Source: Schmidtea polychroa (lineage: Eukaryota). Taken from it: a DNA stretch of 64,000 nucleotides. How positions within the stretch are numbered: position 1 is the stretch's first letter; every line of letters starts with the position of its first letter. Shown here piece after piece: positions 1 through 64,000 of this stretch. The stretch spans positions 32,304,001-32,368,000 of the forward strand of contig CM097885.1 of NCBI GenBank assembly GCA_044892525.1, read 5' to 3'. Made by a program: the position numbers and the translations under genes. The notes under the pieces were generated by a model that had not been told where the DNA came from, ran no database searches, and saw only the letters and a list, made by a program, of their open reading frames with translations.

Positions 1-117
1 CCCCCCCCCGGGGGGGGGGGGGGGGAAGGGGTTTGTTCCCAAATTTTTATTACGCAATTGTTCCCAACTCATTTTTTTGCTTTCAGGGATTTTTGGTCCA
101 AATTTTTTTTTATCACC

Positions 118-1015
118 CTATAGTGAGGGGGTCTCGATGGTCCTAGGATTTTCAATACAAAAAATTTTTTTCAATACAAAAATCCGACTATCAATAAAAA
201 AGCATAGAATTTTCAGACTATAGTGAGGGGGTCTCGATGGTCCTGGGATTTTCAATACAAAAAATTTTTTTCAATACAAAAAGCTGGTCTACACTAAAAA
301 AGCCAAGGAATTTTCAGACTATAGTGAGGGGGTCTCGATGGTCCTGGGATTTTCAATACAAATTAAATTTTTCAATACAAAAATCCGACTATCAATAAAA
401 AAGTCAAGGATTTATCATACTATAGTGAGAGGGTCTCGATGGTCCTAGGATTTTCAATACAAATAAAATTTTTTCAATACAAAAACGATGGTCCTGGGAT
501 TTTCAATACAAAAAATTATTTTCTATACAAAAATCCGACTATCAATAAAAAAGCATGGAATTTTCAGACTATAGTGAGGGGGTCTCGATGGTCCTGGGAT
601 TTTCTATACAAAAATCCGACTATCAATAAAAAAGCATGGTAATTTAAGGTCTCAGGATATTTTCAATACAAAAAGCCGGTCTACACTAAAAAAGCCAAGG
701 ATTTTTCAGACTATAGTGAGGTGAGTCTCCTTGGTTCTGAGAAATAGGTGGTCTACACTAAAAAAAACGTGGTAATTTAAGGTCTCAGGATATTTTCAAT
801 ACAAAAATCCGACTACCACTAAAAAAGCCAAGGATTTTTCAGACTATAGTGAGGTGAGTCTTCAATAAAGAAGCATGGTAATTTAAGGTCTCAGGATATT
901 TTCAATACAAAAATCCGACTATCAATAAAAAAGCATGGATTTTTCGAATTAAATTGAGGTGGGTCTCCTTGGTCCTGAGAATTTCAATAGACAAAGGTGG
1001 TCTACACTAAAAAAC
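118..1015 (+). repeat. Subterminal modular repeat array (gactatagtgagggggtctcgatggtcctgggattttcaatacaaaaa units)
   Basis: About 10 shuffled copies of the same modules; mirrored at ~14680-15360 and present in the 59080-60664 element. Confidence 0.9.
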
Positions 1016-1019
1016 GTGG

Positions 1020-1800
1020 TAAATTTTTTAAAATTACAGTAAATTATGGGTCTAAAAATTGAATTACAGTAAATTATGGACTAAGATTTTTAAATTACAG
1101 TAAATTATGGTCCAAATTTTTCAATTAAAGTAAATTATGGTTCAAATTTTTCAAATAAGGTAATTATGGTCCTAAAAAATTAAATTACAGTAAATTATGG
1201 CTCAAATTTTTAAATTAAAGTAAATAATGGTTCTAAAAAATTAAATTAAAGTAAATTATGGCTCAAATTTTCAAATAAGGTAATAATGGTCCTAAAAAAT
1301 TAAATTAAAGTAAATTATGGTTCTAAAAATTAAATTATAGTAAATTATGGCTCAAATTTTTAAATTACAGTAAATTATGGTCCTAAAAAATTAAATTAAA
1401 GTAAATTATGGCTCAAATTTTTCAATTACAGTAAATAATGGTTCTAAAAATTGAATTAAAGTAAATTATGGTCCAAATTTTTGAATTAAAGTAAATTATG
1501 GTTCTAAAAATTAAATTAAAAGTAAATTATGGTTCTAAATTTTTCAATTACAGTAAATTATGGTCCAAATTTTGAATTACAGTAAATTATGGTTCTAAAA
1601 ATTAAATTAAAGTAAATTATGGTCCAAATTTTAAAATTAAAGTAAAATTAGGTTCTAAAAATTAAATTAAAGTTAATTAAGGTCCAAATTTTTAATTTAA
1701 GTAATCAATGGTAAAAAATTTTAAATAAGTAAATTAAAGTAATAATTTTTAAATTAAGTAATCAATGGTAAAAAATTTTAAATAAGTAAATTAAAGTAAG
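1020..1800 (+). repeat. ~30-bp tandem minisatellite (aaattacagtaaattatggtccaaatttt)
   Basis: More than 20 degenerate tandem units; mirrored at ~14100-14675. Confidence 0.9.
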
Positions 1801-2009
1801 ATTTTAAAATTTATTAACAAAAAGTTGAAGGTGTTTGAGAATTGAAATTTTTTAATGAAAATTTTTATGGAATAATTTTTTAAGTAATTTTTAATGGAAA
1901 TTTTTATGAAATATTTTTCAATGATAATTTTAGATGGAAATTTTTAAGATAATTTTTAATGAAAATTTTTATGAAATATTTTTCAAAGACAAATTTTAAT
2001 AATAATTCA

Positions 2010-3200
2010 ACAACAAACCAACAACTTAGTACCAACAACCAGTAACTTATGAACATGTATTAACAACCAGATACCTACAACTAGTTACTAACAACCAGTT
2101 ACCTGATACCAGATACCTACAACTAGATACCTACAACTAGTTACCTGATACCAACTACTAACAACCACCTACCCATTAACTAGCTACAACCAGCTAACAA
2201 CTAGCTACCACCTAGCAAGTACTAACAACCACCATCAACCCGGTACTAAGCATTATTAACCAACTACCAAGTACTTACAACAAGTTACTAACAACCAGTT
2301 ACCTGATACCAAGTACCTACAACTAGATACCACGTACTAAATAACTCTCAAACAACCAAGTACCTACAACTAATTACCAGATACCAAGTACTATCAACCA
2401 GCTAACAACCTGATACCAACAACTAACAACCAACTACCAAGTACTTACAACTAGTTACTAACAACCAGTTACCTGATACCAAGTACCTACAACTAGATAC
2501 CACGTACTAAATCACTCTCAAACAACCAAGTACCTACAACTAATTACCAGATACCAAGTACTATCAACCAGCTAACAACCTGATACCAACTACTCACAAC
2601 CAGATAACAACTAACAACCAGATACCAAGTACTTACAACTAGTTACTAACAACTAGCTACCAACTACTAAGTACTAACAACCAACATCAACCAGGTACTA
2701 AGCATTATCAACCAAGTACTAACAACTAGATACCTAGTTACTAACAACCCGCTAACAACTAACAACTAGATACCAAGTACCAGTAAATTACGAACATGTA
2801 TTAACAACCAGATACCTACAACTAGTTACTAACAACTAGTTACCTGATAGCAACCAACTAGCTACCAACTACTAAGTACCTACAACCAACATCAACCAGG
2901 TACTAAGCATTAATTACCAACTACTAAGTACCTACAACCAACTAACAACCACCTACCAAGTACTAAGCATTATCAACCAACTACTAAGTACCTACAACCA
3001 ACTAGCTACCACCTACCAAGTACTAACAACCAGTTACCAACTACTAAGCATTAATTACCTACAACTAGTTACTAACAACTAGATACCAAGTACATACAAC
3101 CAGACACTAAGCATTATCAACCAAGTACTAACAACCAAGTAACTTGCCTAGTATTAAGCACTGTCAACTAGATACCAAACACTTACAACCAGATGACCAC
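2010..3200 (+). repeat. C/A-rich, strand-skewed modular repeat (caactagttactaacaacc..., gataccaagtac...)
   Basis: G-poor shuffled short modules, including a ~170-bp internal direct duplication (~2260-2420 and ~2430-2590); mirrored at ~13060-13790. Confidence 0.85.
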
Positions 3201-3506
3201 ATGAAATTATTGGTTAAATATGAAAATAAGGATTATATTTAGTTGTTAAGTAAATTATGGTGTAAAATTAAGAAATAAAGAATAATTAGGTAAATTAAGG
3301 ATAAGTAAATTAAAGTTAAAAATTTTAAATTAAAGAAAACAATGGTTCAAAATTTAAAATTAAGTATCCAATGGTTCAAATTTTAAATTAAAGCTAAATA
3401 AGTAAATTAAAGTAAGATTTTTAAATTTATTATCAAAAGATTGAATAACCACCAACTTTTTTGAGAAATGTAATTTATAATGAAAATTTAAATGGAAATT
3501 TAAATG

Positions 3507-3558
<52 letters not shown>

Positions 3559-6500
3559 TACTAATAATTCAACAGTTACCAACAATCGGTTACTGATTAT
3601 TTTTTAACTAGGTGCTAACAAATACTTACACCATGATACCACGTACTAACTAACTCTCAAACAACCAGATACTTACAACTAACTACTAAATATTCTTTTT
3701 TGTATTTTATGAAATGCTTTTTAAATTAATTTTTTATCTATCTTCAAAAATATATTTAATTACAATCATTAGAAAAACCTTTTCAAATTTAACAAAAATG
3801 TTGATTTTCATCAAAAAACCACAACTCATCACCACTTGGAATTCAAAATAATTTTAATTACAATGAAAGACTAATGAATTCTAATTTACAAAACATTCTT
3901 CTTTTAAATGATAACTTATTATTGCAATGTAAAAATCGCATTCAATAAATACTTATTGTTGATCAGTTTTATTATATATACTCTGAGTTTATCCGACAGG
4001 ATGTTTTGACCCCCTAAGGGTACAGGTCGTAAGGGTACTAGTCGTAGGGGTATTGGTAACACTCAACCCCCATCTACCCATTAACCACCTAACAAGTACC
4101 AACAACCAAGTCTCAAACAACTAAATACTAAACACTAACAACCAACAACAACCAGGTACTAAGCATTATCAACCTACAACTATATAACAACAATCAGTAA
4201 ACAACACTGTACCAACTACCAAATACAAGAAACCAACAACTTAGTACCAACAATCAACTAACAACACATAAAAATAATAGCAATTAAATAAAAAAAATTA
4301 TTCTTCATCGCATACACTATTTTCTTATCAAAATCTAAAAAGTCAACCAACTACTTACAACCAACAACTATGTACTAACAAATTGATCTTTAAAAGCAAA
4401 TACTCATCACTTGAAAAAATTAGATGAAAACTTAATTGAACTCAAGGCACTTTTAAGATATTTGAACTCAAGGCATCAATAACTTGGTAAAAATTGATTA
4501 AATTATTGTAAAAATTTAAATTATTCAAAATATACTAAATTAAAAAAATATAATTAATGGACAAGAAAGAACTTTAAATTCTAGTCATTGATCATTTAAG
4601 TTAATATGAATCAACTAAGATAATAAATTAATAAGAATTTTGAAATAAGATCTAGTAGATAATTGATTTAGATTGAATAAATTAATTGAAATAAAATTAA
4701 TTTTAATTATTATTTTTTTAAAAGTAATACATGTACTCAAATTGATTGACTGATTTCTCAATATATTCAAAAAATCTGTATGAATTCATTACAATTATCA
4801 AATTCAGCAATCTACAATAAAAATAATTATCATTAAATTTCAAAAGAGACTAGAAAACTAATGATAAAATCTATCAAACCAGTAAATTCATTTAAATGAC
4901 AATAATTGGTATATCCAAGTGAATTCTCTAATAAAATCATCTAAAAAGCATCAAATTTCCCTGAAATATCTATATCTTTTAAGATTAGTATCTTATCGAT
5001 AAGTACTTGTTAAAGATCATATATTCACCTCAAACTAACAAGATTCCTTAAAATCCCTTAAATGACTATATTTCAACCCTTAATTCGTATTATTACAAAT
5101 ATCATTTAAAAAGCATCAAATTTCATTGAAATAACTCTATCCTTAAAGATTGATATTTTAATGACAAGTACCCTTAAAAGGTTATATATTTACCTCAGAC
5201 TAATAAGATTGCTTAAAATCCCTTAAATGACTATAATTCTAACTTTAATTCTTATTATCACGAATATTTCCCTATAAAACATGTAAAATCATTAACCCTA
5301 AATAATTTATAAAATCTAATGATAAAACTGGTTATAATTAATTTTTTGTTAATCACTGTACTCGATATTTTAAATAAATATTACTACAATATAACTGACT
5401 AGGTCCCATTGAAAGATTAAATTTATCCATTCAATAAAATATATTTCTTCAAATGATCATTTTTACCAATATTCAACCTATTTAATTACTAATTAAAATC
5501 AAGATTTCTTCCAATAAAGATCAATTTTATTTAGTTGTTGTCGATGTTTTAAGTCCATATTTTTCAACTTTTGTCATTCTCCGCCTAAATAAAGATAAAA
5601 ATAAATTAAAGTTGAAGTCAATCCCAATTATCTATAAAGATTTCATTGTCAAAACCAAGTAAATCGGTCATTAACACTACGTAATAAAACCCTGGATAAT
5701 TAATAGAAAATTTAATAAAACATTGTTCTAAAACATAAATCTAAATTAATATACAATGGATTAATCACAACCTAATAAAACGATATAATTATTATTGATA
5801 CATAACTGACTAATTGACATTTCCCTTAAAACAATGATATTTTACCAACATCACCATTAAAAAAATCATATATTCCCATCTTAACCCATGTCTCATTAAA
5901 TTTAACCGACTATATTCCCATCTTAACCCATCCTTCATTAAATTCAATCGACTATATCTTCCTTACAATGATATATTCCCACCTTATCTGATCTCTCATT
6001 AAATCTAACCGACTACATCCCCTCAAAAGATCATATTTTCCCATCTTAACCCATCCTTCATTAAATTTAACCGATAATATCCCATCTTATCCGATCTCTC
6101 AGCAAATAATTCTACCCTTTTAAACATCTATCCGATTATATCCCTTATTTTCCCTAAAGATTCCGCCCACTTGAGCCCTTTAATATATATCAATCCTCTT
6201 AAAATCCTCAGAGAAATTCAAAAATATGACTTTTAATTAATTGTTATAGAACCAGACAAATAATAAGAGCCCATTAAAAGATCAAAATTCACTAAATTTT
6301 CTACAAATATTTACCATCAAATACTGGAGATGATATATATTGTTTGATCATAATTCTTCAGCTATTCAACCAATCATTTTCAAGCAATAACAGCAAACTA
6401 AATTTCAGTATATTCTACAATAATTATCAAGTAAATTTAAAGTCCTTGATAAAGTTAACTGGTTTCTTAGCTTATGTTTTTTAAAGTTCATCAATGAGTA

Positions 6501-7677
6501 AATTATTGAAAAAATTATTTAGTCAAATATATTACAAAGTTATCATCAAAAATCACTTAATTATTAACCTAATTGTCAATGAAATTAATTTTTATTTAAA
6601 AACTATTCAATAAAATACAACTAATTATGAAGAAATTAATTAAATTTATCAATTAAATTTATCAGTCAACATGAAAGTTTTAGAAAATTGTTCAATATCC
6701 TCATAAAAATTTATCATATCACTTGATTATTGTAAAAACTCTAATTATTAACCTCATTGAAAATAATTTTTATTTAAAAACTATTCAATAAAATACAACT
6801 AATTATCAAGAAATTAATTAAATTTATCTTAGAACTAACTTTAAATATTCATTCAATAAACATGAAATTCACAAGAATGATAAAAATCCACAAAATGATA
6901 GAAATTCACAAAAATAATAGAAATTCACAAAATTGATAAAAATCTGCAAAAATAATAGAAATTTACAAAAATCAAAGAAATTCACAAAATTGATAAAAAT
7001 TCACAAAAAAGATAGAAATTTACTTGAATAAAACCATCAACTCTAAAAATTATCAATACCTTAAACAACAAATTTGCCTAAATAACCATTCAAATAAAAG
7101 TATTAAAAGTACCCTTGCGACATGTTGAATGTGAGTAGTACCCTTGTGAGCAATACCCATAGGGGACAGAATATTTTGTCGGATAAACTCAGAGTATATA
7201 TTAATTAACTCATTCTTCATTGAATCATTAAAATTATCATAAATTTCGATAAAAATTCTAAAGTGGTAAGCAATGAAAAGAGAAATATTCTTTAAACTTT
7301 GATAAAATTAACAATGAAGGTGGTAAGAATCTTCATTAAAATGAGGAAATTACTCGATGATAAATTCAAATGGGTGAAAATAATTGGTAGAATAATTCAT
7401 TAATGGATCATTGAATGGGCATAGATAAGAAGAAGCTTGATAAGAATGGAAGTATATTAATTTATTTAAAATTATTTCATAAAATTCATAAATTTAATAA
7501 AAAAAACAAATATTTGTGAGGAATAATTAATCAAAATTGGTGGAATATAATTGATTAAATATCGAGGGTGGGGAATATAAGTGAATAATTAATGGAAAAT
7601 CGGGAATCGGGGGTAATATAGGGATTAAATAGTAGAGAATAATAGTGAATATAAGTGAGGAGGATATATAATTCAAG

Positions 7678-7755
7678 CTAGTTTATTACATAACAAGCCG
7701 TGACTAGTTTATTACATAACAAGCCGCAACTAATTTATTACATAACAAGCTGTGA
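7678..7755 (+). repeat. Three 26-bp tandem repeats at the inner end of the arm
   Basis: ctagtttattacataacaagccgtga x3 (degenerate); mirrored at ~8775-8852. Confidence 0.9.
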
Positions 7756-7760
7756 ATGGT

Positions 7761-8769
7761 ATTTTACCAACATTTTACTAAATTTTTAAAATATGTAATT
7801 TAATTTTAATTATATTTTAAAATTGTATATATTTTCAATATCATTCTATTGTTTTATTCCAATAGTAAGTTTAAAAAGTATATAATGATTATTAAATTAA
7901 TATCTTGTTAACATTTATTTGAGAATTTAAAAAACTTTACTTAAAATTTGTGAAGTATTTAATTTTGATTGTATTTTATAAGATATATATTCGAGTATTA
8001 GCTTATTTTGATTGAAGTTTCATATTTAATATTATGATGATTGTTTTCTAAATATTTTAGTGTAAAATAGTAAATTTAATAATAAATAGAATACAATATT
8101 AAAAGACCTTATGAAAAAAAGAGTAACTTTTAATATCTAATCAATAAGTTTTAAAAGTCTATAACTGATAATACACTAATTTCTTATTTACATTTACTTA
8201 TAAAATTTATATTTTTAAATTTAGTGTAAAAGTATTTAATTTTTATTGTAATTTATAAAAATCATCTATTTGAATAGTTATCTTATTTTGATTAAAAGGG
8301 TAATATAATTAATAATATGATAATTGTTTTTGAAATATTTAACGTAAAATAATAAATTTATTAATAAATAGCTATTATTACAATATTAAAGGACTTAGTC
8401 ATAATTTTGAAAAAAAAATAACCAAAGTAACTTTTTATTTCTATTACATAATTCCGTCAATAAGTTTAAGTCTATACCCGGTAAAAATTAAATTATTATT
8501 TACATTATTCGAGAATTTGAAAAACTTATAAAATTTATATTTTTAAAATTTAATTTTGATTGTATTTTCTAAGATATATATATTTGAATATTCAACTTAT
8601 TTTGAATGAAAAGGGTAATATATATATATATTATTTTCTTTTATGATAATTGTTTTTGAAATACATAATGTAAATTAAAACATTTTAGTATTAATTAGTT
8701 ATTATTTTAGAATTTATTTTAGTCAAAAATTTAATAAAATAAGACCTATTCCTTATTTCTTATTCAAAA
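7761..8769. repeat. Central spacer of the fold-back, built from ~3 diverged ~290-bp direct repeats
   Basis: taagtt..aaagt.tata..., ttattttgattgaa... and tgat.attgtttt..aaata motifs recur in units starting at ~7866, ~8145 and ~8461. Confidence 0.7.
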
Positions 8770-11700
8770 ACCATTCACAGCTTGTTATGTAATAAATTAG
8801 TTGCGGCTTGTTATGTAATAAACTAGTCACGGCTTGTTATGTAATAAACTAGCTTAAATTATATATCCTCCTCACTTATATTCACTATTATTCTCTACTA
8901 TTTAATCCCTATATTACCCCCGATTCCCGATTTTCCATTAATTATTCACTTATATTCCCCACCCTCGATATTTAATCAATTATATTCCACCAATTTTGAT
9001 TAATTATTCCTCACAAATATTTGTTTTTTTTATTAAATTTATGAATTTTATGAAATAATTTTAAATAAATTAATATACTTCCATTCTTATCAAGCTTCTT
9101 CTTATCTATGCCCATTCAATGATCCATTAATGAATTATTCTACCAATTATTTTCACCCATTTGAATTTATCATCGAGTAATTTCCTCATTTTAATGAAGA
9201 TTCTTACCACCTTCATTGTTAATTTTATCAAAGTTTAAAGAATATTTCTCTTTTCATTGCTTACCACTTTAGAATTTTTATCGAAATTTATGATAATTTT
9301 AATGATTCAATGAAGAATGAGTTAATTAATATATACTCTGAGTTTATCCGACAAAATATTCTGTCCCCTATGGGTATTGCTCACAAGGGTACTACTCACA
9401 TTCAACATGTCGCAAGGGTACTTTTAATACTTTTATTTGAATGGTTATTTAGGCAAATTTGTTGTTTAAGGTATTGATAATTTTTAGAGTTGATGGTTTT
9501 ATTCAAGTAAATTTCTATCTTTTTTGTGAATTTTTATCAATTTTGTGAATTTCTTTGATTTTTGTAAATTTCTATTATTTTTGCAGATTTTTATCAATTT
9601 TGTGAATTTCTATTATTTTTGTGAATTTCTATCATTTTGTGGATTTTTATCATTCTTGTGAATTTCATGTTTATTGAATGAATATTTAAAGTTAGTTCTA
9701 AGATAAATTTAATTAATTTCTTGATAATTAGTTGTATTTTATTGAATAGTTTTTAAATAAAAATTATTTTCAATGAGGTTAATAATTAGAGTTTTTACAA
9801 TAATCAAGTGATATGATAAATTTTTATGAGGATATTGAACAATTTTCTAAAACTTTCATGTTGACTGATAAATTTAATTGATAAATTTAATTAATTTCTT
9901 CATAATTAGTTGTATTTTATTGAATAGTTTTTAAATAAAAATTAATTTCATTGACAATTAGGTTAATAATTAAGTGATTTTTGATGATAACTTTGTAATA
10001 TATTTGACTAAATAATTTTTTCAATAATTTACTCATTGATGAACTTTAAAAAACATAAGCTAAGAAACCAGTTAACTTTATCAAGGACTTTAAATTTACT
10101 TGATAATTATTGTAGAATATACTGAAATTTAGTTTGCTGTTATTGCTTGAAAATGATTGGTTGAATAGCTGAAGAATTATGATCAAACAATATATATCAT
10201 CTCCAGTATTTGATGGTAAATATTTGTAGAAAATTTAGTGAATTTTGATCTTTTAATGGGCTCTTATTATTTGTCTGGTTCTATAACAATTAATTAAAAG
10301 TCATATTTTTGAATTTCTCTGAGGATTTTAAGAGGATTGATATATATTAAAGGGCTCAAGTGGGCGGAATCTTTAGGGAAAATAAGGGATATAATCGGAT
10401 AGATGTTTAAAAGGGTAGAATTATTTGCTGAGAGATCGGATAAGATGGGATATTATCGGTTAAATTTAATGAAGGATGGGTTAAGATGGGAAAATATGAT
10501 CTTTTGAGGGGATGTAGTCGGTTAGATTTAATGAGAGATCAGATAAGGTGGGAATATATCATTGTAAGGAAGATATAGTCGGTTGACTTTAATAAGAGAT
10601 CGGATAAGATGGGAAAATATAATCTTTTAAGGAAGACATAGTCGATTGAATTTATGTTTTTTTAATGTTGATGTTGGTAAAATATCATTGTTTTAAGGGA
10701 AATGTCAATTAGTCAGTTATGTATCAATAATAATTATATCGTTTTATTAGGTTGTGATTAATTCATTGTATATTAATTTAAATTTATGTTTTAGAACAAT
10801 GTTCGATTAAGTAAGGATAATGATCGATTTACTTGGTTTTGACGATGAAAACCTTACAGATAAATGGGATTGATATCAACTTTAAATTATTTTTATCTTT
10901 ATTTAGGTGGACAACGACAAAATATATTTTATTGAATGGATAAATTTAATCTTTTAATGGGACCTAGTCAGTTATATTTATTTTAAATTTCGAGTACAGT
11001 GATTAACAAAAAGTTAATTATAACCGGTTTTATCATTAGATTTTATCAATTATTTAGGGTTAATGACCAAATTATTTTACATGTTTTATAATATTCGTGA
11101 TAATAGGAATTAAAGTCATTTAAAGGGGATTTTAAGCAATCTTATTAGTCTGAGGTAAATATATAACCTTTTAAGGATATTTATCGATAAAATACTAATC
11201 TTTAAAGATAGTTATTTCAGGGAAATTTGATGCTTTTTAGATGATTTTAGTGAAATATTTGTAATAATATGGATTAAGGGTAGAAATATAGTCATTTAAG
11301 GGATTTTAAGGAATCTTATTAGTTTGATGAGAATATATGATCTTTAACAAGTATTTATCATTACAAGACCAATCTTTAAATATTGATATATTTAGGGATT
11401 TTATTAGAGAATTCACTTGGATATACCAATTATTGCCATTTAAATGAATTTACTGGTTTGTTAGATGTTATCATTAGTTATCTAGTCTCTTTTGGAATTT
11501 AATGATAATTATTTTTATTGTAGATTGCTGACTTTGATAATTGTAATGAATTTATACTGATTTTTTGAATATATTGAGAAATCAGTCAATCAATTTGAGT
11601 ACATGTATTACTTTTACAAAAATAATTAAAATTAATTTTATTCAATCTAAATCTAGATCTTATTTCAAAACTTTTATTAATTTATTATCTTAGTTGATTC

Positions 11701-12714
11701 AACTTGAATGATCAGTATTTTTTTTATTTACTGGATGATTAATGATTAGAATTTTTTCCTGTCCATTAATTAAATTTTTATGATATTTATTTTGAATAAT
11801 TTAAATTTTTACAATAATTTAATCAAATTTTACCTAGTTATTGATGCCTTGAGTTCAAATAATTTTCCATCTAATTTTTCAAGTGATGAGTATTTGCTTT
11901 TAAAGATCAATTTGTTAGTACATAGTTGTTGGTTGTAAGTAGTTGGTTGACTTTTTAGATTTTGATAAGAAAATAGTGTATGCGATGAAGAATAATTTTT
12001 TTTATTTAATTGCTATTATTTTTATGTGTTGTTAGTTGATTGTTGGTACTAAGTTGTTGGTTTCTTGTATTTGGTAGTTGGTACAGTGTTGTTTACTGAT
12101 TGTTGTTATATAGTTGTAGGTTGTTAGTACTTGGTATCTAGTACCTGGTTGTTGTTAGTTGTTAGTACTTGGTAGCTAGTTAATGGGTAGATGGGGGTTG
12201 AGTGTTACCAATACCCCTACGACTAGTACCCTTCCGACTAATACCCTTACGACCAGTACCCTTACGACCTGTACCTATTTGTTAGCACCTGTCGGATAAA
12301 CTCAGAGTATATATAATAAAACTGATCAACAATAAGTATTTATTGAATGCGATTTTTACTTTGCAATAATAAGTTATCATTTAAAAGAAGAATGTTTTGT
12401 AAATTAGAATTCATTAGTCTTTCATTGTAATTATTTTGAATTCCAAGTGGTGATGAGTTGTGGTTTTTTGATGAAAATCATCATTTTTGTTAAATTTGAA
12501 AAGGTTTTTCTAATGATTGTAATTAAATATATTTTTGAAGATAGATAAAAAATTAATTTAAAAAGCATTTCATAAAATACAGTGAAGAATATTTAGTAGT
12601 TAGTTGTAAGTATCTGGTTGTTTGAGAGTTAGTTAGTACGTGGTATCATGTTGTAAGTATTTGTTAGCACCTAGTTTAAAAAATAATCAGTAACCGATTG
12701 TTGGTAACTGTTGA

Positions 12715-12769
<55 letters not shown>

Positions 12770-15472
12770 CATTTAAATTTCCATTTAAATTTCCATTATA
12801 AATTACATTTCTCAAAAAAGTTGGTGGTTATTCAATCTTTTGATAATAAATTTAAAAATCTTAGTTTAATTTACTTAGTACATTAATTATTTAAAAATTA
12901 TTACTTTAATTTACTTATTTAATTTAAAATTTGAACCTTAATTTACTTTTTTAAAAATTATTACTTTAATTTACCTAATTATTCTTTATTTCTTAATTTT
13001 ACACCATAATTTACTTAACAACTAATTATAACCCTTATTTTCATATTTAACCAATAATTTCATGTGGTCATCTGCTTGTAAGTGTTTGGTATCTAGTTGA
13101 CAGTGCTTATTACTAGGTAAGTTACTTGGTTGTTAGTACTTGGTATCTAGTACCTGGTTGATGTTGGTTGTATGTACTTGGTATCTAGTTGTTAGTAACT
13201 AGTTGTAGGTAATTAATGCTTAGTAGTTGGTAACTGGTTGTTAGTACTTGGTAGTTGGTAGCTAGTTGGTTGTATGTACTTGGTATCTAGTTGTTAGTAA
13301 CTAGTTGTAGGTACTTAGTAGTTGGTAATTAATGCTTAGTACCTGGTTGATGTTGGTTGTAGGTACTTAGTAGTTGGTAGCTAGTTGGTTGCTATCAGGT
13401 AACTAGTAGTTAGTAACTAGTTGTAGGTATCTGGTTGTTAATACATGTTCGTAATTTACTGGTACTTGGTATCTAGTTGTTAGTTGTTAGCGGGTTGTTA
13501 GTAACTAGGTATCTAGTTGTTAGTACTTGGTTGATAATGCTTAGTACCTGGTTGATGTTGGTTGTTAGTACTTAGTAGTTGGTAGCTAGTTGTTAGTAAC
13601 TAGTTGTAAGTACTTGGTATCTGGTTGTTAGTTGTTATCTGGTTGTAGGTACTTGGTATCAGGTAACTGGTTGTTAGTATCTAGTTGTAAGTACTTGGTA
13701 GTTGGTTGTTAGTTGTAGGTATCTGGTTGTTAATACATGTTCATAAGTTACTGGTTGTTGGTACTAAGTTGTTGGTTTGTTGTTGAATTATTATTAAAAT
13801 TTGTCTTTGAAAAATATTTCATAAAAATTTTCATTAAAAATTATCTTAAAAATTTCCATCTAAAATTATCATTGAAAAATATTTCATAAAAATTTCCATC
13901 TAAAATTATCATTGAAAAATATTTCATAAAAATTTCCATTAAAAATTAATTAAAAAATTATTCCATAAAAATTTCCATTAAAAATTACCATTGAAAAATA
14001 TTTCATTAAAATTTCTATTAAAAATTACTTAAAAATTATTTCATAAAAATTTTCATTAAAAAATTTCAATTCTCAAACACCTTCTATTATTTTGTAATTA
14101 AATTTTAAAATCTTACTTTAATTTACTTATTACATTACTTTAATTTACTTTTTTAAAAATTATTACTTTAATTTACTTATTTAAAATTTTTTACCATTGA
14201 TTACTTAATTTAAAAATTTGGACCATTATTTACTGTAATTTAATTTTTAAGAACTTAAATTTACTTTAATTCAAAAATTTGGACCATTATTTACTTTAAT
14301 TGAAAAATCTGGACCATAATTTACTGTAATTTAATATTTTAGAACCATAATTTACTTTAATTTAATTTTTAGAACCATTATTTACTGTAATTTAATTTTT
14401 TAGGACCATTATTACCTTATTTGAAAATTTGAGCCATAATTTACTTTAATTTAATTTTTTAGAACCATTATTTACTTTAATTTAAAAATTTGAGCCATAA
14501 TTTACTGTAATTTAATTTTTTAGGACCATAATTACCTTATTTGAAAAATTTGAACCATAATTTACTTTAATTGAAAAATTTGGACCATAATTTACTGTAA
14601 TTTAAAAATCTTAGTCCATAATTTACTGTAATTCAATTTTTAGACCCATAATTTACTGTAATTTTAAAAAATTTACCACGTTTTTTAGTGTAGACCACCT
14701 TTGTCTATTGAAATTCTCAGGACCAAGGAGACCCACCTTAATTTAATTCGAAAAATCCATGCTTTTTTATTGATAGTCGGATTTTTGTATTGAAAATATC
14801 CTGAGACCTTAAATTACCATGCTTCTTTATTGAAGACTCACCTCACTATAGTCTGAAAAATCCTTGGCTTTTTTAGTGGTAGTCGGATTTTTGTATTGAA
14901 AATATCCTGAGACCTTAAATTACCACGTTCTTTTTTAGTGTAGACCACCTATTTCTCAGGACCAAGGAGACTCACCTCACTATAGTCTGAAAAATCCTTG
15001 GCTTTTTTAGTGTAGACCGGCTTTTTGTATTGAAAATATCCTGAGACCTTAAATTACCATGCTTTTTTATTGATAGTCGGATTTTTGTATAGAAAATCCC
15101 AGGACCATCGAGACCCCCTCACTATAGTCTGAAAATTCCATGCTTTTTTATTGATAGTCGGATTTTTGTATAGAAAATAATTTTTTGTATTGAAAATCCC
15201 AGGACCATCGTTTTTGTATTGAAAAAATTTTATTTGTATTGAAAATCCTAGGACCATCGAGACCCTCTCACTATAGTCTGATAAATCCTTGACTTTTTTA
15301 TTGATAGTCGGATTTTTGTATTGAAAATCCCAGGACCATCGAGACCCCCTCACTATAGTGTGATAAAAAAAAATTTGGACCAAAAATCCCTGAAAGCAAA
15401 AAAATGAGTTGGGAACAATTGCGTAATAAAAATTTGGGAACAAACCCCTCCCCCCCCCGGGGGGGGGGGGGG
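8770..15472 (-). repeat. Right arm of giant inverted repeat
   Basis: Reverse complement of the left arm; near-identical in the inner ~1.8 kb, visibly diverged with indels at ~10600-11900. Confidence 0.92.
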
Positions 15473-16360
15473 TAATTGTTCCCGTGGGCTACTATCTACC
15501 TACTAATAAGAATAATAAAATACGAAAAAATATAATAATCTATTGAATTTTATTTCATTTTGAAAATATTTTTACAAAAATAAAATGGAATTTAAAATAG
15601 CAAAAGAGATTTAAAACATCCTTGATTAGTTTCCGAAATTTAATTTCATAAACATAAATGACTTAGACCAGACAAGAAATAATTACTTTATAAAATAAAT
15701 ATTGCAGGAAATACTTAAATATATATCTGTAATGAAAAGTGTTTTTATTTTTCTAAGCTATTTTTTGGAAAATAAATGGAACCATTTCATTATTGTGTAA
15801 GAAAATATCAAATAATGTTGAATTTCGAAGCGTATCTCTTTTTTCGGACTACCGGTTTCACAATTTAACATTCCCTATAATCTTTCGACAGCTTAATAAT
15901 GAATTCCCATAACCTTGCTTACGCGTTGAAGTTTTATAAAAAAATTTGGCAATATTATTATCAACATAAAAATATTTAATTTTTTAAATCTCTCAAACTC
16001 GATTTTCCATGCAGGGTTTGGTTTTGTGAAGAATTCCCATATCAAAATCTGTTTTGCACTAGTTTTTAATAATTAAAGCATGGCTGAATATTTTCGATGT
16101 GTTTTCATTGAGCGCTTAACTTATGTATGGTCGAAGACTCTTGGATTTATCGTTGCGCATAATAAGTATCAATTAAATGAATTTAAAATACATTCATAAA
16201 TCTCCTTATTTCGATTGAGGTCGCATCCCGGAGACCAAGTTCCTTGCTATTTGTTAGACGCCGCCCAGATATTTTATGAATGCAAAAATTGTATCCGTGT
16301 TTTTGATTTTTTCGACTTTAGCTATATCTTATTTTTGCGCATTTTGATCATAAACTATAT

Positions 16361-16897
16361 TTATTCCGAGTTAAAATGAATTGTTGTAAATTGGTCCTCC
16401 TTGGATGATGAGGAATTATTCTCATTGGAAGGACTAGAGATGACTGCAGTTTCAGCTGACAATAATAATTGTTCGTGGGAATTAGTTTGAGATAGACGAG
16501 TGGCATTTCCATAATTTTGATAATTGTTAATGGGAACTGACTGAATGAATATTGGAGTATAATTGTCCACAAGTTCGCTTGGTTCATTCGTTTTATCACC
16601 GAATTCGATTGAACTTTTACAGATATATTCTAATAATTTAACGTTTTTGTGTAGTTTTTTTTCCATCGAAAGTTTTTTTTTGTCTGGAGAAGTTTCTTTA
16701 ATAATGAAGTAGACACACAATGAAACAAATAATACGATAATAACAAATGTCTTGAAGCTTAGATCGATAATTAAATGAATTATATTATCGTTGCATATTT
16801 GAAAATGTTGCATCGGCGCACAAATGTAAAATCCAACAATTCTTAATATAAATAGATGAAATGTCTGGCAGGTCATAGTAACAATCCAAAAATACAA
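16361..16897 (-). CDS. Possible terminal exon of a membrane protein (hydrophobic helices plus Ser/Asn-rich tail)
   Basis: 178-codon ORF in very AT-rich DNA with hydrophobic segments (TFVIIVLFVSLCVYFII); no family recognised. Confidence 0.3.
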   Translation of the reverse strand: MYFWIVTMTCQTFHLFILRIVGFYICAPMQHFQICNDNIIHLIIDLSFKTFVIIVLFVSLCVYFIIKETSPDKKKLSMEKKLHKNVKLLEYICKSSIEFGDKTNEPSELVDNYTPIFIQSVPINNYQNYGNATRLSQTNSHEQLLLSAETAVISSPSNENNSSSSKEDQFTTIHFNSE

Positions 16898-19852
16898 CTA
16901 TATCTTCAATGTATATATAGATATAGTAAGAAGTATAAATGAACAATATATAAAATCTTTATTATAAATTTCTTAATAAGCCAAATTCAAAGCTAATATA
17001 CAAAAGCTTAATGTTTAAACAAAAGGTTATTTTATTTAACTTAATAATTTTCAATAAACGTGTTTTAATAAAATCTCAAAACGCCTGTAAAATCACTACA
17101 TCAATTCTCACCTAACACATTTTACTGAATTTTCAAAATTAGAACGATAAATCAATCCCTTCACCATGTTTCTCTTATATCCGAAGTTACAAAAGCGTTC
17201 GGACGAAGTATAGAGACCAATATCGGTTTGTTTTCATTACTTCCGTCCGATCCATAATGAACACGATGTTCTATAGTTATGTAAACTTGACTGACAAAAT
17301 GTGAAAAACAGAATATTTTGCTTGATGAAATAAAATGAAGGCAATTTGTAAAATTATTTAAATCAAATATTGAAATGAATTCCTCAAAAAACTTAAAAAA
17401 ATTCTGTAAAATAATCCTTTTTCTTCATTCAATTTCTATTATTTAATTAATTAATTTTTTAAAAATCATTTCAATTTCAATACGGTTCGTGATACTTCCA
17501 ATTAATTTAATTAAAACGATAAATTTTGAAATCGTTTAAATGATTCATTATGAAAATAGTTCAAAATATATAATTATATATATAAATCGAAAAAATGATA
17601 CGAAATTTTAATAAAAATACTGAAACACCGATAAAAAATATAATTCAAGGACATTATTCTCTTCATCAGTCTGCTATCATAATTTGTGTCAAATGCAATA
17701 TATGGAAACAATAAAGATGTAATAGCATAGTTATAATTAAATGAGTTAATAAAATAATCTCAAAAAGTACTTTTCTGATTGGATGTAAATTGTAGGGGAT
17801 TGTGATTTATTCACCAAGGGCTCATAAAAGTCTTTCCCAATTATTATTAAAATTTTATAAAATTTGAAATCATTTGTTTCTACACATTCTTCTATACTAA
17901 ATAATATTACTCTAGCTTTCAATCGACAATATTTCTGAACCCATGTGCGGAAAAGACGGGAAGTCTCACCAATGTATGTAGCATTTAAACCATTAAATTA
18001 CTATTGGGGTTTGAGATTTATTTATTTAATGATTTTAAAGATTTTGACACTGTTTTAAATATATTGGAATAGCCTAATGATTTGATGACAGAAAACTTAA
18101 TTTTTAAAATGTTTCCAAATATGGAATAATTAAAACATGAGATATTATTGGTTCACCATGTTTAAATCAACCATAATTTTCAATGTTTTCATTAGTCAAT
18201 ATTTCTATAAAAGGCTTTGAGTACCCATCTTTATTCAACTCCACATCCAAACTAGGACACCAAGGAATGGTCGCACTTATGTCAAGTAGACTATGTGAGA
18301 CCAGTAATTAATATCAAATCAGCTCAACATGACAATACTAATCATAGAACAAAAGGCGAATATCTTACCCATCCTTAAAATCCTTAGACGAGCACATTAA
18401 ACTTAAGAATAAAGGCAGATCCCTGCTCAAATTTTAAAGGGTAACATTGAAACTTAGAACTAAACTTTCAAACTTAAAAATAGGGGTGGATTCCTGTCTA
18501 AAAACTTAATAAATAATTTTGAATAATGACTAGCTAAGATAGAAGAAATAAAACTTGAAAATAAGGGCGCACCTCTGTGCATATTTTGGAAGAGTAGTGT
18601 ACATAAAGACGACTATTATAAGGAGATCAAATATAGATTAAAAAGCTGGTAATCATGGTGTATTCCTATTCAAAGGGTTCGAGAGTAGTACTGATCGTGA
18701 CAAGAGGTTAAGACCAAATTATTAAAACTGAGAAATCAGGGTGGATCCCTGCTCAAAATCTTAAAGCTAACATCACACAATATCAGTATCATAAAATATT
18801 TAAACTCAAAACAGGGAAATGAGGGCGGAGCCCTGCGCGAAACAGGAATCGGGAATACCGAGCGATTGGGCCAACAATTATGATTAAACAACCTATACTC
18901 ATCTAAAAATCCAAACTACCGTTGACTAAGGTTGGTATGACAATAAATTAGTGCTGGATAATAACATAAACCACCAGTTTATCGTCGGTGTAGCTAATTC
19001 AACACATTTGACAATATTAAGCTTTATAACAGTTAATCAGAGTTGAAATTTGAATTTTAAAATAGAGAGTAATATTTAAAACCATAATTTTATTATTCTA
19101 CTGTTTTACATGGAACAGCACATCTGACAGATTGTGAGACGACGAAGATGCCCAAGGTAAATGTCCAACGATTGTGCAATGAAAATAGATCATGAGGTGG
19201 TCATCATCCACGATTGTACCACTAGGAGTCTAAAATTGAGGTAAACCGTTTTGACGGTTTTACTATAAAATCACGAAATCGGTTTCATTAAATTATGAAG
19301 TTATTCCACATGATAGTTGCACGATCTTGTTATAAAATATGAATGAATGTAGTAGATATGTTCCCTGTACGCTCCTCTGGATCAATAAATATGCATATTG
19401 ATCCCAGTAGGCAGAGGGGAAGAGGAAATCAGTATTTCCCAGACACAGTGTTCGCAAGCTGAAGGGAAGGAAAAAACCCACTTAAACATGCAGACTCGAC
19501 TGCTTGACGATTATAGTGTACAGGAATACGTTCACTTTTCGCGAGCATTCATTCATGCGACACATTGCCAACGTTGATTGCTCAACTGGTGTCGGATTTG
19601 TTGCGTCGGAGACGACACAAAAGAGTAAAATGTGGATTACCTGCGACCCACTAATACTAAAAAATATATATTTTGCATCTTTTATTTATACCATTTTAAA
19701 TATCTAAATTCTTGTTGTCAAATACTTTTTTTTGAATTTTTTAATACCTGAATCCCCAATATTTATTACATTTACCAACAAAATAATTTTCTACATTTAC
19801 ATTTTGTACTTTACTTTCAAATTTAGTATTTTGATCTTTGATATGACAAATT

Positions 19853-20718
19853 TGTTGGGGTTCAACAAGAGAGGCACAAAAATGAGGTGAAAATTGATAA
19901 AAACACCAAATTCAAAATAAAAATTTAAAGTACAAAATATTAATTAAAAAAATCAAAATTTTAAAAATGAATATTTTCTGGGGGAAACTGGTATGGGCGG
20001 ATGCTAAATAATGAGACGAGTTCAGCTATAATAAAATAAAATCAATGGGGGGTCCCTAAAAGGAATAAATTACAAAAAACAAAAATTAATTAAAATTAAT
20101 TAACTAATGGAAAACCCGAGCTAATGGGAAACCCGAGCTAATGGAGAACCCGAGCTAATGGGAAACCCGATACAATGGAAAACCCGAGCGAATTGAGAAA
20201 TCCAATTTCGGGAAGGCAATTAATTTAGCCGGATAAAAAGCGCCGTCAAAGGAAATGAGCAAATTCCCTGCAATTAAATTAGACCTCCAAGAGGAAGCCC
20301 GGGGGAAATAAAACCAAAAATAATTGGCAAAAATAAAGTCAATTAACAAGCGAGTATAAAAGCAACTGACAAGAAAACAAAATGCCAGTTGGTCGAAGAA
20401 AAGAAAACAGAAGTTGACGAGAGTGAAAAAGGAAATATCAAAGTTAGTCGAAAGTAAACCATATAAAAAAAAAAATCGAACGTACCAGAAAGGGATATCT
20501 CCCGTTGGAAGATCTACCCCTGCGTGAGATTTGTTGGCAATTGAAAAGTGCAGACAAAACCTGATTGTATCAAGTGTGAGTAAACTAATACAAGTGTAAA
20601 AGTGTAACTGCATCAGTGTCAATAAAGATTTTGTGTTGGGTTATTTGTTTATTTATTTATTTGGAAAAGAACACAAAGGAGTCAGACCGTAGTACCGACT
20701 TGCATTAAAAACCCAACA
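19853..20718 (+). repeat. 5' LTR (866 bp)
   Basis: TG...CA ends with a 7-bp terminal inverted repeat; candidate TATAAAA at 20355; AATAAA at 20621 followed by a GT-rich tract. Confidence 0.97.
20106..20190 (+). promoter_or_regulatory. Five 17-bp tandem repeats in the LTR (putative U3 enhancer array)
   Basis: aatgg(g/a)(a/g)aacccgagct-type unit x5; also present in the 3' LTR. Confidence 0.55.
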
Positions 20719-20722
20719 TATT

Positions 20723-20740
20723 TGGTGAGCCCGACGTGAT
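20723..20740 (+). promoter_or_regulatory. Primer-binding site, tRNA-Trp type
   Basis: TGGTGAGCCCGACGTGAT starts after a 4-nt gap from the LTR and matches the tRNA-Trp PBS of avian leukosis viruses (TGGTGACCCCGACGTGAT) at 17/18. Confidence 0.9.
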
Positions 20741-21186
20741 CAAAAGTCGGTGAAGATTTGTTGAAATTGTGAAAGTATTTGACTATAATATCGAATAATA
20801 CCGACGTGATCAAAAGTCGGTGAAGATTTGTTGAAATTGTGATAATATTTGAGTGATACCGAGGAATAAAAAGGTCGGTGAAAATTTGTTGAGATTAGTA
20901 AAGTATCAAAAAAAAACAATTTGGAAAAAGATAATAATAATTAAATAAATAAATATTGAAGTGAAACGTTTATTTGAAAGTGGTGAACATTATTCGAGAA
21001 TTATTAAAGTGGTGAATTTATTATTGAAGCAAAGTGGGAAAATTTGTAACGAGTGATTGTTGAAAAGTCAAAATTAAAACGAAAGGTAAATTTTGTAATT
21101 GTAATACTTTAAATTTTAGACGAGTAAAACCTGTGTTAACCAGATCATTTTATAAATTGAGAAGCCAAAAACTAGTAGAGAATATA

Positions 21187-24100
21187 ATGAGTACCCAAAG
21201 ACAAGTTAATAATACAAATAATAATGATGAAACACCGGTGTCCACAGTTTCTGTGGGGAATGCCAGGGAAGGCAATGATTATGCGAGTTGCCAAAAACTA
21301 CCTGTGGATCAGTACGGTGGAGATCCGCTGGAATTTGTCGATTTCATGGCAGATTACTATATGTATGCGACGGCCTATGGATGGAGCCAATCGATAATGG
21401 TGCAAAGATTACCGCTATACCTAAAAGGAGCAGCCAGAGAAGCGTGGCAACAAATTGATAAAAGAATAGTAGCAAATGACTGGACCAAGTTGAAAGACGC
21501 TTTAGCTACGAAATTAATCGGAGGGGATATCAAACGGATAATGCGACAGAAATTCTATAACCGCGTACAAAAGCCAGAGGAATCGGTAAGTGAGTTTGCT
21601 TATCATTTATCAACTCTTGCAGAGAAAGCGTTCGAAGTGAAACCAGAACAGGCCGAGATGGCAAAGCAGGTAAAAGAATTATTGCAGGATCAATTCTTGT
21701 CAGGAGTAAAGAAAGAAATTAAAAAGGCTCTATGCTATGTTGATTTTAATGACTTTGATGAATTGATCAAAAAGGCAATGAAAATTGAGCTAAATTTAAA
21801 AAGCACACAGTCAAAATCAGAATCGTTTGCAGTCATCTCAGGCGCAAGCGAAAGATCAGTAACCCCAATTAGAAACAATCGTTTTCAACAAACAAGTAGT
21901 CCATCACCAAAATTTAGATCCAAATTTGAGTCGAACAAGTCAACAGATATTCAAACAGATGGAAAGGAAGGTCCCATCCAATGTAGTCATTGCCAAAGGA
22001 TTGGACACCATGTTAACCAATGCTGGTTTAAAAATAGAGTACAGAGAAGCCCAATTCCGATTCAGTGTGATAATTGCCAAAGAATGGGACATGACAGCAA
22101 TCAATGCTGGTCCAAAAATAATGTACAACGGAGTCCAAGGCAAATGTGGCCTGATTGGTTAAAAGGAAATGGTGCGAAAAGTTTCACTAAAGCGAACATT
22201 AATGAGCCGAGAACTAATGATAACTTACAATGCTTTAATTGCGGAAGAAAAGGGCATGTGTCACGAAATTGTTTTGCCAGGTCAAGATCAACATCAACTT
22301 CACCATCACCGCAGAGAGATAAAGTAAATCTACAAGGACAAATTCAATGTCATTCATGCAGAAGTTATGGACACATGGCTAGATCATGTCCAAGAAATGT
22401 GGATAAATTCCAAAGGCCCATATTAAAGAAATCGATTAGGTTTCAGAGTGACAAACCGCAGATGGATAATGTAGCTTTTATTCAGCCAGATAATTTTAAT
22501 GAAAGAATTGAAAGCGAAGTGAGAGAAATGGGTCGACGTTTGGATCGATTGATGTCAAAGTTTGAATCAGAAGAGGACTACAATAATCACATGATGTATG
22601 AGTCGCAAGAGGAATTGAATGAAAAAGAGTCGAAAAGGAGAGTTATAAAAGATGATTTAGAAAGTGAAAAAGCAACAATGATAATGACCAGAATCGAAAA
22701 ACTAATTGGAAATAATGAAATAGAGTCGGCTAAAGTGATCAAATCGTTGAGAGAATTAAGTCAAATATCTTTGAGCATGAGAAAGATAAAAAGTGTAATT
22801 AGCTTGTGCGTTAACTACTATAATATGAATCCAAAGTATAAAGAAGAAATTAAAGAATTAATGAAAATATTCGGAAAAGCTTTGAGAGAGAAAACAGGGT
22901 TAGATTCCATCTTTGTGGAAGTAGTAAATGGGATTGATAAAAGTGTATTATGTTGTCGTTGTGAGGCAAATGATTGTGTAAATGATTTAAAGAATAAATT
23001 AAAAGAAAAAAAGGAAGGATGCATGATAGAGTTGAGATTTAATGAGAGATTGTTAGAAAATGACGAATTTTTGGTAGATTGTGGATTTATACCAGGGAGT
23101 ATAAATGAATTAAAAATGGAAAATGTAATTACTAGTGATGAAATAATGAGTAGTAAAATAATAGACAAAAGGAATTCAAGGGAGATATTAGAGGAATTAA
23201 ATGATGCGTTATACATTGGAGATGAAGATGAAATCGATGAGAAGTTACAGATTATTGAGAAATTAGAAATGGAGGACAACGATAAACTAAAAATAGTGAA
23301 TACAATACGACCATATTTACATGTGAAAACCAGATATGCCAAGTTATTAAGAAGTTTATTGCAAAGATTGGGCAAGGAGCTCAGAAAGGCAAGAGTAGAG
23401 TTAAAGCCATTTTTGATAGCATTAGATTATGAGGGATATGGCAAAACGGAATATGTAGACGAGCATTGGTGTGCAAAGGTCCGAAAATTGCGGAAGAGAG
23501 CGGCTGAAACGCTGGGAAAAGATGGAATTATTATAGTAATGTACAAAGGTGAAGAACTTGACGATGATGAATACCTATATGATTGTGGGTGTGTACCACA
23601 AGAGCTGGATGAAAACGGATATTTGATCCGAGATGGACGAGTGGGATATTTAGTGAACCATATAGTCGTAGTAAAAGGAGTGAGTTTAGAAGTAAATATT
23701 GAGTCTAACAAGCCTGACACAGAGGAACAAGATGAAAAAGTTAAGGGAAATAAAGAAATTGATGAAATCGTTAGTGATAATGAGCAAAAAGATCCTGATA
23801 ACAAAGATCAGTCCACGGAACCAGACGTACAAGGAGAGCTACTTGTACCTGAAGGCGAAATAAATGGTGAAATCAAAAATAAGAAAGTTAGAACTTTATA
23901 TGAAATAAAGAAATATTTAGTGAGGCTAGAACAGGACGTCGACGAAACTAAGAAAATGTTGAAACATCTCGTTAAAGCAGTATATCCAATGTTCGACATA
24001 GAAATAGAGGTAGAGGATGAACTGAAAGAAATAGTTAAAGAGATGAAGAATAGGCTTCCTGAAGTGATGCAGAAATTTGGCGAAGAGAATACATTCTGCG

Positions 24101-27100
24101 AGAGATCAGTAATTGAAAATTTGGCAAAAAATGAAATTAATAAGGAAGTTATAATAATAGCTTTAACTTATGTTGTTTTAGAAATTGGAACGCATACGTT
24201 CGCAAGGTCAGACAAGTTAGAAAATTTGATAGACATCGCTGCCCGGCTAGTAAACGAATATTTAATGAGCTGGGTAAACGAAAAAGGTGGTTGGAAAACA
24301 CTGTGTTCATCTCTAACAGAAAAGAAAAATGAGAAGCAAGAAATGAGTCCACCCCAAAGACGAGTAAATGAAAGAGTTAAGCCAGAACTAAGAAAAACTA
24401 TGATATTTCCATGGGCGATGTTTATGGTGATTACGTTTTGTGCAATAATTACACAGACATCATCTTTAGTTGCGTACGATTGTTCCCAAATTGAAATGGG
24501 AAAAGTTTATTCGGTAGTAGATATGTCGGAATGCCCAGGTGCGTATCCGAGCAGTTTAAAAATAGAAAATGACGTAAAATATTATGTGTATCAAGAGTCT
24601 GATCTGCGAAGAACTCAAGTGAGAGAGTGTATTGTCAAACATACAACATTTGTATTCTATTGTGGTAAATGGAGCCATACGTCACTCATAAAAATGCATG
24701 CGATACCTAGGCCAGTCGAGGTGCTTCCAGAAAACTGTCTAGCAGCATTTCAAACAGGAGAATTAAAAATAAGTCCAGAAATTCGTTTAAAGGCAAAATT
24801 GAACCATAGAATACGAGAAACAATAATTGTAAAGGGAGTAATGAAAGCAAATGGCGACTGTGAAGGTGAACCATATAAAATGAACGGTAAAATTATTCAG
24901 CAAACAGTGGTGCTAGAAGAATATCTCACGGAGTTGAGAGAGTTCGAAGGAGCTTTCGATGATGATACGGGAAAATTACAAACTCATCCATTCTGTAATA
25001 TGAAACAAACACATTGTCAAACAGGGGAATCGATTCTTGTTTATAATGTAGAAACAAATAAGTGTAATTTAGCGCACTTAAAAACTATGAACTTTAAAGA
25101 GCTAGTAGGAGAACAGTTTAGAGATAAACCAGATAATTTCAATATGAATTATAGACCAAATAATACCATTAAATCAACCCCAGTATGGACAAAGCAAATG
25201 GGAACAGTTATAATGTCTACGTTACCAGCAGATGGAATGCGATTTATAAAAAAGGAAATCACAAATAAATGTGGTCGAATGGTATATGTAACAAATTATA
25301 AAGGTGTTTACGTGCCTAGAAATGTTGTGGAAGAAGCAAAAATTAAAATTCACAGAGATGACATTAAACTTACTCATTATTTTAATAATAAAATTGATTA
25401 TTTGTTTCATTTTAGTCAAAACATCATGGAAAATGTATATAGAGAAATGATTCTGAACGATTGTAAGTTGAATAAAGAGATTCTCCGAAATCGGATGGCG
25501 ATGGCAATTACGAATCCAAATTTAGTAGCACCTATGCTAATATCAGAAAATGGAGTGTTTGCGAGAATATTTGGAGAAGCATTATACAGTTACAAATGCA
25601 AAGAAGTCACAGTGAAAATTGCCAAATACGAAAAATGTACGAATGAATTACCAGTAAGCTTTGGGGGAAAGGTACGATTTATGGAACCGATAACTAGAAT
25701 CTTGCTTGATGAACAAACTAAACCAAAACTTTTGCAATGCAATCGATTATTAGCCCCTTTATACCGATTAGCTACAGACTCATGGATAGCCTTACCAGAT
25801 TATCGTGGGGTCAAGACTCCAGACAAACTAGAATTAACAAATTTAGAATACCTGATAAATTTCACATCACTAAACAAAATGGCACAAATGGGCTTGTATG
25901 CAAGCGAAGATATCGAAGAAGCTCAAAGGAATTTGTTGTTTCCATCCAAAAAGGAACGGATAATTTCAGAAATGATTGACACAGTATTACCGAATGGAGA
26001 AGGAACAGTAAATTACGAAAATTTGCTAACACCTGATCATTTCAAACGAGCTACATATAAAACGATGGAAAAGATTTGGGGCAAGTTCATGTTTTTGGGA
26101 CAAGCATGTGCAGGTTTAATTGGAATTTACGTGATTATGATAACGGCAAAGGTGGTAGTGTCGCAAATGTTGTCAGTACATCGAATATACGCAATATCGG
26201 GATGGTCATGGAAATTAGTTATTGGTTGTATTCCATTGTTGGCTAGATTCTTTATTACAGATCATCAATTTAAAGAAATGGCAAGAGTAAGGGCACAATT
26301 AAGAAATGGCCGAAAAAGTGAGGAATCGACGTGTCAGTCGGAAGATAAAAACGACGATCATAATGATGATAACAACAACGGGGAATCGGAGTATAAATGC
26401 TTTCGAAAAAGTGTAATAAAGAGTAAAGTAGAGCCAGAGTCCAGGTTCTTGCTTGAACCAATGCCAAAATTAAGCGGGATTGATACTCTTAGTAGATGGT
26501 ATACCCCGACATTTAGACCAACAGCACCAATATATCCAAATGAACAATTAAAAGAAATGAAATCTGTAGATAATATCACAATCGAATTAGAGAAGATTGA
26601 ACCAACGAGTGCTGAAATTGAAAGAAAGAATATGCTTGGTCTACCATGCAGCTATGCACTAATGACAACAGTAGTAGGAGGAAAACAACCTCGAATAAAC
26701 ATACAGTTTAACAAGAGAAAAGTGGAAGCTTTATTAGACTCAGGCTCAAGTCATACTATAGTAGCGGAAAGTTTCTTGACGTATCAGGAGAAAGCCAAAA
26801 TAAAACCAACGAATCACATTATTAAATCAATGTCACATAATGCACTAAATATTGTTGGAAAATTAGAAGTTAAACTGATAATTGGAGAGCAAGAAATAAT
26901 TCATTGGGTATCAGTGATGAGAAAAAGTCCTGTAAAATGTCTAATTGGCATGGATGTCATGGAGCAACTACATGGAATCTCTCTTGATCTGAGAACTGGA
27001 AAACTAATAAAAGGACAAATGGGTGAAGTAGTGCCTGAAGTAGGAGAGGTATTTCTAAACCAAACATTGGAAGTACCACCAAAAAGCGAAGTAATCTACT

Positions 27101-29487
27101 ATGCAGATGTTATGAGGGTCTCAGATGAGGAGTACATATTTGAGCCAAATCAAAAGCTGGTTGAAAAATACGATGTGCCTATGTGTGATGAAGTAGTGAA
27201 AGTCCAAAATAAGTCAGTACCAGTTAGAATAGCGAATTATAGTGCAAGATCCGTTGAGATAAAACCCAAAACCAAATTGGGAAAATTAACAAAAATCAAA
27301 TCAGAGGAAGCTCAGAAGTTACCGAGAAATATAAAAATTTATAAAGAACCTCAGATCACAAGCAAAGATTTGACGGATTTGCAAAAACAAGAATTCGGTG
27401 CATTATTAAAGAAATATAGAAATGTATTTGCAAAACATGAGTATGATCTGGGACTCACTCAGGTGATTGAGCATGAAATACCATTACTCAACGAAACCCC
27501 AATAAAATTACGGCCGTACAGAATACCATACATACATCAGGAAGAAAGTGATCGGCAAATCAAAGCAATGAAAGAATTCAATATAATAAGAGATAGTTCC
27601 TCACCATTCTCATCATCAATAGTAGTAGTTAAAAAGAAGGACGGTGATTTAAGATTTTGTGTTGACTATCGAAAATTGAACCAAGTAACGAGAAAAGATA
27701 CATATCCTATTCCTGTTCCACAGGAAATGTTCGATCAGATGGGGGAGGTGCAATATTTTACGGTAATAGATCTTAATAAAGGATACAATCAATTTAAAGT
27801 CAAAGAGGAAGATAGAAGGAAAACTGCATTTTCAGATGGGAAGGGTCTATATGAGTTTAACGTGTTACCATTCGGATTAACAGGAGCACCTGCTACATTT
27901 CAGAGAGGTATGAATTTTGTTTTGCGCGATATACCACATGCATTAGTGTATATTGACGATATTATAATATTTTCGAATAGTTTTCAGGAACATTTGCAGG
28001 ATGTGGAAACAGTATTCAAGCGATTGTTAGAAGCAAACTTAAAAATAAAACCCTCCAAATGTGAATGGGGGAAATCTGAAGTCGTTTATGTGGGTCATAT
28101 CATTTCGCGTCGAGGTTTGCAACCAAATCCAGAAAATGTAGAAAAAATTGGGAAATATCCTATTCCCAAGGATGTAGATCAGGTTCGACAATTTCTGGGA
28201 TTAGCCAGTTATTACAGAAAGTTTATTAAAAGTTTCTCACACGTAGCACAACCTTTGAACATGTTATTGAAAAAGCAAGCAAAATTTAAATGGACAACAG
28301 CTCAGCAAGAAGCGTTTGATAAACTCAAAGAAAGCTTAATAAAACAGCCGATATTAAGATGTCCGAACTTTAAAAAACCGTTTATATTAATGACAGATGC
28401 CAGTAATTTCGCATTAGGCGCGGTATTAGGACAGCAAGTAGAAGGGGAAAAAGATCATGTAATTGCTTATGCCAGCAGATCATTGAAACCTCATGAAAAG
28501 AATTATTCAACAATCGAAAAGGAAACGTTAGCATTGGTATATGGGATAACTACTTTTCGACAATATCTAGTGGGCAGAAAATTTGTCGTCTTTACAGATC
28601 ACAATCCGTTACAATGGCTAATGAAGCACAGAGATTCGGCCAGTAAATTAATTAGGTGGTCAATTGCGTTACAAGAATATGATTTCGAGATAAAGTATCG
28701 TACAGGAAAATCAAATGCAAATGCGGATGCTATGTCGAGAATACCCGTAGAAAATAATGTTGATCAAGATGAGAAAAATTGCGAAAATACCATATTCTTG
28801 GCAATTAAAACGGTAAATAATATCGAAAAATTACAAGATGATCAGGAAAATGACGAGGAATTAAATCAGTTACGTCAACATGCTGTCTCAATCAAAAAGG
28901 AGAGTGACTGGAAACATATTGCCGAAGAGAACCATAAATACATTATTCATGATGGTTTGTTAAAATGTGTACAAAATGAAAATTTGTTAATTATTGTTCC
29001 GACAAAACATCGAAAAGCATTGATGTTGTTGTATCACGATGGAGCATTAGGAGGGCATTTATCAGCGCGAAAAACATTATCAAGATTGAAACAGAAATAT
29101 TATTGGAAAACGATGGAACAAGATGTCAGACAATGGTGTCATACGTGTGAGATATGCCTAACAAGACGAAATACGGGACGGAAAATAAAAGTTCCGCTTA
29201 AGCCTATGCCAGTGCCAAAGGCGCCAATGGAAATGACAGCAATGGACATCGTTGGTCCATTGCCGGAAACAACAAATGGCAACAAATACATTATCGTTTT
29301 TTGCGATTATCTTACTAAATGGCCAGAAGCTTATGCAATGCCAAATCAGAAAGCAGAAACAGTTGCGAAAATATTTGTGGAGAATATTATTTTTCGATAC
29401 GGAGCACCAAAGAAATTACTTACAGATCAAGAACAAATTTTCAGAGTGAATTATTTAAATCAATCACAGATTTATTTGGTATATTAA
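21187..29487 (+). CDS. Polyprotein part 1: Gag - UBL x2 - Bcl-2-like - envelope-like glycoprotein - PR - RT - RNase H - IN N-terminal half
   Basis: ORF 21133-29487, first ATG 21187. Four CX2CX4HX4C knuckles (21982-22389); LLDSGS protease (26731); LPFGL and YIDD (27949) RT; TDAS...DAMSR RNase H; HHCC and the first two Asp of integrase. Confidence 0.95.
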   Translation: MSTQRQVNNTNNNDETPVSTVSVGNAREGNDYASCQKLPVDQYGGDPLEFVDFMADYYMYATAYGWSQSIMVQRLPLYLKGAAREAWQQIDKRIVANDWTKLKDALATKLIGGDIKRIMRQKFYNRVQKPEESVSEFAYHLSTLAEKAFEVKPEQAEMAKQVKELLQDQFLSGVKKEIKKALCYVDFNDFDELIKKAMKIELNLKSTQSKSESFAVISGASERSVTPIRNNRFQQTSSPSPKFRSKFESNKSTDIQTDGKEGPIQCSHCQRIGHHVNQCWFKNRVQRSPIPIQCDNCQRMGHDSNQCWSKNNVQRSPRQMWPDWLKGNGAKSFTKANINEPRTNDNLQCFNCGRKGHVSRNCFARSRSTSTSPSPQRDKVNLQGQIQCHSCRSYGHMARSCPRNVDKFQRPILKKSIRFQSDKPQMDNVAFIQPDNFNERIESEVREMGRRLDRLMSKFESEEDYNNHMMYESQEELNEKESKRRVIKDDLESEKATMIMTRIEKLIGNNEIESAKVIKSLRELSQISLSMRKIKSVISLCVNYYNMNPKYKEEIKELMKIFGKALREKTGLDSIFVEVVNGIDKSVLCCRCEANDCVNDLKNKLKEKKEGCMIELRFNERLLENDEFLVDCGFIPGSINELKMENVITSDEIMSSKIIDKRNSREILEELNDALYIGDEDEIDEKLQIIEKLEMEDNDKLKIVNTIRPYLHVKTRYAKLLRSLLQRLGKELRKARVELKPFLIALDYEGYGKTEYVDEHWCAKVRKLRKRAAETLGKDGIIIVMYKGEELDDDEYLYDCGCVPQELDENGYLIRDGRVGYLVNHIVVVKGVSLEVNIESNKPDTEEQDEKVKGNKEIDEIVSDNEQKDPDNKDQSTEPDVQGELLVPEGEINGEIKNKKVRTLYEIKKYLVRLEQDVDETKKMLKHLVKAVYPMFDIEIEVEDELKEIVKEMKNRLPEVMQKFGEENTFCERSVIENLAKNEINKEVIIIALTYVVLEIGTHTFARSDKLENLIDIAARLVNEYLMSWVNEKGGWKTLCSSLTEKKNEKQEMSPPQRRVNERVKPELRKTMIFPWAMFMVITFCAIITQTSSLVAYDCSQIEMGKVYSVVDMSECPGAYPSSLKIENDVKYYVYQESDLRRTQVRECIVKHTTFVFYCGKWSHTSLIKMHAIPRPVEVLPENCLAAFQTGELKISPEIRLKAKLNHRIRETIIVKGVMKANGDCEGEPYKMNGKIIQQTVVLEEYLTELREFEGAFDDDTGKLQTHPFCNMKQTHCQTGESILVYNVETNKCNLAHLKTMNFKELVGEQFRDKPDNFNMNYRPNNTIKSTPVWTKQMGTVIMSTLPADGMRFIKKEITNKCGRMVYVTNYKGVYVPRNVVEEAKIKIHRDDIKLTHYFNNKIDYLFHFSQNIMENVYREMILNDCKLNKEILRNRMAMAITNPNLVAPMLISENGVFARIFGEALYSYKCKEVTVKIAKYEKCTNELPVSFGGKVRFMEPITRILLDEQTKPKLLQCNRLLAPLYRLATDSWIALPDYRGVKTPDKLELTNLEYLINFTSLNKMAQMGLYASEDIEEAQRNLLFPSKKERIISEMIDTVLPNGEGTVNYENLLTPDHFKRATYKTMEKIWGKFMFLGQACAGLIGIYVIMITAKVVVSQMLSVHRIYAISGWSWKLVIGCIPLLARFFITDHQFKEMARVRAQLRNGRKSEESTCQSEDKNDDHNDDNNNGESEYKCFRKSVIKSKVEPESRFLLEPMPKLSGIDTLSRWYTPTFRPTAPIYPNEQLKEMKSVDNITIELEKIEPTSAEIERKNMLGLPCSYALMTTVVGGKQPRINIQFNKRKVEALLDSGSSHTIVAESFLTYQEKAKIKPTNHIIKSMSHNALNIVGKLEVKLIIGEQEIIHWVSVMRKSPVKCLIGMDVMEQLHGISLDLRTGKLIKGQMGEVVPEVGEVFLNQTLEVPPKSEVIYYADVMRVSDEEYIFEPNQKLVEKYDVPMCDEVVKVQNKSVPVRIANYSARSVEIKPKTKLGKLTKIKSEEAQKLPRNIKIYKEPQITSKDLTDLQKQEFGALLKKYRNVFAKHEYDLGLTQVIEHEIPLLNETPIKLRPYRIPYIHQEESDRQIKAMKEFNIIRDSSSPFSSSIVVVKKKDGDLRFCVDYRKLNQVTRKDTYPIPVPQEMFDQMGEVQYFTVIDLNKGYNQFKVKEEDRRKTAFSDGKGLYEFNVLPFGLTGAPATFQRGMNFVLRDIPHALVYIDDIIIFSNSFQEHLQDVETVFKRLLEANLKIKPSKCEWGKSEVVYVGHIISRRGLQPNPENVEKIGKYPIPKDVDQVRQFLGLASYYRKFIKSFSHVAQPLNMLLKKQAKFKWTTAQQEAFDKLKESLIKQPILRCPNFKKPFILMTDASNFALGAVLGQQVEGEKDHVIAYASRSLKPHEKNYSTIEKETLALVYGITTFRQYLVGRKFVVFTDHNPLQWLMKHRDSASKLIRWSIALQEYDFEIKYRTGKSNANADAMSRIPVENNVDQDEKNCENTIFLAIKTVNNIEKLQDDQENDEELNQLRQHAVSIKKESDWKHIAEENHKYIIHDGLLKCVQNENLLIIVPTKHRKALMLLYHDGALGGHLSARKTLSRLKQKYYWKTMEQDVRQWCHTCEICLTRRNTGRKIKVPLKPMPVPKAPMEMTAMDIVGPLPETTNGNKYIIVFCDYLTKWPEAYAMPNQKAETVAKIFVENIIFRYGAPKKLLTDQEQIFRVNYLNQSQIYLVY
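22909..23670 (+). other. Two ubiquitin-like domains within the polyprotein
   Basis: IFVEVVNG..SVLCCRCEANDCVNDLKNKLKEK..IELRFNERLLENDEFLVDCGFIPGSINEL aligns by eye to the ubiquitin pattern. The second copy is KVRKLRKRAAETLGKDGIIIVMYKGEELDDDEYLYDCG. Confidence 0.7.
24016..24315 (+). other. Bcl-2-family-like domain within the polyprotein
   Basis: BH2-like YLMSWVNEKGGWKTL, preceded at Bcl-2-like spacing by a degenerate BH1 region (NEINKEVIIIALTY in place of NWGRIV). Confidence 0.7.
24400..26256 (+). other. Envelope-like glycoprotein (chuvirus G-like, class III fusion type) embedded between Gag and protease
   Basis: Signal peptide MIFPWAMFMVITFCAIITQTSS|LVAYDC; Cys-rich ectodomain (VRECIVKHTTFVFYCGKWSH, GDCEGEPY, IFGEALYSYKCKEVTV, KCTNELPVSFGG, FMEPITRIL); hydrophobic segments at ~26086-26178 and ~26194-26256. 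Confidence 0.8.
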
Positions 29488-31376
29488 AACTTAGTACCTC
29501 ACCATATCATCCACAAACAGATGGTCTAGTTGAAAGATTTAATGGGACACTAATTAATATGATATCATCCTATGTAAATAGGAAACAAAAGGATTGGGAT
29601 TTATTCATTAAACCATGCCTATTTGCATACCGGAATGCAGTAAATGAAAGCACTGGAGAAACACCCTTTTATCTCATGTATCTACGGCGAAGCAATATGC
29701 CAGTCGATCTAGAATTTCAGTCACCTATTTCCCAATATATGGATGTGTCAGATTATAAAATAGCTATGCATGAAAGACTACAGTCAGTATGGATCCAAGC
29801 TGGACTTAACATAAGGCATCATCAAGAAGCGTATAAAGAATGCTATGATAAACGCGCACGGGCGCATGACATTAAAATTGGAGATCTCGTGTATATAAAC
29901 AAACCAGAACCAACAAAAGGCTTGTCAACGAAATTGCAACGACCGTTTAAAGGACCATATCTAGTGTGTGATACGACAGAGACTAACTTAAAATTGCGTC
30001 CACAAAACAATAAAAAGGCTGGGACAATCATCGTTCATGTAAACAGATGCAAGAAGATAATAGAAGATGAATCACGTTATCCATTGAGATCAAAACCAAA
30101 TAAAGATGCAGGGAACCCAGTAATTAAACAAAAGTTTACAAAAAACCCTGCTCCATTGAGTTACATCAATAAAGTTTTATTGATTACAACAGTAATGATT
30201 ATCAATATAATGTCAGTAAATGCAGTGAGAGTATTCCCGTTATATGCAACTAATACAGTTGTATTATTAGACAAAGTTCATATTTATTCAACATGTACTC
30301 AAATAGTTTGGGTTTATTATGCTGGAGGAGCAGAAGAAATAGAGATAGATAATCTAATAAACTATTTCGAACCCCCAATAAAATTGAACAGCACCAAAAA
30401 TATTTATGTGGCTAGACAATTAACAATGAATTATGAATACCCTTGGTTAATTACGCAATTGGATTCGAAAAGTAATAATACAAAAATACAAAATCTTATA
30501 CGTATTAATATTTGGACAAAGAGATTACATAATCGAGTATCAATTGAACCACTGGTAAATGGAATTGACATATATTGGGAACCCCAGGAATCCCAACAAG
30601 TAAAAGCAGTTTTTCAAAATTATGCGATAGATACATTGAATAGCAGAAAACCCTTTATAAAGTATGCAAATTTAAAATTACATCATAACTATAATATTCT
30701 GATTCATTATTATGAAAAATCTTTATATGAAAACGGAACTGAAATTGATAGTCAATGGATCAGAATACACTCTAGTCAACATATGATACGATTAGTTAAT
30801 GAAACAAATCGGGTTACTTTTCATATTTTCAATCAATTAGTGAACGTTACCCGACAAGCGGAGCCCAATCAAAAAGCTATTTTATATTATTATGGAAAAA
30901 TTCAATCGATATTAAATGAAAAAAATAAATCTCAAATATTAACTTTTCGTCAACGTTCACCAATATCAACGTCAAAATTTGTGTTCATTAAAATAAAATA
31001 CTATAGACGTTCTCTATTTTCAAATTTATGGCAATTAACATTAGTGGAAAATAAAATTGTGCAAATTCCATCTATTAACTCGCAGTATGGAAATCGAAAC
31101 AAATCAAATCAGTCCAACCGAACCCCTAGCTCTGTCAACGTAATCATCTTTTCTAGCATCAATGAGTCAATGACTAATAACGAAACCATATCGTCATTAA
31201 AAACTGACAGTGAAATTGTGTGTGTCACATTATTAATAACTACTCTCATTATAACAATCTCTCTTATTATTCTCATTATCATTGTGCTAATTGAATTTCG
31301 AACAATACCCAAACCTTCTACGAATCGATCCGAGATTGCGAGACCTTGGATCGTTTATGAAGAAACATTTGTGTAG
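29431..31376 (+). CDS. Polyprotein part 2 (after 1-bp frameshift): IN catalytic core and C-terminus, then a second signal peptide and a type I TM glycoprotein
   Basis: Frame of ORF 29319-31376. TNFQSELF...SPYHPQTDGLVERFN completes D-35-E; GPY motif; hydrophobic KVLLITTVMIINIMSVNA (30171-30224); ~10 N-x-S/T sequons; TM at 31215-31293. Confidence 0.9.
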
Positions 31377-31805
31377 TAAGACATAAATACTTTGCATGCA
31401 AAATTGATAAAGTAGTAGTAGCAATATAGTACAAATATTTTATGGATATTATTAATATTTTATTTCATTATGGATATGATCAATAATTCATTTTATTTTA
31501 CTTGTGAATCTGCACTTTTCAATGTCAACGGAAAGAATCAATTTGATTGGTTAGCGCTGTGTTAAGGGGGAGAGAAAAACGGGGTTAAGGGAATTTTCGT
31601 AAGGGTATTAAAAGAGGGTAAAATCCATTAAACTCCATTAATTTTGAGAAAAAAAAAATATCAACAATTAACTAAACGGTAATTATTATTATTTATTTAT
31701 ATAACTAGTCGGTGGGACGGTATCCTTTGGGTACCCCATCTCAACCCTAGTGTTAAAATTAAATTAACTTCAAATTTTAATTATATAACTATTGTAGAAA
31801 AAAAA

Positions 31806-33275
31806 ATGGAACAAATACAATTGGCAAGGTCGACCTACGACAGCTACATCAAAATGAAGAACAATCATGCCGGACAAAAAGTATACCGGATCAACGACAA
31901 TCTCCAAATCCCAAATTATTTAAGAATTGATGACCGAAAAATGAAGATCCAAATGTTTACGATCATGAGGATGTCAAAATTGCGATTAGCAGAAGAAGTC
32001 GAGATGTCAAGGAAAGAAGAATATCATCTACATGTGATCAAGGGTACCGTTGAGGTACTGACGAATGACAACAAAGTGTGTTGGGAACTAAAAAAATTTA
32101 CGTCGTGGAAGCTGCAGAGAGACTTCATGTGGAGAACGTTACGAGCAGCGAATGAAGAAACAACCATGGTAGTGGAAATCAGAATCGAAAATGAAGCGAA
32201 CGAAGTTCCGCAGATGCAGCCAAGTGCAAGAGAAGATCCAATGTTAACGAAAATTTCGAAAGAAATGTTGAAAAGGAAAATGTCGTTTCTCAGAAAGGAA
32301 ATGGATTTGGAAGAAATCCGCAACAGAATATTGTTTATTGATGCAGAATATGGCACGTCTGAACAAGGAAAAATGGTCCCTCTAGCACTAGCGATTATGA
32401 ATTATTATGGAAAAATAATAAAGAATATATACTTGACTCCAAGAGGAAAAATTCGCCATTTTAATTCAAGGATTCACGGAATCACAGAAGTAGCTAGCAG
32501 GAATCAATGCGATCAATATGTGGCAACAAAGGACATCCAACAATTGACAGTTGGCAAGATACTAGTGGGCCATGATTTACATGCAGAATTACAATATTTG
32601 GGAATATGGATTGAGCAATTATATGGCATTCGTGATTTGGCAGCGGCACCAGCACTCCAAAACAGGGGAGTAACCAGGAAAGGAGAATGGTTCAAATTAC
32701 AAACCGTAGTGAGAGAAATATGTGGAGAAGAGACACAAATTGGTGTGCATTCGGGTCTAGAGGATGTGAAGAGCATTCGCAAGGTATATCAGAGAGTGGA
32801 AAATCAATGGATTGACGATATACCAATGCCCAAAAACCTACCATCAAAGAAATATTCGTTGGAGGAATATAAAAAACTTCGAGAGGTACCATCAGCATCA
32901 ACTGCAATAGCGGACAAAGTGGCACAAATTCTGGTTGACGATGCAATGGAAGCAGAACAAATTGACTTGACAAGCGAGGAGAATGTGGAGATGGAGACGG
33001 AAAATCCATTAATTCCATTAAAGTGGGCCACCGAATCGTTTTTGGAAATTTCACAAGAATGTGTTTCAGTAATGATAAGTGTTTCGATGGTAAGAATACA
33101 CCCAACACTTGAGTATGGTCCAATGCCCGAATGTCGACAAGCGAGAAAAAGGAAAAACACTTCAAATATTGATGTTGGGGAGACTGTAACCATCGATGGG
33201 GTAATCTATGAACGAGAAGAAACAATAATACGGTATCGGCATGGAACCAAACAATTGGAAATAAAAATGAACTAA
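31806..33275 (+). CDS. DEDDh 3'-5' exonuclease (ISG20/REX4-like) accessory protein inside the LTR element
   Basis: 489-aa intact ORF: ExoI FIDAEYG, NSRIHGIT, ExoII KILVGHDLHAELQYL (Glu at the usual Asp), IRDLA, ExoIII HSGLEDVKS; basic RKRK near the C-terminus. Confidence 0.88.
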   Translation: MEQIQLARSTYDSYIKMKNNHAGQKVYRINDNLQIPNYLRIDDRKMKIQMFTIMRMSKLRLAEEVEMSRKEEYHLHVIKGTVEVLTNDNKVCWELKKFTSWKLQRDFMWRTLRAANEETTMVVEIRIENEANEVPQMQPSAREDPMLTKISKEMLKRKMSFLRKEMDLEEIRNRILFIDAEYGTSEQGKMVPLALAIMNYYGKIIKNIYLTPRGKIRHFNSRIHGITEVASRNQCDQYVATKDIQQLTVGKILVGHDLHAELQYLGIWIEQLYGIRDLAAAPALQNRGVTRKGEWFKLQTVVREICGEETQIGVHSGLEDVKSIRKVYQRVENQWIDDIPMPKNLPSKKYSLEEYKKLREVPSASTAIADKVAQILVDDAMEAEQIDLTSEENVEMETENPLIPLKWATESFLEISQECVSVMISVSMVRIHPTLEYGPMPECRQARKRKNTSNIDVGETVTIDGVIYEREETIIRYRHGTKQLEIKMN

Positions 33276-33413
33276 ATTAATATGTATATATATATAATAT
33301 TTATAAAAAATAAATAATGTTGAACTCGCGTTGTCTCAGTTATTAATTGGTAGCTCATCAGTTAAACCCCATAATTAAAAAAAATGTATAAATAATAAAT
33401 AAAACTTTTAATA

Positions 33414-33480
33414 ACAACATACACATTCCCAATTGTTGGAGTTTGGCTACCCTGGACAACAATTGGAAATGTGTGGTTGT
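33414..33480. other. Long hairpin in the 3' non-coding region of the retroelement
   Basis: acacattcccaattgttg (33421-33438) pairs 17/18 with caacaattggaaatgtgt (33457-33474), extended by acaac/gttgt. Confidence 0.75.
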
Positions 33481-34080
33481 CAGTAGTCATTAATTTTTCC
33501 ATTGAAATCGTTTATGAATAAATGGAACTATATCGTATCTAAATCTACATTTGGTTATAAGTTTCTCTGTGTATCTCGGTGTCTCTATATCTATATTTAT
33601 TTATCCAAAACCATTTATTTATATCTAGGCATAAAATTTGAGTATAGACTATTTTGCTTTGATAACTAAATATAATTTTATAAAATTGGCCCATGACAAT
33701 TGAATTTCAAATAGTGTAAAAAAAAAAAAAAAAAAAAAAAAAATCAACAAAATTATATTAACTAATATCTACATACTTCATGGTTTCATATTCGCTTGAA
33801 TTTCAAATAGTGTAAAAAAATCAACAAAATTATATTAATTAATATCTACATACTTCATGGTTTCATACTCGCTTCGAAATCAACAATATTCATGTTTCGA
33901 CGCACCATTTTAAGTTGGAAATAGATTTTCAATTTCCAGTTAATACAGTGACAATTGCGGTAATTAATTTTAAGTATATGTTTCAATTTATTGTATTAAA
34001 TCATCAAAGAATCTGAAAGTTATTTTACACAATATAATAAATAATCGATATAAGTTTATATTAACAAAAAATTTATCCAC

Positions 34081-34817
34081 CTGCATAAGAGGACGATCTT
34101 GAGGTAATAATAAATAATTCTTTGCTTCATCAAATAATCAATATAAGTTTATATTAACAAAAAAAAAAAAAAAAATTTTTATCCACCTGCATAAGAGGAC
34201 GATCTTGAGGTAATAATAAATAAAGTGTACTTGAAAATTATGATGTGTAAATTTATCAGCAATGGTTAATAAGTCATTACAAGCATGAGTATCAGCAAAG
34301 GCTTGGATACCTAAGCAATTAGATGGATCAAGCTGCTGTTTTAAAAATTCACAACAAACATCTTAAATTTCTGATAATTGTAATAAACAAGCAGCTGGTA
34401 GTAAACACTGTAGATTCCATTCTTCAATAACAATTTGAGATATATAACAAAATTCTACCAATGCTTCAACAGCACGTTCATCGATATCCCTTAATGTTAC
34501 CTAATATCGTTTGATAAAGATAACCAAATAGTTAATTACTTCATTTTGTAGTGATTCAGATAATTCGCCAGTAAACATAGCTTTAAAATAATGACTACAT
34601 GCAGATAACACAATTCTATGGACTAAGATTTTTTTTGTTGACCAACAATCAAGGCTACGTCACATAATTCGCCGTGTTTTCTTAGTTGATTAATGGATTC
34701 CAAAGTAATTTTTGGGTGCTTCTCAGAGAAGTAGCATAATTTGTTAAACGGATTAGAATTGAATGCACCCCCAGAACATTGATCTCCAGTAATAATCTTT
34801 TTCTCATTTTGTTGCAC
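34081..34817 (-). pseudogene. KLHL20: Captured, disabled and rearranged KLHL20-like (BTB-BACK) gene fragment
   Basis: [48 protein letters not shown]|intron|[70 protein letters not shown], plus [16 protein letters not shown]. Frameshift at ~34630, TAA stop at 34363-34365, 39-nt GT-AG intron at 34501-34539. Confidence 0.9.
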
Positions 34818-35300
34818 ATCACAATAGTTAATAGAAAATGGTTAAAAATATGAAGAAATAAATAAAATCCCTTACCTATTAATAAATTATTCACCAACCA
34901 TTCAAATCAAACTACGAGTCGTACCGAGGATTTCCGCGGCTTCGGTGCGTTCGGTGGCTTCTGATTGGCTTTCTCCTTATCTCGTGTAAGAACTGAAAGA
35001 AGAAAGAAATAAATCTATTTTGCGAAACAAAATTAAATTACCCTTGAATTAGTTGTCCAAATTGTAGATATGAAAAAAATTCAATTTGATTGACCATATC
35101 AATAATTTCTGCAATTAGATAGAATCAGTGGGTAATGCAAATATGAAATTGAGAAAGGAATTCAAACAATAATTTGATAATATTTAATTGATTGCCCTCA
35201 ACTGCAATTAAATTAGTTGCTCATTAGTAAAATGAGTTCGAGATTTACAAAATTGCAAGAAAAAGAAAAATTGATATAATAATAATAATTATTATTATTG

Positions 35301-35343
<43 letters not shown>

Positions 35344-35556
35344 AAAAAAATCATAATATAATAATTAGATATAATAATTAGATATAATAATTATTGCTAT
35401 TATTGTTATTATCGTTATTATTGTTATCGGTAGGAATTATTGTTATTATTATCGGTAGTATTATTATCGTCATTATTATTGTTATTAGTAACATTATTAT
35501 TTATAATGGTAAATTAGACTTATTATATACATGCAGATTCGAGGTCGAATCTAAAT

Positions 35557-35569
35557 AAAAGGGGGGAGA
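35557..35569 (+). promoter_or_regulatory. Polypurine tract
   Basis: aaaaggggggaga just upstream of the 3' LTR. Confidence 0.9.
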
Positions 35570-35571
35570 TA

Positions 35572-36436
35572 TGTTGGGGTTCAACAAGAGAGGCACAAAA
35601 ATGAGGTGAAAATTGATAAAAACACCAAATTCAAAATAAAAATTTAAAGTACAAAATATTAATTAAAAAAATCAAAATTTTAAAAATGAATATTTTCTGG
35701 GGGAAACTGGTATGGGCGGATGCTAAATAATGAGACGAGTTCAGCTATAATAAAATAAAATCAATGGGGGGTCCCTAAAAGGAATAAATTACAAAAAACA
35801 AAAATTAATTAAAATTAATTAACTAATGGAAAACCCGAGCTAATGGGAAACCCGAGCTAATGGAGAACCCGAGCTAATGGGAAACCCGATACAATGGAAA
35901 ACCCGAGCGAATTGAGAAATCCAATTTCGGGAAGGCAATTAATTTAGCCGGATAAAAAGCGCCGTCAAAGGAAATGAGCAAATTCCCTGCAATTAAATTA
36001 GACCTCCAAGAGGAAGCCCGGGGGAAATAAAACCAAAAATAATTGGCAAAAATAAAGTCAATTAACAAGCGAGTATAAAAGCAACTGACAAGAAAACAAA
36101 ATGCCAGTTGGTCGAAGAAAAGAAAACAGAAGTTGACGAGAGTGAAAAAGGAAATATCAAAGTTAGTCGAAAGTAAACCATATAAAAATAAAATCGAACG
36201 TACCAGAAAGGGATATCTCCCGTTGGAAGATCTACCCCTGCGTGAGATTTGTTGGCAATTGAAAAGTGCAGACAAAACCTGATTGTATCAAGTGTGAGTA
36301 AACTAATACAAGTGTAAAAGTGTAACTGCATCAGTGTCAATAAAGATTTTGTGTTGGGTTATTTGTTTATTTATTTATTTGGAAAAGAACACAAAGGAGT
36401 CAGACCGTAGTACCGACTTGCATTAAAAACCCAACA
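35572..36436 (+). repeat. 3' LTR (865 bp)
   Basis: Matches the 5' LTR; the only difference spotted by eye is in an A-tract (A11 vs AAAAATAAAA). Confidence 0.97.
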
Positions 36437-36955
36437 AATTAAAAATATGTAACTGTTCTCTCAACCTAACCGACATATTAATGTACCTTTTGCAATTGGT
36501 TATATTTCCAAACCTTCGCCAGCAATTCCAGTAATAAACGATAATATTAATACATATTTACTTATTATTAATAATTTATTTCTTACAAAATATTTACAAA
36601 AAGCAAAATATTATAATATCAGTAATATCACCTTTTTATTTTACCTTTTGATATTTCATTTATTTGCATTATGATAATAGATCAAATATTAATTTTTGTT
36701 GCAAAGGAAAATATATTTTTGACATATAGTAAAAAAAAGTAAAACAAATACCCGGTAAGATTTTTAAAATTTTCAAATGGTCTGAAAATTTTTTTATAAT
36801 AAACAAAAAGAATATTTGAAAAAATAAAATTTGAAAAGCATTTGATTGGCTGTGTGGAAATGAAAAGAGTGCAGAAATATATTTAATCTTACTTCTAGCA
36901 GATTGAATTTGGAAATGGTGTATCGTCGAATGCTAGTAAATCAGTAATCAAAAAC

Positions 36956-37626
36956 CGTATTCCGACAATCCGCCAACACGACAATCCGCCAAATGACAAT
37001 CCACCAACAGACAATATGCCAACACGACAATCCGCCAACACTAAAAAATTGGCCAACGCTGACATTTATTAAAAAAAATATTTGTAGGTCATCATATTAA
37101 AATTAATTCATATGTACTTGTACAACAAATTTGCCTAAATAATCATTCAAATAAAAGCATTAAAATCAAATACCAGTACCTTTATGATCAGTATCATTGC
37201 GACATGTTGAATGTGAGTAGATATCTTGGGAGCAATACCCATAGGGGGTCAAAACATCTTGTCGGATAAACTCAGAATATATATATATATATAATAAAAA
37301 GAATTAACTCATTCATTGAATCAGTCAAATTATGACAAATTTTGATAAAAAATCTTGTTTACCTCTCAGCCAGTTAAATTGTTTAAATATTTAATTAAAA
37401 TTTTATATTAAACAATTACTAGTTGATTATTATCTTTCAGCGGAGAATTTATTATTAAAATTTTAAAAATATAATAAATTTAAAATGTATGTATGTTAAA
37501 ACAAAAATTTATCGACTTTTTGGCAGATTGTCGCTTTGGTGGATTGTCACTTTGAACTATTTGGCGGATTGTCGTTTGGCGGATTGTCGTCAGCCTATTA
37601 ATGATTTGGCGGATTGTCGTACAACC
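36956..37626. mobile_element. Non-autonomous MULE/fold-back-like element with inverted subterminal repeat arrays
   Basis: cgacaatccgccaa x5 at left and ttggcggattgtcg x5 at right; flanking direct repeat ATCAAAAAC (36947-36955 and 37627-37635), an 8-9-bp TSD. Confidence 0.8.
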
Positions 37627-38768
37627 ATCAAAAACAAGACAATCCATACTTTTTATATATTGACATAACGGGAAAACACATGTGAATAGAAGGAATGTCT
37701 TGTTATCGTAAATATATATTTTGGTATATTTGATTTATGTTACTAATTAAAAATTAAAGCTCTAAAAATTATTTAATGAAACTTGTCAAAATCCAGTTAT
37801 ACTCTTTTTTAAGTTTTTATTTAAACAAATTTCTTTGAGACTATTTTTAAAAATAATTCAAATAATAATTTCATAAAAATTCTGCATTCAATTAAAATTT
37901 CATACTCGTTATAATTTTATATGTTTCAGTATTTCATCCAAAAGATTTTCTTATTGTATTATCGAAGCAATGGACAAGATCTGGCTAATAATCTTTCATA
38001 TTTTGAAATTATTTTAATGTTTGAAATGTTTCTGTCTTTTGTAAATGAGAAGAACAAAATTAGACATTTATGATATAGAAAAAGTTATAAACACTAGAAA
38101 ATATAGACTCAAACCTCGTAATTCCATTCATTATTTTTCCTAATATAATGGGTCAAATCATGCAAGTGCAAGACAAATTTTACTTTCATACTCTCCATCA
38201 TCCTCCATATTTACTAGAATTGGTTCAAAATTATTTTTATTTGTTTCTGCATCCTTAAAAATATTTACGTACCTAATAAACTTTAAACACGAAGATTACG
38301 AAAGAGATTCATTATTTGTTTGATATTAAAATTTTGCTTTTACAAAAATGTTTATTTACATGATCTAATTTAAATTACAATTAAGAAAGAAATAATTACA
38401 ATTAATATTTTTAAAAAATGATAAAAATAAATACATCGTATGATATTTTTATGAAAACTTTTGTAGCCAGTACAAATTACAGAATTTGTCAGCTTTCCAT
38501 TAAAAATCTTTGAAATTTAATGTTGAGTTTTCAGATTAAATGAAAGCCGACCAAATATATCACAAATGTTTTTCTTTCTTTTAAATATTGCCTATAAAGA
38601 AACGAAGAAAAATCATTTAAAAATAAAATCCTAATCTTTACTCACCTTGGCGAAAAAATATTATCCAATCAAATATCGATAACTAATAAAAATTTTTAAA
38701 TGATTTTAATTGGTTGATAGATATATATTTTCTGAAAATAAATAAATATCTTCATTTTATTCTAGATT

Positions 38769-39827
38769 ATGAATGCTAGCATCAAAAACGTCTCTCGGTA
38801 TTTTGAAAATGATCCTGACATTTATTATGTTGTGGGACAATATTTCCTATTACCATCATTTGCTATAGGAATCGTTTTGAATATTATAATAATTGTACAG
38901 CTTGAACAGTTAATTTCAATGTATCGTAAAATCGGTGGCCTGTTTGTCCTGCAATGCGTTTCTATTGTTGAAATTTTAAATTTATTTAATTCTGGATTCC
39001 TGAATTGGTTATTCAACTACACAGAAGTCATGTTCAAAATCCAATCGTCGAAATTTAGTATAAATCTCATTTGTAAGGTTTACAACTTTTTACCCCATAC
39101 CGGTCTGTTGATTGGCGAATGGTTGGGAGTTGGCCTCTCCATTGATAGATTACTTTATACGATTTCTAAAAGGAAATCTCGACAGTATTTTACAGTGTTC
39201 CGATTAAAGATCGGTATGATAATGTTTTTTGCGGTTTCATTATCGGCTCTGTTTAATTATTTATGGATGTTCGGTTGGATTGTCCCAGACCCATTAGGAC
39301 ATAGACAATGCAATGTCTTACCGGAATATTTCTATATCTATTATCATTTCATTAACAAGCTAGAAATCGTTTTTGAAATTCTTCTACCTGAATCTATAAC
39401 GTTAACAATTTTGATAATTGTTGTATTTTATCTGCTGAATTATAAGAAAAAAAATTTCAATTACAACAATGAACGAGTCAATATAGCACTGAGAGAATCC
39501 TGCCATGATATGAATTCCCCAGAATTCGTCGGCCGAAGAATCGACAGAGAGGTTAATGGAAACTTAATCAACAGATTGATCACTGCGATATTTATTATCT
39601 CATCAATTGTGAATATTAGTTTTGATTTTACGAGAAATTTTCAAAAAATAACCCAGACATTCGGTAAAGAACCAATTTTCTCTAATATCAGTTTTATAAT
39701 TAATAATTACATTCATCTCGGAAAATCAGTTATTCGAGCAATTATCACAGAAATCTTCGTTGCGTATTTAACAATAGGAAAAATAATAAATATCAACAGA
39801 AATTATAACAACAATTGTGAAGTTTAG
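38769..39827 (+). CDS. Orphan rhodopsin-like (class A) GPCR, single ORF
   Basis: 352 aa with about seven hydrophobic segments; GIVLN in TM1, ICK at the start of TM3, LSIDRL (DRY-like), Cys in ECL2, LLP in TM5. Confidence 0.8.
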   Translation: MNASIKNVSRYFENDPDIYYVVGQYFLLPSFAIGIVLNIIIIVQLEQLISMYRKIGGLFVLQCVSIVEILNLFNSGFLNWLFNYTEVMFKIQSSKFSINLICKVYNFLPHTGLLIGEWLGVGLSIDRLLYTISKRKSRQYFTVFRLKIGMIMFFAVSLSALFNYLWMFGWIVPDPLGHRQCNVLPEYFYIYYHFINKLEIVFEILLPESITLTILIIVVFYLLNYKKKNFNYNNERVNIALRESCHDMNSPEFVGRRIDREVNGNLINRLITAIFIISSIVNISFDFTRNFQKITQTFGKEPIFSNISFIINNYIHLGKSVIRAIITEIFVAYLTIGKIININRNYNNNCEV

Positions 39828-40736
39828 ATCAAATTGGGATTCTTTCATGTCTTTTTCCTCATCTTTTACCATCGATTTCGGTGATGAATGTAAAATTAAA
39901 GTTTGTTGAAAAATCGGAACGAAAAATTTAAAATAAATTCAAATACAGCATTGATTTTATTTGTTTTAATTTTCATCGAAAATATAAAAAACGTTTACTT
40001 TTATATATTTTTCTCAATCAAGAATTTGCAAATTTAATATATTTTCCTTCAAGAATGAAATTTATTATAATTACCCCATTGGGATCGTTTTTATTAAGTA
40101 ATGAAGTACAAGTTCACTATAAATGGACATTTTTTATGAATTGGTTAAAATTTTATTATTTTAAAAATGGTTAAAAATAATATAAGCATGAATCTTCTTC
40201 ATGTATTTATGACAGAAATTTCCAACAAATGTGTCGCAAAATTTCTGGTAAATATTTTTATCCTATTACTGAAAAAAAATAATTGTTTGAAAAATTTTTA
40301 TTTATAATTTAAAATTTATAGATTTTATAATTTGTTTATATATTATCAATATAGTATAGTTATTCATCCGTCGTGAATGTAGGTAACCTGATGATGATAG
40401 TGATGCTATCGAAATATATAGTGAAAAAGATGTACGAATGGCGATTTTTATTAATAAAATCTTTACCGTGTTTATTTAAATATTACTGATTGTTTAAAAA
40501 ATTTTAATTTAATTAAAAAATTTAAATTTATTCAAATTTAAATTTTAAACTTCTAGATAATAAAATCTTTATTTTCATAAAATTATTTCTACTCAAATAA
40601 TTGTGTTTACATTTTTATTCAATTTATGTTTTAAAATATTTATTAATTACCCATTTAATTATCAGTTATTTACTTTTTGATATTTAATTATTTAATGACA
40701 ATAATTTGATGTATATTTCAATTGTGTAATTTAATA

Positions 40737-41106
40737 CAGTGGTCGTCAAACTTCAAAAGCTTGCGGAACTCTTATGTGATAAAACAATAAAACATCTATT
40801 TAAATAATAAAAAACGTAAAATGACTGTCTAAATAATAAAATTAATCACTTGGGTAAGCTTGCTTTTCATTATATAATTTGACGATATTTGAAGAAATTG
40901 GTGTTAATCGTAGGCACATGAAATTTTCTGCATCAAGTTTATATCTGTATTTTGCCTTTGTAGCAATGCAAAAAGAAAATGATCTCTCACAAAAATATGT
41001 GGTTAAGAAAAGCATTAGTACTTTCACCGTTCGTTAGGAAATTAAATTTTTCATGATATTTTTAATTACTGATTTTTTCCCTCGGAACACAGTTTGATCA
41101 CCACTG
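40737..41106 (-). mobile_element. hAT (Buster/Charlie) deletion derivative
   Basis: TIRs cagtggtcgtcaaact / agtttgatcaccactg; 8-bp TSD atttaata/atctaata (nnnTAnnn); transposase C-terminal relic TTYFCERSFS..KAKYRYKLDAE..KQAYPSD. Confidence 0.88.
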
Positions 41107-42449
41107 ATCTAATATATTCAAATATCTATTACTTTTTTTGTTAATTGTGTAAAAGTCTTATTTCGTCGTTTAAATGCAGCCGATGGAAGAAAATAAGTCC
41201 AATGAGATAGCTTACACGAATTCCCTAGAAAAACGTTTTAATGTGCTTTAATATTCCCCAATTTTATTCTAAAAAAATCTAAATTTTGAAAACATTTTAT
41301 AGTCGACTTTGTTTAACACGAATTTCCTATGACTTTTTCAGATAGAAATATCCCCAATAATGAATAATCACTTTACAAAAACACTTAACGAAGGTTGATT
41401 TTGTTAAAAAATTCATATGGTAAAAAAGAAATTTATTAAAAATACAAAAAAACACAAAAATAAAAAAAATAAAATAGATAAATATGTAATTTCATTGGAA
41501 ATTTACTAAACATCATAGTTTTACAAAAATTCAATATAAAAATAGAATTATAAGAAATAATTATTAATTAATGTGAGAGCACTGAAGAAATTGTTAATAA
41601 TAATTTAATATCAATGCAAAAATCTCTATATCACGCAGATAATGTAATTTAATTTTTTTTCAGTATTACTTTTTATTTAAAATAAATTATAGATTTATGT
41701 TAAATTAATATCCAATTTTATCGTAATTTTCCGATAAATGTAGAAAGAAAATTGCGTTTAAGGGATAATCTCAATTAAATACAAATTTTCCGAATAATAA
41801 GAGCACGTGTATTTAATTTATTTATTTATCGAGAAATAATACTTTGGGTATTTACATTGAAAATTAATTTTTAGGCTTTTATAGCGAGAAAAATATTTAG
41901 GCTTTTTAAAGGCGAATCTATTTCTAGGCTTTTTAATCAAACCTAAAAAACCTTCTGACTATAGTGTGAGTTTCAGATTGACATTCAACCAAAAAATAAT
42001 AATAATTATAAAAATTGTATTAATTAAAAAGTTTGACTATGAATCAGTAAATATATCGATGCTTTTTTGATATTCACGAATTTTCAGCACTGTCTTTTTC
42101 ATAGTCAAGCTTTTTAATAAATACAATCAATGTCAATTGAAAAGAAATCAGTGGTGAAATTTGAAAGAATTTTTATAATAATTATAAAAATAATAATAGT
42201 TATAAAAAATAAAATTAAAATTAAAAATAAATATTAATTTAAAAATAAATATTAAAATTAAATTATTTCATATAAACAAATTATTAAAAAAATAACTTCA
42301 TTAAAACCAAAAAATAAAATTAACCACTTCAATAAGACAAAATTAAAAAAATTGTAACCCCCATAAAACAATTTATCGGAGAGGGATCTAAAAGAAAGTT
42401 TAAGCCAAATAATACTAATCACCCAAAAAGATAGTTCTCAAAGTGGTGT

Positions 42450-43400
42450 CAACTTTCATTTCCACTACTGCAAATTTTAGCATGTAGGTGAAATGATTGG
42501 GTATATATTGAACAGCATGAAACCATGTATTCCATCTTGTAATACCTGTGATAAGATATCGATGAGACTGGTTACATTGAATGACTAGAACGATGACTAG
42601 GAGCTTTTACAATGACTATTAAAGCGTTAATATCATCAAATACCAAACAGTAACACTCAGATACTAGGTTTACTATATAGCACCAATAAGTTGAATGAAT
42701 TGAATAAGGAAGAAGTACCGGCAAGCAATCACGATAAGATTTCAACATATAGGACGCATTGCCTGATATAAATGCTTTCACTTGGACATAAATAGAGCGA
42801 ATTCAATATTGTCTGTGAAATTATTTGGTAATTGACTGACTCCAAGAATCTTACTTTAACAACCATAGGATTGTAAACACTTTTAATGCCCATGTCTTTG
42901 AACACAATACAAACTATTGCTCTTTTTCAACGCTAGTAATTTTATCCACTATAATAACGATATTTCTGTCAGAAAGCCATGCCTTCAAATTCTCATTTTT
43001 TTTCTCACGAAAAAGTAGTAATCATTTTGTACAGATCTGATTTATACGAGGAATGGAACCTCCAACCTGTACGTTCTTATGAAAGAAATCACAAAAGGCA
43101 GGGTTATCCATGTTTTCTAATGGAATGTACATGCACCAATTCGAATAGCTATGTTTTAGTGACAACTTGGAAATGTCTATGCGTTTGTCTACGAAATAAA
43201 TGCATATCGCTTCCTGTAACTTTCTATTCTACAACAGAAAAATAAATGAATAATAAATTACCGGTTATAGATTCACAATTTTTTAAAAATCTCCTGACAT
43301 ACAAGAAGCTTCGACCACAATATAGAATCTCACAATGTAAACTATATTGCTTAAATTTGGAAGTAATTTCTTTGACTCCTAATTTAATTCTACAAACATT
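42450..43400 (-). pseudogene. Decayed hAT/CGGBP-like transposase fragments
   Basis: KAFISGNASYMLKSYRDCLPVLLPYSIHSTYWCYIVNLV resembles the hAT core pattern (SDNA.YM...H..C.AH.LNL); broken frames. Confidence 0.55.
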
Positions 43401-45317
43401 TCTCATTCCAATGCAAACCTTTTCCCGTATTATACTGCACAGAAACCCATTTACCGCTTTATACTATTTATTCCCTTAATAAAGAACACTGGTGGCCCTA
43501 GTTATCACTGATTTCAGTTGAACAAGAGAAAGCAAGTTGTACAAATATAGAAAATGTTGTTTGAATTTACAACAATGAAAGTTTACAAAGTGATATTTTA
43601 AGTAAATATTGTTTTTTATAATTTAATACTTACTAAATAAAAACATTAGAATCTATTTTTAATTAAAATTTGTCGGTGAAAATGGAGTTTATATTAAATT
43701 ACATTTTATATTAATATTCTAAAAGAAATGATTATCTATTTATATAGAACTTTTTAGGCTTTCATTAAAATAAAATATTGAAAATCATATCTTCAAGTAA
43801 GCTTCATGCAACTTTAATATTTTAATAACTTTTTTTCATTTTCATAATTGATCAAATATTTTTATTGTATTTTTTGTGTTGATAGATTTATTTAAAATAA
43901 TGAAACAATTTCTCATATCACTTATTAAGTACACCAAACACCACTTAGATACCTTTTCTATAGTGGTAGTTAGTGTGTACACCAATTGGTCTACAATTTC
44001 GATCAATTTAAATATGAGATCAATATTCAACTTCTTAAATATTAATTTTAGTCAACAATTGTATTATAAATTATTTTTAATTAATTTTCAGATTTCCAAT
44101 GACTTTTATTAAATTTATTTTATAATTATTTTATAATTATTTTGATATAATGTGAGTCAGATATAATTTGAATTATAATTAAATAATTATACCAATCGCC
44201 AAATATGTGTTTTTCTAAAACATTTCTAAAACAAATATAAGAAATTCTAATGAATATTTAACTTAATTTTAACTGAAAAATAATTTCTTCTTTTTCATGA
44301 AAATAGTTTCTTTAAAAATACATTTAAAAACATTTCAGCAATCTTTTCCTTTCTCAAAAATGTCTAAAAAATGTTAATATAGAAACGTATCTCAGCAGCG
44401 CATTTCTATATATCGAAAGTTTGTATGTTTTTTAGTATGTGTTGTGTTTGTGTATAGTATTTAATTTTTCCACCACTTTTTAAATTTCCATGGTGTAAGA
44501 TGTATCTCATTGCACTATCAATGAGAACATCAGCGTGAAATCAAAGTAAATGTGTATATTTCTATATAAGTTTATTGAATTTTTTCTTTTATTATATGAA
44601 ACGTATCTGACTGGTTTTTGGTGTACTATCAGATCTATGCCAACAAGTGTGATAATACAGAACTACGGGTATTAATAGAATCCATAACACAAATTATATT
44701 AACAGGTTTATTATTAAAATATAAATATTATTAAAGGAAATTATAACGTTAATTTGTTTGAGGAGTTTCTAGAAAATAATAATTAATGTATAAGTAATGA
44801 TTTCTATATACAATCAAACATGCACAACATCATACCATTATTTTAATACAAATTACAAAACGCCTTACAGTGTGAAATTATAAATAAAGAGTTGATTTTG
44901 TGGAATAGTAAAAAAGTAACATAATTAAAAAACTTAGTTTTGAATTATATAATTATTTATTTTATCAGAAATTGTGTAGGAATGCCAGATGGAAATTAAA
45001 AATACAAAAGCAGACGAAAAACTAGATGTTGTTGCAGAAAACTTTAACACTTAACTTTAAAATATTTTAGTTGGTGTCATGCATAAAAAAATCTTCAAAT
45101 TCAAATATACAGCAGGATAAAGTAACTTTTAATCTGACAGAAATAAAAAAACAATGAAAACAATGAAGAAAGATAATATGAAACTTCTTTAGAAATAGAA
45201 TATTTGATAGATAAAATCGAAAATTTGACTCTAAAAATTTATTACGAAGATACAGAAACCAAGAGCGAATATTTTCAATCGAAATGATGCCCATAATATT
45301 TTGATTATTATTAATAA

Positions 45318-45862
45318 CTAGCTAGGGTACCCGGCGTTGAACGATTTAAAAAAGAGTAAACAGATTCAAAATAAAGAAATTTATTTCAATTCATTCATTT
45401 ATAAAAAATAATTTAAAAATACATAAACATTTAATTAAAAAGAAGTACATGTAATTTACATATCCTTATGATAAAGCTCGTCAATAAACTATATTTTTGG
45501 TTTGTCGAAAATCTCCAGCTAATACCACAACTGTTCCTCCCATTAGTTTTGTGTTTCCTTTTAAATCCTGAAGAGTTGAAGGAATTATACACTAATCCTA
45601 TTTTATAAACCTAAGATGATCTACAACTTTTATTTGTAATATTATTTGCCAATTTCACCGTACTTGGTAGTAAAACTGTAGTAAATCAAGGTGACCCTGA
45701 GTAGGGTTAGGGTACCCTAGGAGTGGTCACCTGAGGTTGAAACATAGCCTATGACCTGTCCCGAGTCAAATAAGGGTACATGGAAAATTTCAGCATCCTA
45801 GGTCCAACAGTGGGGAATTCTATAGAAAACAAACAAACAAACTTTCATCTTTATATATTAGA
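45318..45862 (-). mobile_element. Non-autonomous Helitron
   Basis: Minus strand A|TCTAATATATAAAGATGAAAGTTTGTTTG...CGCCGGGTACCCTAGCTAG|T, no TSD; helicase C-terminal relic TKNIVY*RAL. Confidence 0.85.
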
Positions 45863-46120
45863 TATGAATAATAATAAAAGTCAATCTGGTTGTTCCGACT
45901 ATAAAATAACCCAAAAACGCATAAGAAAACAGCTATTCGATATGGATCTATGTAAATATTAAAAATTAAAGCGTACAATATTTATTTGAAAAATATTTTA
46001 TCTAAAAAAGTGAATTAAATATGTCAGTCAGAAACAATGTTACAAAATATAATTAATACCAAAATTTCATCTACTTTTCCTCACATTGAAATAATATTGT
46101 GTATATTTAAAATCATTAAG

Positions 46121-46310
46121 ATGACCAATTGCTCAAGCGATCATTTTTCGTCAAGGAAAAAATAAAAAAAAACATTTAAGGTCCTCATTAGGACAAGAAA
46201 AACTAAATAGTTTAAATTTATTGGTATTTGAATCAAACCATTTTAATAAAATTAATTGGGATGAATTTATTCTAATCTTTGTTGAATCAAAATCTCGAAA
46301 AAAAGATATT
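46121..46310 (+). pseudogene. hAT transposase dimerisation-domain relic
   Basis: TNCSS..SFS...HLRSSLGQEKLNSLNLLVFE...FVESKSRK matches the hAT C-terminal pattern. Confidence 0.7.
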
Positions 46311-47060
46311 TTAATTCTATTTTTTCATTAAATGCTTTTTGTTTTAATAGTTTAATTTGATTTTTAATTATTTATTTTTTATCAATTGAATTAAATTGAA
46401 TTTAAATATTTTTTTTGCTTTAGTTTATTTTTATAAACTTTATGTAAATAAATATACTAAAAATTTAAACAAAAATCTATTTTATTTTGTATTGATTTTA
46501 CTATTTTTAAAATAATTTAAATGCAATGTTTTTTTTTAACATATGTATTAGATATTTGATTTCTTGAATTAATAACATCCATAATATTTCAAAATAAAAC
46601 AAAACTATATTTTTAAAAAACAATCCAAAATCTCTGATATTTAGGTAATCTCTGTTTTTAGCTTTGATGATATTTTCGCAAGCATGAGTTAATAATTGAA
46701 TAGGGAATATTCGTACACAAGAATCCAATAAATATTTTATATTTTAATTTTCAATCATTCTTAAATATATTTAATTTATTATTTTAATTTATAATTTTGT
46801 TATTTACTGTTATTAAAACATTAAAGTAATAATTTAAGCCTTTTGCTGCGAAATATATATCAACTTATGCATGAGGATTACATAATATACTTCCAATTAA
46901 AGTTTTCAAGCTTATTGAATCTAAAGTGTATTTTTTTAACATTTATTGACGTACCACACCATATATTTGAGTCATTTTTCAGTGAACCTGACATAGTCAA
47001 TAAAACAGTAAACACGGAGCGCATTTATCTCTTCTCTTCTTCTCTCTACACATGCATATA

Positions 47061-47546
47061 CAGTGAAGTTAATTTATAAGCAACCCATTACAAGCGACCT
47101 TTTTATAAGCGACTCTAAATATCCGAACGATATTAATTGTTTAATGTGTAGATACATCACAACTGATTACAAAATTTAAATTGATTTTAACTGTCATAAT
47201 AATATTGAAGAAGAGGATACATTAGATGTGTCTATAATGGTTGCGGGCGAAGAAAAAGAATCAATAAAGTTATTGCATTTTTTTACCATACTCTTCAATG
47301 GGGAGAAGAGGGGTTTCTAAATTCAGAAGAAATTAACCGTCTTATTGAAATGCGAAACAATGCCACAGAAATGAAATTTAAATAAATATACATTTCTAAT
47401 TGAATTTATTTATAATGAGTGTGTATGTTGACAATATTTTTTAAAATATTCCAAACATTTTTTTTATTGGTCGCTTATAAAATCTGTTTTAAACAATGTT
47501 TTTAGAAAGCAGTTTTGCGTTGGTCGCTTAAAAATGAACTTCACTG
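47061..47546. mobile_element. Tc1/mariner (pogo/Tigger-like) MITE
   Basis: TIRs cagtgaagttaatttataagc / gcttaaaaatgaacttcactg, flanked by TA on both sides. Confidence 0.85.
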
Positions 47547-48462
47547 TACGTGTAATTTCCATATGATTATTTAACTTGGTGATTGATATTTCTTGCTCAA
47601 ATTATGAATGTGTCCAAATGTCGTCTTGTTTAAATATTGAAATAAAGAAACACTTTAAATCTAACAATATAATTATCAAATACTAAACAAACTACTAAGT
47701 GAAAATGAAATTTTTTTGAATAATCCAAAAATTGTTTAACTTGATTAATTTTTTTCATTATTCCCCTAATCTGATAAAATTGGAATGTTTCCTTAAAACT
47801 TAATATAATGTGCACTGGCCCGATAAAGTTTTGACAGCGTAAAATTCTTAGAAATTTCCACTGAATCATAAAACAAGAATCTCCCAGTGCTGACAATTTG
47901 TTATCGCTGCTATTTTTTAGTTATTCCTATTTTATCACTTTTTTAGTTGAAATACATTTTCAGAATTTTAAAATTGTTAATGAATCATTCCAGATTTGAT
48001 TTATTTTTAATATTTTTAAAAATTTGTTTAAATACATCAATGCATAGCTTATAAAGATAACTTTAGAACTATATTTAATGACAGTTAATATAATTACTTT
48101 AATTTTTTGAGTATAAATATTGATGTATTGTGTCACATCTTATTCATAAACCCGGTCTCCTCTCGTCACTATTCATTTAAAGTCAAAAGTTATTATTGGG
48201 ATTTTCCTTGTAATCAACAAGAAGAATTTCAGTGACGCTTTTAAAATGTCTTTTGATTGTATGAAATTTTGATTATTTTTAAAATATGTTTTGTTTAAAG
48301 CAAAGTTTGACTTTATATGTAATAATAATTTCGTAAATTAATAAAATAATATTTTGCAGAAACAGACACATTTGAGTTATAATTAACCATTCCAGTAAAG
48401 ATCTCTTTCTTATCTTAATATATATGCAGGATTACATATAAAATATTATATTGTTATTGTCC

Positions 48463-48640
<178 letters not shown>

Positions 48641-48749
48641 CATTATTATAATAATAATTATTATTTTTATTATTATTATTATTATACTATTGTTATTATT
48701 ATTGTTTTTGATTATTATTTTTGGAATTATTATTTCAAATATTCTAAAT

Positions 48750-49189
48750 TAGGGGTTCCCAATTTTTTCATAGCACCGTACCTGTACGTTGTAAACAATT
48801 TGATGGCGTAATTTTTTAATGGGGTATATTTACTGCTAAACATATAAAAGAAATATAATTATGACTTCAAAAATAGTTAGCGAGAAGGTTGGGCCTGTTT
48901 TTTATTAACTTAAGAAGAATTATCGGGCTCAATGTTTGTCAATTTAAGGCGAAGATCTGATTCAATGTCCAGCAAAGCTCTATCTTGATTTTCATCACAG
49001 TCATTGCAGAAAATCCTGTTTCACATAAATATGTGGTCGCAAATTTCATTAAAAATTTTAGAGAATTAGAAATTGTAAAATATTAAAATGTACGGGTTAT
49101 TGTAGTCATGTTTATTTCCGCCAAACAGATTTTTAATAGATTTTTATATATATGGTACTGGTACGCTTACCCAAAGTTGGGAATCCCTG
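48750..49189 (-). mobile_element. hAT (Buster/Charlie) deletion derivative
   Basis: TIRs taggggttcccaa / ttgggaatccctg; perfect 8-bp TSD TTCTAAAT; relic LKFLMKFATTYLCETGFSAM. Confidence 0.9.
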
Positions 49190-50695
49190 TTCTAAATCAA
49201 TTCTCTATAGTAGAAAAGATATTATAGAGAATTACTATAGAATGAAAAAAATAGAATTTAAAAAAAATAAATAAGAAAATCGATTGGTTAGAAATTTATA
49301 AACTTTCGGAATAAATAGAAATAGAGAAGATCTGGAAAATAAAAATTTTTAATTGAAAGATATTTTTTTCACAGGTTAATAGTTGTTAATTTTGTTACTA
49401 TTTTACGATTGATTGTATTTTCTTACGGTTGATTACACAGCAAGATTCGCTGAAAAAAGTGGCGTTTTCGCCATTAGTGGAATGAATTGTATATGCGCAT
49501 AGTTTGCAATATAATGTAATAAGGTCGAAACTACCTTGCATATTTATTATTAGTCCTTTAATAAATAAACTATTTTGGGTTCAATTTTATATTTCACAAT
49601 ATTGAAAATAAAATTTTTACATTAATTTATTAACGGTTCATCAATAATAATTGCTTGACACTGGGCATTATAATACTGGACAATTTTCATGTCTGTCAAA
49701 ATACATTTTTCTCTAATTTCTGGAAAGCATTTATTGATTAATATGTAAACAGTTTATTTGACTTCGACCGTTTTTATAATTAGGAAACCCTGGGGGAGAT
49801 TTTTGCTGTCCATAATTTAAGGCACCTTTCCTATAAACGGCTAGATACCGATTTTCCACCAAAAAATACCTTTGTATCAGCATGAAGCCTAGATCGTGCT
49901 ACCATGGGTAAAATGTGAGGTTTATCAAAGGAAGAAGTAATAAATTAATTTTTTTTTCATTTTAAGATGTACTATAAAAATGTTATTTATTGTTTGTTGT
50001 GATTTTTATAACTTAAAATTTAAAATCTCAAAGACGATTTTAATTAAAAACTGTCAGATTGATTCTTAACATTGTTAAGCTGTCAAGTGTAATTAATTAA
50101 AAGTAAATAAATTCATTGACAATTTCAGACCATTCAAAATGTCTATTTTAACATAAACAAGTTGCATTTGAAAATGATAAACATTTAAATTTTTTTAATT
50201 TAATGAACAGAAACGGGAATTTATATAAATACATTTTTAATTTAATTATAATTATTATCTTAACAGATTTAAAATCATTTTGTATCTATAAGTTGTGACA
50301 GATTTTAAAAAATTTTAACATTTTATTTTTTTTATAACGATTATAGATCCAAGGTTTTTCCTATGAAACAAAAAATTGATCTATTGTCATAATGAAAATA
50401 AAAAACAAATCATTAACAAAAATATAAAAATGTTTTTAAAAAAGATAATAGTCGATTTTTAGTAGAATGGTATGTAAAATTTCAGTGCAACATTTTGTTG
50501 TTTTATTAGCTCAGTAATTTTTAATACTTTATTGTCCTTCTTCAGCTTATACCAAATCATTCAAAAGTTAGGAAAAGGTTTATTATTGTTATATGTATAT
50601 TATTCTCTTTAATTTAGCACATTGCGATTCACAGTAGAATGTTCATGTATAAATACTTGATTTTCAAAAAAAACACATAAATATAAACCAATGAT

Positions 50696-51265
50696 TTAAT
50701 TATTTTCATATAAAGTACAAATTATGTTCATTAATTTTTTATCAAGTTTCGATAGGTGTTTAATTGTCCTTTGAAGCTTGGTTCTTAGTATCGTCTTAGT
50801 AATCGTCCGTGTTTCTCGACGGAGCAACTCGTACACTTCATCGGCCACCTCATAATCTGACAGACAACTGAAACCTGTATCATTAGCTGCGGTGATTTTC
50901 TTGACTGGTAGTTTCTCAATATCTGCCTCATTTGCTAGTGGAGGACCACTTTGTTCAAATTGATTCTTAATACTCGTTACACACTTGTCAAAACTTTTAT
51001 CTGAAAACATGTAATCTGACGAATCGGATCTAAAATCCTGCGGCAGCAATCCACCAAATAAATTTGATATTAGTTGGCCAAAAACACTATTAAAGTTATC
51101 AGGATCTCTTGGAGTCATAAAAAAGGAACCATCAGTTTCGTTTGTAGTATTTCCAACAGGAACATGACGAATAATATGAGAAACATACAAGGCATCATCA
51201 TTATTTTCCATTGAGTTATAACGAATAATATGAAAAGCATTCAAGGCATCATCATTATTGTCCAT
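50696..51265 (-). pseudogene. RNF115/RNF126-like E3 ligase relic with broken RING
   Basis: DYMFSDKSFDKCVTSIKNQFEQSGPPLANEADIEKLP..CLSDYE resembles the pre-RING region of RNF115/126. Most RING ligands are missing; short N-terminal internal duplication; no introns. Confidence 0.6.
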
Positions 51266-52084
51266 TGAGTTATAACGAAACCATTCGAAAACAACTCGAA
51301 ACCGAAATTCAACTCGATCAAAACTTCTTTTTTAAAAACCATTTGAAAACAACTCACAATTCGAATGAGCAAAGCACATACCAAAATTCGATTCAATCAA
51401 AAACTCTGAGATCGATCCAACAAAACTAATCTCGACAATATTCACAATTCCAATCAAAAACTCAAAATAAATCATAATCATATTCACTATTCTCCGCGTC
51501 TGTGTGCGCACACAAAAACCTCCAAAACCAGTACAAAGCGCACACAGACGCGAGCATCGACAATTAATCAACAGGATTGAGTTCGGATTTCATTTATCAA
51601 TTTACATGTAATGAGTGCAACGCCAGATATATTAGAGAGACTTTCCGTCAATTTTGTAGGTAGTGCGTAAATTATGCACATTTAATTTTATTAAGTTTTT
51701 TAACTATTTAAATTAAAATTACAAATGTGTCATTAATGTAATAAACACATTTTTTTGGAGACCCAACATGAATATTTGTTTAAATTGATGAATAAGTAAA
51801 TTTTCAATTTTTGTTTTAATCGACGATTACATCATCAAAATTATTTTGCTTATAAATACACAGACAGTGTAAGTAATGTGTTGTTTGTAGATTCATAATG
51901 ATAGAATTTTTCATAGTTAATTTTTATTCATTTCTCATAATAACATTTATATCTGCTCTCAACTCACGTCCACTATTAGCTAGATCAAAATTGGTACTCC
52001 ATATCTTTGTAAGAATTCCTTTATCTGAAATATAATTATATATACATAAAATATTTTTTGAAACTTGTCAATGTAAATATTATA

Positions 52085-52900
52085 TTGGGGGTACAAATAA
52101 GTTTTGTGGGTTCTTTTTTATAACTTTGAAGAGAAATTAGTACAATGTATTTTATTCAAACTATTCTTCATCGTTATGTACAATTTTTGTCAATCTTTCA
52201 AGTAGCGTATGGATTTCGTGTTTAAAAGATTTTCTGAGGCAATCTAATCACCCAATTTATTGCATCATGTTAGTAACCGAATCTCTGCTCAGTTAGGTCA
52301 TGAGTCTTCAGCAGAAACAAGTAGTAGTCGGAAAGAGCAATGTCTGCTGAATACGATGAGGAGGTAGGACATCTAATTGAAGCGGCTCCAAGGTTTCCTT
52401 GAAGACCCTTGCAACTTGTCATGTTTTTTAGTATATTATGGGCGTTTGATCTCCAATGATCGACTTATTACATCTATTGTTGTTAACATTCACCGATGAT
52501 TTTTTCGTTAGGCCTGAGTCGCTCACAGTAAATCACACTGAGCTGACCCCACTAGATGCACATCATTAGCTTCTTGCCATGAATACTTGATTTGGCCGTT
52601 CAAGTTGATTCATGGCCGAGCTTACCCCACAATTTGCTGCTCTTTGGGTTGTTGTAATAGATCCAGTATTTGTCCCCATCATGATTCAATCAAAAAAACA
52701 CTTCCAAATTTGTATTTGGAGTAGCTGTTTGTACGTGATAAAACGCGTTTGACGTCCTTTGGCTTGAGTAAATATGGAACCCAATTTCCTTATTTTTGCA
52801 CCATGACCTTGAGACTTTTTGAAATCGTTTGTTTATTCACCTTTAAGGTCTCAACGAGCTCCTTTTGTGTTTAGTATGAATATTTGTCCAATAATCTCCA
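52085..52900 (-). mobile_element. Decayed mariner transposase and one TIR
   Basis: Minus-strand relics WVPYLL (WVPHEL), GDKYWIYYNNPK, KLMMCI*W and YSADIALSDYYL (YSPDLAPSDY); mariner-like end ttgggggtacaaataag. Confidence 0.85.
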
Positions 52901-54024
52901 ACGCCTCTTGCAACAATTTTCTTGCAACAATCGTTTTAGCACATTAACTGCTATGGTACCCGTATCGATTGTCATGGGATAATCAAAGGAAGCAACTGGA
53001 ACCCTTATGGGTACCTTTTATCTTTCCTATCAGTGTGTAGCAGCGCTATTGTAGAGTTGACCTGGGGTGATATTTTACTTAAAATTGGTTGGCAATTAAT
53101 ATGTTAAAAGATTGTCGTTACCACAGCTAGTAAACTGTCCAGGGTATTTATTTACCTTTAAACTTTACAAATAACATTTATTCATTATTCTTTCAATAAG
53201 AAAAGAAGCTAATTTGTTGAATTATTTATATCTTTTATGAAAGTAAATATGAGAGTACAATTATCAAAAATATTGAAATTAGACAAATAATAATTATGTA
53301 TTATATTTTAATGTTTGCAAAAATATATTTTTCGAAATTAATTATATTTTTTTTGTTTAAATTTATTATAAATATTAAATTTATTAAATACATTATATGC
53401 ATTATATAAAGCACTTATTGAGAATAAAAATATATTTTGATCTGGAATTAAATACATTTTTCATGTATTCAAATTTAATTTAAAAATTTCTCTCTAAAGA
53501 AATAATAATTATATTTTTATGTAATTCTGCATTAGTAAAGAAGATGCGTTTAAATATCAATTGAACAGCAATTACGAAATTGTATAAGTATTTAAAACAA
53601 AAAAAGAAATATTAATTTCATTGAACTAAAATAAATGACATTTCTAATTTCAGTTTATTTCGGTTATGCCTCATTATTAAAAAGCCATAAATTCTATGAA
53701 TAACCTTACACTCAAAGGTTTCCCTCGAATATTTTATATTTTTCATGTATACAGCAGAATAATAAACACGCAAGATAAATTCAATTTAAAACAGAAATGC
53801 TGAAGCTTTTATTTATGAAAGAAAAAAATAATTAATTAATAAATTGTTGAAAAGGTTTCAGAAATCTTTTTAGGTCTAAGAAGCCGCGCAAATTTTTATT
53901 TCTATTTTTAAAATTGTTAAATACTGTCAATTTTGACAATTAATATATATATGTTTATTTATCTATATTTAATTTCAGAAAACTCTCTTCATGTAATACA
54001 AGTATATTATTATTATTATTATTA

Positions 54025-54893
<869 letters not shown>

Positions 54894-55461
54894 TAATGAT
54901 TTATCCCTTGATATCGATGAGGAAAATTAAATAATGTAATATTGTTAAATAGTTATTTGTTATTTGTCTTAATCTTTTTTATTTGTTCTGGAAGTGGTAT
55001 AATACGAGCAATCTGTGTTACTTTAAATTACTTTTTTAGCAGTGAATTAAGGCCATTAAATATCATTCAGACATCAAGACTCAATCTTACTGATTATTTT
55101 AAAATCCTTCTAAAGAACCTGGCAGAACTCATGTCACGACATGTACGGAACCTCTGCTCTAGCAAATTTTAATAAACTATTTTAAAGAAAATTATTAAAA
55201 TCAAAAGTTAAATTAGATCAAACATATTTAATTAACTTAATAAATTAATTTCAAAATTGAAATGGAATAGGGATTCACATATAAGGTTCCAAAGTCTACT
55301 TATTTTTCTCAATATTCGGTGTCTTTGAAAGAAAATCCACGTCAGAATTTTTTCAATTAAATTTTCATTTTCATTTAAATAATGAGTAATGTAATTATTT
55401 TTAAAACTAACAAAATCTAAATTCAGTTATAAATCACATGATTTATACTATAATTAGTTTA

Positions 55462-55593
<132 letters not shown>

Positions 55594-58500
55594 TTAAGTA
55601 AAGAATTCTACAATAGCAAAGTTAAGCAAATCCTCGATAAACTCACAATAAATCACTACTCGGTACATTCTCAATTTATATACAAATCGTATAAATGTGC
55701 CATAAAGTGCAAACAACTTTAACTTGTTATCTATAATAAAAATAATTCAACAAGTGTTTGCTAATAAACAATGAATGCCTTTAAAGTTTCTGACATTCCG
55801 TTATCTAGAAAAATAATTTCAAATGTGTTTAAAGTAGAAAATTTGTCATAAAAAATTTAAAAATTAATGATAAATCAAAATAGTAATCCATTTATTTCGT
55901 GGATTTTAATGGAAGATTACATCCCGTTGCAATAAATAAAACTATAATAATGTAAAATATACACTTATAATAAAAAATAATCAATTAACTATATTATAGC
56001 TTATAATTTATAGGAAACATACAAATGTATGTGCGTGTTGAAAAATTTATTATACACCAATTGTCATAAATTATGTGAAACAATGACAAATATTATGGAG
56101 AGATGTTTAATTAAAAGTTATATTTTAAATTAAATATACATCTTTAAAGTTGTTTTTAGATATAATTATTTTTTAAAATGTTTTTAAATACTAATAAAAC
56201 CTTTAAAGAAATTATACTAGCATATGATCTTTCTTCAAAAAAAGGTAAGATTTATTAAATGTTTGTTTAAATACAGATTTTAAAAGCTCTTCTAAAATGC
56301 CTTCGTTAACTAATGATTTAGGAAATACATTTTTATGGTAGTATAAATTTTTTCTTGTTCCATGATTTCAATCAATCTTTTTTATAAATTCCTGAATATC
56401 TTAAAATATTTAATTTAAATCTAATATTTCAATTATATATTACGTTTTAAGATGACTTTCTTGTACCTTTTTCATAATTTCTGGTAATCTATCATTATTT
56501 TTTTAAATAAATCATTTTTTAAACCCCTACTTTTTTATTCGTGAAAAGCTAGAATGTAATAGTTTGAAATATCTTCAAATAGCATTGTTCATAATTTCTG
56601 TCCCTCTTTGTGTATTTTTTATTATAGGGTTTGTAAAGATGTGTTTATATTTTTTTATTATTATTTTATTACACCTAAACGTAATTGATAATGGCTAATT
56701 TGACAATAAATAAAATCCAATCAATTCCGCTTTGTGTTAATTTCAATATTAACTGAAATTTTGAATTTTGAATTCTATATAATTAAATTATTTATTTTAT
56801 TTTTTATTTAATATAAATATTTTAAAATATTGTTTAGATTTTATGATTTTATTTTTACATGGACAAAAACTTAACATTTATTCAAAAATGCCTTGTTTCA
56901 TCATATATTTAGGATAGAAACTTTTAATGTGATGATAGTAAATTCTCAAATTTTGGAGTTCTACATTAATTACTTGGCGTATTGCAGAAAATCTATTATT
57001 GAAACTCATTCTGCTAAATTCACGACCTGAGAAAACTTTCCATTCGGCATTTTTAATTTTTTTAAATACAATCTAGGTTTATTTAAATGTATCCATATTT
57101 AATCGTTTTAAAATTAAATGTCCCTTTGTGTGTATCTTTTATTATAGAGATTTTGTGAACCGTGCTTGTGTGGAGGTAATTATTTTTCTTTCAACAGAGA
57201 ATTTTTCTATCCGTCTATAATCTAAGCCATTGTAATTTAAAATTGATCTACCTCAATTTATATTGAAATAATTTATTGAAGCCATTTTACGCCATGGATT
57301 TAATTAAATATTGCTTGGATATGACACACAAATACACATTTATTATATGTAGGTTATATTTATATTATTAATCTTTAAATCAATGTCCATTCTGATTTTC
57401 TATTGTAAATGCAATTAATTATTGTCGATCACCCATAGGTTTTTGTTCTTATTTCATGTAGGTGTGTTTATTTTATCTACTTACAAATACAATGTCAATT
57501 GAAAAGAAATCAGAGATGAAAATTTAAAAAGGTTCTTATAATAAGTATATCTTATATTAAACCTTAATTTGTCGTTATACCAGCCGTAATTCATGTGTTT
57601 CAAAATACACTGTGTAGAGACATACAACTAATTCGAATAAAGATTTTATTCAAACGAACATTGAGATAAATAATTGATATATCTGCTCAAATAGTCAATG
57701 TACTAACGAAAGCACGGTCACTTGATCTGGCGATTGTTGAAGATCTTGACCATCATCAGAGAGACCATAGATAATAAAACGAAGGCTTCAGTTTCTTGAA
57801 TGTCTGGCACATTTGCTTTATTGGTTCTGACGAGATTTGATGACTGGGAAATTGAATGTTTCATTAATTGTTTTTGCAATTGAATTTGATTTTGGAAAAA
57901 ATGTCCCGATTATTTAAACAATGATTTTAATTTTGATTTTAATTTAATCAATTTAATAATATATTATAAGTTCAATTATTAAATTTATAAAAGTTGGAGT
58001 CAGAGCCACTACACACTGGGTTTAATAAAATTATTTATAATAAGTATTGAATTGAAAACAAACTAGATGGCTCATAAGTTTTGTTATGAATGGAATGTTG
58101 ATATCAACCATTTTAGAAATAGCTGTCAAGTAATATTTTTAGAAAAGCAAATTTTACTACTTGAATTTTGATTCCAATATGGATAATAGCTCATTGTTAA
58201 ATTTTGCAGCATTTTAGGAAGTTATGAATTCAATATTTAGAATTATTTTAATATAAATTGAGGTAGATCAATTTTAAATTACAATTTATTAAGAAAAAAA
58301 TATTCAACGCCAAATATTTCTATTTTACTACATTATTTATAGTTAATCAGAAGAGGAAACGCCAGAAAACGCTATTTAAAAAATAAAAATTAATTAGGGA
58401 AAACAAATAAATTTGATTAGTATTTAGGAAACCCAAGTTATGTGGAAACCTTGACGGTATTTGATAAAGTTATATAATTAGTTTCCCTCAATTGAAATTA

Positions 58501-59079
58501 CGCATAGGATTTTTCGCATAAATACGAAATGCCACCTACGTAATTATTTTATTTTTAGAAAATTGTTTGATGTCGATTAATTGAATTATTTGAAGATACA
58601 TTTATAAAAAAGGACAACGCTGGTAATCAGTTACGACTTTTGTCGAAGACCATATAAAACAAGAAAAAATGAGCAAAGTAGATTCTAAATCAAAGTTACA
58701 GTCAAAGAACCAGTGAAAATTATAAAAATGAATAAGGTCAGTTTTCCATTCGTATTTTTACCCTGAAATTTTTTTTAAAAGTGAAGATTGCAAGTGTAAT
58801 TTAAGATATTGTTGATTTGATTAATTGAAACAAAAAGTACGAAGATTCTGAATTAGTATCAACTTTAATAAATACTCTCCCAATAATAAGCTGAATTTGA
58901 TTTTGTGATACAAGCTTTTTGTTTGGTTCTGAAAGGTCTTAACGGGTATATTTACATAAATAAAAGCAATAATCATTAATTAATTATTTTTTGTATTTTG
59001 AAGTCATTTGGTTAATTAATTAATTCTCAAAATAATTGGAAAAAGCACTGCATACTACCAAGAATATTAATTACACATT

Positions 59080-59486
59080 GGTAGGTAGTTTGTAGCTCCC
59101 TGCTGCAATTACCCAGGGGAGGGGGTAAAAAAAATACAAATAGAAGGGGCCTATAGAAAAAAGGTCAGGATATCTCTGACTATGGTGAGGGTGTCTCGAT
59201 GGATCCTGGGATTTTCAATACAAAAAGGGTCCTCAATAAAAAAAAGCTTGGTAAATTTTTGAATTACAGTAAATTAAGGTTCACATTTTTTAATTAAAGT
59301 ATATTATGGTCTAAAATTTTAAATTAGAGTAAATTAAGGTCCAAATTTTTAAAAAATGTAATTAATGGTCTAAAAAATTAAGTTAAAGTTAAATAAGTAA
59401 ATTACAGGCTCAAATAAGTTAATTAAGGTCTAAATTTGAAAATTATGTATCTGATTGTTGAATTATTATTATTATTACTATTATTA

Positions 59487-59551
<65 letters not shown>

Positions 59552-60664
59552 GTTATTATTATTATTATTATTGTTGCTTATTTAAAAATTATTACTTTAA
59601 TTTAAAATTTTAACCCATTGATTACTTAATTAAAAAATTTGAACCTTAATTAACTTTAATTTGGACCTTAATTTACCTATTTATCCTTGTATTACTTAAT
59701 TTAACATTTTACACCATAATTTACTTAACAACCGAATATAACCCATATTTACATATTTAATCAATAATTTCATGTAGTGAATGATTAATTGACAGAGATT
59801 TGCATCTAAAATTAACATTGAAAAATTTTTCATAAAAATTTCTTTTAGAAATGGACTTTGAAAAATATATCATAAAAATTTTCATTTAAAATTTTCAATT
59901 CTCAGACACCAACTATTATTCTAACTTTTTGTTAATAAATTTAATTCAAAACTTTAATTCAAACTTTAATTAAAAAATTTGAGCCTTAATTTACTGTAAT
60001 TAAAAATCTGGATCTTAATTTACTTATTTGAAGTCATTGATTACTTTAATTTACAAATTTAGACCTTAATTAACTTATTTGAGCCTGTAATTTACTTATT
60101 AACTTTAATTTAATTTTTTAGACCATTGATTACTTAATTTAAAAATTTGGACCTTAATTTACTCTAATTTAAAATTTTAGACCATAATATACATTAATTC
60201 AAAAATTTGTACCTTAATTTACTGTAATTCAAAAATCTAGACCATAATTTACTATAAATCAGAAATTTACGATGCTTTTTTTTATTGAGCACCCTTTTTG
60301 TATTGAAAATCCCTCGTCCATTGAGACCCACCTTAATTTACTTTGAAAGTTCTATGTTTTTTTAGTGAAGACCCCCTTTTTGTATTGAAATTCCCAGGAA
60401 CAAGGAGCTGATCTTAATTTACTTGGAAAATTCCATGCTTTTTTAGTGATAATTGGAGTTTGTATTGAAAATCCCAGGATCCATCGAGACCCCCTCACTA
60501 TAGTCAGAGATATCCTGACCTTTTTCTATAGGTCCTTTCTATTTGTATTGAAAAAAATATAAGTAGCTTTCTGCCACAATTACGTAATCAAAAAAGCAAA
60601 AAAAAACGAGTTGTCGCAATTTTTCTCTAGGATAATTGCGGCAGGGAGCTACTAGCTACCTACT
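59080..60664. mobile_element. Small non-autonomous member of the giant fold-back family (Polinton/Maverick-like ends)
   Basis: Ends ggtaggtagtttgtagctccctgc / gcagggagctactagctacctact; 6-bp TSD CACATT (59074-59079 and 60665-60670); contains the same gactatagtgag/gtctcgatgg and 30-bp repeat modules. Confidence 0.85.
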
Positions 60665-62223
60665 CACATTTGTTTTATTGTATGAAAACGTGTCTCGTGT
60701 TTTTATGTTTCATTAATTTATTCTACCCTTAATCTAATTCTAGTTTCACGAAATAAAGTCATATATAAAGATCCAAAAAGTTTATATTATAGAAACATGC
60801 AAAGTTACATGTGCTATTTTTTTACTTCATAAAATAAGGTTATTTAATATCTTTTGGGACTTTAAAAAAATAAAATAAAAATAAAACAATTCATAATAAT
60901 TAACATTGATAATAAAATCTTTTAGTTTTTGATCACCTTTGATGTCTTTTCATTTTTTGTTATTTTACTTATTTACATTCTGGAAAAAGATTAAAAATGT
61001 ATTATTTGCAATAAAATCTTTTGGTTTGACTTTATCAAGTTTTATAATAAATTAAATTATTTATTTTTTAAATTAAATGAAAGTATTAGAAATACACAAT
61101 GTTTCTTCTTTATGTTTTTTGTTTTGTAAATAAGTAAAAAAAAATAAGTAAAAAAACACAATGAAAATATAAAAATAAAATAAATGAATATACGCAATAA
61201 GAGTAAAAGAGTTCATTGTGGTTTAAATCCATACAAGTAAAATAATTATTGAAATGTTTTGTTGAATTTAAATCATTGAATTCCCATTAAAGGTTGAGAA
61301 AAAGATTTTATCAAATCAAGTGAAGTCAGATAATAAAATTTGCAATTAAATTGAAATAAAACGCCATTGGCTTTGAACATTTCGTGAAAATTTCTTCATA
61401 AATTTTTTAAAAATTAAAATTCCGAATTAAATTAAAAATTAATAGAAAAATCAATAGAATCCTTTTAAGAAATATTGAAAAACTCAATTCCACAATCAGA
61501 GAATCTCGTGGAAATTTTTATAACGTGTCTATTCAACTAAGAAAAAGTATTATTTTGTACTTTTCATTAAAACAGCGGTATTCCAAATATGTGCAGCGGC
61601 ACATTTGTGTAGCATAAAAGAATTCAAATGCAAAAATATTTATTACGAAAACATTATTTTAGTTATAGTAAAACAAATAAAAGTGACTGTTATTTCCATG
61701 AATTTTTTGTGAAAAATTCAAATTTGGTTTAATATTTTCATAGCATGCCTTTTTATTTTCCTTTCAATTTTTTAATATTATGATTGAAACACGATGCGAT
61801 GAATAAAACCATTTTCAAAGTCTTTTCAGGGGAAATTTGTAGAACTCATTATATTTATATCATAAGTGAATTAGTAGTTTCCTCAATTTTTCTATCGTTG
61901 TGTTTACGTCAAAGTTTTATTATTAGTAACTGATAGAAATTACAGATATTTCTTCGATTTGACCAAGATTATTAATTAATTGCTAGTGACTTTACACTAG
62001 ATTTACTGACATTAAATGACAATTTGACGGGTGTCCGTAAAAATAGGTATATACAATACATTTCCGCCAAATTAAATGGGCGACAAAAAAGGATAGTGAT
62101 ATATTTGCGTATCATTGTATCATTAATTACCAACATAAAAAATTGAGGGGTTCCGAAAATCTAGTGTTAAAATGTTTTTATTTCAATCAAGTAATTTAAT
62201 ATCTTTTTTCTAACAGACATTAC

Positions 62224-62475
62224 CAGTGCTTTTTTTCTGGAAAAAAAGGTGCCGGAACGTATCTGTACTATCCTTTATATGAAAAAACAATAACGCTGAA
62301 ATTAGCTAACAAATAAAATAATTATGCAGGACACAAAATATACACTTATTACCGACGACATGAAACGATTTTAATAACGTAGTATAATAATCGCGTATAT
62401 TTACAGTGAGCGTGTTTTATATAGTTGTAATAACACATAGGAAGCACGGAGTTATGATTAAGAAAAAAAGCACTG
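62224..62475. mobile_element. hAT-type MITE
   Basis: TIRs cagtgctttttttct / agaaaaaaagcactg; perfect 8-bp TSD GACATTAC. Confidence 0.9.
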
Positions 62476-64000
62476 GACATTACTAATATATTTTACGACA
62501 ACGCTTCGTTATGAATTTAATTTTATGTCTAGAACTTGTAAATGATTCAATGGTTTCAAGTAAGCTTTATTGACGATTGGAAATAAAATATTCTGAAATG
62601 AAGAATAAACCAAAAATGTATTTTGAGCAGTCCTGAACTAATTTAAATAAAGACATTAAATCAAGCTATTTCCATGCAATAATAAAAACTACATACTGAT
62701 GATGGAAAAATTATTTTGTCATCGTGAGAAATTGTCATTGAAATGTTTGATCATCATGTATTCGAAAACATTAAGTAAATTCTCTTATCAGCTGATAAAA
62801 TTTGTCAAAGAATTCAAAACACGCCACAGAACGTTGACAATCAGATTTATGAGCATCTCGAGACAAATACAGATGGATTTGAAAACCTTTAGGCACTTCA
62901 AATTGACGATTCGACTTATATTTGATTACGTTTCTATGATTTATTAGAGATAAAAATTTTGAAAACCAATTTTCTTTTGTACTGAGTTAACGAAAAGTAT
63001 CTAGTAGATGGATTGGGACTCTATGGATCATATGTACATCCTAAGGGGCAAAAACAATTTAAATAATTTTTTAGAACAAAGACAATGACTCATCCGATGA
63101 CTCATCATTTTCTAGAACAAAGACAATTTTTAGATGGACTTCTTTGCTATAAATTACATATATAGAAAATATTGACAAAATAATAACGTAACCAAATGCG
63201 TTTTGTGATTTACACTGCCACAATCATATTCAACAGTTTTACTTGTAGAAATCATCAGTAATAAATAAACTTCTTAATAACTAAATTACTTTTGTTTTTT
63301 TTACATTTATAACAATAAAGATAATCAATAAAATTTTCAAAATAATAATAATAATAATAAAATTAAATATAATAATTATCCTCATTTATTGTATCTTTCA
63401 TATACAGGTACACGTCCACTTTCATAGCAAAAATACATATTTTTCATAAATTTAAACCAAATAAGGTGCATTTTCTTAAAAATTTCACATTTTACCCTTA
63501 TTTATTGCCCCTTACACACTTGCATGCACACAATCACTTTAGATCTCGCTTAGAAATATTTTTCTACCCTTAATACAAAGACATGAACAATACAAGTGCA
63601 TGATTAACATATCGAATGTGATACACCTAACCGCGAAATATAACATTATCTATAATCTAAAAAAAATCAATAAATATATATTATAGGAACACACAAACTT
63701 ACCTGTGTGTAGAAATTTAATGCTGCGAAATTTAACATATTTATTATAGGAATCTAAAAAGTGAGAGAAAATAATTAAGCATACAAGCACAGCACACATA
63801 ATGAAAAATACATACAAAATTAAGTAAAGTGTTTTTCATGCGAAATTCAGATTGATTAACATATAATTAACATATCAATATTTTTAAATTATTTAAAAAA
63901 TTATGTACAAAAAACTTTTGAATCAGATTCCGACTGCTCTACGTTGAGCTTTAGGGAAAAAAAAGAAGATACATCGTAAGATTTAATTATAAAATAATTT

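Follow-up and report, generated by a model that had tools for sequence, protein, structure and literature searches.

The element at the left edge of the window (the whole 64,000-nt stretch of Schmidtea polychroa contig CM097885.1 that was analyzed) is probably a gene-less palindromic transposon with Polinton ends, likely copied by the pPolB and inserted by the integrase of gene-bearing helpers, and with arms likely kept alike by fold-back copying. Polinton ends, 6-bp duplications, the lack of genes, arms homogenized within copies and mosaics between copies form the basis of this reading. A first-pass annotation had already called it a non-autonomous, Polinton-ended, integrated element, a description supported by the shared ends, the 6-bp duplications and gene-bearing partners.

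The element measures 15,536 bp in total; its left terminus occupies the 32 bases that precede window position 1 (G000:C1:32303969-32304000), inside the ~50 bp upstream where a terminus had been predicted. The right arm terminates in ...CTACTATCTACCTACT, followed at 15505-15510 (plus strand) by AATAAG, the right copy of the target-site duplication. AGTAGGTAGATAGTAGC is the terminal sequence at both element ends, which are thus simple-repeat terminal inverted repeats of the AG/AGT type. Exact matches to the 32-nt end number 140 genome-wide and 0 for a reversed control, and chance sequence is excluded as the source of the ends. A left copy of AATAAG, also predicted, was found in part: the 6-bp site is present but reads AATAAT, where an (AAT)n run ends, so that the duplication agrees at five of six positions. 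Left arm (to 7764), spacer (7765-8765) and right arm (8766-15504) all lie where they had been placed, as does the right end.

On the plus strand, the outer left arm (1-2007) recurs in gene-bearing Polintons, where it forms the ~2-kb terminal inverted repeat, and contains a poly-C/poly-G tract and tandem repeats of ~101, 30 and 13 nt. The middle left arm (2008-5910) is non-coding, repeat-rich and absent from the helpers sampled; its 2031-3200 segment holds many degenerate copies of the terminal 17-mer, pointing outward, and 3201-5600 is 99.5-100% identical to a copy at C1:244.46 Mb. The inner left arm (5911-7764; 1,854 nt) has three 26-nt repeats at its end and is 99.9% complementary to 8766-10619. 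The central spacer (7765-8765, no strand assigned; 1,001 nt, 15% G+C, three degenerate ~280-nt direct repeats) is the loop, if a single strand folds. On the minus strand, the inner right arm (8766-10619) mirrors 5911-7764, the middle right arm (10620-14338) is homologous to the left arm and pieced together from other lineages (94% for the best genome match of 10750-12300 among 40 scored candidates), and the outer right arm (14339-15504), ending in ...CTACTATCTACCTACT, is ~99% complementary to the outer left arm, deletions aside. Arm complementarity is thus uneven, reaching 99-100% in the innermost 1,854 nt and over the outer ~1.2 kb; the 6,396 nt aligned globally, arm against arm, contain 165 substitutions (2.6%), and 65 gaps together span 1,560 nt. 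Tandem repeats make up much of each arm; global alignments were used instead of chained BLAST, whose per-kb arm identities were inflated in these repeats.

Perfect inverted repeats are a known artefact of long reads, and a fold-back read chimera or an assembly error has to be considered here, as no contig from the sequencing runs crosses the spacer or the whole element. At two other loci (L011/L012 and L189/L190) the inversion extends into the flanks, a sign that some palindromes have undergone chromosomal rearrangement or been misassembled; these two could be artefacts. For the present element an artefact is extremely improbable: the substitutions and gaps between its arms are mostly alleles present in other copies, its two flanks differ instead of mirroring each other, and most family members have direct duplications. 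Contigs of runs X1 and X2, from the same study, also match from 15480 onward into the flank without difference, although with only 25 nt of the element, below the 31-nt rule for a bridge.

The claim that the element has no genes was borne out. Between 2008 and 13786 stop-free frames reach at most 84 aa (longest frames in 30 shuffles, 74-119 aa), and the sole frame of at least 100 aa (15054-15488) lies inside the terminal tandem repeats and has a sub-threshold Pfam match. Neither an Rfam match nor a tRNA gene was found in the element, and 90 reading frames of helper gene products, compared by tblastn with the 11.8-kb interior, gave no match, with no sign of decayed helper genes in the arms. Specifically, no frame or homology for pPolB or a retroviral-like integrase was found in the element, and no helper-frame match for a capsid, ATPase or protease module in its interior. 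A gene in the spacer was rejected on its low G+C, its longest frame (62 aa) and frame-breaking indels among copies; 63 distinct spacer matches showed no codon periodicity.

Autonomous partners with identical ends had been predicted and were found. Polintons with pPolB, integrase, an A32-like ATPase and a double-jelly-roll capsid have the same 32-nt ends as the element; the helper at C1:182.2 Mb (17.9 kb, AAATAA duplication) carries a pPolB frame with a PF03175 match, an rve integrase, an A32-like ATPase and a capsid gene. PF03175 was caught on one frame by a family search and missed by the Pfam scan, and neither pPolB nor the capsid was identified by sequence searches of PDB and PHROGs. For a copy of the helper capsid gene at C1:31.8 Mb, structure prediction gives a double jelly roll at pLDDT 91.8, with a Foldseek E of 2e-15; a capsid prediction without an alignment had only pLDDT 29. 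No protease gene was picked up by these general searches of the helpers.

The helpers sampled share with the element only window 1-2007 and its mirror. The 11.8-kb interior comes from none of them, which tells against the preferred reading too. A literal model, in which one end of an autonomous Polinton was copied back in a single step, had been put forward in the first-pass annotation and fares poorly: past ~2 kb the interior is missing from the sampled elements with a full gene set, divergence of 3-11% between arms of different copies marks an old and diverse family, and this copy is a mosaic. Palindromes with pPolB in both arms do look as if a helper's polymerase end had been folded back, being 92-96% identical to C1:182.2 Mb over 3.7-4.6 kb, and a helper with a long non-coding arm could exist outside the sample; even so, one-step copy-back is very unlikely.

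The gene-less family probably comprises hundreds of copies. Its elements range from 10 to 19 kb, with a median length of 16.6 kb against 17.1 kb for helpers. The assembly contains about 2,000 pairs of Polinton ends. Of 26 Polinton-ended intervals sampled in order of position, 13 were gene-less palindromes and 5 were palindromes with pPolB in both arms, 18 in all, and the full gene set was present in 3; the pPolB palindromes numbered 4, 5 and 1 in three samplings. Between divergent copies of this class dN/dS of pPolB is 0.12-0.22 (337 codons). As pPolB tracts have been exchanged with complete elements, these low values are not attributable to the palindromes, and purifying selection within the class was set aside as not assignable.

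Perfect 6-bp duplications accompany 10 of 11, 16 of 17 and 18 of 26 end pairs in three sets, such duplications being usual in the family; in the set of 11, the imperfect duplication is that of the present element. The 1.6-kb relative noted earlier was confirmed at 59080-60664 (1,585 bp, no strand assigned). It is flanked by a CACATT duplication and has the end type and terminal-repeat sequence of the element. A non-palindromic relative of 7.1 kb has a perfect duplication. Near-identical palindromes occur at different loci with different duplications, and thus the palindrome moves as a unit. The shared ends, the duplications and the dispersed near-identical copies suggest mobilization by helper proteins in trans. 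Ends and a 6-bp duplication are all that use of the integrase needs, and the duplications of the 1.6-kb and 7.1-kb relatives are perfect, as would suit a large foldback-type, cut-and-paste element that employs only the Polinton integrase and was never replicated by pPolB. This is an unlikely account, since it leaves unexplained the homogenized arms, the pPolB palindromes, the hybrids joined in the spacer and the near-helper length of the gene-less copies.

In 13 of 16 close relatives with both ends, arm-to-arm substitutions amount to no more than 0.73% over 5.5-8.8 kb. For three arm segments, median divergence was 0.000 within copies versus 0.040-0.050 between copies, and alleles present in exactly two arms, both of the same copy, numbered 22, 35 and 56 where 0.3, 0.6 and 1.2 were expected. 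Arms are usually identical within a copy while copies differ by 4-5%, and therefore have been repeatedly re-copied from each other. The present copy is an exception, with mid-arms that are not homogenized: of the 165 differences between its arms, 139 correspond to alleles that other copies carry, in patchwork tracts of 0.4-2 kb, and it is a recombinant, a mosaic of several lineages. Arm differences of the near-perfect copies at C1:244.46 and C1:236.95 Mb are mainly shared alleles as well. No clear outside-in trend was seen in the polarity of arm differences, an observation that, like the inverted flanks at two loci and the unequal mid-arms and imperfect duplication of this copy, weighs against the preferred reading. 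New fold centers with intact ends and perfect duplications at C1:174.58, C1:230.86 and C1:89.31 Mb support the earlier proposal of fold-back events in the family, and in two hybrids with perfect duplications one side is a gene-less arm and the other is half of a helper, the junctions falling within the spacer at window 8175 and 8262.

The most likely mechanism, as judged from these sequences, is snap-back and template switching during helper-driven strand-displacement replication. A linear copy would be replicated from a terminal origin by strand displacement, and a displaced or stalled single strand would snap back on itself, a 1-kb loop closing a stem of 7-8 kb. A strand halted in the second arm would be completed on its own first arm, yielding identical arms; a switch onto another molecule would yield mosaic arms, as in this copy, or helper hybrids, and switching at a different position would move the center of the palindrome. 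Replication in trans would take place outside the chromosome, and the likeness to defective-interfering genomes is putative.

Every one of these patterns could also have come after insertion, by arm-to-arm or ectopic gene conversion or by central deletion, and long palindromes are known sites of breaks and conversion. Polinton proteins might simply move the element, its arms being equalized in the chromosome through hairpins or cruciforms, breaks and repair from the other arm or from ectopic copies, with converted copies then acting as masters. Central deletions would look the same as new fold centers, the 0.4-2-kb patchwork of this copy fits ectopic conversion among hundreds of copies, and the two loci with inverted flanks agree with such events. 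Chromosomal conversion nevertheless seems rather unlikely, because the arms usually stay identical out to their very tips, up to the direct 6-bp duplication, terminal variants mostly agree at both ends of a copy, and arm differences at C3:48.37 Mb (14 of 18), C3:47.96 Mb (8 of 9) and C2:166.38 Mb (9 of 13) are mainly private single changes, as expected from an identical start followed by drift.

A wider picture is possible, though doubtful: the Polinton population may be a satellite system dominated by snap-back genomes, in which gene-less palindromes padded with repeats to helper length (and so packageable), self-replicating polymerase-only palindromes and a few complete helpers recombine while co-replicating outside the chromosome. 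In that case the likeness of the arms would preserve a direct trace of Polinton strand-displacement replication and would date insertions, as paired LTRs do for retroelements. In passages of one account, Polinton replication is inferred from genes and has not been observed, nor have particles been seen (PMC8097293). Re-copied 7-8-kb arms, new fold centers, loop-joined hybrids and polymerase-only palindromes lead to testable predictions on the intermediate, which would be a single strand snapped back on itself. A survey built on the joint presence of pPolB and integrase, as outlined in part of the same source (PMC8097293), would miss the palindromic forms, that is, 18 of the 26 sampled intervals. 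Long palindromes in their hundreds probably also promote rearrangement of the host genome and errors in its assembly.

Passages on autonomous Polintons describe AGT-type repetitive ends, a 6-bp duplication and a size of ~17 kb (PMC8097293; PMC3014272), and an excerpt of another report gives pPolB and a retroviral-like integrase as the defining content of Polinton/Maverick elements (PMC5499653). The present element resembles them in ends, duplication and size, the local ones sharing its ends and outer 2 kb, but differs in having no pPolB, integrase, ATPase or capsid gene. Its inverted repeats, at 6.7-7.8 kb, occupy most of its length, whereas Polinton repeats measure 584 bp in Anolis (in a passage of PMC3014272), 744 bp in C. 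elegans (10.1101/2024.01.15.575659) and ~2 kb in butterflies (10.1101/2025.02.07.637071). A 10-kb palindrome in the salmon gh1 promoter is described, in a passage, as part of Polinton-1 (PMC2584663), and the zebrafish family Polinton-1N1_DR appears in an excerpt by name only (PMC9341505). Palindromic Polinton pieces are already in print. Kapitonov and Jurka reportedly described long-armed non-autonomous zebrafish Polintons in 2006. The passages on palindromic or non-autonomous fish Polintons contain no family-level analysis, arm homogenization, class with pPolB in both arms or hybrids.

Snap-back or copy-back defective viral genomes are characterized, in part of one source, as near-full-length palindromes with one terminus type at both ends, non-coding and helper-dependent (PMC13506859). 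The element is alike in its near-complete self-complementarity, single terminus type, absence of coding capacity and probable helper dependence. It differs in being DNA, integrated and inherited, and in an interior not taken from a sampled helper; only its outer ~2 kb matches these, and derivation from a parent genome by one copy-back is not supported. Foldback transposons and MITEs are non-autonomous, with long inverted arms of tandem repeats and a target-site duplication. The element shares these three traits with them and is set apart by its Polinton ends and helper, its 10-19-kb size range and arms re-copied within each element.

The palindromic element at the start of the window is a real non-autonomous Polinton-ended element of unusual form. 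Window position 1 already lies inside its left end, and the 32-nt left terminus predicted by the first-pass annotation is present immediately upstream (contig C1 of the assembly, G000:C1:32303969-32304000). The mirror of this end terminates at window 15504, giving an element of 15,536 bp with a left arm to 7764, a central spacer (7765-8765) and a right arm at 8766-15504. The AATAAG target-site duplication predicted with it was borne out in part: the right flank starts with AATAAG, and the left flank ends in AATAAT, within an (AAT)n run, a match of five positions in six. Global alignment of the arms covers 6,396 nt with 165 substitutions (2.6%) and 65 gaps; identity reaches 99-100% in the innermost 1,854 nt and the outermost ~1.2 kb. 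The spacer (15% G+C) consists of three degenerate ~280-nt repeats, and across its 63 distinct matches indels disrupt the reading frame. Frame length (longest 84 aa vs 74-119 aa in 30 shuffles), Pfam, Rfam and ARAGORN all show the element to be non-coding.

A read chimera as the source of the palindrome is argued against by the differences between the arms and by the unlike flanks. In assembled short-read contigs, the only data used for this check, window 7300-9300 was covered in 30 of 30 bins in runs X1 and X5 (two studies), with no listed piece spanning the stretch; contigs from X1 and X2, two runs of a single study that may be the source, extend from 15480, 25 nt inside the element, into the right flank without any difference.

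A dispersed repeat of ~100 nt is found in the arms (window 7103-7200 and 3970-4022) and outside the element (37122-37289), suggesting captured host repeat as part of the interior. Degenerate outward-pointing copies of the terminal 17-mer occupy window 2031-3200 and its mirror, with 24 matches at ≤5 mismatches vs a shuffle mean of 1.7 (maximum 6 in 100), counts inflated by the tandem repetition of the region itself, and with no inward copies there; this reiterated motif is possibly an origin-like sequence. Elsewhere in the window, an LTR-retroelement frame of 2,807 aa runs over 21064-29487 (+). It encodes zinc knuckle, protease, RT, RNase H and integrase domains, and a fusion glycoprotein domain of Monjiviricetes type (PF24664, E 1e-86) sits in frame between zinc knuckle and protease. 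Two more long frames follow downstream (29319-31376 and 31683-33275).

The exact 32-mer end has 69 forward and 71 reverse matches in the genome, a 17-nt end motif that covers variants has 2,024 and 2,025, and an inner-arm 22-mer, present in one to three copies per arm, has 531 and 513; reversed controls for all three gave 0 matches. From these counts the genome would hold about 2,000 elements with Polinton ends, of which some hundreds would belong to the family of the window element, as an estimate rather than a census. The genome has at least 91 matches to PF03175 (pPolB), and a gene-bearing partner, or helper, lies at C1:182.205-182.223 Mb. It has the same 32-nt ends, a length of 17.9 kb, an AAATAA duplication and terminal repeats of ~2 kb. 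Its frames encode pPolB (1,432 aa), rve integrase (spread over two frames), an A32-like ATPase, a TBP-like protein and a RING protein; no protease is among the gene products recognised. The capsid candidate is a 407-aa frame from a copy at C1:31.8 Mb, present also at 182.2 Mb, whose predicted fold (pLDDT 91.8, 112-sequence alignment) matches double-jelly-roll major capsid proteins of iridovirus (E 2e-15), PBCV-1, mavirus and Sputnik. Among gene-bearing loci, the integrase occupies two adjacent reading frames (an intron or a break) in L072 (3230-4393), L032 and L090, whose elements also carry the TBP-like gene; the RING gene lies in L071. Helpers and the window element have in common only window 1-2007 and its mirror, and 90 reading frames of helper loci gave no gene-level match in the element interior. 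The proposed direct copy-back descent from a parent Polinton therefore fails for the helpers sampled.

The first 100 end matches on C1 form 38 adjacent forward/reverse pairs, 28 of them ≤21 kb, and 26 of these were sampled, leaving out a hybrid already analysed (4.717 Mb) and a probable duplicate (6.979 Mb, of 6.703 Mb). Thirteen are gene-less palindromes of the family, 58-94% self-complementary, and five are palindromes with pPolB in both arms; the rest comprise three with the full gene set, one gene-bearing without pPolB, three single-arm gene-less and one tiny unit. Perfect 6-bp duplications flank 18 of the 26. A second sample started from 30 loci, those nearest to the centre of the window, and took the 17 with both ends within 20 kb (13 lacked one or both in that range), 16 of which have perfect duplications. 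The median gene-less palindrome is 16.6 kb long in one sample and 16.7 kb in the other, vs 17.1 kb for three complete elements; because shorter relatives with duplications exist (1.6, 7.1 and 9.9 kb) and the C1 sample covers pairs of ≤21 kb, a length near that of the helper is a tendency, not a rule. The family member L191-L192 measures 16,887 bp and has a TATATA duplication.

Within copies, the two arms evolve together. Among 16 close relatives with both ends, the arm-arm substitution rate is 0.01-0.73% in 13 and 3.3-4.3% in three, and the window's arms differ from theirs by 3-11% (chained BLAST, noisy in repeats). Of 37 elements, 37, 36 and 26 were scored for three non-repetitive arm segments; median divergence was 0.000 within elements and 0.050, 0.047 and 0.040 between them. 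The left arm had the right arm of its own element as nearest sequence in 17, 17 and 14 cases and another element in 8, 9 and 5, with ties in 12, 10 and 7. Alleles in exactly two arms belonged to the same element 22, 35 and 56 times (0.3, 0.6 and 1.2 expected if arms were unrelated) and to different elements 1, 10 and 3 times. Passive inheritance of the palindrome from one old fold-back would not produce this pattern.

The window copy is itself a recombinant: both alleles at 139 of its 165 arm-arm substitutions are present in other copies. Window 3201-5600 is 99.5-100% identical to a copy at C1:244.46 Mb and 4050-5850 has ten matches of 99-100% elsewhere; for the right-arm counterpart, 10750-12300, the 40 candidates scored give no match >94% along most of the stretch. 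Fold-back is recurrent in the family, and three copies have new centres: the one at C1:174.58 Mb is 9.9 kb long and centred near window 5,440 (duplication CCTTAT), the one at C1:230.86 Mb has a spacer of ~180 nt (GATATC), and the one at C1:89.31 Mb is asymmetric (TGCATG), all duplications being perfect. In two hybrids, L031-L032 (C1:4.717 Mb) and L149-L150 (C3:42.45 Mb), a gene-less arm is fused within the spacer, at window 8175 and 8262, to the capsid/integrase or the pPolB half of a helper; both hybrids have perfect duplications. Some palindromes are centred on a ~300-bp unit bearing two element ends (L079 2866-3167, L168 8856-9147, L219).

Of five inverted pPolB pairs picked from PF03175 matches, four are palindromic, with perfect duplications and ends of a sister type. 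The fifth (L075-L077, C1:235.38 Mb) is a 13-kb palindrome, arms 99.7% alike; each arm carries a pPolB belonging to a more distant Polinton family, so more than one family takes the palindromic form. A set of palindromes 7-16 kb long (L175-L176, L187-L190, L195-L196, L211-L212, L078-L088, L231-L232) carries pPolB in each arm and an end variant of its own; most have perfect 6-bp duplications, and their arms are 96.6-100% alike. The pPolB of palindromes gives dN/dS of 0.12-0.22 between divergent copies; tracts of it are common to palindromes and complete elements, so these values carry no conclusion on selection within palindromes.

Identical arms, mosaics, hybrids and new centres are together rather probably explained by snap-back and self-templated completion during strand-displacement replication. 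Long inverted repeats would let a displaced strand snap back, and a strand stopping in the second arm would be completed on its own first arm, yielding identical arms, much as adenovirus ends are regenerated through panhandles. Switches between molecules would produce mosaics, a switch inside the unpaired loop hybrids, and a switch at another point palindromes with a new centre. The main rival holds that the palindrome undergoes conversion and deletion once it has inserted into the chromosome; it is less likely, although the data do not discriminate sharply between the two. Against it, arm identity ends at direct duplications and, in three near-perfect copies, arm differences are mostly private changes; in its favour stand two near-perfect copies whose arms differ by shared alleles, arm differences without clear polarity along the arms, and inverted rather than directly duplicated flanks at L011/L012 (C1:39.33 Mb) and L189/L190 (C1:9.12 Mb). 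These flanks represent either palindrome-seeded inverted duplication or misassembly. A broader extension of the snap-back explanation, tentative and on balance doubtful, is a satellite system, a Polinton population dominated by snap-back genomes, in which gene-less palindromes, polymerase-only palindromes and a minority of complete helpers co-replicate outside the chromosome.

No analysis of palindromic Polinton families was found in the full-text literature searched, a scope that excludes most subscription journals and Repbase. Kapitonov and Jurka, in 2006, reportedly mention long-armed non-autonomous Polintons, which would lower the novelty of a palindromic family. Polintons carry genes for an integrase and a protein-primed polymerase, and initiation by protein priming, as in adenoviruses, is the expected role of their repetitive ends (PMC8097293, PMC6431247); a 10-kb palindrome in salmon is part of a Polinton-1 (PMC2584663); and Polinton-1N1_DR occurs as a family name only (PMC9341505). 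Further literature for comparison includes PMC3014272, PMC5499653, PMC13506859, PMC9341512, 10.1101/2025.02.07.637071 and 10.1101/2024.01.15.575659. By analogy, the window element would work in the manner of a snap-back defective genome.

What the first reader, a model, noticed from the sequence alone, without database searches (positions are those of the whole stretch)
19853..36436. Young, complex 'retrovirus-like' Ty3/gypsy element: one ~3,400-aa polyprotein with env between gag and pol, plus host-modulating cargo and an exonuclease
Seen: intact LTR/PBS/PPT/TSD and a single reading frame (one 1-bp break) in the order Gag-UBL-UBL-Bcl2-signal/glycoprotein/TM-PR-RT-RH-IN-signal/glycoprotein/TM, followed by a DEDDh exonuclease ORF. 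Established: retroviruses and errantiviruses carry env as a separate ORF downstream of pol. Inference: this is an independently evolved enveloped retroelement using a flavivirus/alphavirus-like membrane-threaded polyprotein and carrying anti-apoptotic and nuclease accessory functions. I do not recognise this architecture as a described family, but cannot exclude that it is known.
Basis: partly seen in the sequence, partly recalled or inferred. Interest (0 to 1): 0.95.

Follow-up and report, generated by a model that had tools for sequence, protein, structure and literature searches.

The report
Enveloped planarian retroelement, compact Burro relative
A young, multi-copy, retrovirus-like jumping element of a planarian flatworm whose odd one-protein layout (envelope gene between capsid and polymerase, plus ubiquitin-like and Bcl-2-like cargo) is already published, but which also carries a second surface protein and an RNA-trimming enzyme that I could not find described.

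Summary
In detail: a 16.6-kb Ty3/gypsy element with near-identical LTRs, tRNA-Trp primer site, PPT and 4-bp TSD. Its polyprotein reads Gag-(helical+UBL)x2-Bcl-2-like-signal/gB-type Env/TM-PR-RT-RH-IN-signal/3xFN3/TM; a separate ISG20-like DEDDh exonuclease ORF follows. The frame break is private to this copy (11 of 11 others open there; 22 of 102 scored copies hold a frame of at least 3,400 aa). The headline architecture is known: PMC6431247 describes it for planarian Burro elements (Ubi/SUMO, BCL2, env in frame between gag and pol), and PMC13524379 catalogues GAG-ENV-POL gB-type errantiviruses in Schmidtea; this Env is about 78% identical to Smed_errantivirus_1 (counted by eye). The scan had earlier noted a giant Burro element elsewhere in this genome; it is homologous across UBL, Bcl-2, Env and Pol. 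Not found in the papers searched: a three-FN3 membrane protein with a conserved PDZ-type tail fused behind integrase, the DEDDh ORF, and a captured antisense host BTB-Kelch fragment. Anti-apoptotic activity is unproven (BH1 NWGR lost; no BIR). Verdict: new variant of a known kind.

The parts
19849..19852 (+). 5' target-site duplication AATT (repeated at 36437-36440)
   Evidence: 4-bp TSD in 4 of 4 copies examined
19853..20718 (+). 5' LTR (866 bp, TG...CA, internal 17-bp tandem repeat)
20723..20740 (+). Primer-binding site complementary to host tRNA-Trp(CCA) 3' end
21187..29487 (+). Polyprotein, first frame (2,766 aa); frame changes inside the integrase core in this copy only
21274..22389 (+). 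Gag: capsid-like domain and four CCHC zinc knuckles
   Evidence: Retrotrans_gag 2e-7, zf-CCHC 7e-11
22651..23643 (+). Two tandem modules, each an ~85-aa helical domain plus a ubiquitin-like domain
   Evidence: alignment A3; profile hits ISG15/ubiquitin/NEDD8
23920..24318 (+). Bcl-2-like domain; BH2 tryptophans kept, BH1 NWGR lost
24397..24465 (+). Internal signal/anchor before Env; may double as the Bcl-2 domain's tail anchor (inferred)
   Evidence: hydropathy; 47-75 aa behind BH2 in 6 of 6 sequences with a Bcl-2 domain
24466..26166 (+). gB/chuvirus-type (class III) envelope ectodomain and TM
   Evidence: PF24664 1.4e-86; 11 invariant Cys in A6; about 78% identical to Smed_errantivirus_1 over 251 aa, counted by eye
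26683..29436 (+). PR, RT, RNase H, integrase N-terminal half, catalytic motifs present
29436..30068 (+). Integrase C-terminal half (second frame), GPY motif
30156..31376 (+). Signal, three FN3 domains, TM and 25-aa tail ending ETFV (class I PDZ-type motif, label recalled), fused behind integrase
   Evidence: AlphaFold pLDDT 75.7; Foldseek fibronectin FN3 3e-10; VIA Z 9.7, rmsd 5.3, 166 aligned; tails
31806..33275 (+). Separate 489-aa ORF: unassigned N-terminal domain, ISG20/REXO4-like DEDDh exonuclease (32316-32822), acidic C-terminus
   Evidence: dN/dS 0.15 between two variants
33840..34843 (-). Captured, broken fragment of a host BTB-BACK (Kelch-like) gene, antisense, intron retained, about 96% identical to host locus L049
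35557..35571 (+). Polypurine tract
35572..36436 (+). 3' LTR (865 bp)

Best explanation
A recently active family (100+ copies) of planarian GAG-ENV-POL, gB-type Ty3/gypsy 'errantivirus', a compact relative of the giant Burro elements. SHOWN by sequence: one ~3,400-aa polyprotein with two internal signal peptides and two TM anchors; tRNA-Trp priming; 4-bp TSD; all cargo under purifying selection. INFERRED from hydropathy and established retroelement biology: the chain is threaded through the ER twice, so Gag-UBL-Bcl-2 and Pol stay cytosolic while Env and the FN3 protein face the lumen; signal peptidase and the element's protease cut it apart. Gag and Pol are thereby tethered to Env-bearing membrane and co-packaged in equal amounts, and particles bud with the class III fusogen to move between cells. 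INFERRED, weaker: the FN3 protein is an adhesion/attachment or junction-targeting factor (PDZ-type tail); the Bcl-2 fold ends up tail-anchored on the Env signal and modulates host death or immune signalling; the DEDDh nuclease trims RNA and may blunt RNA-based defence. Odds: identity as this known class about 0.93; threading and processing about 0.8; real cell-to-cell infectivity about 0.5; anti-apoptotic Bcl-2 activity about 0.35.
For: 39 scored copies of the UBL-Bcl2-Env stretch at 99-100%; 22 of 102 scored copies with an open frame of at least 3,400 aa; 11 of 11 other copies open across this copy's break. Same order in sister families L037/L038 and L039/L040, and Gag-to-PR part in L041; L037's Env is 246 of 251 identical to Smed_errantivirus_2 (by eye). 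Giant element L043: UBL profile 5e-9, Bcl-2 profile 2e-11, Env 33-36%, Pol 42%. dN/dS against the sister family: Env 0.07, Bcl-2 0.20, UBL 0.33/0.28, FN3 0.36, RT-RH 0.02. FN3 fold; T-x-V/L ends in 5 of 5 complete family tails against 163 of 4,116 background frames. Published architecture: PMC6431247, PMC13524379.
Against: No particle, protein or infectivity data; PMC13524379 itself says transmission via env remains elusive for most elements. BH1 NWGR is absent in 6 of 6 Bcl-2-like domains, and the protective activity reported for Burro1 is assigned to a RING+BIR protein (second-hand, PMC13465017) that this element lacks. P0001 has UBL and Env but no Bcl-2 domain, and the DEDDh ORF is missing from sister copies L038 and L040, so both are dispensable. 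dS is near saturation (0.9-2.3), so the ratios are rough. No furin-type R-x-R/K-R site in either glycoprotein. A second short hydrophobic stretch follows the Env TM; if it spans the membrane the proposed topology fails. No RT tree against reference families was built.
Confidence: 0.72

Rival explanations
1. The element replicates only inside stem cells. Env and the FN3 protein are kept as membrane scaffolds for assembly, or serve the host cell (fusion, adhesion), and the cargo is maintained because it benefits host cells, as reported for Burro1.
For: Host benefit reported for Burro1 (second-hand via PMC13465017); no infectivity data; no furin site.
Against: Env ectodomain has dN/dS 0.07 and 11 invariant cysteines across 7 sequences of 38-83% identity, as expected of a working fusogen; this family lacks the BIR protein behind Burro1's benefit.
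Confidence: 0.22
2. Same element, but the Bcl-2 fold is not anti-apoptotic: it is a repurposed helical adaptor or matrix-like spacer between capsid and envelope (as some poxviral Bcl-2-like proteins are signalling inhibitors; recalled). This competes only with the cargo step of the best explanation.
For: BH1 NWGR lost in 6 of 6; fixed position directly before the Env signal; only 21-54% identity among families.
Against: BH2 W..GGW invariant and all top PDB matches are anti-apoptotic Bcl-2/Bcl-xL; some viral Bcl-2 proteins bind BH3 without canonical BH1 (recalled).
Confidence: 0.5
3. One-off chimera or misassembly.
For: This copy has a frame break; the 3' region is mosaic among copies (DEDDh ORF comes in variants 78-100% identical).
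Against: Dozens of dispersed 99% copies with the same order, matching TSDs, sister families with the same layout, and contigs of independent public runs covering the stretch.
Confidence: 0.01

Closest known systems
Smed_errantivirus_1 and _2, GAG-ENV-POL HSV/gB-type errantiviruses of Schmidtea mediterranea (PMC13524379, supplementary files 1-2)
   Same: Ty3/gypsy Pol, gB-type Env flanked by signal and TM, Env between Gag and Pol, many near-identical copies (45 and 215 listed). Env about 78% identical to _1; sister family L037 98% identical to _2 (both by eye).
   Different: Not identical to any of the six Smed Env fragments listed. The paper's main text has no occurrence of 'Bcl', 'fibronectin', 'exonuclease', 'polyprotein' or 'Burro', and lists tRNA type 'none' for the Smed rows, whereas a tRNA-Trp PBS is shown here.
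Burro / GYPSM1 giant gypsy-like LTR retrotransposons of planarians (PMC6431247 section 7; Grohme 2018, Jurka 2007 and Lee 2026 not seen)
   Same: Single ORF Gag-CCHC-Ubi/SUMO-like-BCL2-Env(mononegavirus-like)-PR-RT-RH-IN; direct homology to a giant element in this genome.
   Different: 16.6 kb and ~3,400 aa against over 30 kb and 4,873 aa; four CCHC; no MATH, BIR or ankyrin hit; has a C-terminal 3xFN3-TM protein and a DEDDh ORF that the section does not mention. Whether it equals Burro-2, -3 or -4 could not be checked.
Bdelloid rotifer Juno/Vesta LTR retrotransposons with exonuclease ORF3 (PMC5408684)
   Same: Separate 3' ORF encoding a DEDD-superfamily 3'-5' exonuclease, family-specific; DEDD changed to DEED there, and the motif-II position aligned to ISG20L2 Asp is Glu here.
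   Different: Theirs is DEDDy/RNase D-like and replaces env; this one is DEDDh/ISG20-REXO4-like and sits beside an env.
Chuvirus-glycoprotein-carrying BEL/Pao elements of mosquitoes (PMC7642597, search listing only)
   Same: Retroelement with a chuvirus/gB-type class III glycoprotein.
   Different: BEL/Pao backbone, different host; cargo not compared.

Membership tests
Ty3/gypsy LTR retrotransposon | LTRs (TG...CA), PBS, PPT, short TSD | tested here: met
Ty3/gypsy LTR retrotransposon | Pol order PR-RT-RH-IN with catalytic motifs and GPY | tested here: met
Ty3/gypsy LTR retrotransposon | RT tree placement among reference Ty3/gypsy clades | not tested
   No reference RT set was at hand; only an 8-row Env tree of fetched relatives
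GAG-ENV-POL HSV/gB-type errantivirus (PMC13524379) | gB-type Env ectodomain between a signal and a TM, with conserved cysteines | tested here: met
   PF24664 1.4e-86; hydropathy; A6; about 78% to Smed_errantivirus_1 by eye
GAG-ENV-POL HSV/gB-type errantivirus (PMC13524379) | Env located between Gag and Pol | tested here: met
GAG-ENV-POL HSV/gB-type errantivirus (PMC13524379) | Multiple near-identical intact copies | tested here: met
Burro clade architecture (PMC6431247) | One ORF with Gag-CCHC, Ubi/SUMO-like, BCL2-like, Env, Pol in that order | tested here: met
   homology to giant element L043
Burro1 / GYPSM1 itself | Over 30 kb, ~4,900-aa ORF | tested here: not met
   16,584 bp, ~3,400 aa
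Burro1 / GYPSM1 itself | MATH, BIR and ankyrin domains | tested here: not met
   No Pfam hit in the three ORFs at E<=1; no other ORF of 100 aa or more on the coding strand
Burro1 / GYPSM1 itself | dUTPase-like domain between PR and RT | tested here: inconclusive
   A ~200-aa spacer is present and lies inside the continuous alignment to L043, but no dUTPase hit
Burro-2/-3/-4 or a Repbase/Dfam family | Sequence identity to the named consensus | not testable with these tools
   Primary papers not held; no Repbase/Dfam access
Anti-apoptotic Bcl-2 protein | BH1 NWGR groove motif | tested here: not met
   absent in 6 of 6; fold-level resemblance remains
ISG20/REXO4-like DEDDh exonuclease | Catalytic D-E-D-H-D set | tested here: inconclusive
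   D179, E181, H315, D320 invariant; motif-II Asp aligns to E261 in 4 of 4, with D257 nearby; activity untested

The most novel reading that the evidence does not exclude
These elements are infectious two-glycoprotein retroviruses in all but name: a class III fusogen plus a separately released three-FN3 attachment protein whose conserved PDZ-binding tail steers budding to cell junctions, both delivered from one twice-threaded polyprotein, with an ISG20-like nuclease acting against host RNA defence.
Probability: 0.22. Interest if true: 0.78.

Novelty: new variant of a known kind. Interest (0 to 1): 0.42.

Why it matters
The core architecture is published, so this is not a new class. What is added: (1) a second, FN3-type membrane protein fused behind integrase, conserved across at least three families in this genome and distant relatives elsewhere, with a PDZ-type tail; it is a concrete candidate for how gB-type errantiviruses attach to or pass between cells, which PMC13524379 leaves open; (2) an ISG20-like nuclease under purifying selection that swaps between copies; (3) a recent antisense host-gene capture that could feed small RNAs against the host gene. 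The host is an RNAi-tractable planarian and the family is young and abundant, so these ideas can be tested by knock-down and proteomics.

Tried and rejected
Single-sequence AlphaFold of the post-integrase protein failed (pLDDT 37); the 9-row alignment worked. Sequence searches of that protein against Pfam and PDB gave nothing significant (best FN3 hints E 0.25-0.29). ESM Atlas gave FN3 leads at 0.90 with low recognition, a lead only. Search for longer integrase-FN3 fusions in the protein database found none of 1,091 candidates, weak evidence. Env alone or as profile hit no solved fusogen. Complex prediction Env with FN3: no answer, score 0.00, alignments not used; no evidence either way. Sequencing runs: no RNA holder listed; contigs of two runs guessed to be RNA cover 30 of 30 and 26 of 30 bins, and one holds an intron-skipping contig of the host Kelch-like gene, but DNA carry-over of a high-copy repeat is not excluded, so expression is not claimed; no splice to the DEDDh ORF among the 15 joints shown (45 hidden). 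L042 held only a RING fragment, not the giant polyprotein. Not-in-print claims rest on four library searches and term searches in PMC13524379 and PMC6431247; Grohme 2018 and Lee 2026, the papers most likely to annotate these domains, were not held, and their figures and supplements may already show them. Only 1 copy each of four related families was examined, in part. A 5-bp TSD was rejected. Species and assembly were not determined.
Full report
Observation. The element spans 19853-36436 exactly. The LTRs (866 and 865 bp, TG...CA) differ by one mismatch and one 1-base gap in a single A-run. The TSD is 4 bp here and in 3 of 3 other copies checked. The PBS matches the 3' end of host tRNA-Trp(CCA): a pattern built from it found tRNA genes that ARAGORN calls Trp. 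The long ORF starts at 21187, changes frame inside the integrase core at about 29,420-29,440 and ends at 31376, about 3,397 codons in span. A separate 489-aa ORF follows at 31806-33275.

Not a chimera. The genome (G000, 781 Mb) holds at least 39 scored copies of the UBL-Bcl2-Env stretch at 99-100% identity. Of 102 scored copies of the C-terminal protein, 22 lie in an open frame of at least 3,400 aa, 18 of them exactly 3,437 stop to stop. In 11 of 11 other copies examined the integrase frame is open where this copy breaks, and 8 of 11 are open over the whole stretch tested. Counts are lower bounds because only the best candidates are scored.

Domains. Gag: PF03732 and four CCHC knuckles. Two tandem modules of a helical domain plus a UBL; their profile hits ISG15 (2e-5), ubiquitin and NEDD8. 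A Bcl-2-like domain whose profile hits Bcl-2/Bcl-xL at 1.4e-3; BH2 is kept, BH1 NWGR is lost in 6 of 6 sequences. An internal signal, then a PF24664 glycoprotein (1.4e-86) and a TM. PR, RT, RH and IN carry their catalytic motifs. Behind IN come a second signal, an ectodomain, a TM and a short tail. With a 9-row alignment AlphaFold modelled the ectodomain at mean pLDDT 75.7 as three beta-sandwiches; Foldseek matched fibronectin FN3 repeats (3e-10) and VIA-align gave Z 9.7, rmsd 5.3, 166 aligned. Relatives exist in two sister families here (35% and 55%) and in 6 library proteins; P0007 begins with the same integrase-end motif, so the fusion is older than this family. All 5 complete tails end in T-x-V/L, against 163 of 4,116 background frames; reading this as a class I PDZ-binding motif is from recall, and the rows are related, not independent. 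The last ORF is ISG20/ISG20L2-like (4e-11; Atlas 0.94), with relatives at 32-33% on short public contigs. It is absent from the sister copies L038 and L040. All cargo shows dN/dS well below 1, with near-saturated dS.

What is known. [quoted passage not shown] PMC13524379 (passages, section 6 part 1 and supplement rows) reports GAG-ENV-POL gB-type errantiviruses in Nematoda, Bryozoa and Platyhelminthes and lists six from Schmidtea mediterranea. By eye, the window's Env matches Smed_errantivirus_1 at 197 of 251 residues, and sister family L037 matches Smed_errantivirus_2 at 246 of 251; this also points to a Schmidtea-type host, which I did not pin down further. Exonuclease cargo has a precedent in rotifer LTR elements, though of the DEDDy type (PMC5408684, passages). 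Burro1's reported benefit to stem cells is assigned to a RING+BIR protein (second-hand, PMC13465017 passages), which this element lacks. PMC8532177 (passages) shows BURRO1 and BURRO4 are PIWI targets. Grohme 2018 and Lee 2026 were not held, so I cannot tell whether this family is Burro-2, -3 or -4.

Mechanism. Shown: anatomy, copy number, youth, selection. Inferred: two signal/TM pairs thread the chain through the ER twice, leaving Gag-cargo and Pol cytosolic and both glycoproteins luminal; signal peptidase and PR release the parts; tethering couples capsid, enzymes and envelope at one membrane. The Env signal lies 47-75 aa after BH2 in 6 of 6 sequences, where a cellular Bcl-2 has its tail anchor, so one hydrophobic segment may serve both roles. 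Class III fusogens often rely on a partner for attachment (established for herpesvirus gB; recalled), which makes the FN3 protein the natural candidate. Infectivity, anti-apoptosis and nuclease activity are all untested.

Verdict. It files as a GAG-ENV-POL gB-type errantivirus of the Burro-like clade, not as Burro1 (size, MATH/BIR/ankyrin not met). The FN3-TM protein with its PDZ-type tail, the DEDDh ORF and the antisense host-gene capture were not found in the searches made and are the residual novelty. New variant of a known kind; interest 0.42.

Noticed in passing
window 33840-34843 (-): Captured fragment of a single host BTB-BACK (Kelch-like) gene, antisense to the element, intron kept, about 300 bp deleted internally, about 96% identical to host locus L049; carried by many copies (40 candidates scored). 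Could yield small RNAs against the host gene.
   Followed up: partly
window 31806-33275: The DEDDh ORF exists in variants from 78% to 100% protein identity among copies whose Env is 99% identical, pointing to module swapping; it is tandemly repeated at G000:C2:45.48 Mb.
   Followed up: partly
window 18-15458: A very large nested inverted repeat (arms 77-99% complementary, ~1-kb spacer at 7765-8765) built of short tandem arrays; related ends recur near 59,200-60,500. No long ORF.
   Followed up: no
G000:C4:55.02 Mb onward (L048): Tandem array of tRNA-Trp genes with a 284-bp period; 890 pattern matches genome-wide.
   Followed up: no
G000, genome-wide: A high-copy ~392-aa frame with a BIR domain (150 of 309 candidates scored), likely the Burro1-type IAP; and many Bcl-2 hits in short frames with one internal stop, perhaps the spliced Polinton Bcl-2 of note e1-7879924.
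   Followed up: no
window 38766-39827 (+): Intronless 353-aa frame that looks like a rhodopsin-type GPCR by eye.
   Followed up: no
P0001, P0002: Distant relatives from another public source with Env in frame before three protease-like repeats; P0001 has the helical+UBL module but no Bcl-2 domain.
   Followed up: partly

Follow-up and report, generated by a model that had tools for sequence, protein, structure and literature searches.

Retroviral late domains lie in Gag, where PT/SAP motifs bind TSG101 and YPXnL motifs bind the V domain of ALIX, as described for HIV-1 p6 (PTAP and YPXnL), EIAV p9 (YPXL), and MLV (PSAP/LYPAL) (PMC8402826). The candidate motifs reported here belong to the same two classes, with PTAP upstream, and likewise occupy a disordered region before the protease. 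They differ in that they are located on an envelope tail, with a membrane-crossing ectodomain between them and Gag.

The element that carries them is of a described type. The gB-type errantiviruses of flatworms, nematodes, and bryozoans (Chary & Hayashi, PMC13524379) are LTR elements with the same gene order and a gB-type fold; the closest one listed is Smed_errantivirus_1. The main text of that study treats ectodomains and contains 0 matches for PTAP, PSAP, late domain, ESCRT, ALIX, TSG101, cytoplasmic, or tail, while the present analysis concerns tail motifs. As the element type has already been described, the new part is the tail motifs, not the element class. In 2012 the route by which errantiviruses engage ESCRT was described as unknown (PMC3383448).

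Glycoproteins of the Jingchuvirales (PF24664) have a homologous ectodomain and transmembrane region and the same tail motifs, but they are stand-alone proteins of negative-strand RNA viruses and lack a protease. The ICTV lists the jingchuviral virion and replication as unknown and the genes as GP, NP, L, and unassigned ORFs (PMC10770922); one described chuvirus has no genes beyond L, G, and N. For hartmanivirus GP2 and hantavirus Gn, it has been suggested that a virus without a matrix protein uses the glycoprotein tail to reach ESCRT (PMC6261641), but the suggestion is speculative there and concerns a predicted ALG-2 motif, rather than PTAP plus YPXnL, on a fusogen of an unrelated type. In bluetongue virus NS3, cytosolic late motifs aid ESCRT-dependent release (PMC4452911), but the protein is non-fusogenic and the motifs reported are PSAP/PPRY. 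Finally, the spike-EABR construct is a membrane protein whose tail ESCRT motif promotes release, indicating that an ESCRT-binding sequence on a fusogen tail can suffice for budding, but it is artificial (PMC10121106).

Full-text literature searches, with most subscription journals outside their reach, turned up no paper describing late motifs in the tails of chuviruses or gB-type errantiviruses. The terms late domain and budding gave no match in PMC13524379, PMC10084718, PMC7642597, and 10.1101/2024.11.25.625296, nor did late domain in 10.1101/2020.01.02.893420. Both papers in which 'chuvirus' and 'late domain' occur together deal with arenaviruses.

The host element

The window (the whole stretch of DNA that was analysed, 64 kb from Schmidtea polychroa) contains an LTR element with the gene order Gag, Env, PR-RT-RH-IN, in which a gB-like class III ectodomain lies between a signal and a transmembrane segment (Table 1). 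Judged by these features it is a gB-type GAG-ENV-POL errantivirus (Ty3/gypsy), the type published in PMC13524379; by eye, 65 of the first 73 ectodomain residues match Smed_errantivirus_1 in the supplement of that paper. A structure model of Env (pLDDT 79.9) matches herpesvirus gB structures, at best with E 2.3e-15 and a TM-score of about 0.35. The sequence of this Ty3/gypsy copy identifies it as a recent insertion, since its LTRs are nearly identical and it has AATT flanks, a primer-binding site, and a polypurine tract. The primer-binding site (20723-20740, +) may correspond to a tRNA-Trp primer, which it resembles; for the Smed elements, PMC13524379 lists no tRNA type.

Table 1. Features of the element and of its envelope tail in the window
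Feature	Position	Strand	Basis or remarks
5' LTR (TG..CA), AATT target duplication	19853..20718	+	primer-binding site from 20723
Gag side: capsid-like domain, four CCHC knuckles, two weak repeats, Bcl-2-like domain	21133..24294	+	
Internal signal / anchor segment before Env	24397..24453	+	hydrophobic peak aa 1089-1107
Chuvirus/gB-type class III fusogen ectodomain	24460..26082	+	Pfam PF24664, E 1.4e-86 (Monjiviricetes fusion glycoprotein)
Env transmembrane helix, strongest hydrophobic segment	26104..26160	+	peak aa 1658-1676; Lys next
Second, weaker hydrophobic segment	26185..26256	+	most likely amphipathic or re-entrant, not spanning
Disordered Env tail / Env-protease linker	26263..26682	+	aa 1711-1850; pLDDT <50; inferred cytosolic
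PTAP, TSG101-type late motif (candidate)	26518..26529	+	aa 1796-1799; sequence and family enrichment
IYPNEQL, hydrophobic-YPx3L, ALIX-type late motif (candidate)	26530..26550	+	aa 1800-1806; local identity peak versus P0038
Aspartyl protease, in frame behind tail	26683..26973	+	Pfam RVP, aa 1851-1947
RT, RNase H, integrase zinc finger, start of integrase core	27628..29436	+	Pfam
3' LTR, 99.5% identical to 5' LTR	35572..36436	+	polypurine tract just before

In this copy the reading frame breaks inside the integrase core (an old lesion, recoding, or an assembly error). The frame at 29319-31376 (+) encodes the rest of the integrase followed by about 400 residues with two hydrophobic stretches, many sequons, and no Pfam match, perhaps a second membrane glycoprotein. 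Farther downstream within the LTRs, an ORF at 31806-33275 (+) has a weak RNase_T exonuclease match (E 0.037), and the roughly 2.3 kb before the 3' LTR (33276-35571) contain an ATT microsatellite and no long ORF. Outside the element, the window includes a foldback structure of roughly 15 kb (18-15458), with arms up to 99% complementary, and a 352-aa multi-pass ORF (38769-39827, +) that is host GPCR-like by eye, with no Pfam match at E 0.1.

On the Gag side, a Bcl-2-like domain (24022-24453, +) is matched as a fragment with Pfam E 3e-4, below the curated cut-off, and adjoins the Env signal segment. That segment may also serve as the membrane anchor of the domain. A GGW motif in this region recurs at a similar place in three relatives (P0013, P0020, and P0003). 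Between the zinc knuckles and this domain (22660-23640, +) are two weakly similar repeats (24% identity, E 7e-6). The first shows a faint ubiquitin-family match (E 0.05-0.08), and searching the Atlas with the repeat gave no usable match. A Gag-fused ubiquitin-like domain could provide a second route to ESCRT.

A motif pair in the envelope tail

The peptide PTAPIYPNEQL is encoded in frame at 26518-26550 (+), corresponding to aa 1796-1806 of a 2784-aa ORF (21133-29487), and is preceded by an R (26515-26517). Within this single Gag-Env-Pol ORF it lies about 120 residues C-terminal of the transmembrane helix and 44 residues N-terminal of the protease, and it matches the consensus of an ESCRT late domain (PT/SAP plus YPXnL). 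A sequence-only reading had proposed late-domain-like motifs in the envelope tail just before the protease, and the in-frame translation and domain positions bear this out. The surroundings are disordered in the model (pLDDT <50 at model residues 616-747), although a shallow alignment of the tail may partly explain this low confidence.

This PTAP is the sole P[TS]AP in the six frames of the window. In 200,000 shuffles, the chance of a PTAP in the 140-aa tail is 0.003 and that of both motifs within 10 residues is 1.5e-5; in 2,000 local shuffles, the chance of an adjacent pair anywhere in the ORF is 0.001. These single-locus figures are post hoc, so the real evidence is the family test below. 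An overlapping reading frame as the source of local conservation was rejected because the other two forward frames are closed by stops at the motif. When contigs of four sequencing runs were compared with 25700-27300, no variant fell inside the motif among the 40 of 400 variants listed, and one diverged contig fails to align over 26490-26585. The sequencing runs listed as containing this sequence include none recorded as RNA.

Enrichment in homologous tails

A phmmer search with an Env-tail-PR query gave 1,464 matches, of which the best 150 were analysed; the tail counts below come from these 150. The transmembrane anchor is covered in 122, and the other 28 are fragments that do not reach it. 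After four tails shorter than 25 aa were dropped and the query excluded, 118 tails remained: 15 with a protease motif downstream and 103 ending within 260 aa, some of the latter being fragments. Most of the tails belong to stand-alone glycoproteins. The null model was 1,000 per-tail shuffles, and no shuffle reached the observed counts of P[TS]AP, YP, [LIVMF]YP (hereafter ΦYP), ΦYPx(1|3)Φ, or paired motifs.

P[TS]AP is present in 20 of the 118 tails, compared to 0.86 expected and a shuffle maximum of 5. YP occurs in 80 (23 expected), ΦYP in 66 (4.7 expected, shuffle maximum 14), and [LIVMF]YPx(1|3)[LIV] in 54 (1.3 expected). Thirteen tails contain both P[TS]AP and hydrophobic-YP, against 0.05 expected, and in 10 of these 13 PTAP precedes YP. 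Removing matches that possibly span the query motif leaves P[TS]AP, ΦYP, and ΦYPx(1|3)Φ in 20, 63, and 51 of 115 tails, with the enrichment unchanged. An unbiased k-mer count ranks LYP, IYP, and MYP as the top 3-mers and PTAP, KLYP, and PSAP as the top 4-mers; PSAP and PTAP, with 10 each, are also the commonest PxxP words. Neither YP nor P[TS]AP is found in 34 of the 118 tails, some of which are fragments.

The signal is specific to these motifs and to the tail. In the same 118 tails, PPxY (5 versus 3.1 expected), FP (15 versus 10.7), and dileucine (10 versus 7.4) are not enriched over shuffles. The ectodomains of the relatives (57,378 aa) contain no P[TS]AP and 27 ΦYP against 34 expected, 62 disordered windows outside the tails contain neither motif, and the regions upstream of Env (7,885 aa) show no motif excess. 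Pol regions show at most a small excess, in a comparison whose tail counts include the query. When 114 ectodomains were placed on a FastTree tree (midpoint root, five short rows omitted), 21 PTAP tips needed 21 changes and ΦYP needed 29, so the PTAP enrichment does not reflect one expanded clade. By these sequence counts, the motif pair in the tails is not a product of chance. This bears out the earlier view that the adjacency of the motifs is suggestive, with enrichment far above the shuffles across the fusogen family, and widens the observation from one element to that family.

Proposed role and alternatives

Based on the motifs and their enrichment, the tail motifs are most likely ESCRT-recruiting and probably act as an ALIX/TSG101 late domain through which the envelope tail drives ESCRT budding. 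Flatworms possess TSG101 and ALIX. In the model we propose, the polyprotein would enter the membrane at the internal signal with its Gag side cytosolic, the ectodomain would be luminal, and the transmembrane helix would return the chain to the cytosol. The tail and PR-RT-IN would then hang on Env, and the tail would tether Pol at the budding membrane until the protease acts, freeing Pol downstream of the motif and leaving the motif on Env. The two halves could act as a bipartite late domain, PTAP binding the TSG101 UEV domain and IYPNEQL (YPx3L) the ALIX V domain. ESCRT recruited by clustered Env tails may then sever an enveloped particle from the plasma membrane or release it into multivesicular bodies. 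Counting against this reading are the scarcity of strict P[TS]AP among protease-bearing relatives (1/15), the motif-free tails (34/118), the frame-broken integrase, and the report that HIV p6, which also has this motif pair, produced little budding when placed on spike (PMC10121106).

Sorting without release is the one alternative that our tests do not weaken, although we consider it rather unlikely. Here the motifs would bind ESCRT but direct Env into multivesicular bodies or lysosomes, for turnover that limits cell-cell fusion, and no particle would be released. A precedent is the membrane protein PAR1, whose YPX3L is bound by ALIX and sends it to lysosomes (PMC3341166). However, the pairing with P[TS]AP, and the position of PTAP in front, reproduce the retroviral late-domain layout, and jingchuviruses have no recognised matrix protein to serve the budding function (PMC10770922). 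Sorting into multivesicular bodies and exosome-like release are also not mutually exclusive.

YxxΦ is an endocytosis and sorting signal read by AP adaptors, and most motifs in the family are YPx1Φ, which also fits it (YPx[LIV] in 58 of the 118 tails). It is improbable, however, that the Tyr motif is such a signal and PTAP incidental. The query motif itself has E at Y+3 and so does not fit YxxΦ, and ΦYPx3Φ forms that cannot fit it are enriched (5 of 115 tails, 0.58 expected). Moreover, YxxΦ lacking Pro at +1 (Y[^P]xΦ) is not enriched in the 118 tails (34 versus 34.9 expected), position -1 of YP is L, I, M, or V at 64 of 84 sites, and P[TS]AP is enriched independently of the Tyr motif.

Retroviral proteases cut at aromatic-Pro sites, and four of the 16 Env-PR proteins have a YP close to the likely protease start, 29-32 residues ahead of the catalytic Asp. 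That the Y|P bond is a cleavage site freeing the protease N-terminus is nevertheless highly unlikely: in the query, YP lies 68 residues upstream of the catalytic Asp, FP shows no enrichment, and the motif is equally frequent in the 103 tails without protease (ΦYP 56 versus 4.0 expected), named chuvirus proteins among them.

Topology of the tail

The budding reading places the motifs in the cytosol, and the evidence centers on the two hydrophobic segments after the ectodomain. Lys and Arg mark the cytosolic side of a transmembrane segment (the positive-inside rule). A KD of 1.6 is exceeded by the first segment in 107 of 119 proteins and by the second in 11, and in 82% of relatives the residue behind the first segment is K/R. 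The second segment is amphipathic, with about 3 K/R per 15 residues after it; in the query it is borderline (KD 1.42 for a 19-mer, 1.59 for a 17-mer), and the Env model splits it into two short helices. No further hydrophobic segment is present in the query tail (aa 1711-1850, maximum KD 0.75), and a third segment before the protease is absent in all 16 polyproteins. Two membrane passes would therefore strand Pol in the lumen. We infer from sequence and model that the Env tail is very probably cytosolic. The earlier placement of the motifs on the cytoplasmic side of the membrane is thus most likely correct, as suggested by the weakness of segment 2, its modelled helices, and the in-frame Pol.

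A tail that is luminal through two spanning helices, or a motif that is a chance match in this element, has very little probability: the hydrophobicity of segment 2 is conserved across relatives and the sequon tests lean slightly to the lumen (61 tails with sequons versus 53 expected, p 0.065; 94 forward versus 69 reversed), but these tests lack power because the luminal ectodomain is itself not enriched (284 forward versus 324 reversed), and the hydrophobicity, charge, and Pol arguments above speak for a single pass.

Conservation and origin of the motifs

Among the 15 Env-PR relatives, YP is kept in 13, ΦYP in 10, and strict P[TS]AP in one. The nearest relative alignable through the tail, P0038, is outside the 118 tails and reads PPAP-IYPMEKL; it is identical to the query at 14/21 positions of the motif block, compared with 24/80 and 12/38 on either side and 26/73 across the protease. 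Judged by conservation in relatives, the test that the sequence-only reading set for itself, the result is split: the YP half is upheld and strict P[TS]AP is not. These comparisons indicate that the candidate ALIX-type YP motif is the stable core, while P[TS]AP is labile and has been gained and lost repeatedly. Word-index protein searches gave little: one match in one case, a single match starting behind the motif in another, and none in a third. In three relatives (P0003, P0010, and P0154), the Env tail is followed by two or more protease-like D[ST]G segments.

The sequence-only reading had supposed that budding signals moved from Gag to the envelope, which our comparisons do not support. In 67 stand-alone tails, the median distance between the last YP and the C-terminus is 15 residues. 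Names were found for 8 of 29 distinct proteins, comprising 7 chuvirus or chu-like glycoproteins and one beetle protein; the 29 were picked mostly for bearing motifs, so they establish the presence of the motifs in real chuviruses but not their frequency. The exact PTAP-Φ-YP spacing recurs in P0144 and in P0095, a named chuvirus protein for which no relative was found among viral contigs. Since stand-alone relatives, some of them named chuvirus G proteins, carry the same motifs near their C-terminus, the sequences indicate that the budding-type signals came with the fusogen and are a property of its family.

The Gag side of the query has no P[TS]AP or PPxY and a single ΦYPx3I (VYPMFDI at aa 950). 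In the 10 polyproteins with more than 300 aa upstream of Env, P[TS]AP and PPxY are absent from that region and ΦYP is present in three, including the query. It is hard to credit the motifs as a p6-like remnant of the Gag end, stranded next to the protease by an insertion of env between Gag and Pol; their site just upstream of PR is that of retroviral p6/p9, but glycoproteins with neither Gag nor Pol bear the same motifs.

Implications

A broader proposal, to which we give even chances, is that fusogens of the chuvirus/gB type carry their own budding module. The tail would take the place of the jingchuvirus matrix protein and of the errantivirus Gag late domain, so that one captured gene would supply both entry and exit, and in a single-ORF element the tail would also tether Pol to the budding membrane. 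If true, a late domain on the fusogen tail would provide one testable exit mechanism for errantiviruses and jingchuviruses, and would offer a natural parallel to spike constructs engineered for self-budding. It would also suggest why this envelope recurs in retrotransposons.

What the first reader, a model, noticed from the sequence alone, without database searches (positions are those of the whole stretch)
30171..31376. Second membrane glycoprotein fused in-frame after integrase
Seen: after the IN GPY region come a hydrophobic signal-like stretch ending VNA, ~330 aa with ~10 N-glycosylation sequons and few Cys, a Ser/Asn-rich stalk, a ~26-aa TM and a short tail. The segment IYWEPQ...YANLKLHHNYNILIHYY is reminiscent of fibronectin type III. 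Inference: a separate attachment or immune-decoy protein, so the element may have a two-component envelope.
Basis: partly seen in the sequence, partly recalled or inferred. Interest (0 to 1): 0.72.

Follow-up and report, generated by a model that had tools for sequence, protein, structure and literature searches.

The report
Retrotransposon with second, fibronectin-like surface protein
A retrovirus-like jumping gene in a likely flatworm genome carries a fusion-protein gene plus, fused in frame behind its integrase, a second gene for a predicted membrane protein of three fibronectin-type domains, which likely works as an adhesion partner helping the element pass from cell to cell.

Summary
The stretch is the last part of the pol frame of a 16.6-kb Ty3/Gypsy element, Gag–(ubiquitin-like, Bcl-2-like)–gB-type Env–PR–RT–RH–IN, close to planarian GAG-ENV-POL errantiviruses. 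After the integrase GPY module come a 38-aa linker, a signal-like stretch, three predicted FN3 domains (AlphaFold pLDDT 75; Foldseek E 5e-10 to fibronectin), an S/T/N stalk, a 26-aa TM and a 27-aa tail.

Six homologues were found. Two keep the in-frame integrase–signal–ectodomain fusion although ectodomains are only 23–28% identical; four start too far downstream to tell. All four proteins with an intact tail end in T-x-V, a class I PDZ-binding motif (background 1 of 403 ORFs).

The best reading is an accessory adhesion or attachment glycoprotein, cut from the polyprotein by signal peptidase and held at cell contacts, serving the class III fusogen. Function, expression and virion incorporation are untested. 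This copy is frameshifted in the integrase core. Published coordinates hint that some Schmidtea relatives stop after integrase. My searches of the held literature found no description. New variant of a known kind.

The parts
19853..20718 (+). 5' LTR (TG...CA), preceded by target-site duplication AATT
   Evidence: 873-bp repeat at 99.5% identity; ends read from sequence
20723..20739 (+). Primer-binding site, tRNA-Trp-like
   Evidence: Sequence; tRNA assignment recalled, not tested
21187..29487 (+). Polyprotein ORF: Gag (zf-CCHC), ubiquitin-like, Bcl-2-like, internal signal, gB/chuvirus-type Env with TM, PR, RT, RNase H, N-half of integrase; ends after a frameshift in the IN core at about 29.4 kb
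22921..23100 (+). Ubiquitin-like domain (weak, below Pfam cut-off)
   Evidence: PF00240 E 7e-4 on the sub-region
24022..24294 (+). Bcl-2-like domain (weak, below Pfam cut-off)
   Evidence: PF00452 E 3e-4 on the sub-region
24394..26178 (+). Class III-type fusogen (Env): internal signal to TM
   Evidence: PF24664 Monjiviricetes_fusion E 1e-86; hydropathy; about 78% identical by hand count to Smed_errantivirus_1 Env over 251 aa
29490..30056 (+). Integrase C-half with GPY module, ending NRCKK
30057..30170 (+). Linker, in frame, no stop; length but not sequence kept in relatives
   Evidence: Linker plus signal 56, 53 and 51 aa in window, P0005, P0004; 19-31% identity
30171..30224 (+). Predicted internal signal sequence, cleavage after V-N-A
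   Evidence: Hydropathy; equivalent sites S-Q-A, V-F-A, S-G-A in homologues
30264..30515 (+). FN3 domain 1 (predicted)
30519..30803 (+).
   Evidence: Z 9.6, rmsd 2.0 A over 78 aa to fibronectin FN6
30807..31079 (+). FN3 domain 3 (predicted)
31074..31214 (+). Ser/Thr/Asn-rich stalk with five sequons
31215..31292 (+). Transmembrane helix (predicted, 26 aa)
31293..31376 (+). 27-aa cytoplasmic tail ending E-T-F-V (class I PDZ-binding motif), then stop
   Evidence: T-x-V end in window, P0001, P0002, P0005; motif definition from PMC4810129
31806..33275 (+). Separate ORF: DEDD exonuclease, ISG20L2-like
   Evidence: phmmer to 7yw5 E 4e-11
34141..34841 (-). Broken antisense BTB-BACK (Kelch-like) gene fragment inside the element
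35557..35569 (+). Polypurine tract
   Evidence: Sequence
35572..36436 (+). 3' LTR, followed by AATT

Best explanation
The pol frame of this gB-type GAG-ENV-POL errantivirus continues in frame past integrase into a predicted type I membrane protein with three FN3 domains, which is likely released from the polyprotein by signal peptidase and likely serves as an accessory adhesion or attachment partner of the fusogen at cell contacts. SHOWN: the open frame; the same fusion in two divergent relatives; a T-x-V end in all four intact tails. PREDICTED: signal, three FN3 domains, TM. INFERRED: the polyprotein threads the ER membrane four times (Env signal, Env TM, second signal, second TM). That keeps Gag and PR-RT-RH-IN cytosolic and puts both ectodomains in the lumen. 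The FN3 protein would be made 1:1 with Env in the same membrane and would supply the polyprotein's only free C-terminus. That terminus would bind a host PDZ scaffold and hold the protein, and so the budding or transfer site, at junctions or polarised membrane. The fast-evolving ectodomain would contact a host surface molecule on the target cell, the job other glycoproteins do for herpesvirus gB.
For: Fusion conserved: P0005 is one 912-aa ORF, RNase H tail-IN-GPY-linker-signal-ectodomain-TM. P0004 begins with the IN tail in frame with signal and ectodomain. Linker plus signal length is kept (56/53/51 aa) at 19-31% identity; a crude neutral model gives 0.02-0.04 per lineage for keeping frame and no stop. 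Fold: AlphaFold with a 7-row alignment, pLDDT 74.9, three beta-sandwiches. Foldseek PDB top hits are three-FN3 fibronectin fragments, E 5e-10; VIA Z 9.3-9.7; ESM Atlas features FN3 at 0.89 (window) and 0.93 (P0002). Rate contrast window vs P0005: IN halves 61% and 65%, ectodomain 25% (alignment score 186 vs shuffle maximum 54.5), as expected of a host-facing surface. T-x-V ends in 4 of 4 proteins with TM and tail (3 lineages) vs 1 of 403 background ORFs. HTLV-1 Env uses a class I motif with DLG1 at the virological synapse (PMC4810129 passages). 4 of 4 listed substitutions in this gene among other copies are synonymous. The arrangement is clade-specific: 0 of 90 distant gypsy loci match the ectodomain profile, and none of the 46 reaching the GPY end shows a signal-plus-TM extension.
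Against: No expression, localisation, receptor or particle data; no run on record as RNA. This copy is frameshifted in IN and could not make the protein via the polyprotein. Smed_errantivirus_1 and _2, whose Env is close to this one, have listed spans of 14,784 and 14,793 nt including 3,000 nt each side of Gag start and Pol stop. That gives about 8.8 kb, matching this element up to the end of IN (8.9 kb), not to the TM stop (10.2 kb), so those relatives may stop after IN. P0002 (89% to P0005) was called from a Met inside the linker on a 2.8-kb contig, which may mean a break upstream in that copy. P0002/P0005 and P0004 have a Met just before the signal, so separate translation is possible there. 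The P0002/P0005 signal did not pass my hydropathy thresholds. Whether P0001, P0004 and P0005 belong to elements with a gB-type Env is unknown (contigs 0.8-2.8 kb). The synonymous-site count rests on the 40 rows shown of 1,777. One contig spanning the gene has 2 gaps, one unplaced. The T-x-V motif was noticed post hoc. A fold shows no function.
Confidence: 0.5

Rival explanations
1. Host-manipulating receptor mimic on the producing cell: a captured adhesion or signalling receptor that acts as a decoy, a dominant negative or a junction modulator. It would join the Bcl-2-like, ubiquitin-like and exonuclease cargo in helping the host cell tolerate the element, with no role in entry.
For: The element carries other host-modulating cargo. 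Fold neighbours include cytokine receptors and CD45. Fast divergence fits a host conflict. Viral class I motifs often disturb polarity scaffolds (PMC4810129 passages).
Against: No WSxWS in the window protein, P0001, P0002 or P0005; one ectodomain Cys. No host parent found by sequence among 1.84 billion representatives. Membrane-anchored rather than secreted.
Confidence: 0.22
2. A separate accessory gene made from its own spliced or internally started mRNA; the shared frame with integrase is a leftover of capture and the fusion protein does not matter.
For: A Met lies just before the signal in P0002/P0005 and P0004. P0002 was called as a stand-alone 410-aa protein. Listed spans of Smed_errantivirus_1/2 suggest Pol ends after IN. 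One contig shows a GT..AG joint in the leader, so the element may be spliced.
Against: The window protein has no Met between the IN body and the middle of the hydrophobic core. No AG near the junction has an upstream pyrimidine fraction above 0.58. No leader-to-junction joint among the 15 joints shown of 197. Frame and linker length are kept across saturated sequence.
Confidence: 0.14
3. Superinfection exclusion: the protein occupies or masks the receptor on cells that already carry the element.
For: Surface location and scaffold-binding tail; receptor interference by endogenous retroviral envelopes is established (recalled).
Against: No direct evidence. Interference is usually done by the Env itself (recalled).
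Confidence: 0.07
4. What is selected is the signal anchor, which tethers Pol to the membrane for packaging because lumenal Env separates Gag from Pol; the ectodomain is a passenger.
For: Linker length and signal are conserved while the ectodomain diverges. The topology leaves Pol between two membrane anchors.
Against: Pol is already tethered through the Env TM. Three complete FN3 domains, stalk, TM and T-x-V are kept in three lineages.
Confidence: 0.05
5. Chance read-through or misassembly.
For: The copy is mutated elsewhere (IN frameshift).
Against: Open-frame chance about 6e-17. A contig from another run spans 29401-31468 and another spans the junction (30045-30502) without gaps. Homologous fusions in P0004 and P0005.
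Confidence: 0.02

Closest known systems
HSV/gB-type GAG-ENV-POL errantiviruses of Platyhelminthes, closest Smed_errantivirus_1 (Chary & Hayashi, PMC13524379; seen: abstract, sections 5, 11, 14, 15, passages, rows of supplementary files 1, 2, 4, 5)
   Same: Ty3/Gypsy pol, Env between Gag and Pol, class III-type fusogen; Env about 78% identical over 251 aa by hand count (54 differences).
   Different: The main text has no occurrence of 'fibronectin', 'accessory' or 'attachment' and says the entry mechanism of gB-only elements is unknown. The second glycoprotein is not described there; listed spans suggest Pol may stop after IN in Smed_1/2.
Burro/GYPSM1 giant planarian LTR elements (Arkhipova & Yushenova, PMC6431247; passages seen)
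   Same: Gag, ubiquitin/SUMO-like, BCL2-like and Env fused in frame before PR in one polyprotein; accessory ORFs.
   Different: Burro exceeds 30 kb and its Env is described as gypsy/paramyxovirus F-like; this element is 16.6 kb with a gB/chuvirus-type Env. No post-integrase FN3 protein is mentioned ('fibronectin' 0 occurrences).
Atlas virus / Cer13 belpaoviruses of nematodes (Merchant et al., PMC9094657; section 6 and passages seen)
   Same: Membrane glycoproteins encoded in frame at the end of a single Gag-Pol-Env polyprotein; two-component envelope (GN attachment, variable; GC fusion).
   Different: BEL/Pao, with phlebovirus-derived GN-GC captured together and a class II fusogen. Here the two glycoproteins are unrelated, flank Pol on either side, and the second has a cellular-type FN3 fold.
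HTLV-1 Env with class I PDZ-binding motif binding DLG1 (review PMC4810129; passages seen)
   Same: Retroelement surface glycoprotein ending in S/T-x-hydrophobic, linked there to cell-to-cell spread.
   Different: There the motif sits on the fusogen; here the fusogen's tail runs on into PR and the motif sits on a second protein. Binding is untested here.
ORF3 cargo of bdelloid LTR elements (Rodriguez et al., PMC5408684; passages seen)
   Same: DEDD exonuclease ORF after pol; small TM proteins after pol.
   Different: Separate ORF3s, no FN3 reported, not added to an existing fusogen.

Membership tests
Ty3/Gypsy LTR retrotransposon | Paired LTRs TG...CA with TSD, PBS and PPT | tested here: met
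Ty3/Gypsy LTR retrotransposon | Order PR-RT-RH-IN with a GPY module | tested here: met
Ty3/Gypsy LTR retrotransposon | RT placed in the Ty3/Gypsy tree | not tested
   No tree built; inferred from domain order and Env likeness to Smed_errantivirus_1
HSV/gB-type GAG-ENV-POL errantivirus | Class III-type Env between Gag and Pol | tested here: met
   PF24664 E 1e-86 between zf-CCHC and protease; likeness to Smed_errantivirus_1
HSV/gB-type GAG-ENV-POL errantivirus | Uninterrupted RT and IN ('intact' in that paper's sense) | tested here: not met
   This copy is frameshifted in the IN core; contigs in 4 of 4 runs differ in length from the window at that place, so the defect looks copy-specific
Burro/GYPSM1 | Ubiquitin-like and BCL2-like domains and in-frame Env before PR | tested here: met
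   Weak Pfam hits below cut-off; definition
Burro/GYPSM1 | Over 30 kb, about 5,000-aa ORF, F-like Env | tested here: not met
   16.6 kb, gB-type Env
FN3-repeat type I membrane protein | Tandem beta-sandwiches of FN3 type | tested here: met
   Predicted model only
FN3-repeat type I membrane protein | Match to a Pfam FN3 sequence profile | tested here: not met
   0 of 7 alignment members hit fn3; one hit fn3_2 at E 0.69
FN3-repeat type I membrane protein | Cleaved signal and single TM | tested here: inconclusive
   Hydropathy and small-x-Ala sites; P0002/P0005 signal under threshold; no SignalP or DeepTMHMM
Class I cytokine receptor or viral mimic of one | WSxWS motif and conserved N-terminal Cys pairs (definition recalled) | tested here: not met
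   No WSxWS; one Cys in the window ectodomain
Belpaovirus GN-GC envelope (Atlas, Cer13) | Phenuivirus-like Cys-rich GN and class II GC after IN | tested here: not met
   One Cys; top fold matches are FN3 arrays
Class I PDZ ligand | S/T-x-hydrophobic at the free C-terminus | tested here: met
Class I PDZ ligand | Binding to a PDZ domain | not testable with these tools
   Needs a binding assay
Viral attachment glycoprotein | Incorporation in particles and receptor binding | not testable with these tools
   No data

The most novel reading that the evidence does not exclude
A clade of flatworm errantiviruses has assembled a two-part entry machine from unrelated sources: a chuvirus/gB-type fusogen and a captured cell-adhesion receptor (three FN3 domains, PDZ-binding tail). 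The two flank Pol in one four-pass polyprotein, and the receptor builds a junction-anchored synapse for cell-to-cell spread, supplying the missing partner of gB-type retroelement envelopes.
Probability: 0.35. Interest if true: 0.85.

Novelty: new variant of a known kind. Interest (0 to 1): 0.66.

Why it matters
The survey that defined gB-type errantiviruses states that their entry mechanism is unknown, because herpesvirus gB needs partner glycoproteins (PMC13524379). This element names a concrete, testable candidate partner, with a tail motif that predicts where in the cell it acts. It also shows an LTR element recruiting a cellular-type adhesion fold into its polyprotein, and a possible route by which such elements move between cells in planarians. 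If the protein is instead host-modulating cargo, it is still an undescribed class of retroelement accessory gene.

Tried and rejected
No whole genome is held, so copies could not be counted.
Word-index search with the window protein alone: 0 hits among 2,589 candidates.
Single-sequence AlphaFold failed (pLDDT 31).
Pfam: no family for the post-IN protein. PDB sequence searches with profiles A1 and A3: nothing meaningful; the hit shows that P0003 is a chimeric gene model ending in a host dehydrogenase tail, so only its first 80 aa count.
BFVD fold search: generic FN3 arrays of phages and algal viruses, with herpesvirus gC at ranks 43-44 and no specific viral relative.
Locus searches with P0002 (metagenomes), the window protein, the IN C-half and P0005 (viral contigs) found nothing. 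Alignment A4 returned only distant gypsy loci (80 kept of 499 confirmed in a scan stopped early; 10), used as a negative control.
No RNA holder listed; contigs cannot show expression.
Profile-profile likeness among the three domains is weak (probability 13-38%). No RGD, LDV, WSxWS or furin-like site in the window ectodomain.
No complex prediction was obtained.
Literature: (retrotransposon + fibronectin type III) each listed 3 unrelated papers; searches found no account of this protein. Sacco et al. 2022 did not come up and Grohme et al. 2018 is not held. Repbase entries and the Chary & Hayashi GitHub sequences and figures could not be seen and may bear on novelty and on where Pol ends.
Earlier scan findings: none on this protein.

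Full report
CONTEXT. The finding lies in an LTR retroelement at 19853-36436 (16.6 kb). The LTRs align over 873 bp at 99.5%, end TG...CA, and are flanked by AATT on both sides; a PBS and a PPT are in place. The main ORF (ATG at 21187) encodes zinc knuckles, weak ubiquitin-like and Bcl-2-like domains, a Monjiviricetes-type fusion glycoprotein (PF24664, E 1e-86), protease, RT, RNase H and the first half of integrase. The integrase core is frameshifted at about 29.4 kb and continues in the frame that holds the finding. Contigs in 4 of 4 runs laid differ in length from the window at that place, and relative P0005 is uninterrupted there, so the break looks copy-specific. The Env matches Smed_errantivirus_1 of Chary & Hayashi (PMC13524379, supplementary file 2) at about 78% over 251 aa by hand count. 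A planarian host is therefore likely; other notes on this genome say the same (unchecked).

OBSERVATION. After the GPY module (ending at 30056) the frame stays open for 440 codons, against 45 and 40 stops in the other frames; chance is about 6e-17. It encodes a 38-aa linker, a hydrophobic stretch ending V-N-A, a 329-aa ectodomain with one Cys and 11 sequons (5.4 expected, P=0.01), a 46-aa S/T/N stalk within it, a 26-aa TM and a 27-aa tail. No Pfam family matches.

RELATIVES. phmmer over 1.84 billion representatives gave 4 hits, P0001-P0004. Profile searches added P0005 and P0006. P0005 is one 912-aa ORF from the RNase H tail through integrase, linker, signal, ectodomain and TM. P0004 starts with the integrase tail in frame with signal and ectodomain. 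The other four start downstream of the junction and cannot show it. P0002, 89% identical to P0005, was called from a Met in the linker on a 2.8-kb contig, which could hide an upstream break. So 2 of 6 show the fusion, none shows a stop, and 4 are uninformative. Window vs P0005: integrase halves 61% and 65%, ectodomain 25%; linker plus signal is 56, 53 and 51 aa at 19-31% identity. A crude neutral model gives 0.02-0.04 per lineage for keeping frame without a stop. As a control, none of 90 distant gypsy loci matches the ectodomain profile, and none of the 46 that reach the GPY end carries a signal-plus-TM extension; one has a single hydrophobic window, and the longest extensions mostly look by eye like RT following IN. 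Among near copies, 20 runs from 11 studies hold the stretch or part of it. One contig spans 29401-31468 with 16 substitutions and 2 gaps, and one spans the junction without gaps. The 4 listed substitutions in this gene are all synonymous, vs 9 of 17 in the main ORF, but only 40 of 1,777 rows were shown.

A contrary hint: the listed spans of Smed_errantivirus_1 and _2, minus the 3,000-nt extensions from Gag start and Pol stop, are about 8.8 kb. That fits an end at integrase rather than at the TM stop (10.2 kb here). Either those relatives stop after IN or the annotation ended at the homology limit; I could not see their sequences.

FOLD. Single-sequence folding failed. With a 7-row alignment the model reached pLDDT 74.9 and pTM 0.50 (three of five models near or above 69) with three beta-sandwich domains. 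Foldseek's best PDB hits are three-domain fibronectin fragments (E 5e-10; whole-model TM about 0.3, probably because inter-domain angles differ). VIA-align gives Z 9.3-9.7 to fibronectin arrays and 2.0 A over 78 residues for domain 2 against FN6. These Z values are moderate and many FN3 proteins tie, so no specific parent can be named. ESM Atlas features point the same way (0.89 for the window protein, a lead only; 0.93 for P0002). There is no WSxWS or RGD.

TAIL. The four proteins with an intact TM and tail end E-T-F-V (window), S-T-L-V (P0002, P0005) and V-T-Q-V (P0001), though the tails show no other clear likeness by eye. T-x-V ends 1 of 403 background ORFs, and S/T-x-V/I/L 12 of 403. This is the class I PDZ-binding consensus; HTLV-1 Env uses one to meet DLG1 at the virological synapse (PMC4810129 passages). 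The motif was noticed post hoc, P0001's stop was not checked, and binding is untested.

MECHANISM. Hydropathy gives four membrane segments in alternating order: Env signal, Env TM, second signal, second TM (a fifth short peak lies inside the Bcl-2-like domain). Inferred: Gag and Pol stay cytosolic, both ectodomains enter the ER, signal peptidase frees them, and the element's protease trims Pol. The window protein has no Met ahead of its hydrophobic core and no convincing splice acceptor nearby, which favours the polyprotein route here; P0004 and P0005 have a Met that would allow either route. The protein would be made alongside Env, and its end is the polyprotein's only free C-terminus. A fast-changing ectodomain with a fixed scaffold-binding tail best fits an adhesion or attachment protein placed at cell contacts, aiding Env-driven transfer (0.5). 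Rivals are host modulation (0.22), separate expression with an incidental frame (0.14), superinfection exclusion (0.07), Pol tether (0.05) and artefact (0.02).

KNOWN SYSTEMS. The element works like, and by gene order and Env belongs with, the gB-type GAG-ENV-POL errantiviruses. It shares Burro's ubiquitin-BCL2-Env front end but not its size or Env class. Glycoproteins at the end of a single polyprotein, and a two-part envelope, are known from Atlas virus, but those are phlebovirus GN-GC. The exonuclease ORF recalls bdelloid ORF3s. I found no description of an FN3 protein after integrase in the papers read (0 occurrences of 'fibronectin') or in searches. Subscription papers, Repbase, Grohme 2018, Sacco 2022 and the GitHub data were not seen.

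VERDICT. Real, coding, conserved as a fusion in divergent relatives, and very likely an FN3-repeat type I membrane protein. Its role as fusogen partner is a reasoned but untested inference. New variant of a known kind; interest 0.66.

Noticed in passing
window 31806-33275 (+): Separate ORF inside the element with an ISG20L2-like DEDD exonuclease domain (E 4e-11) behind a ~170-aa N-terminal part of unknown kind; 6 of 7 listed differences in other copies change the residue.
   Followed up: partly
window 34141-34841 (-): Broken BTB-BACK (Kelch-like) host gene fragment, antisense, apparently with a short intron, between the exonuclease ORF and the PPT. Contigs from other runs cover it but run on into different flanks, so it may be in only some copies.
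   Followed up: partly
window 24022-24477 (+): The Bcl-2-like domain is followed by the Env internal signal, which after cleavage could serve as the C-terminal membrane anchor typical of Bcl-2 proteins (inference).
   Followed up: no
window ~22900-23600 (+): Two similar helical-plus-ubiquitin-like units appear in tandem after Gag (read; only the first scored in Pfam).
   Followed up: partly
window ~21086-21143 (+): One contig of run X1 skips 58 nt with GT..AG ends just upstream of the Gag ATG: a possible short leader intron.
   Followed up: no
window 20720-20890 (+): The PBS and following ~60 nt are partly repeated two to three times in the leader.
   Followed up: no
window ~18-15458: A 15-kb near-perfect palindrome: nested inverted arms at 93-99% around a 1-kb centre at 7765-8765, with mirrored GC skew and tandem arrays. 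Related ends recur at 59.2-60.5 kb. Foldback element or assembly artefact.
   Followed up: no
window 38766-39827 (+): Intronless 353-aa ORF that looks like a seven-TM receptor by eye; no Pfam hit.
   Followed up: no
P0003: Public gene model joining a piece of this FN3 protein (47% identity over 72 aa) to a 3-hydroxyisobutyrate dehydrogenase tail: probably a mis-annotation in a genome that carries a related element.
   Followed up: partly
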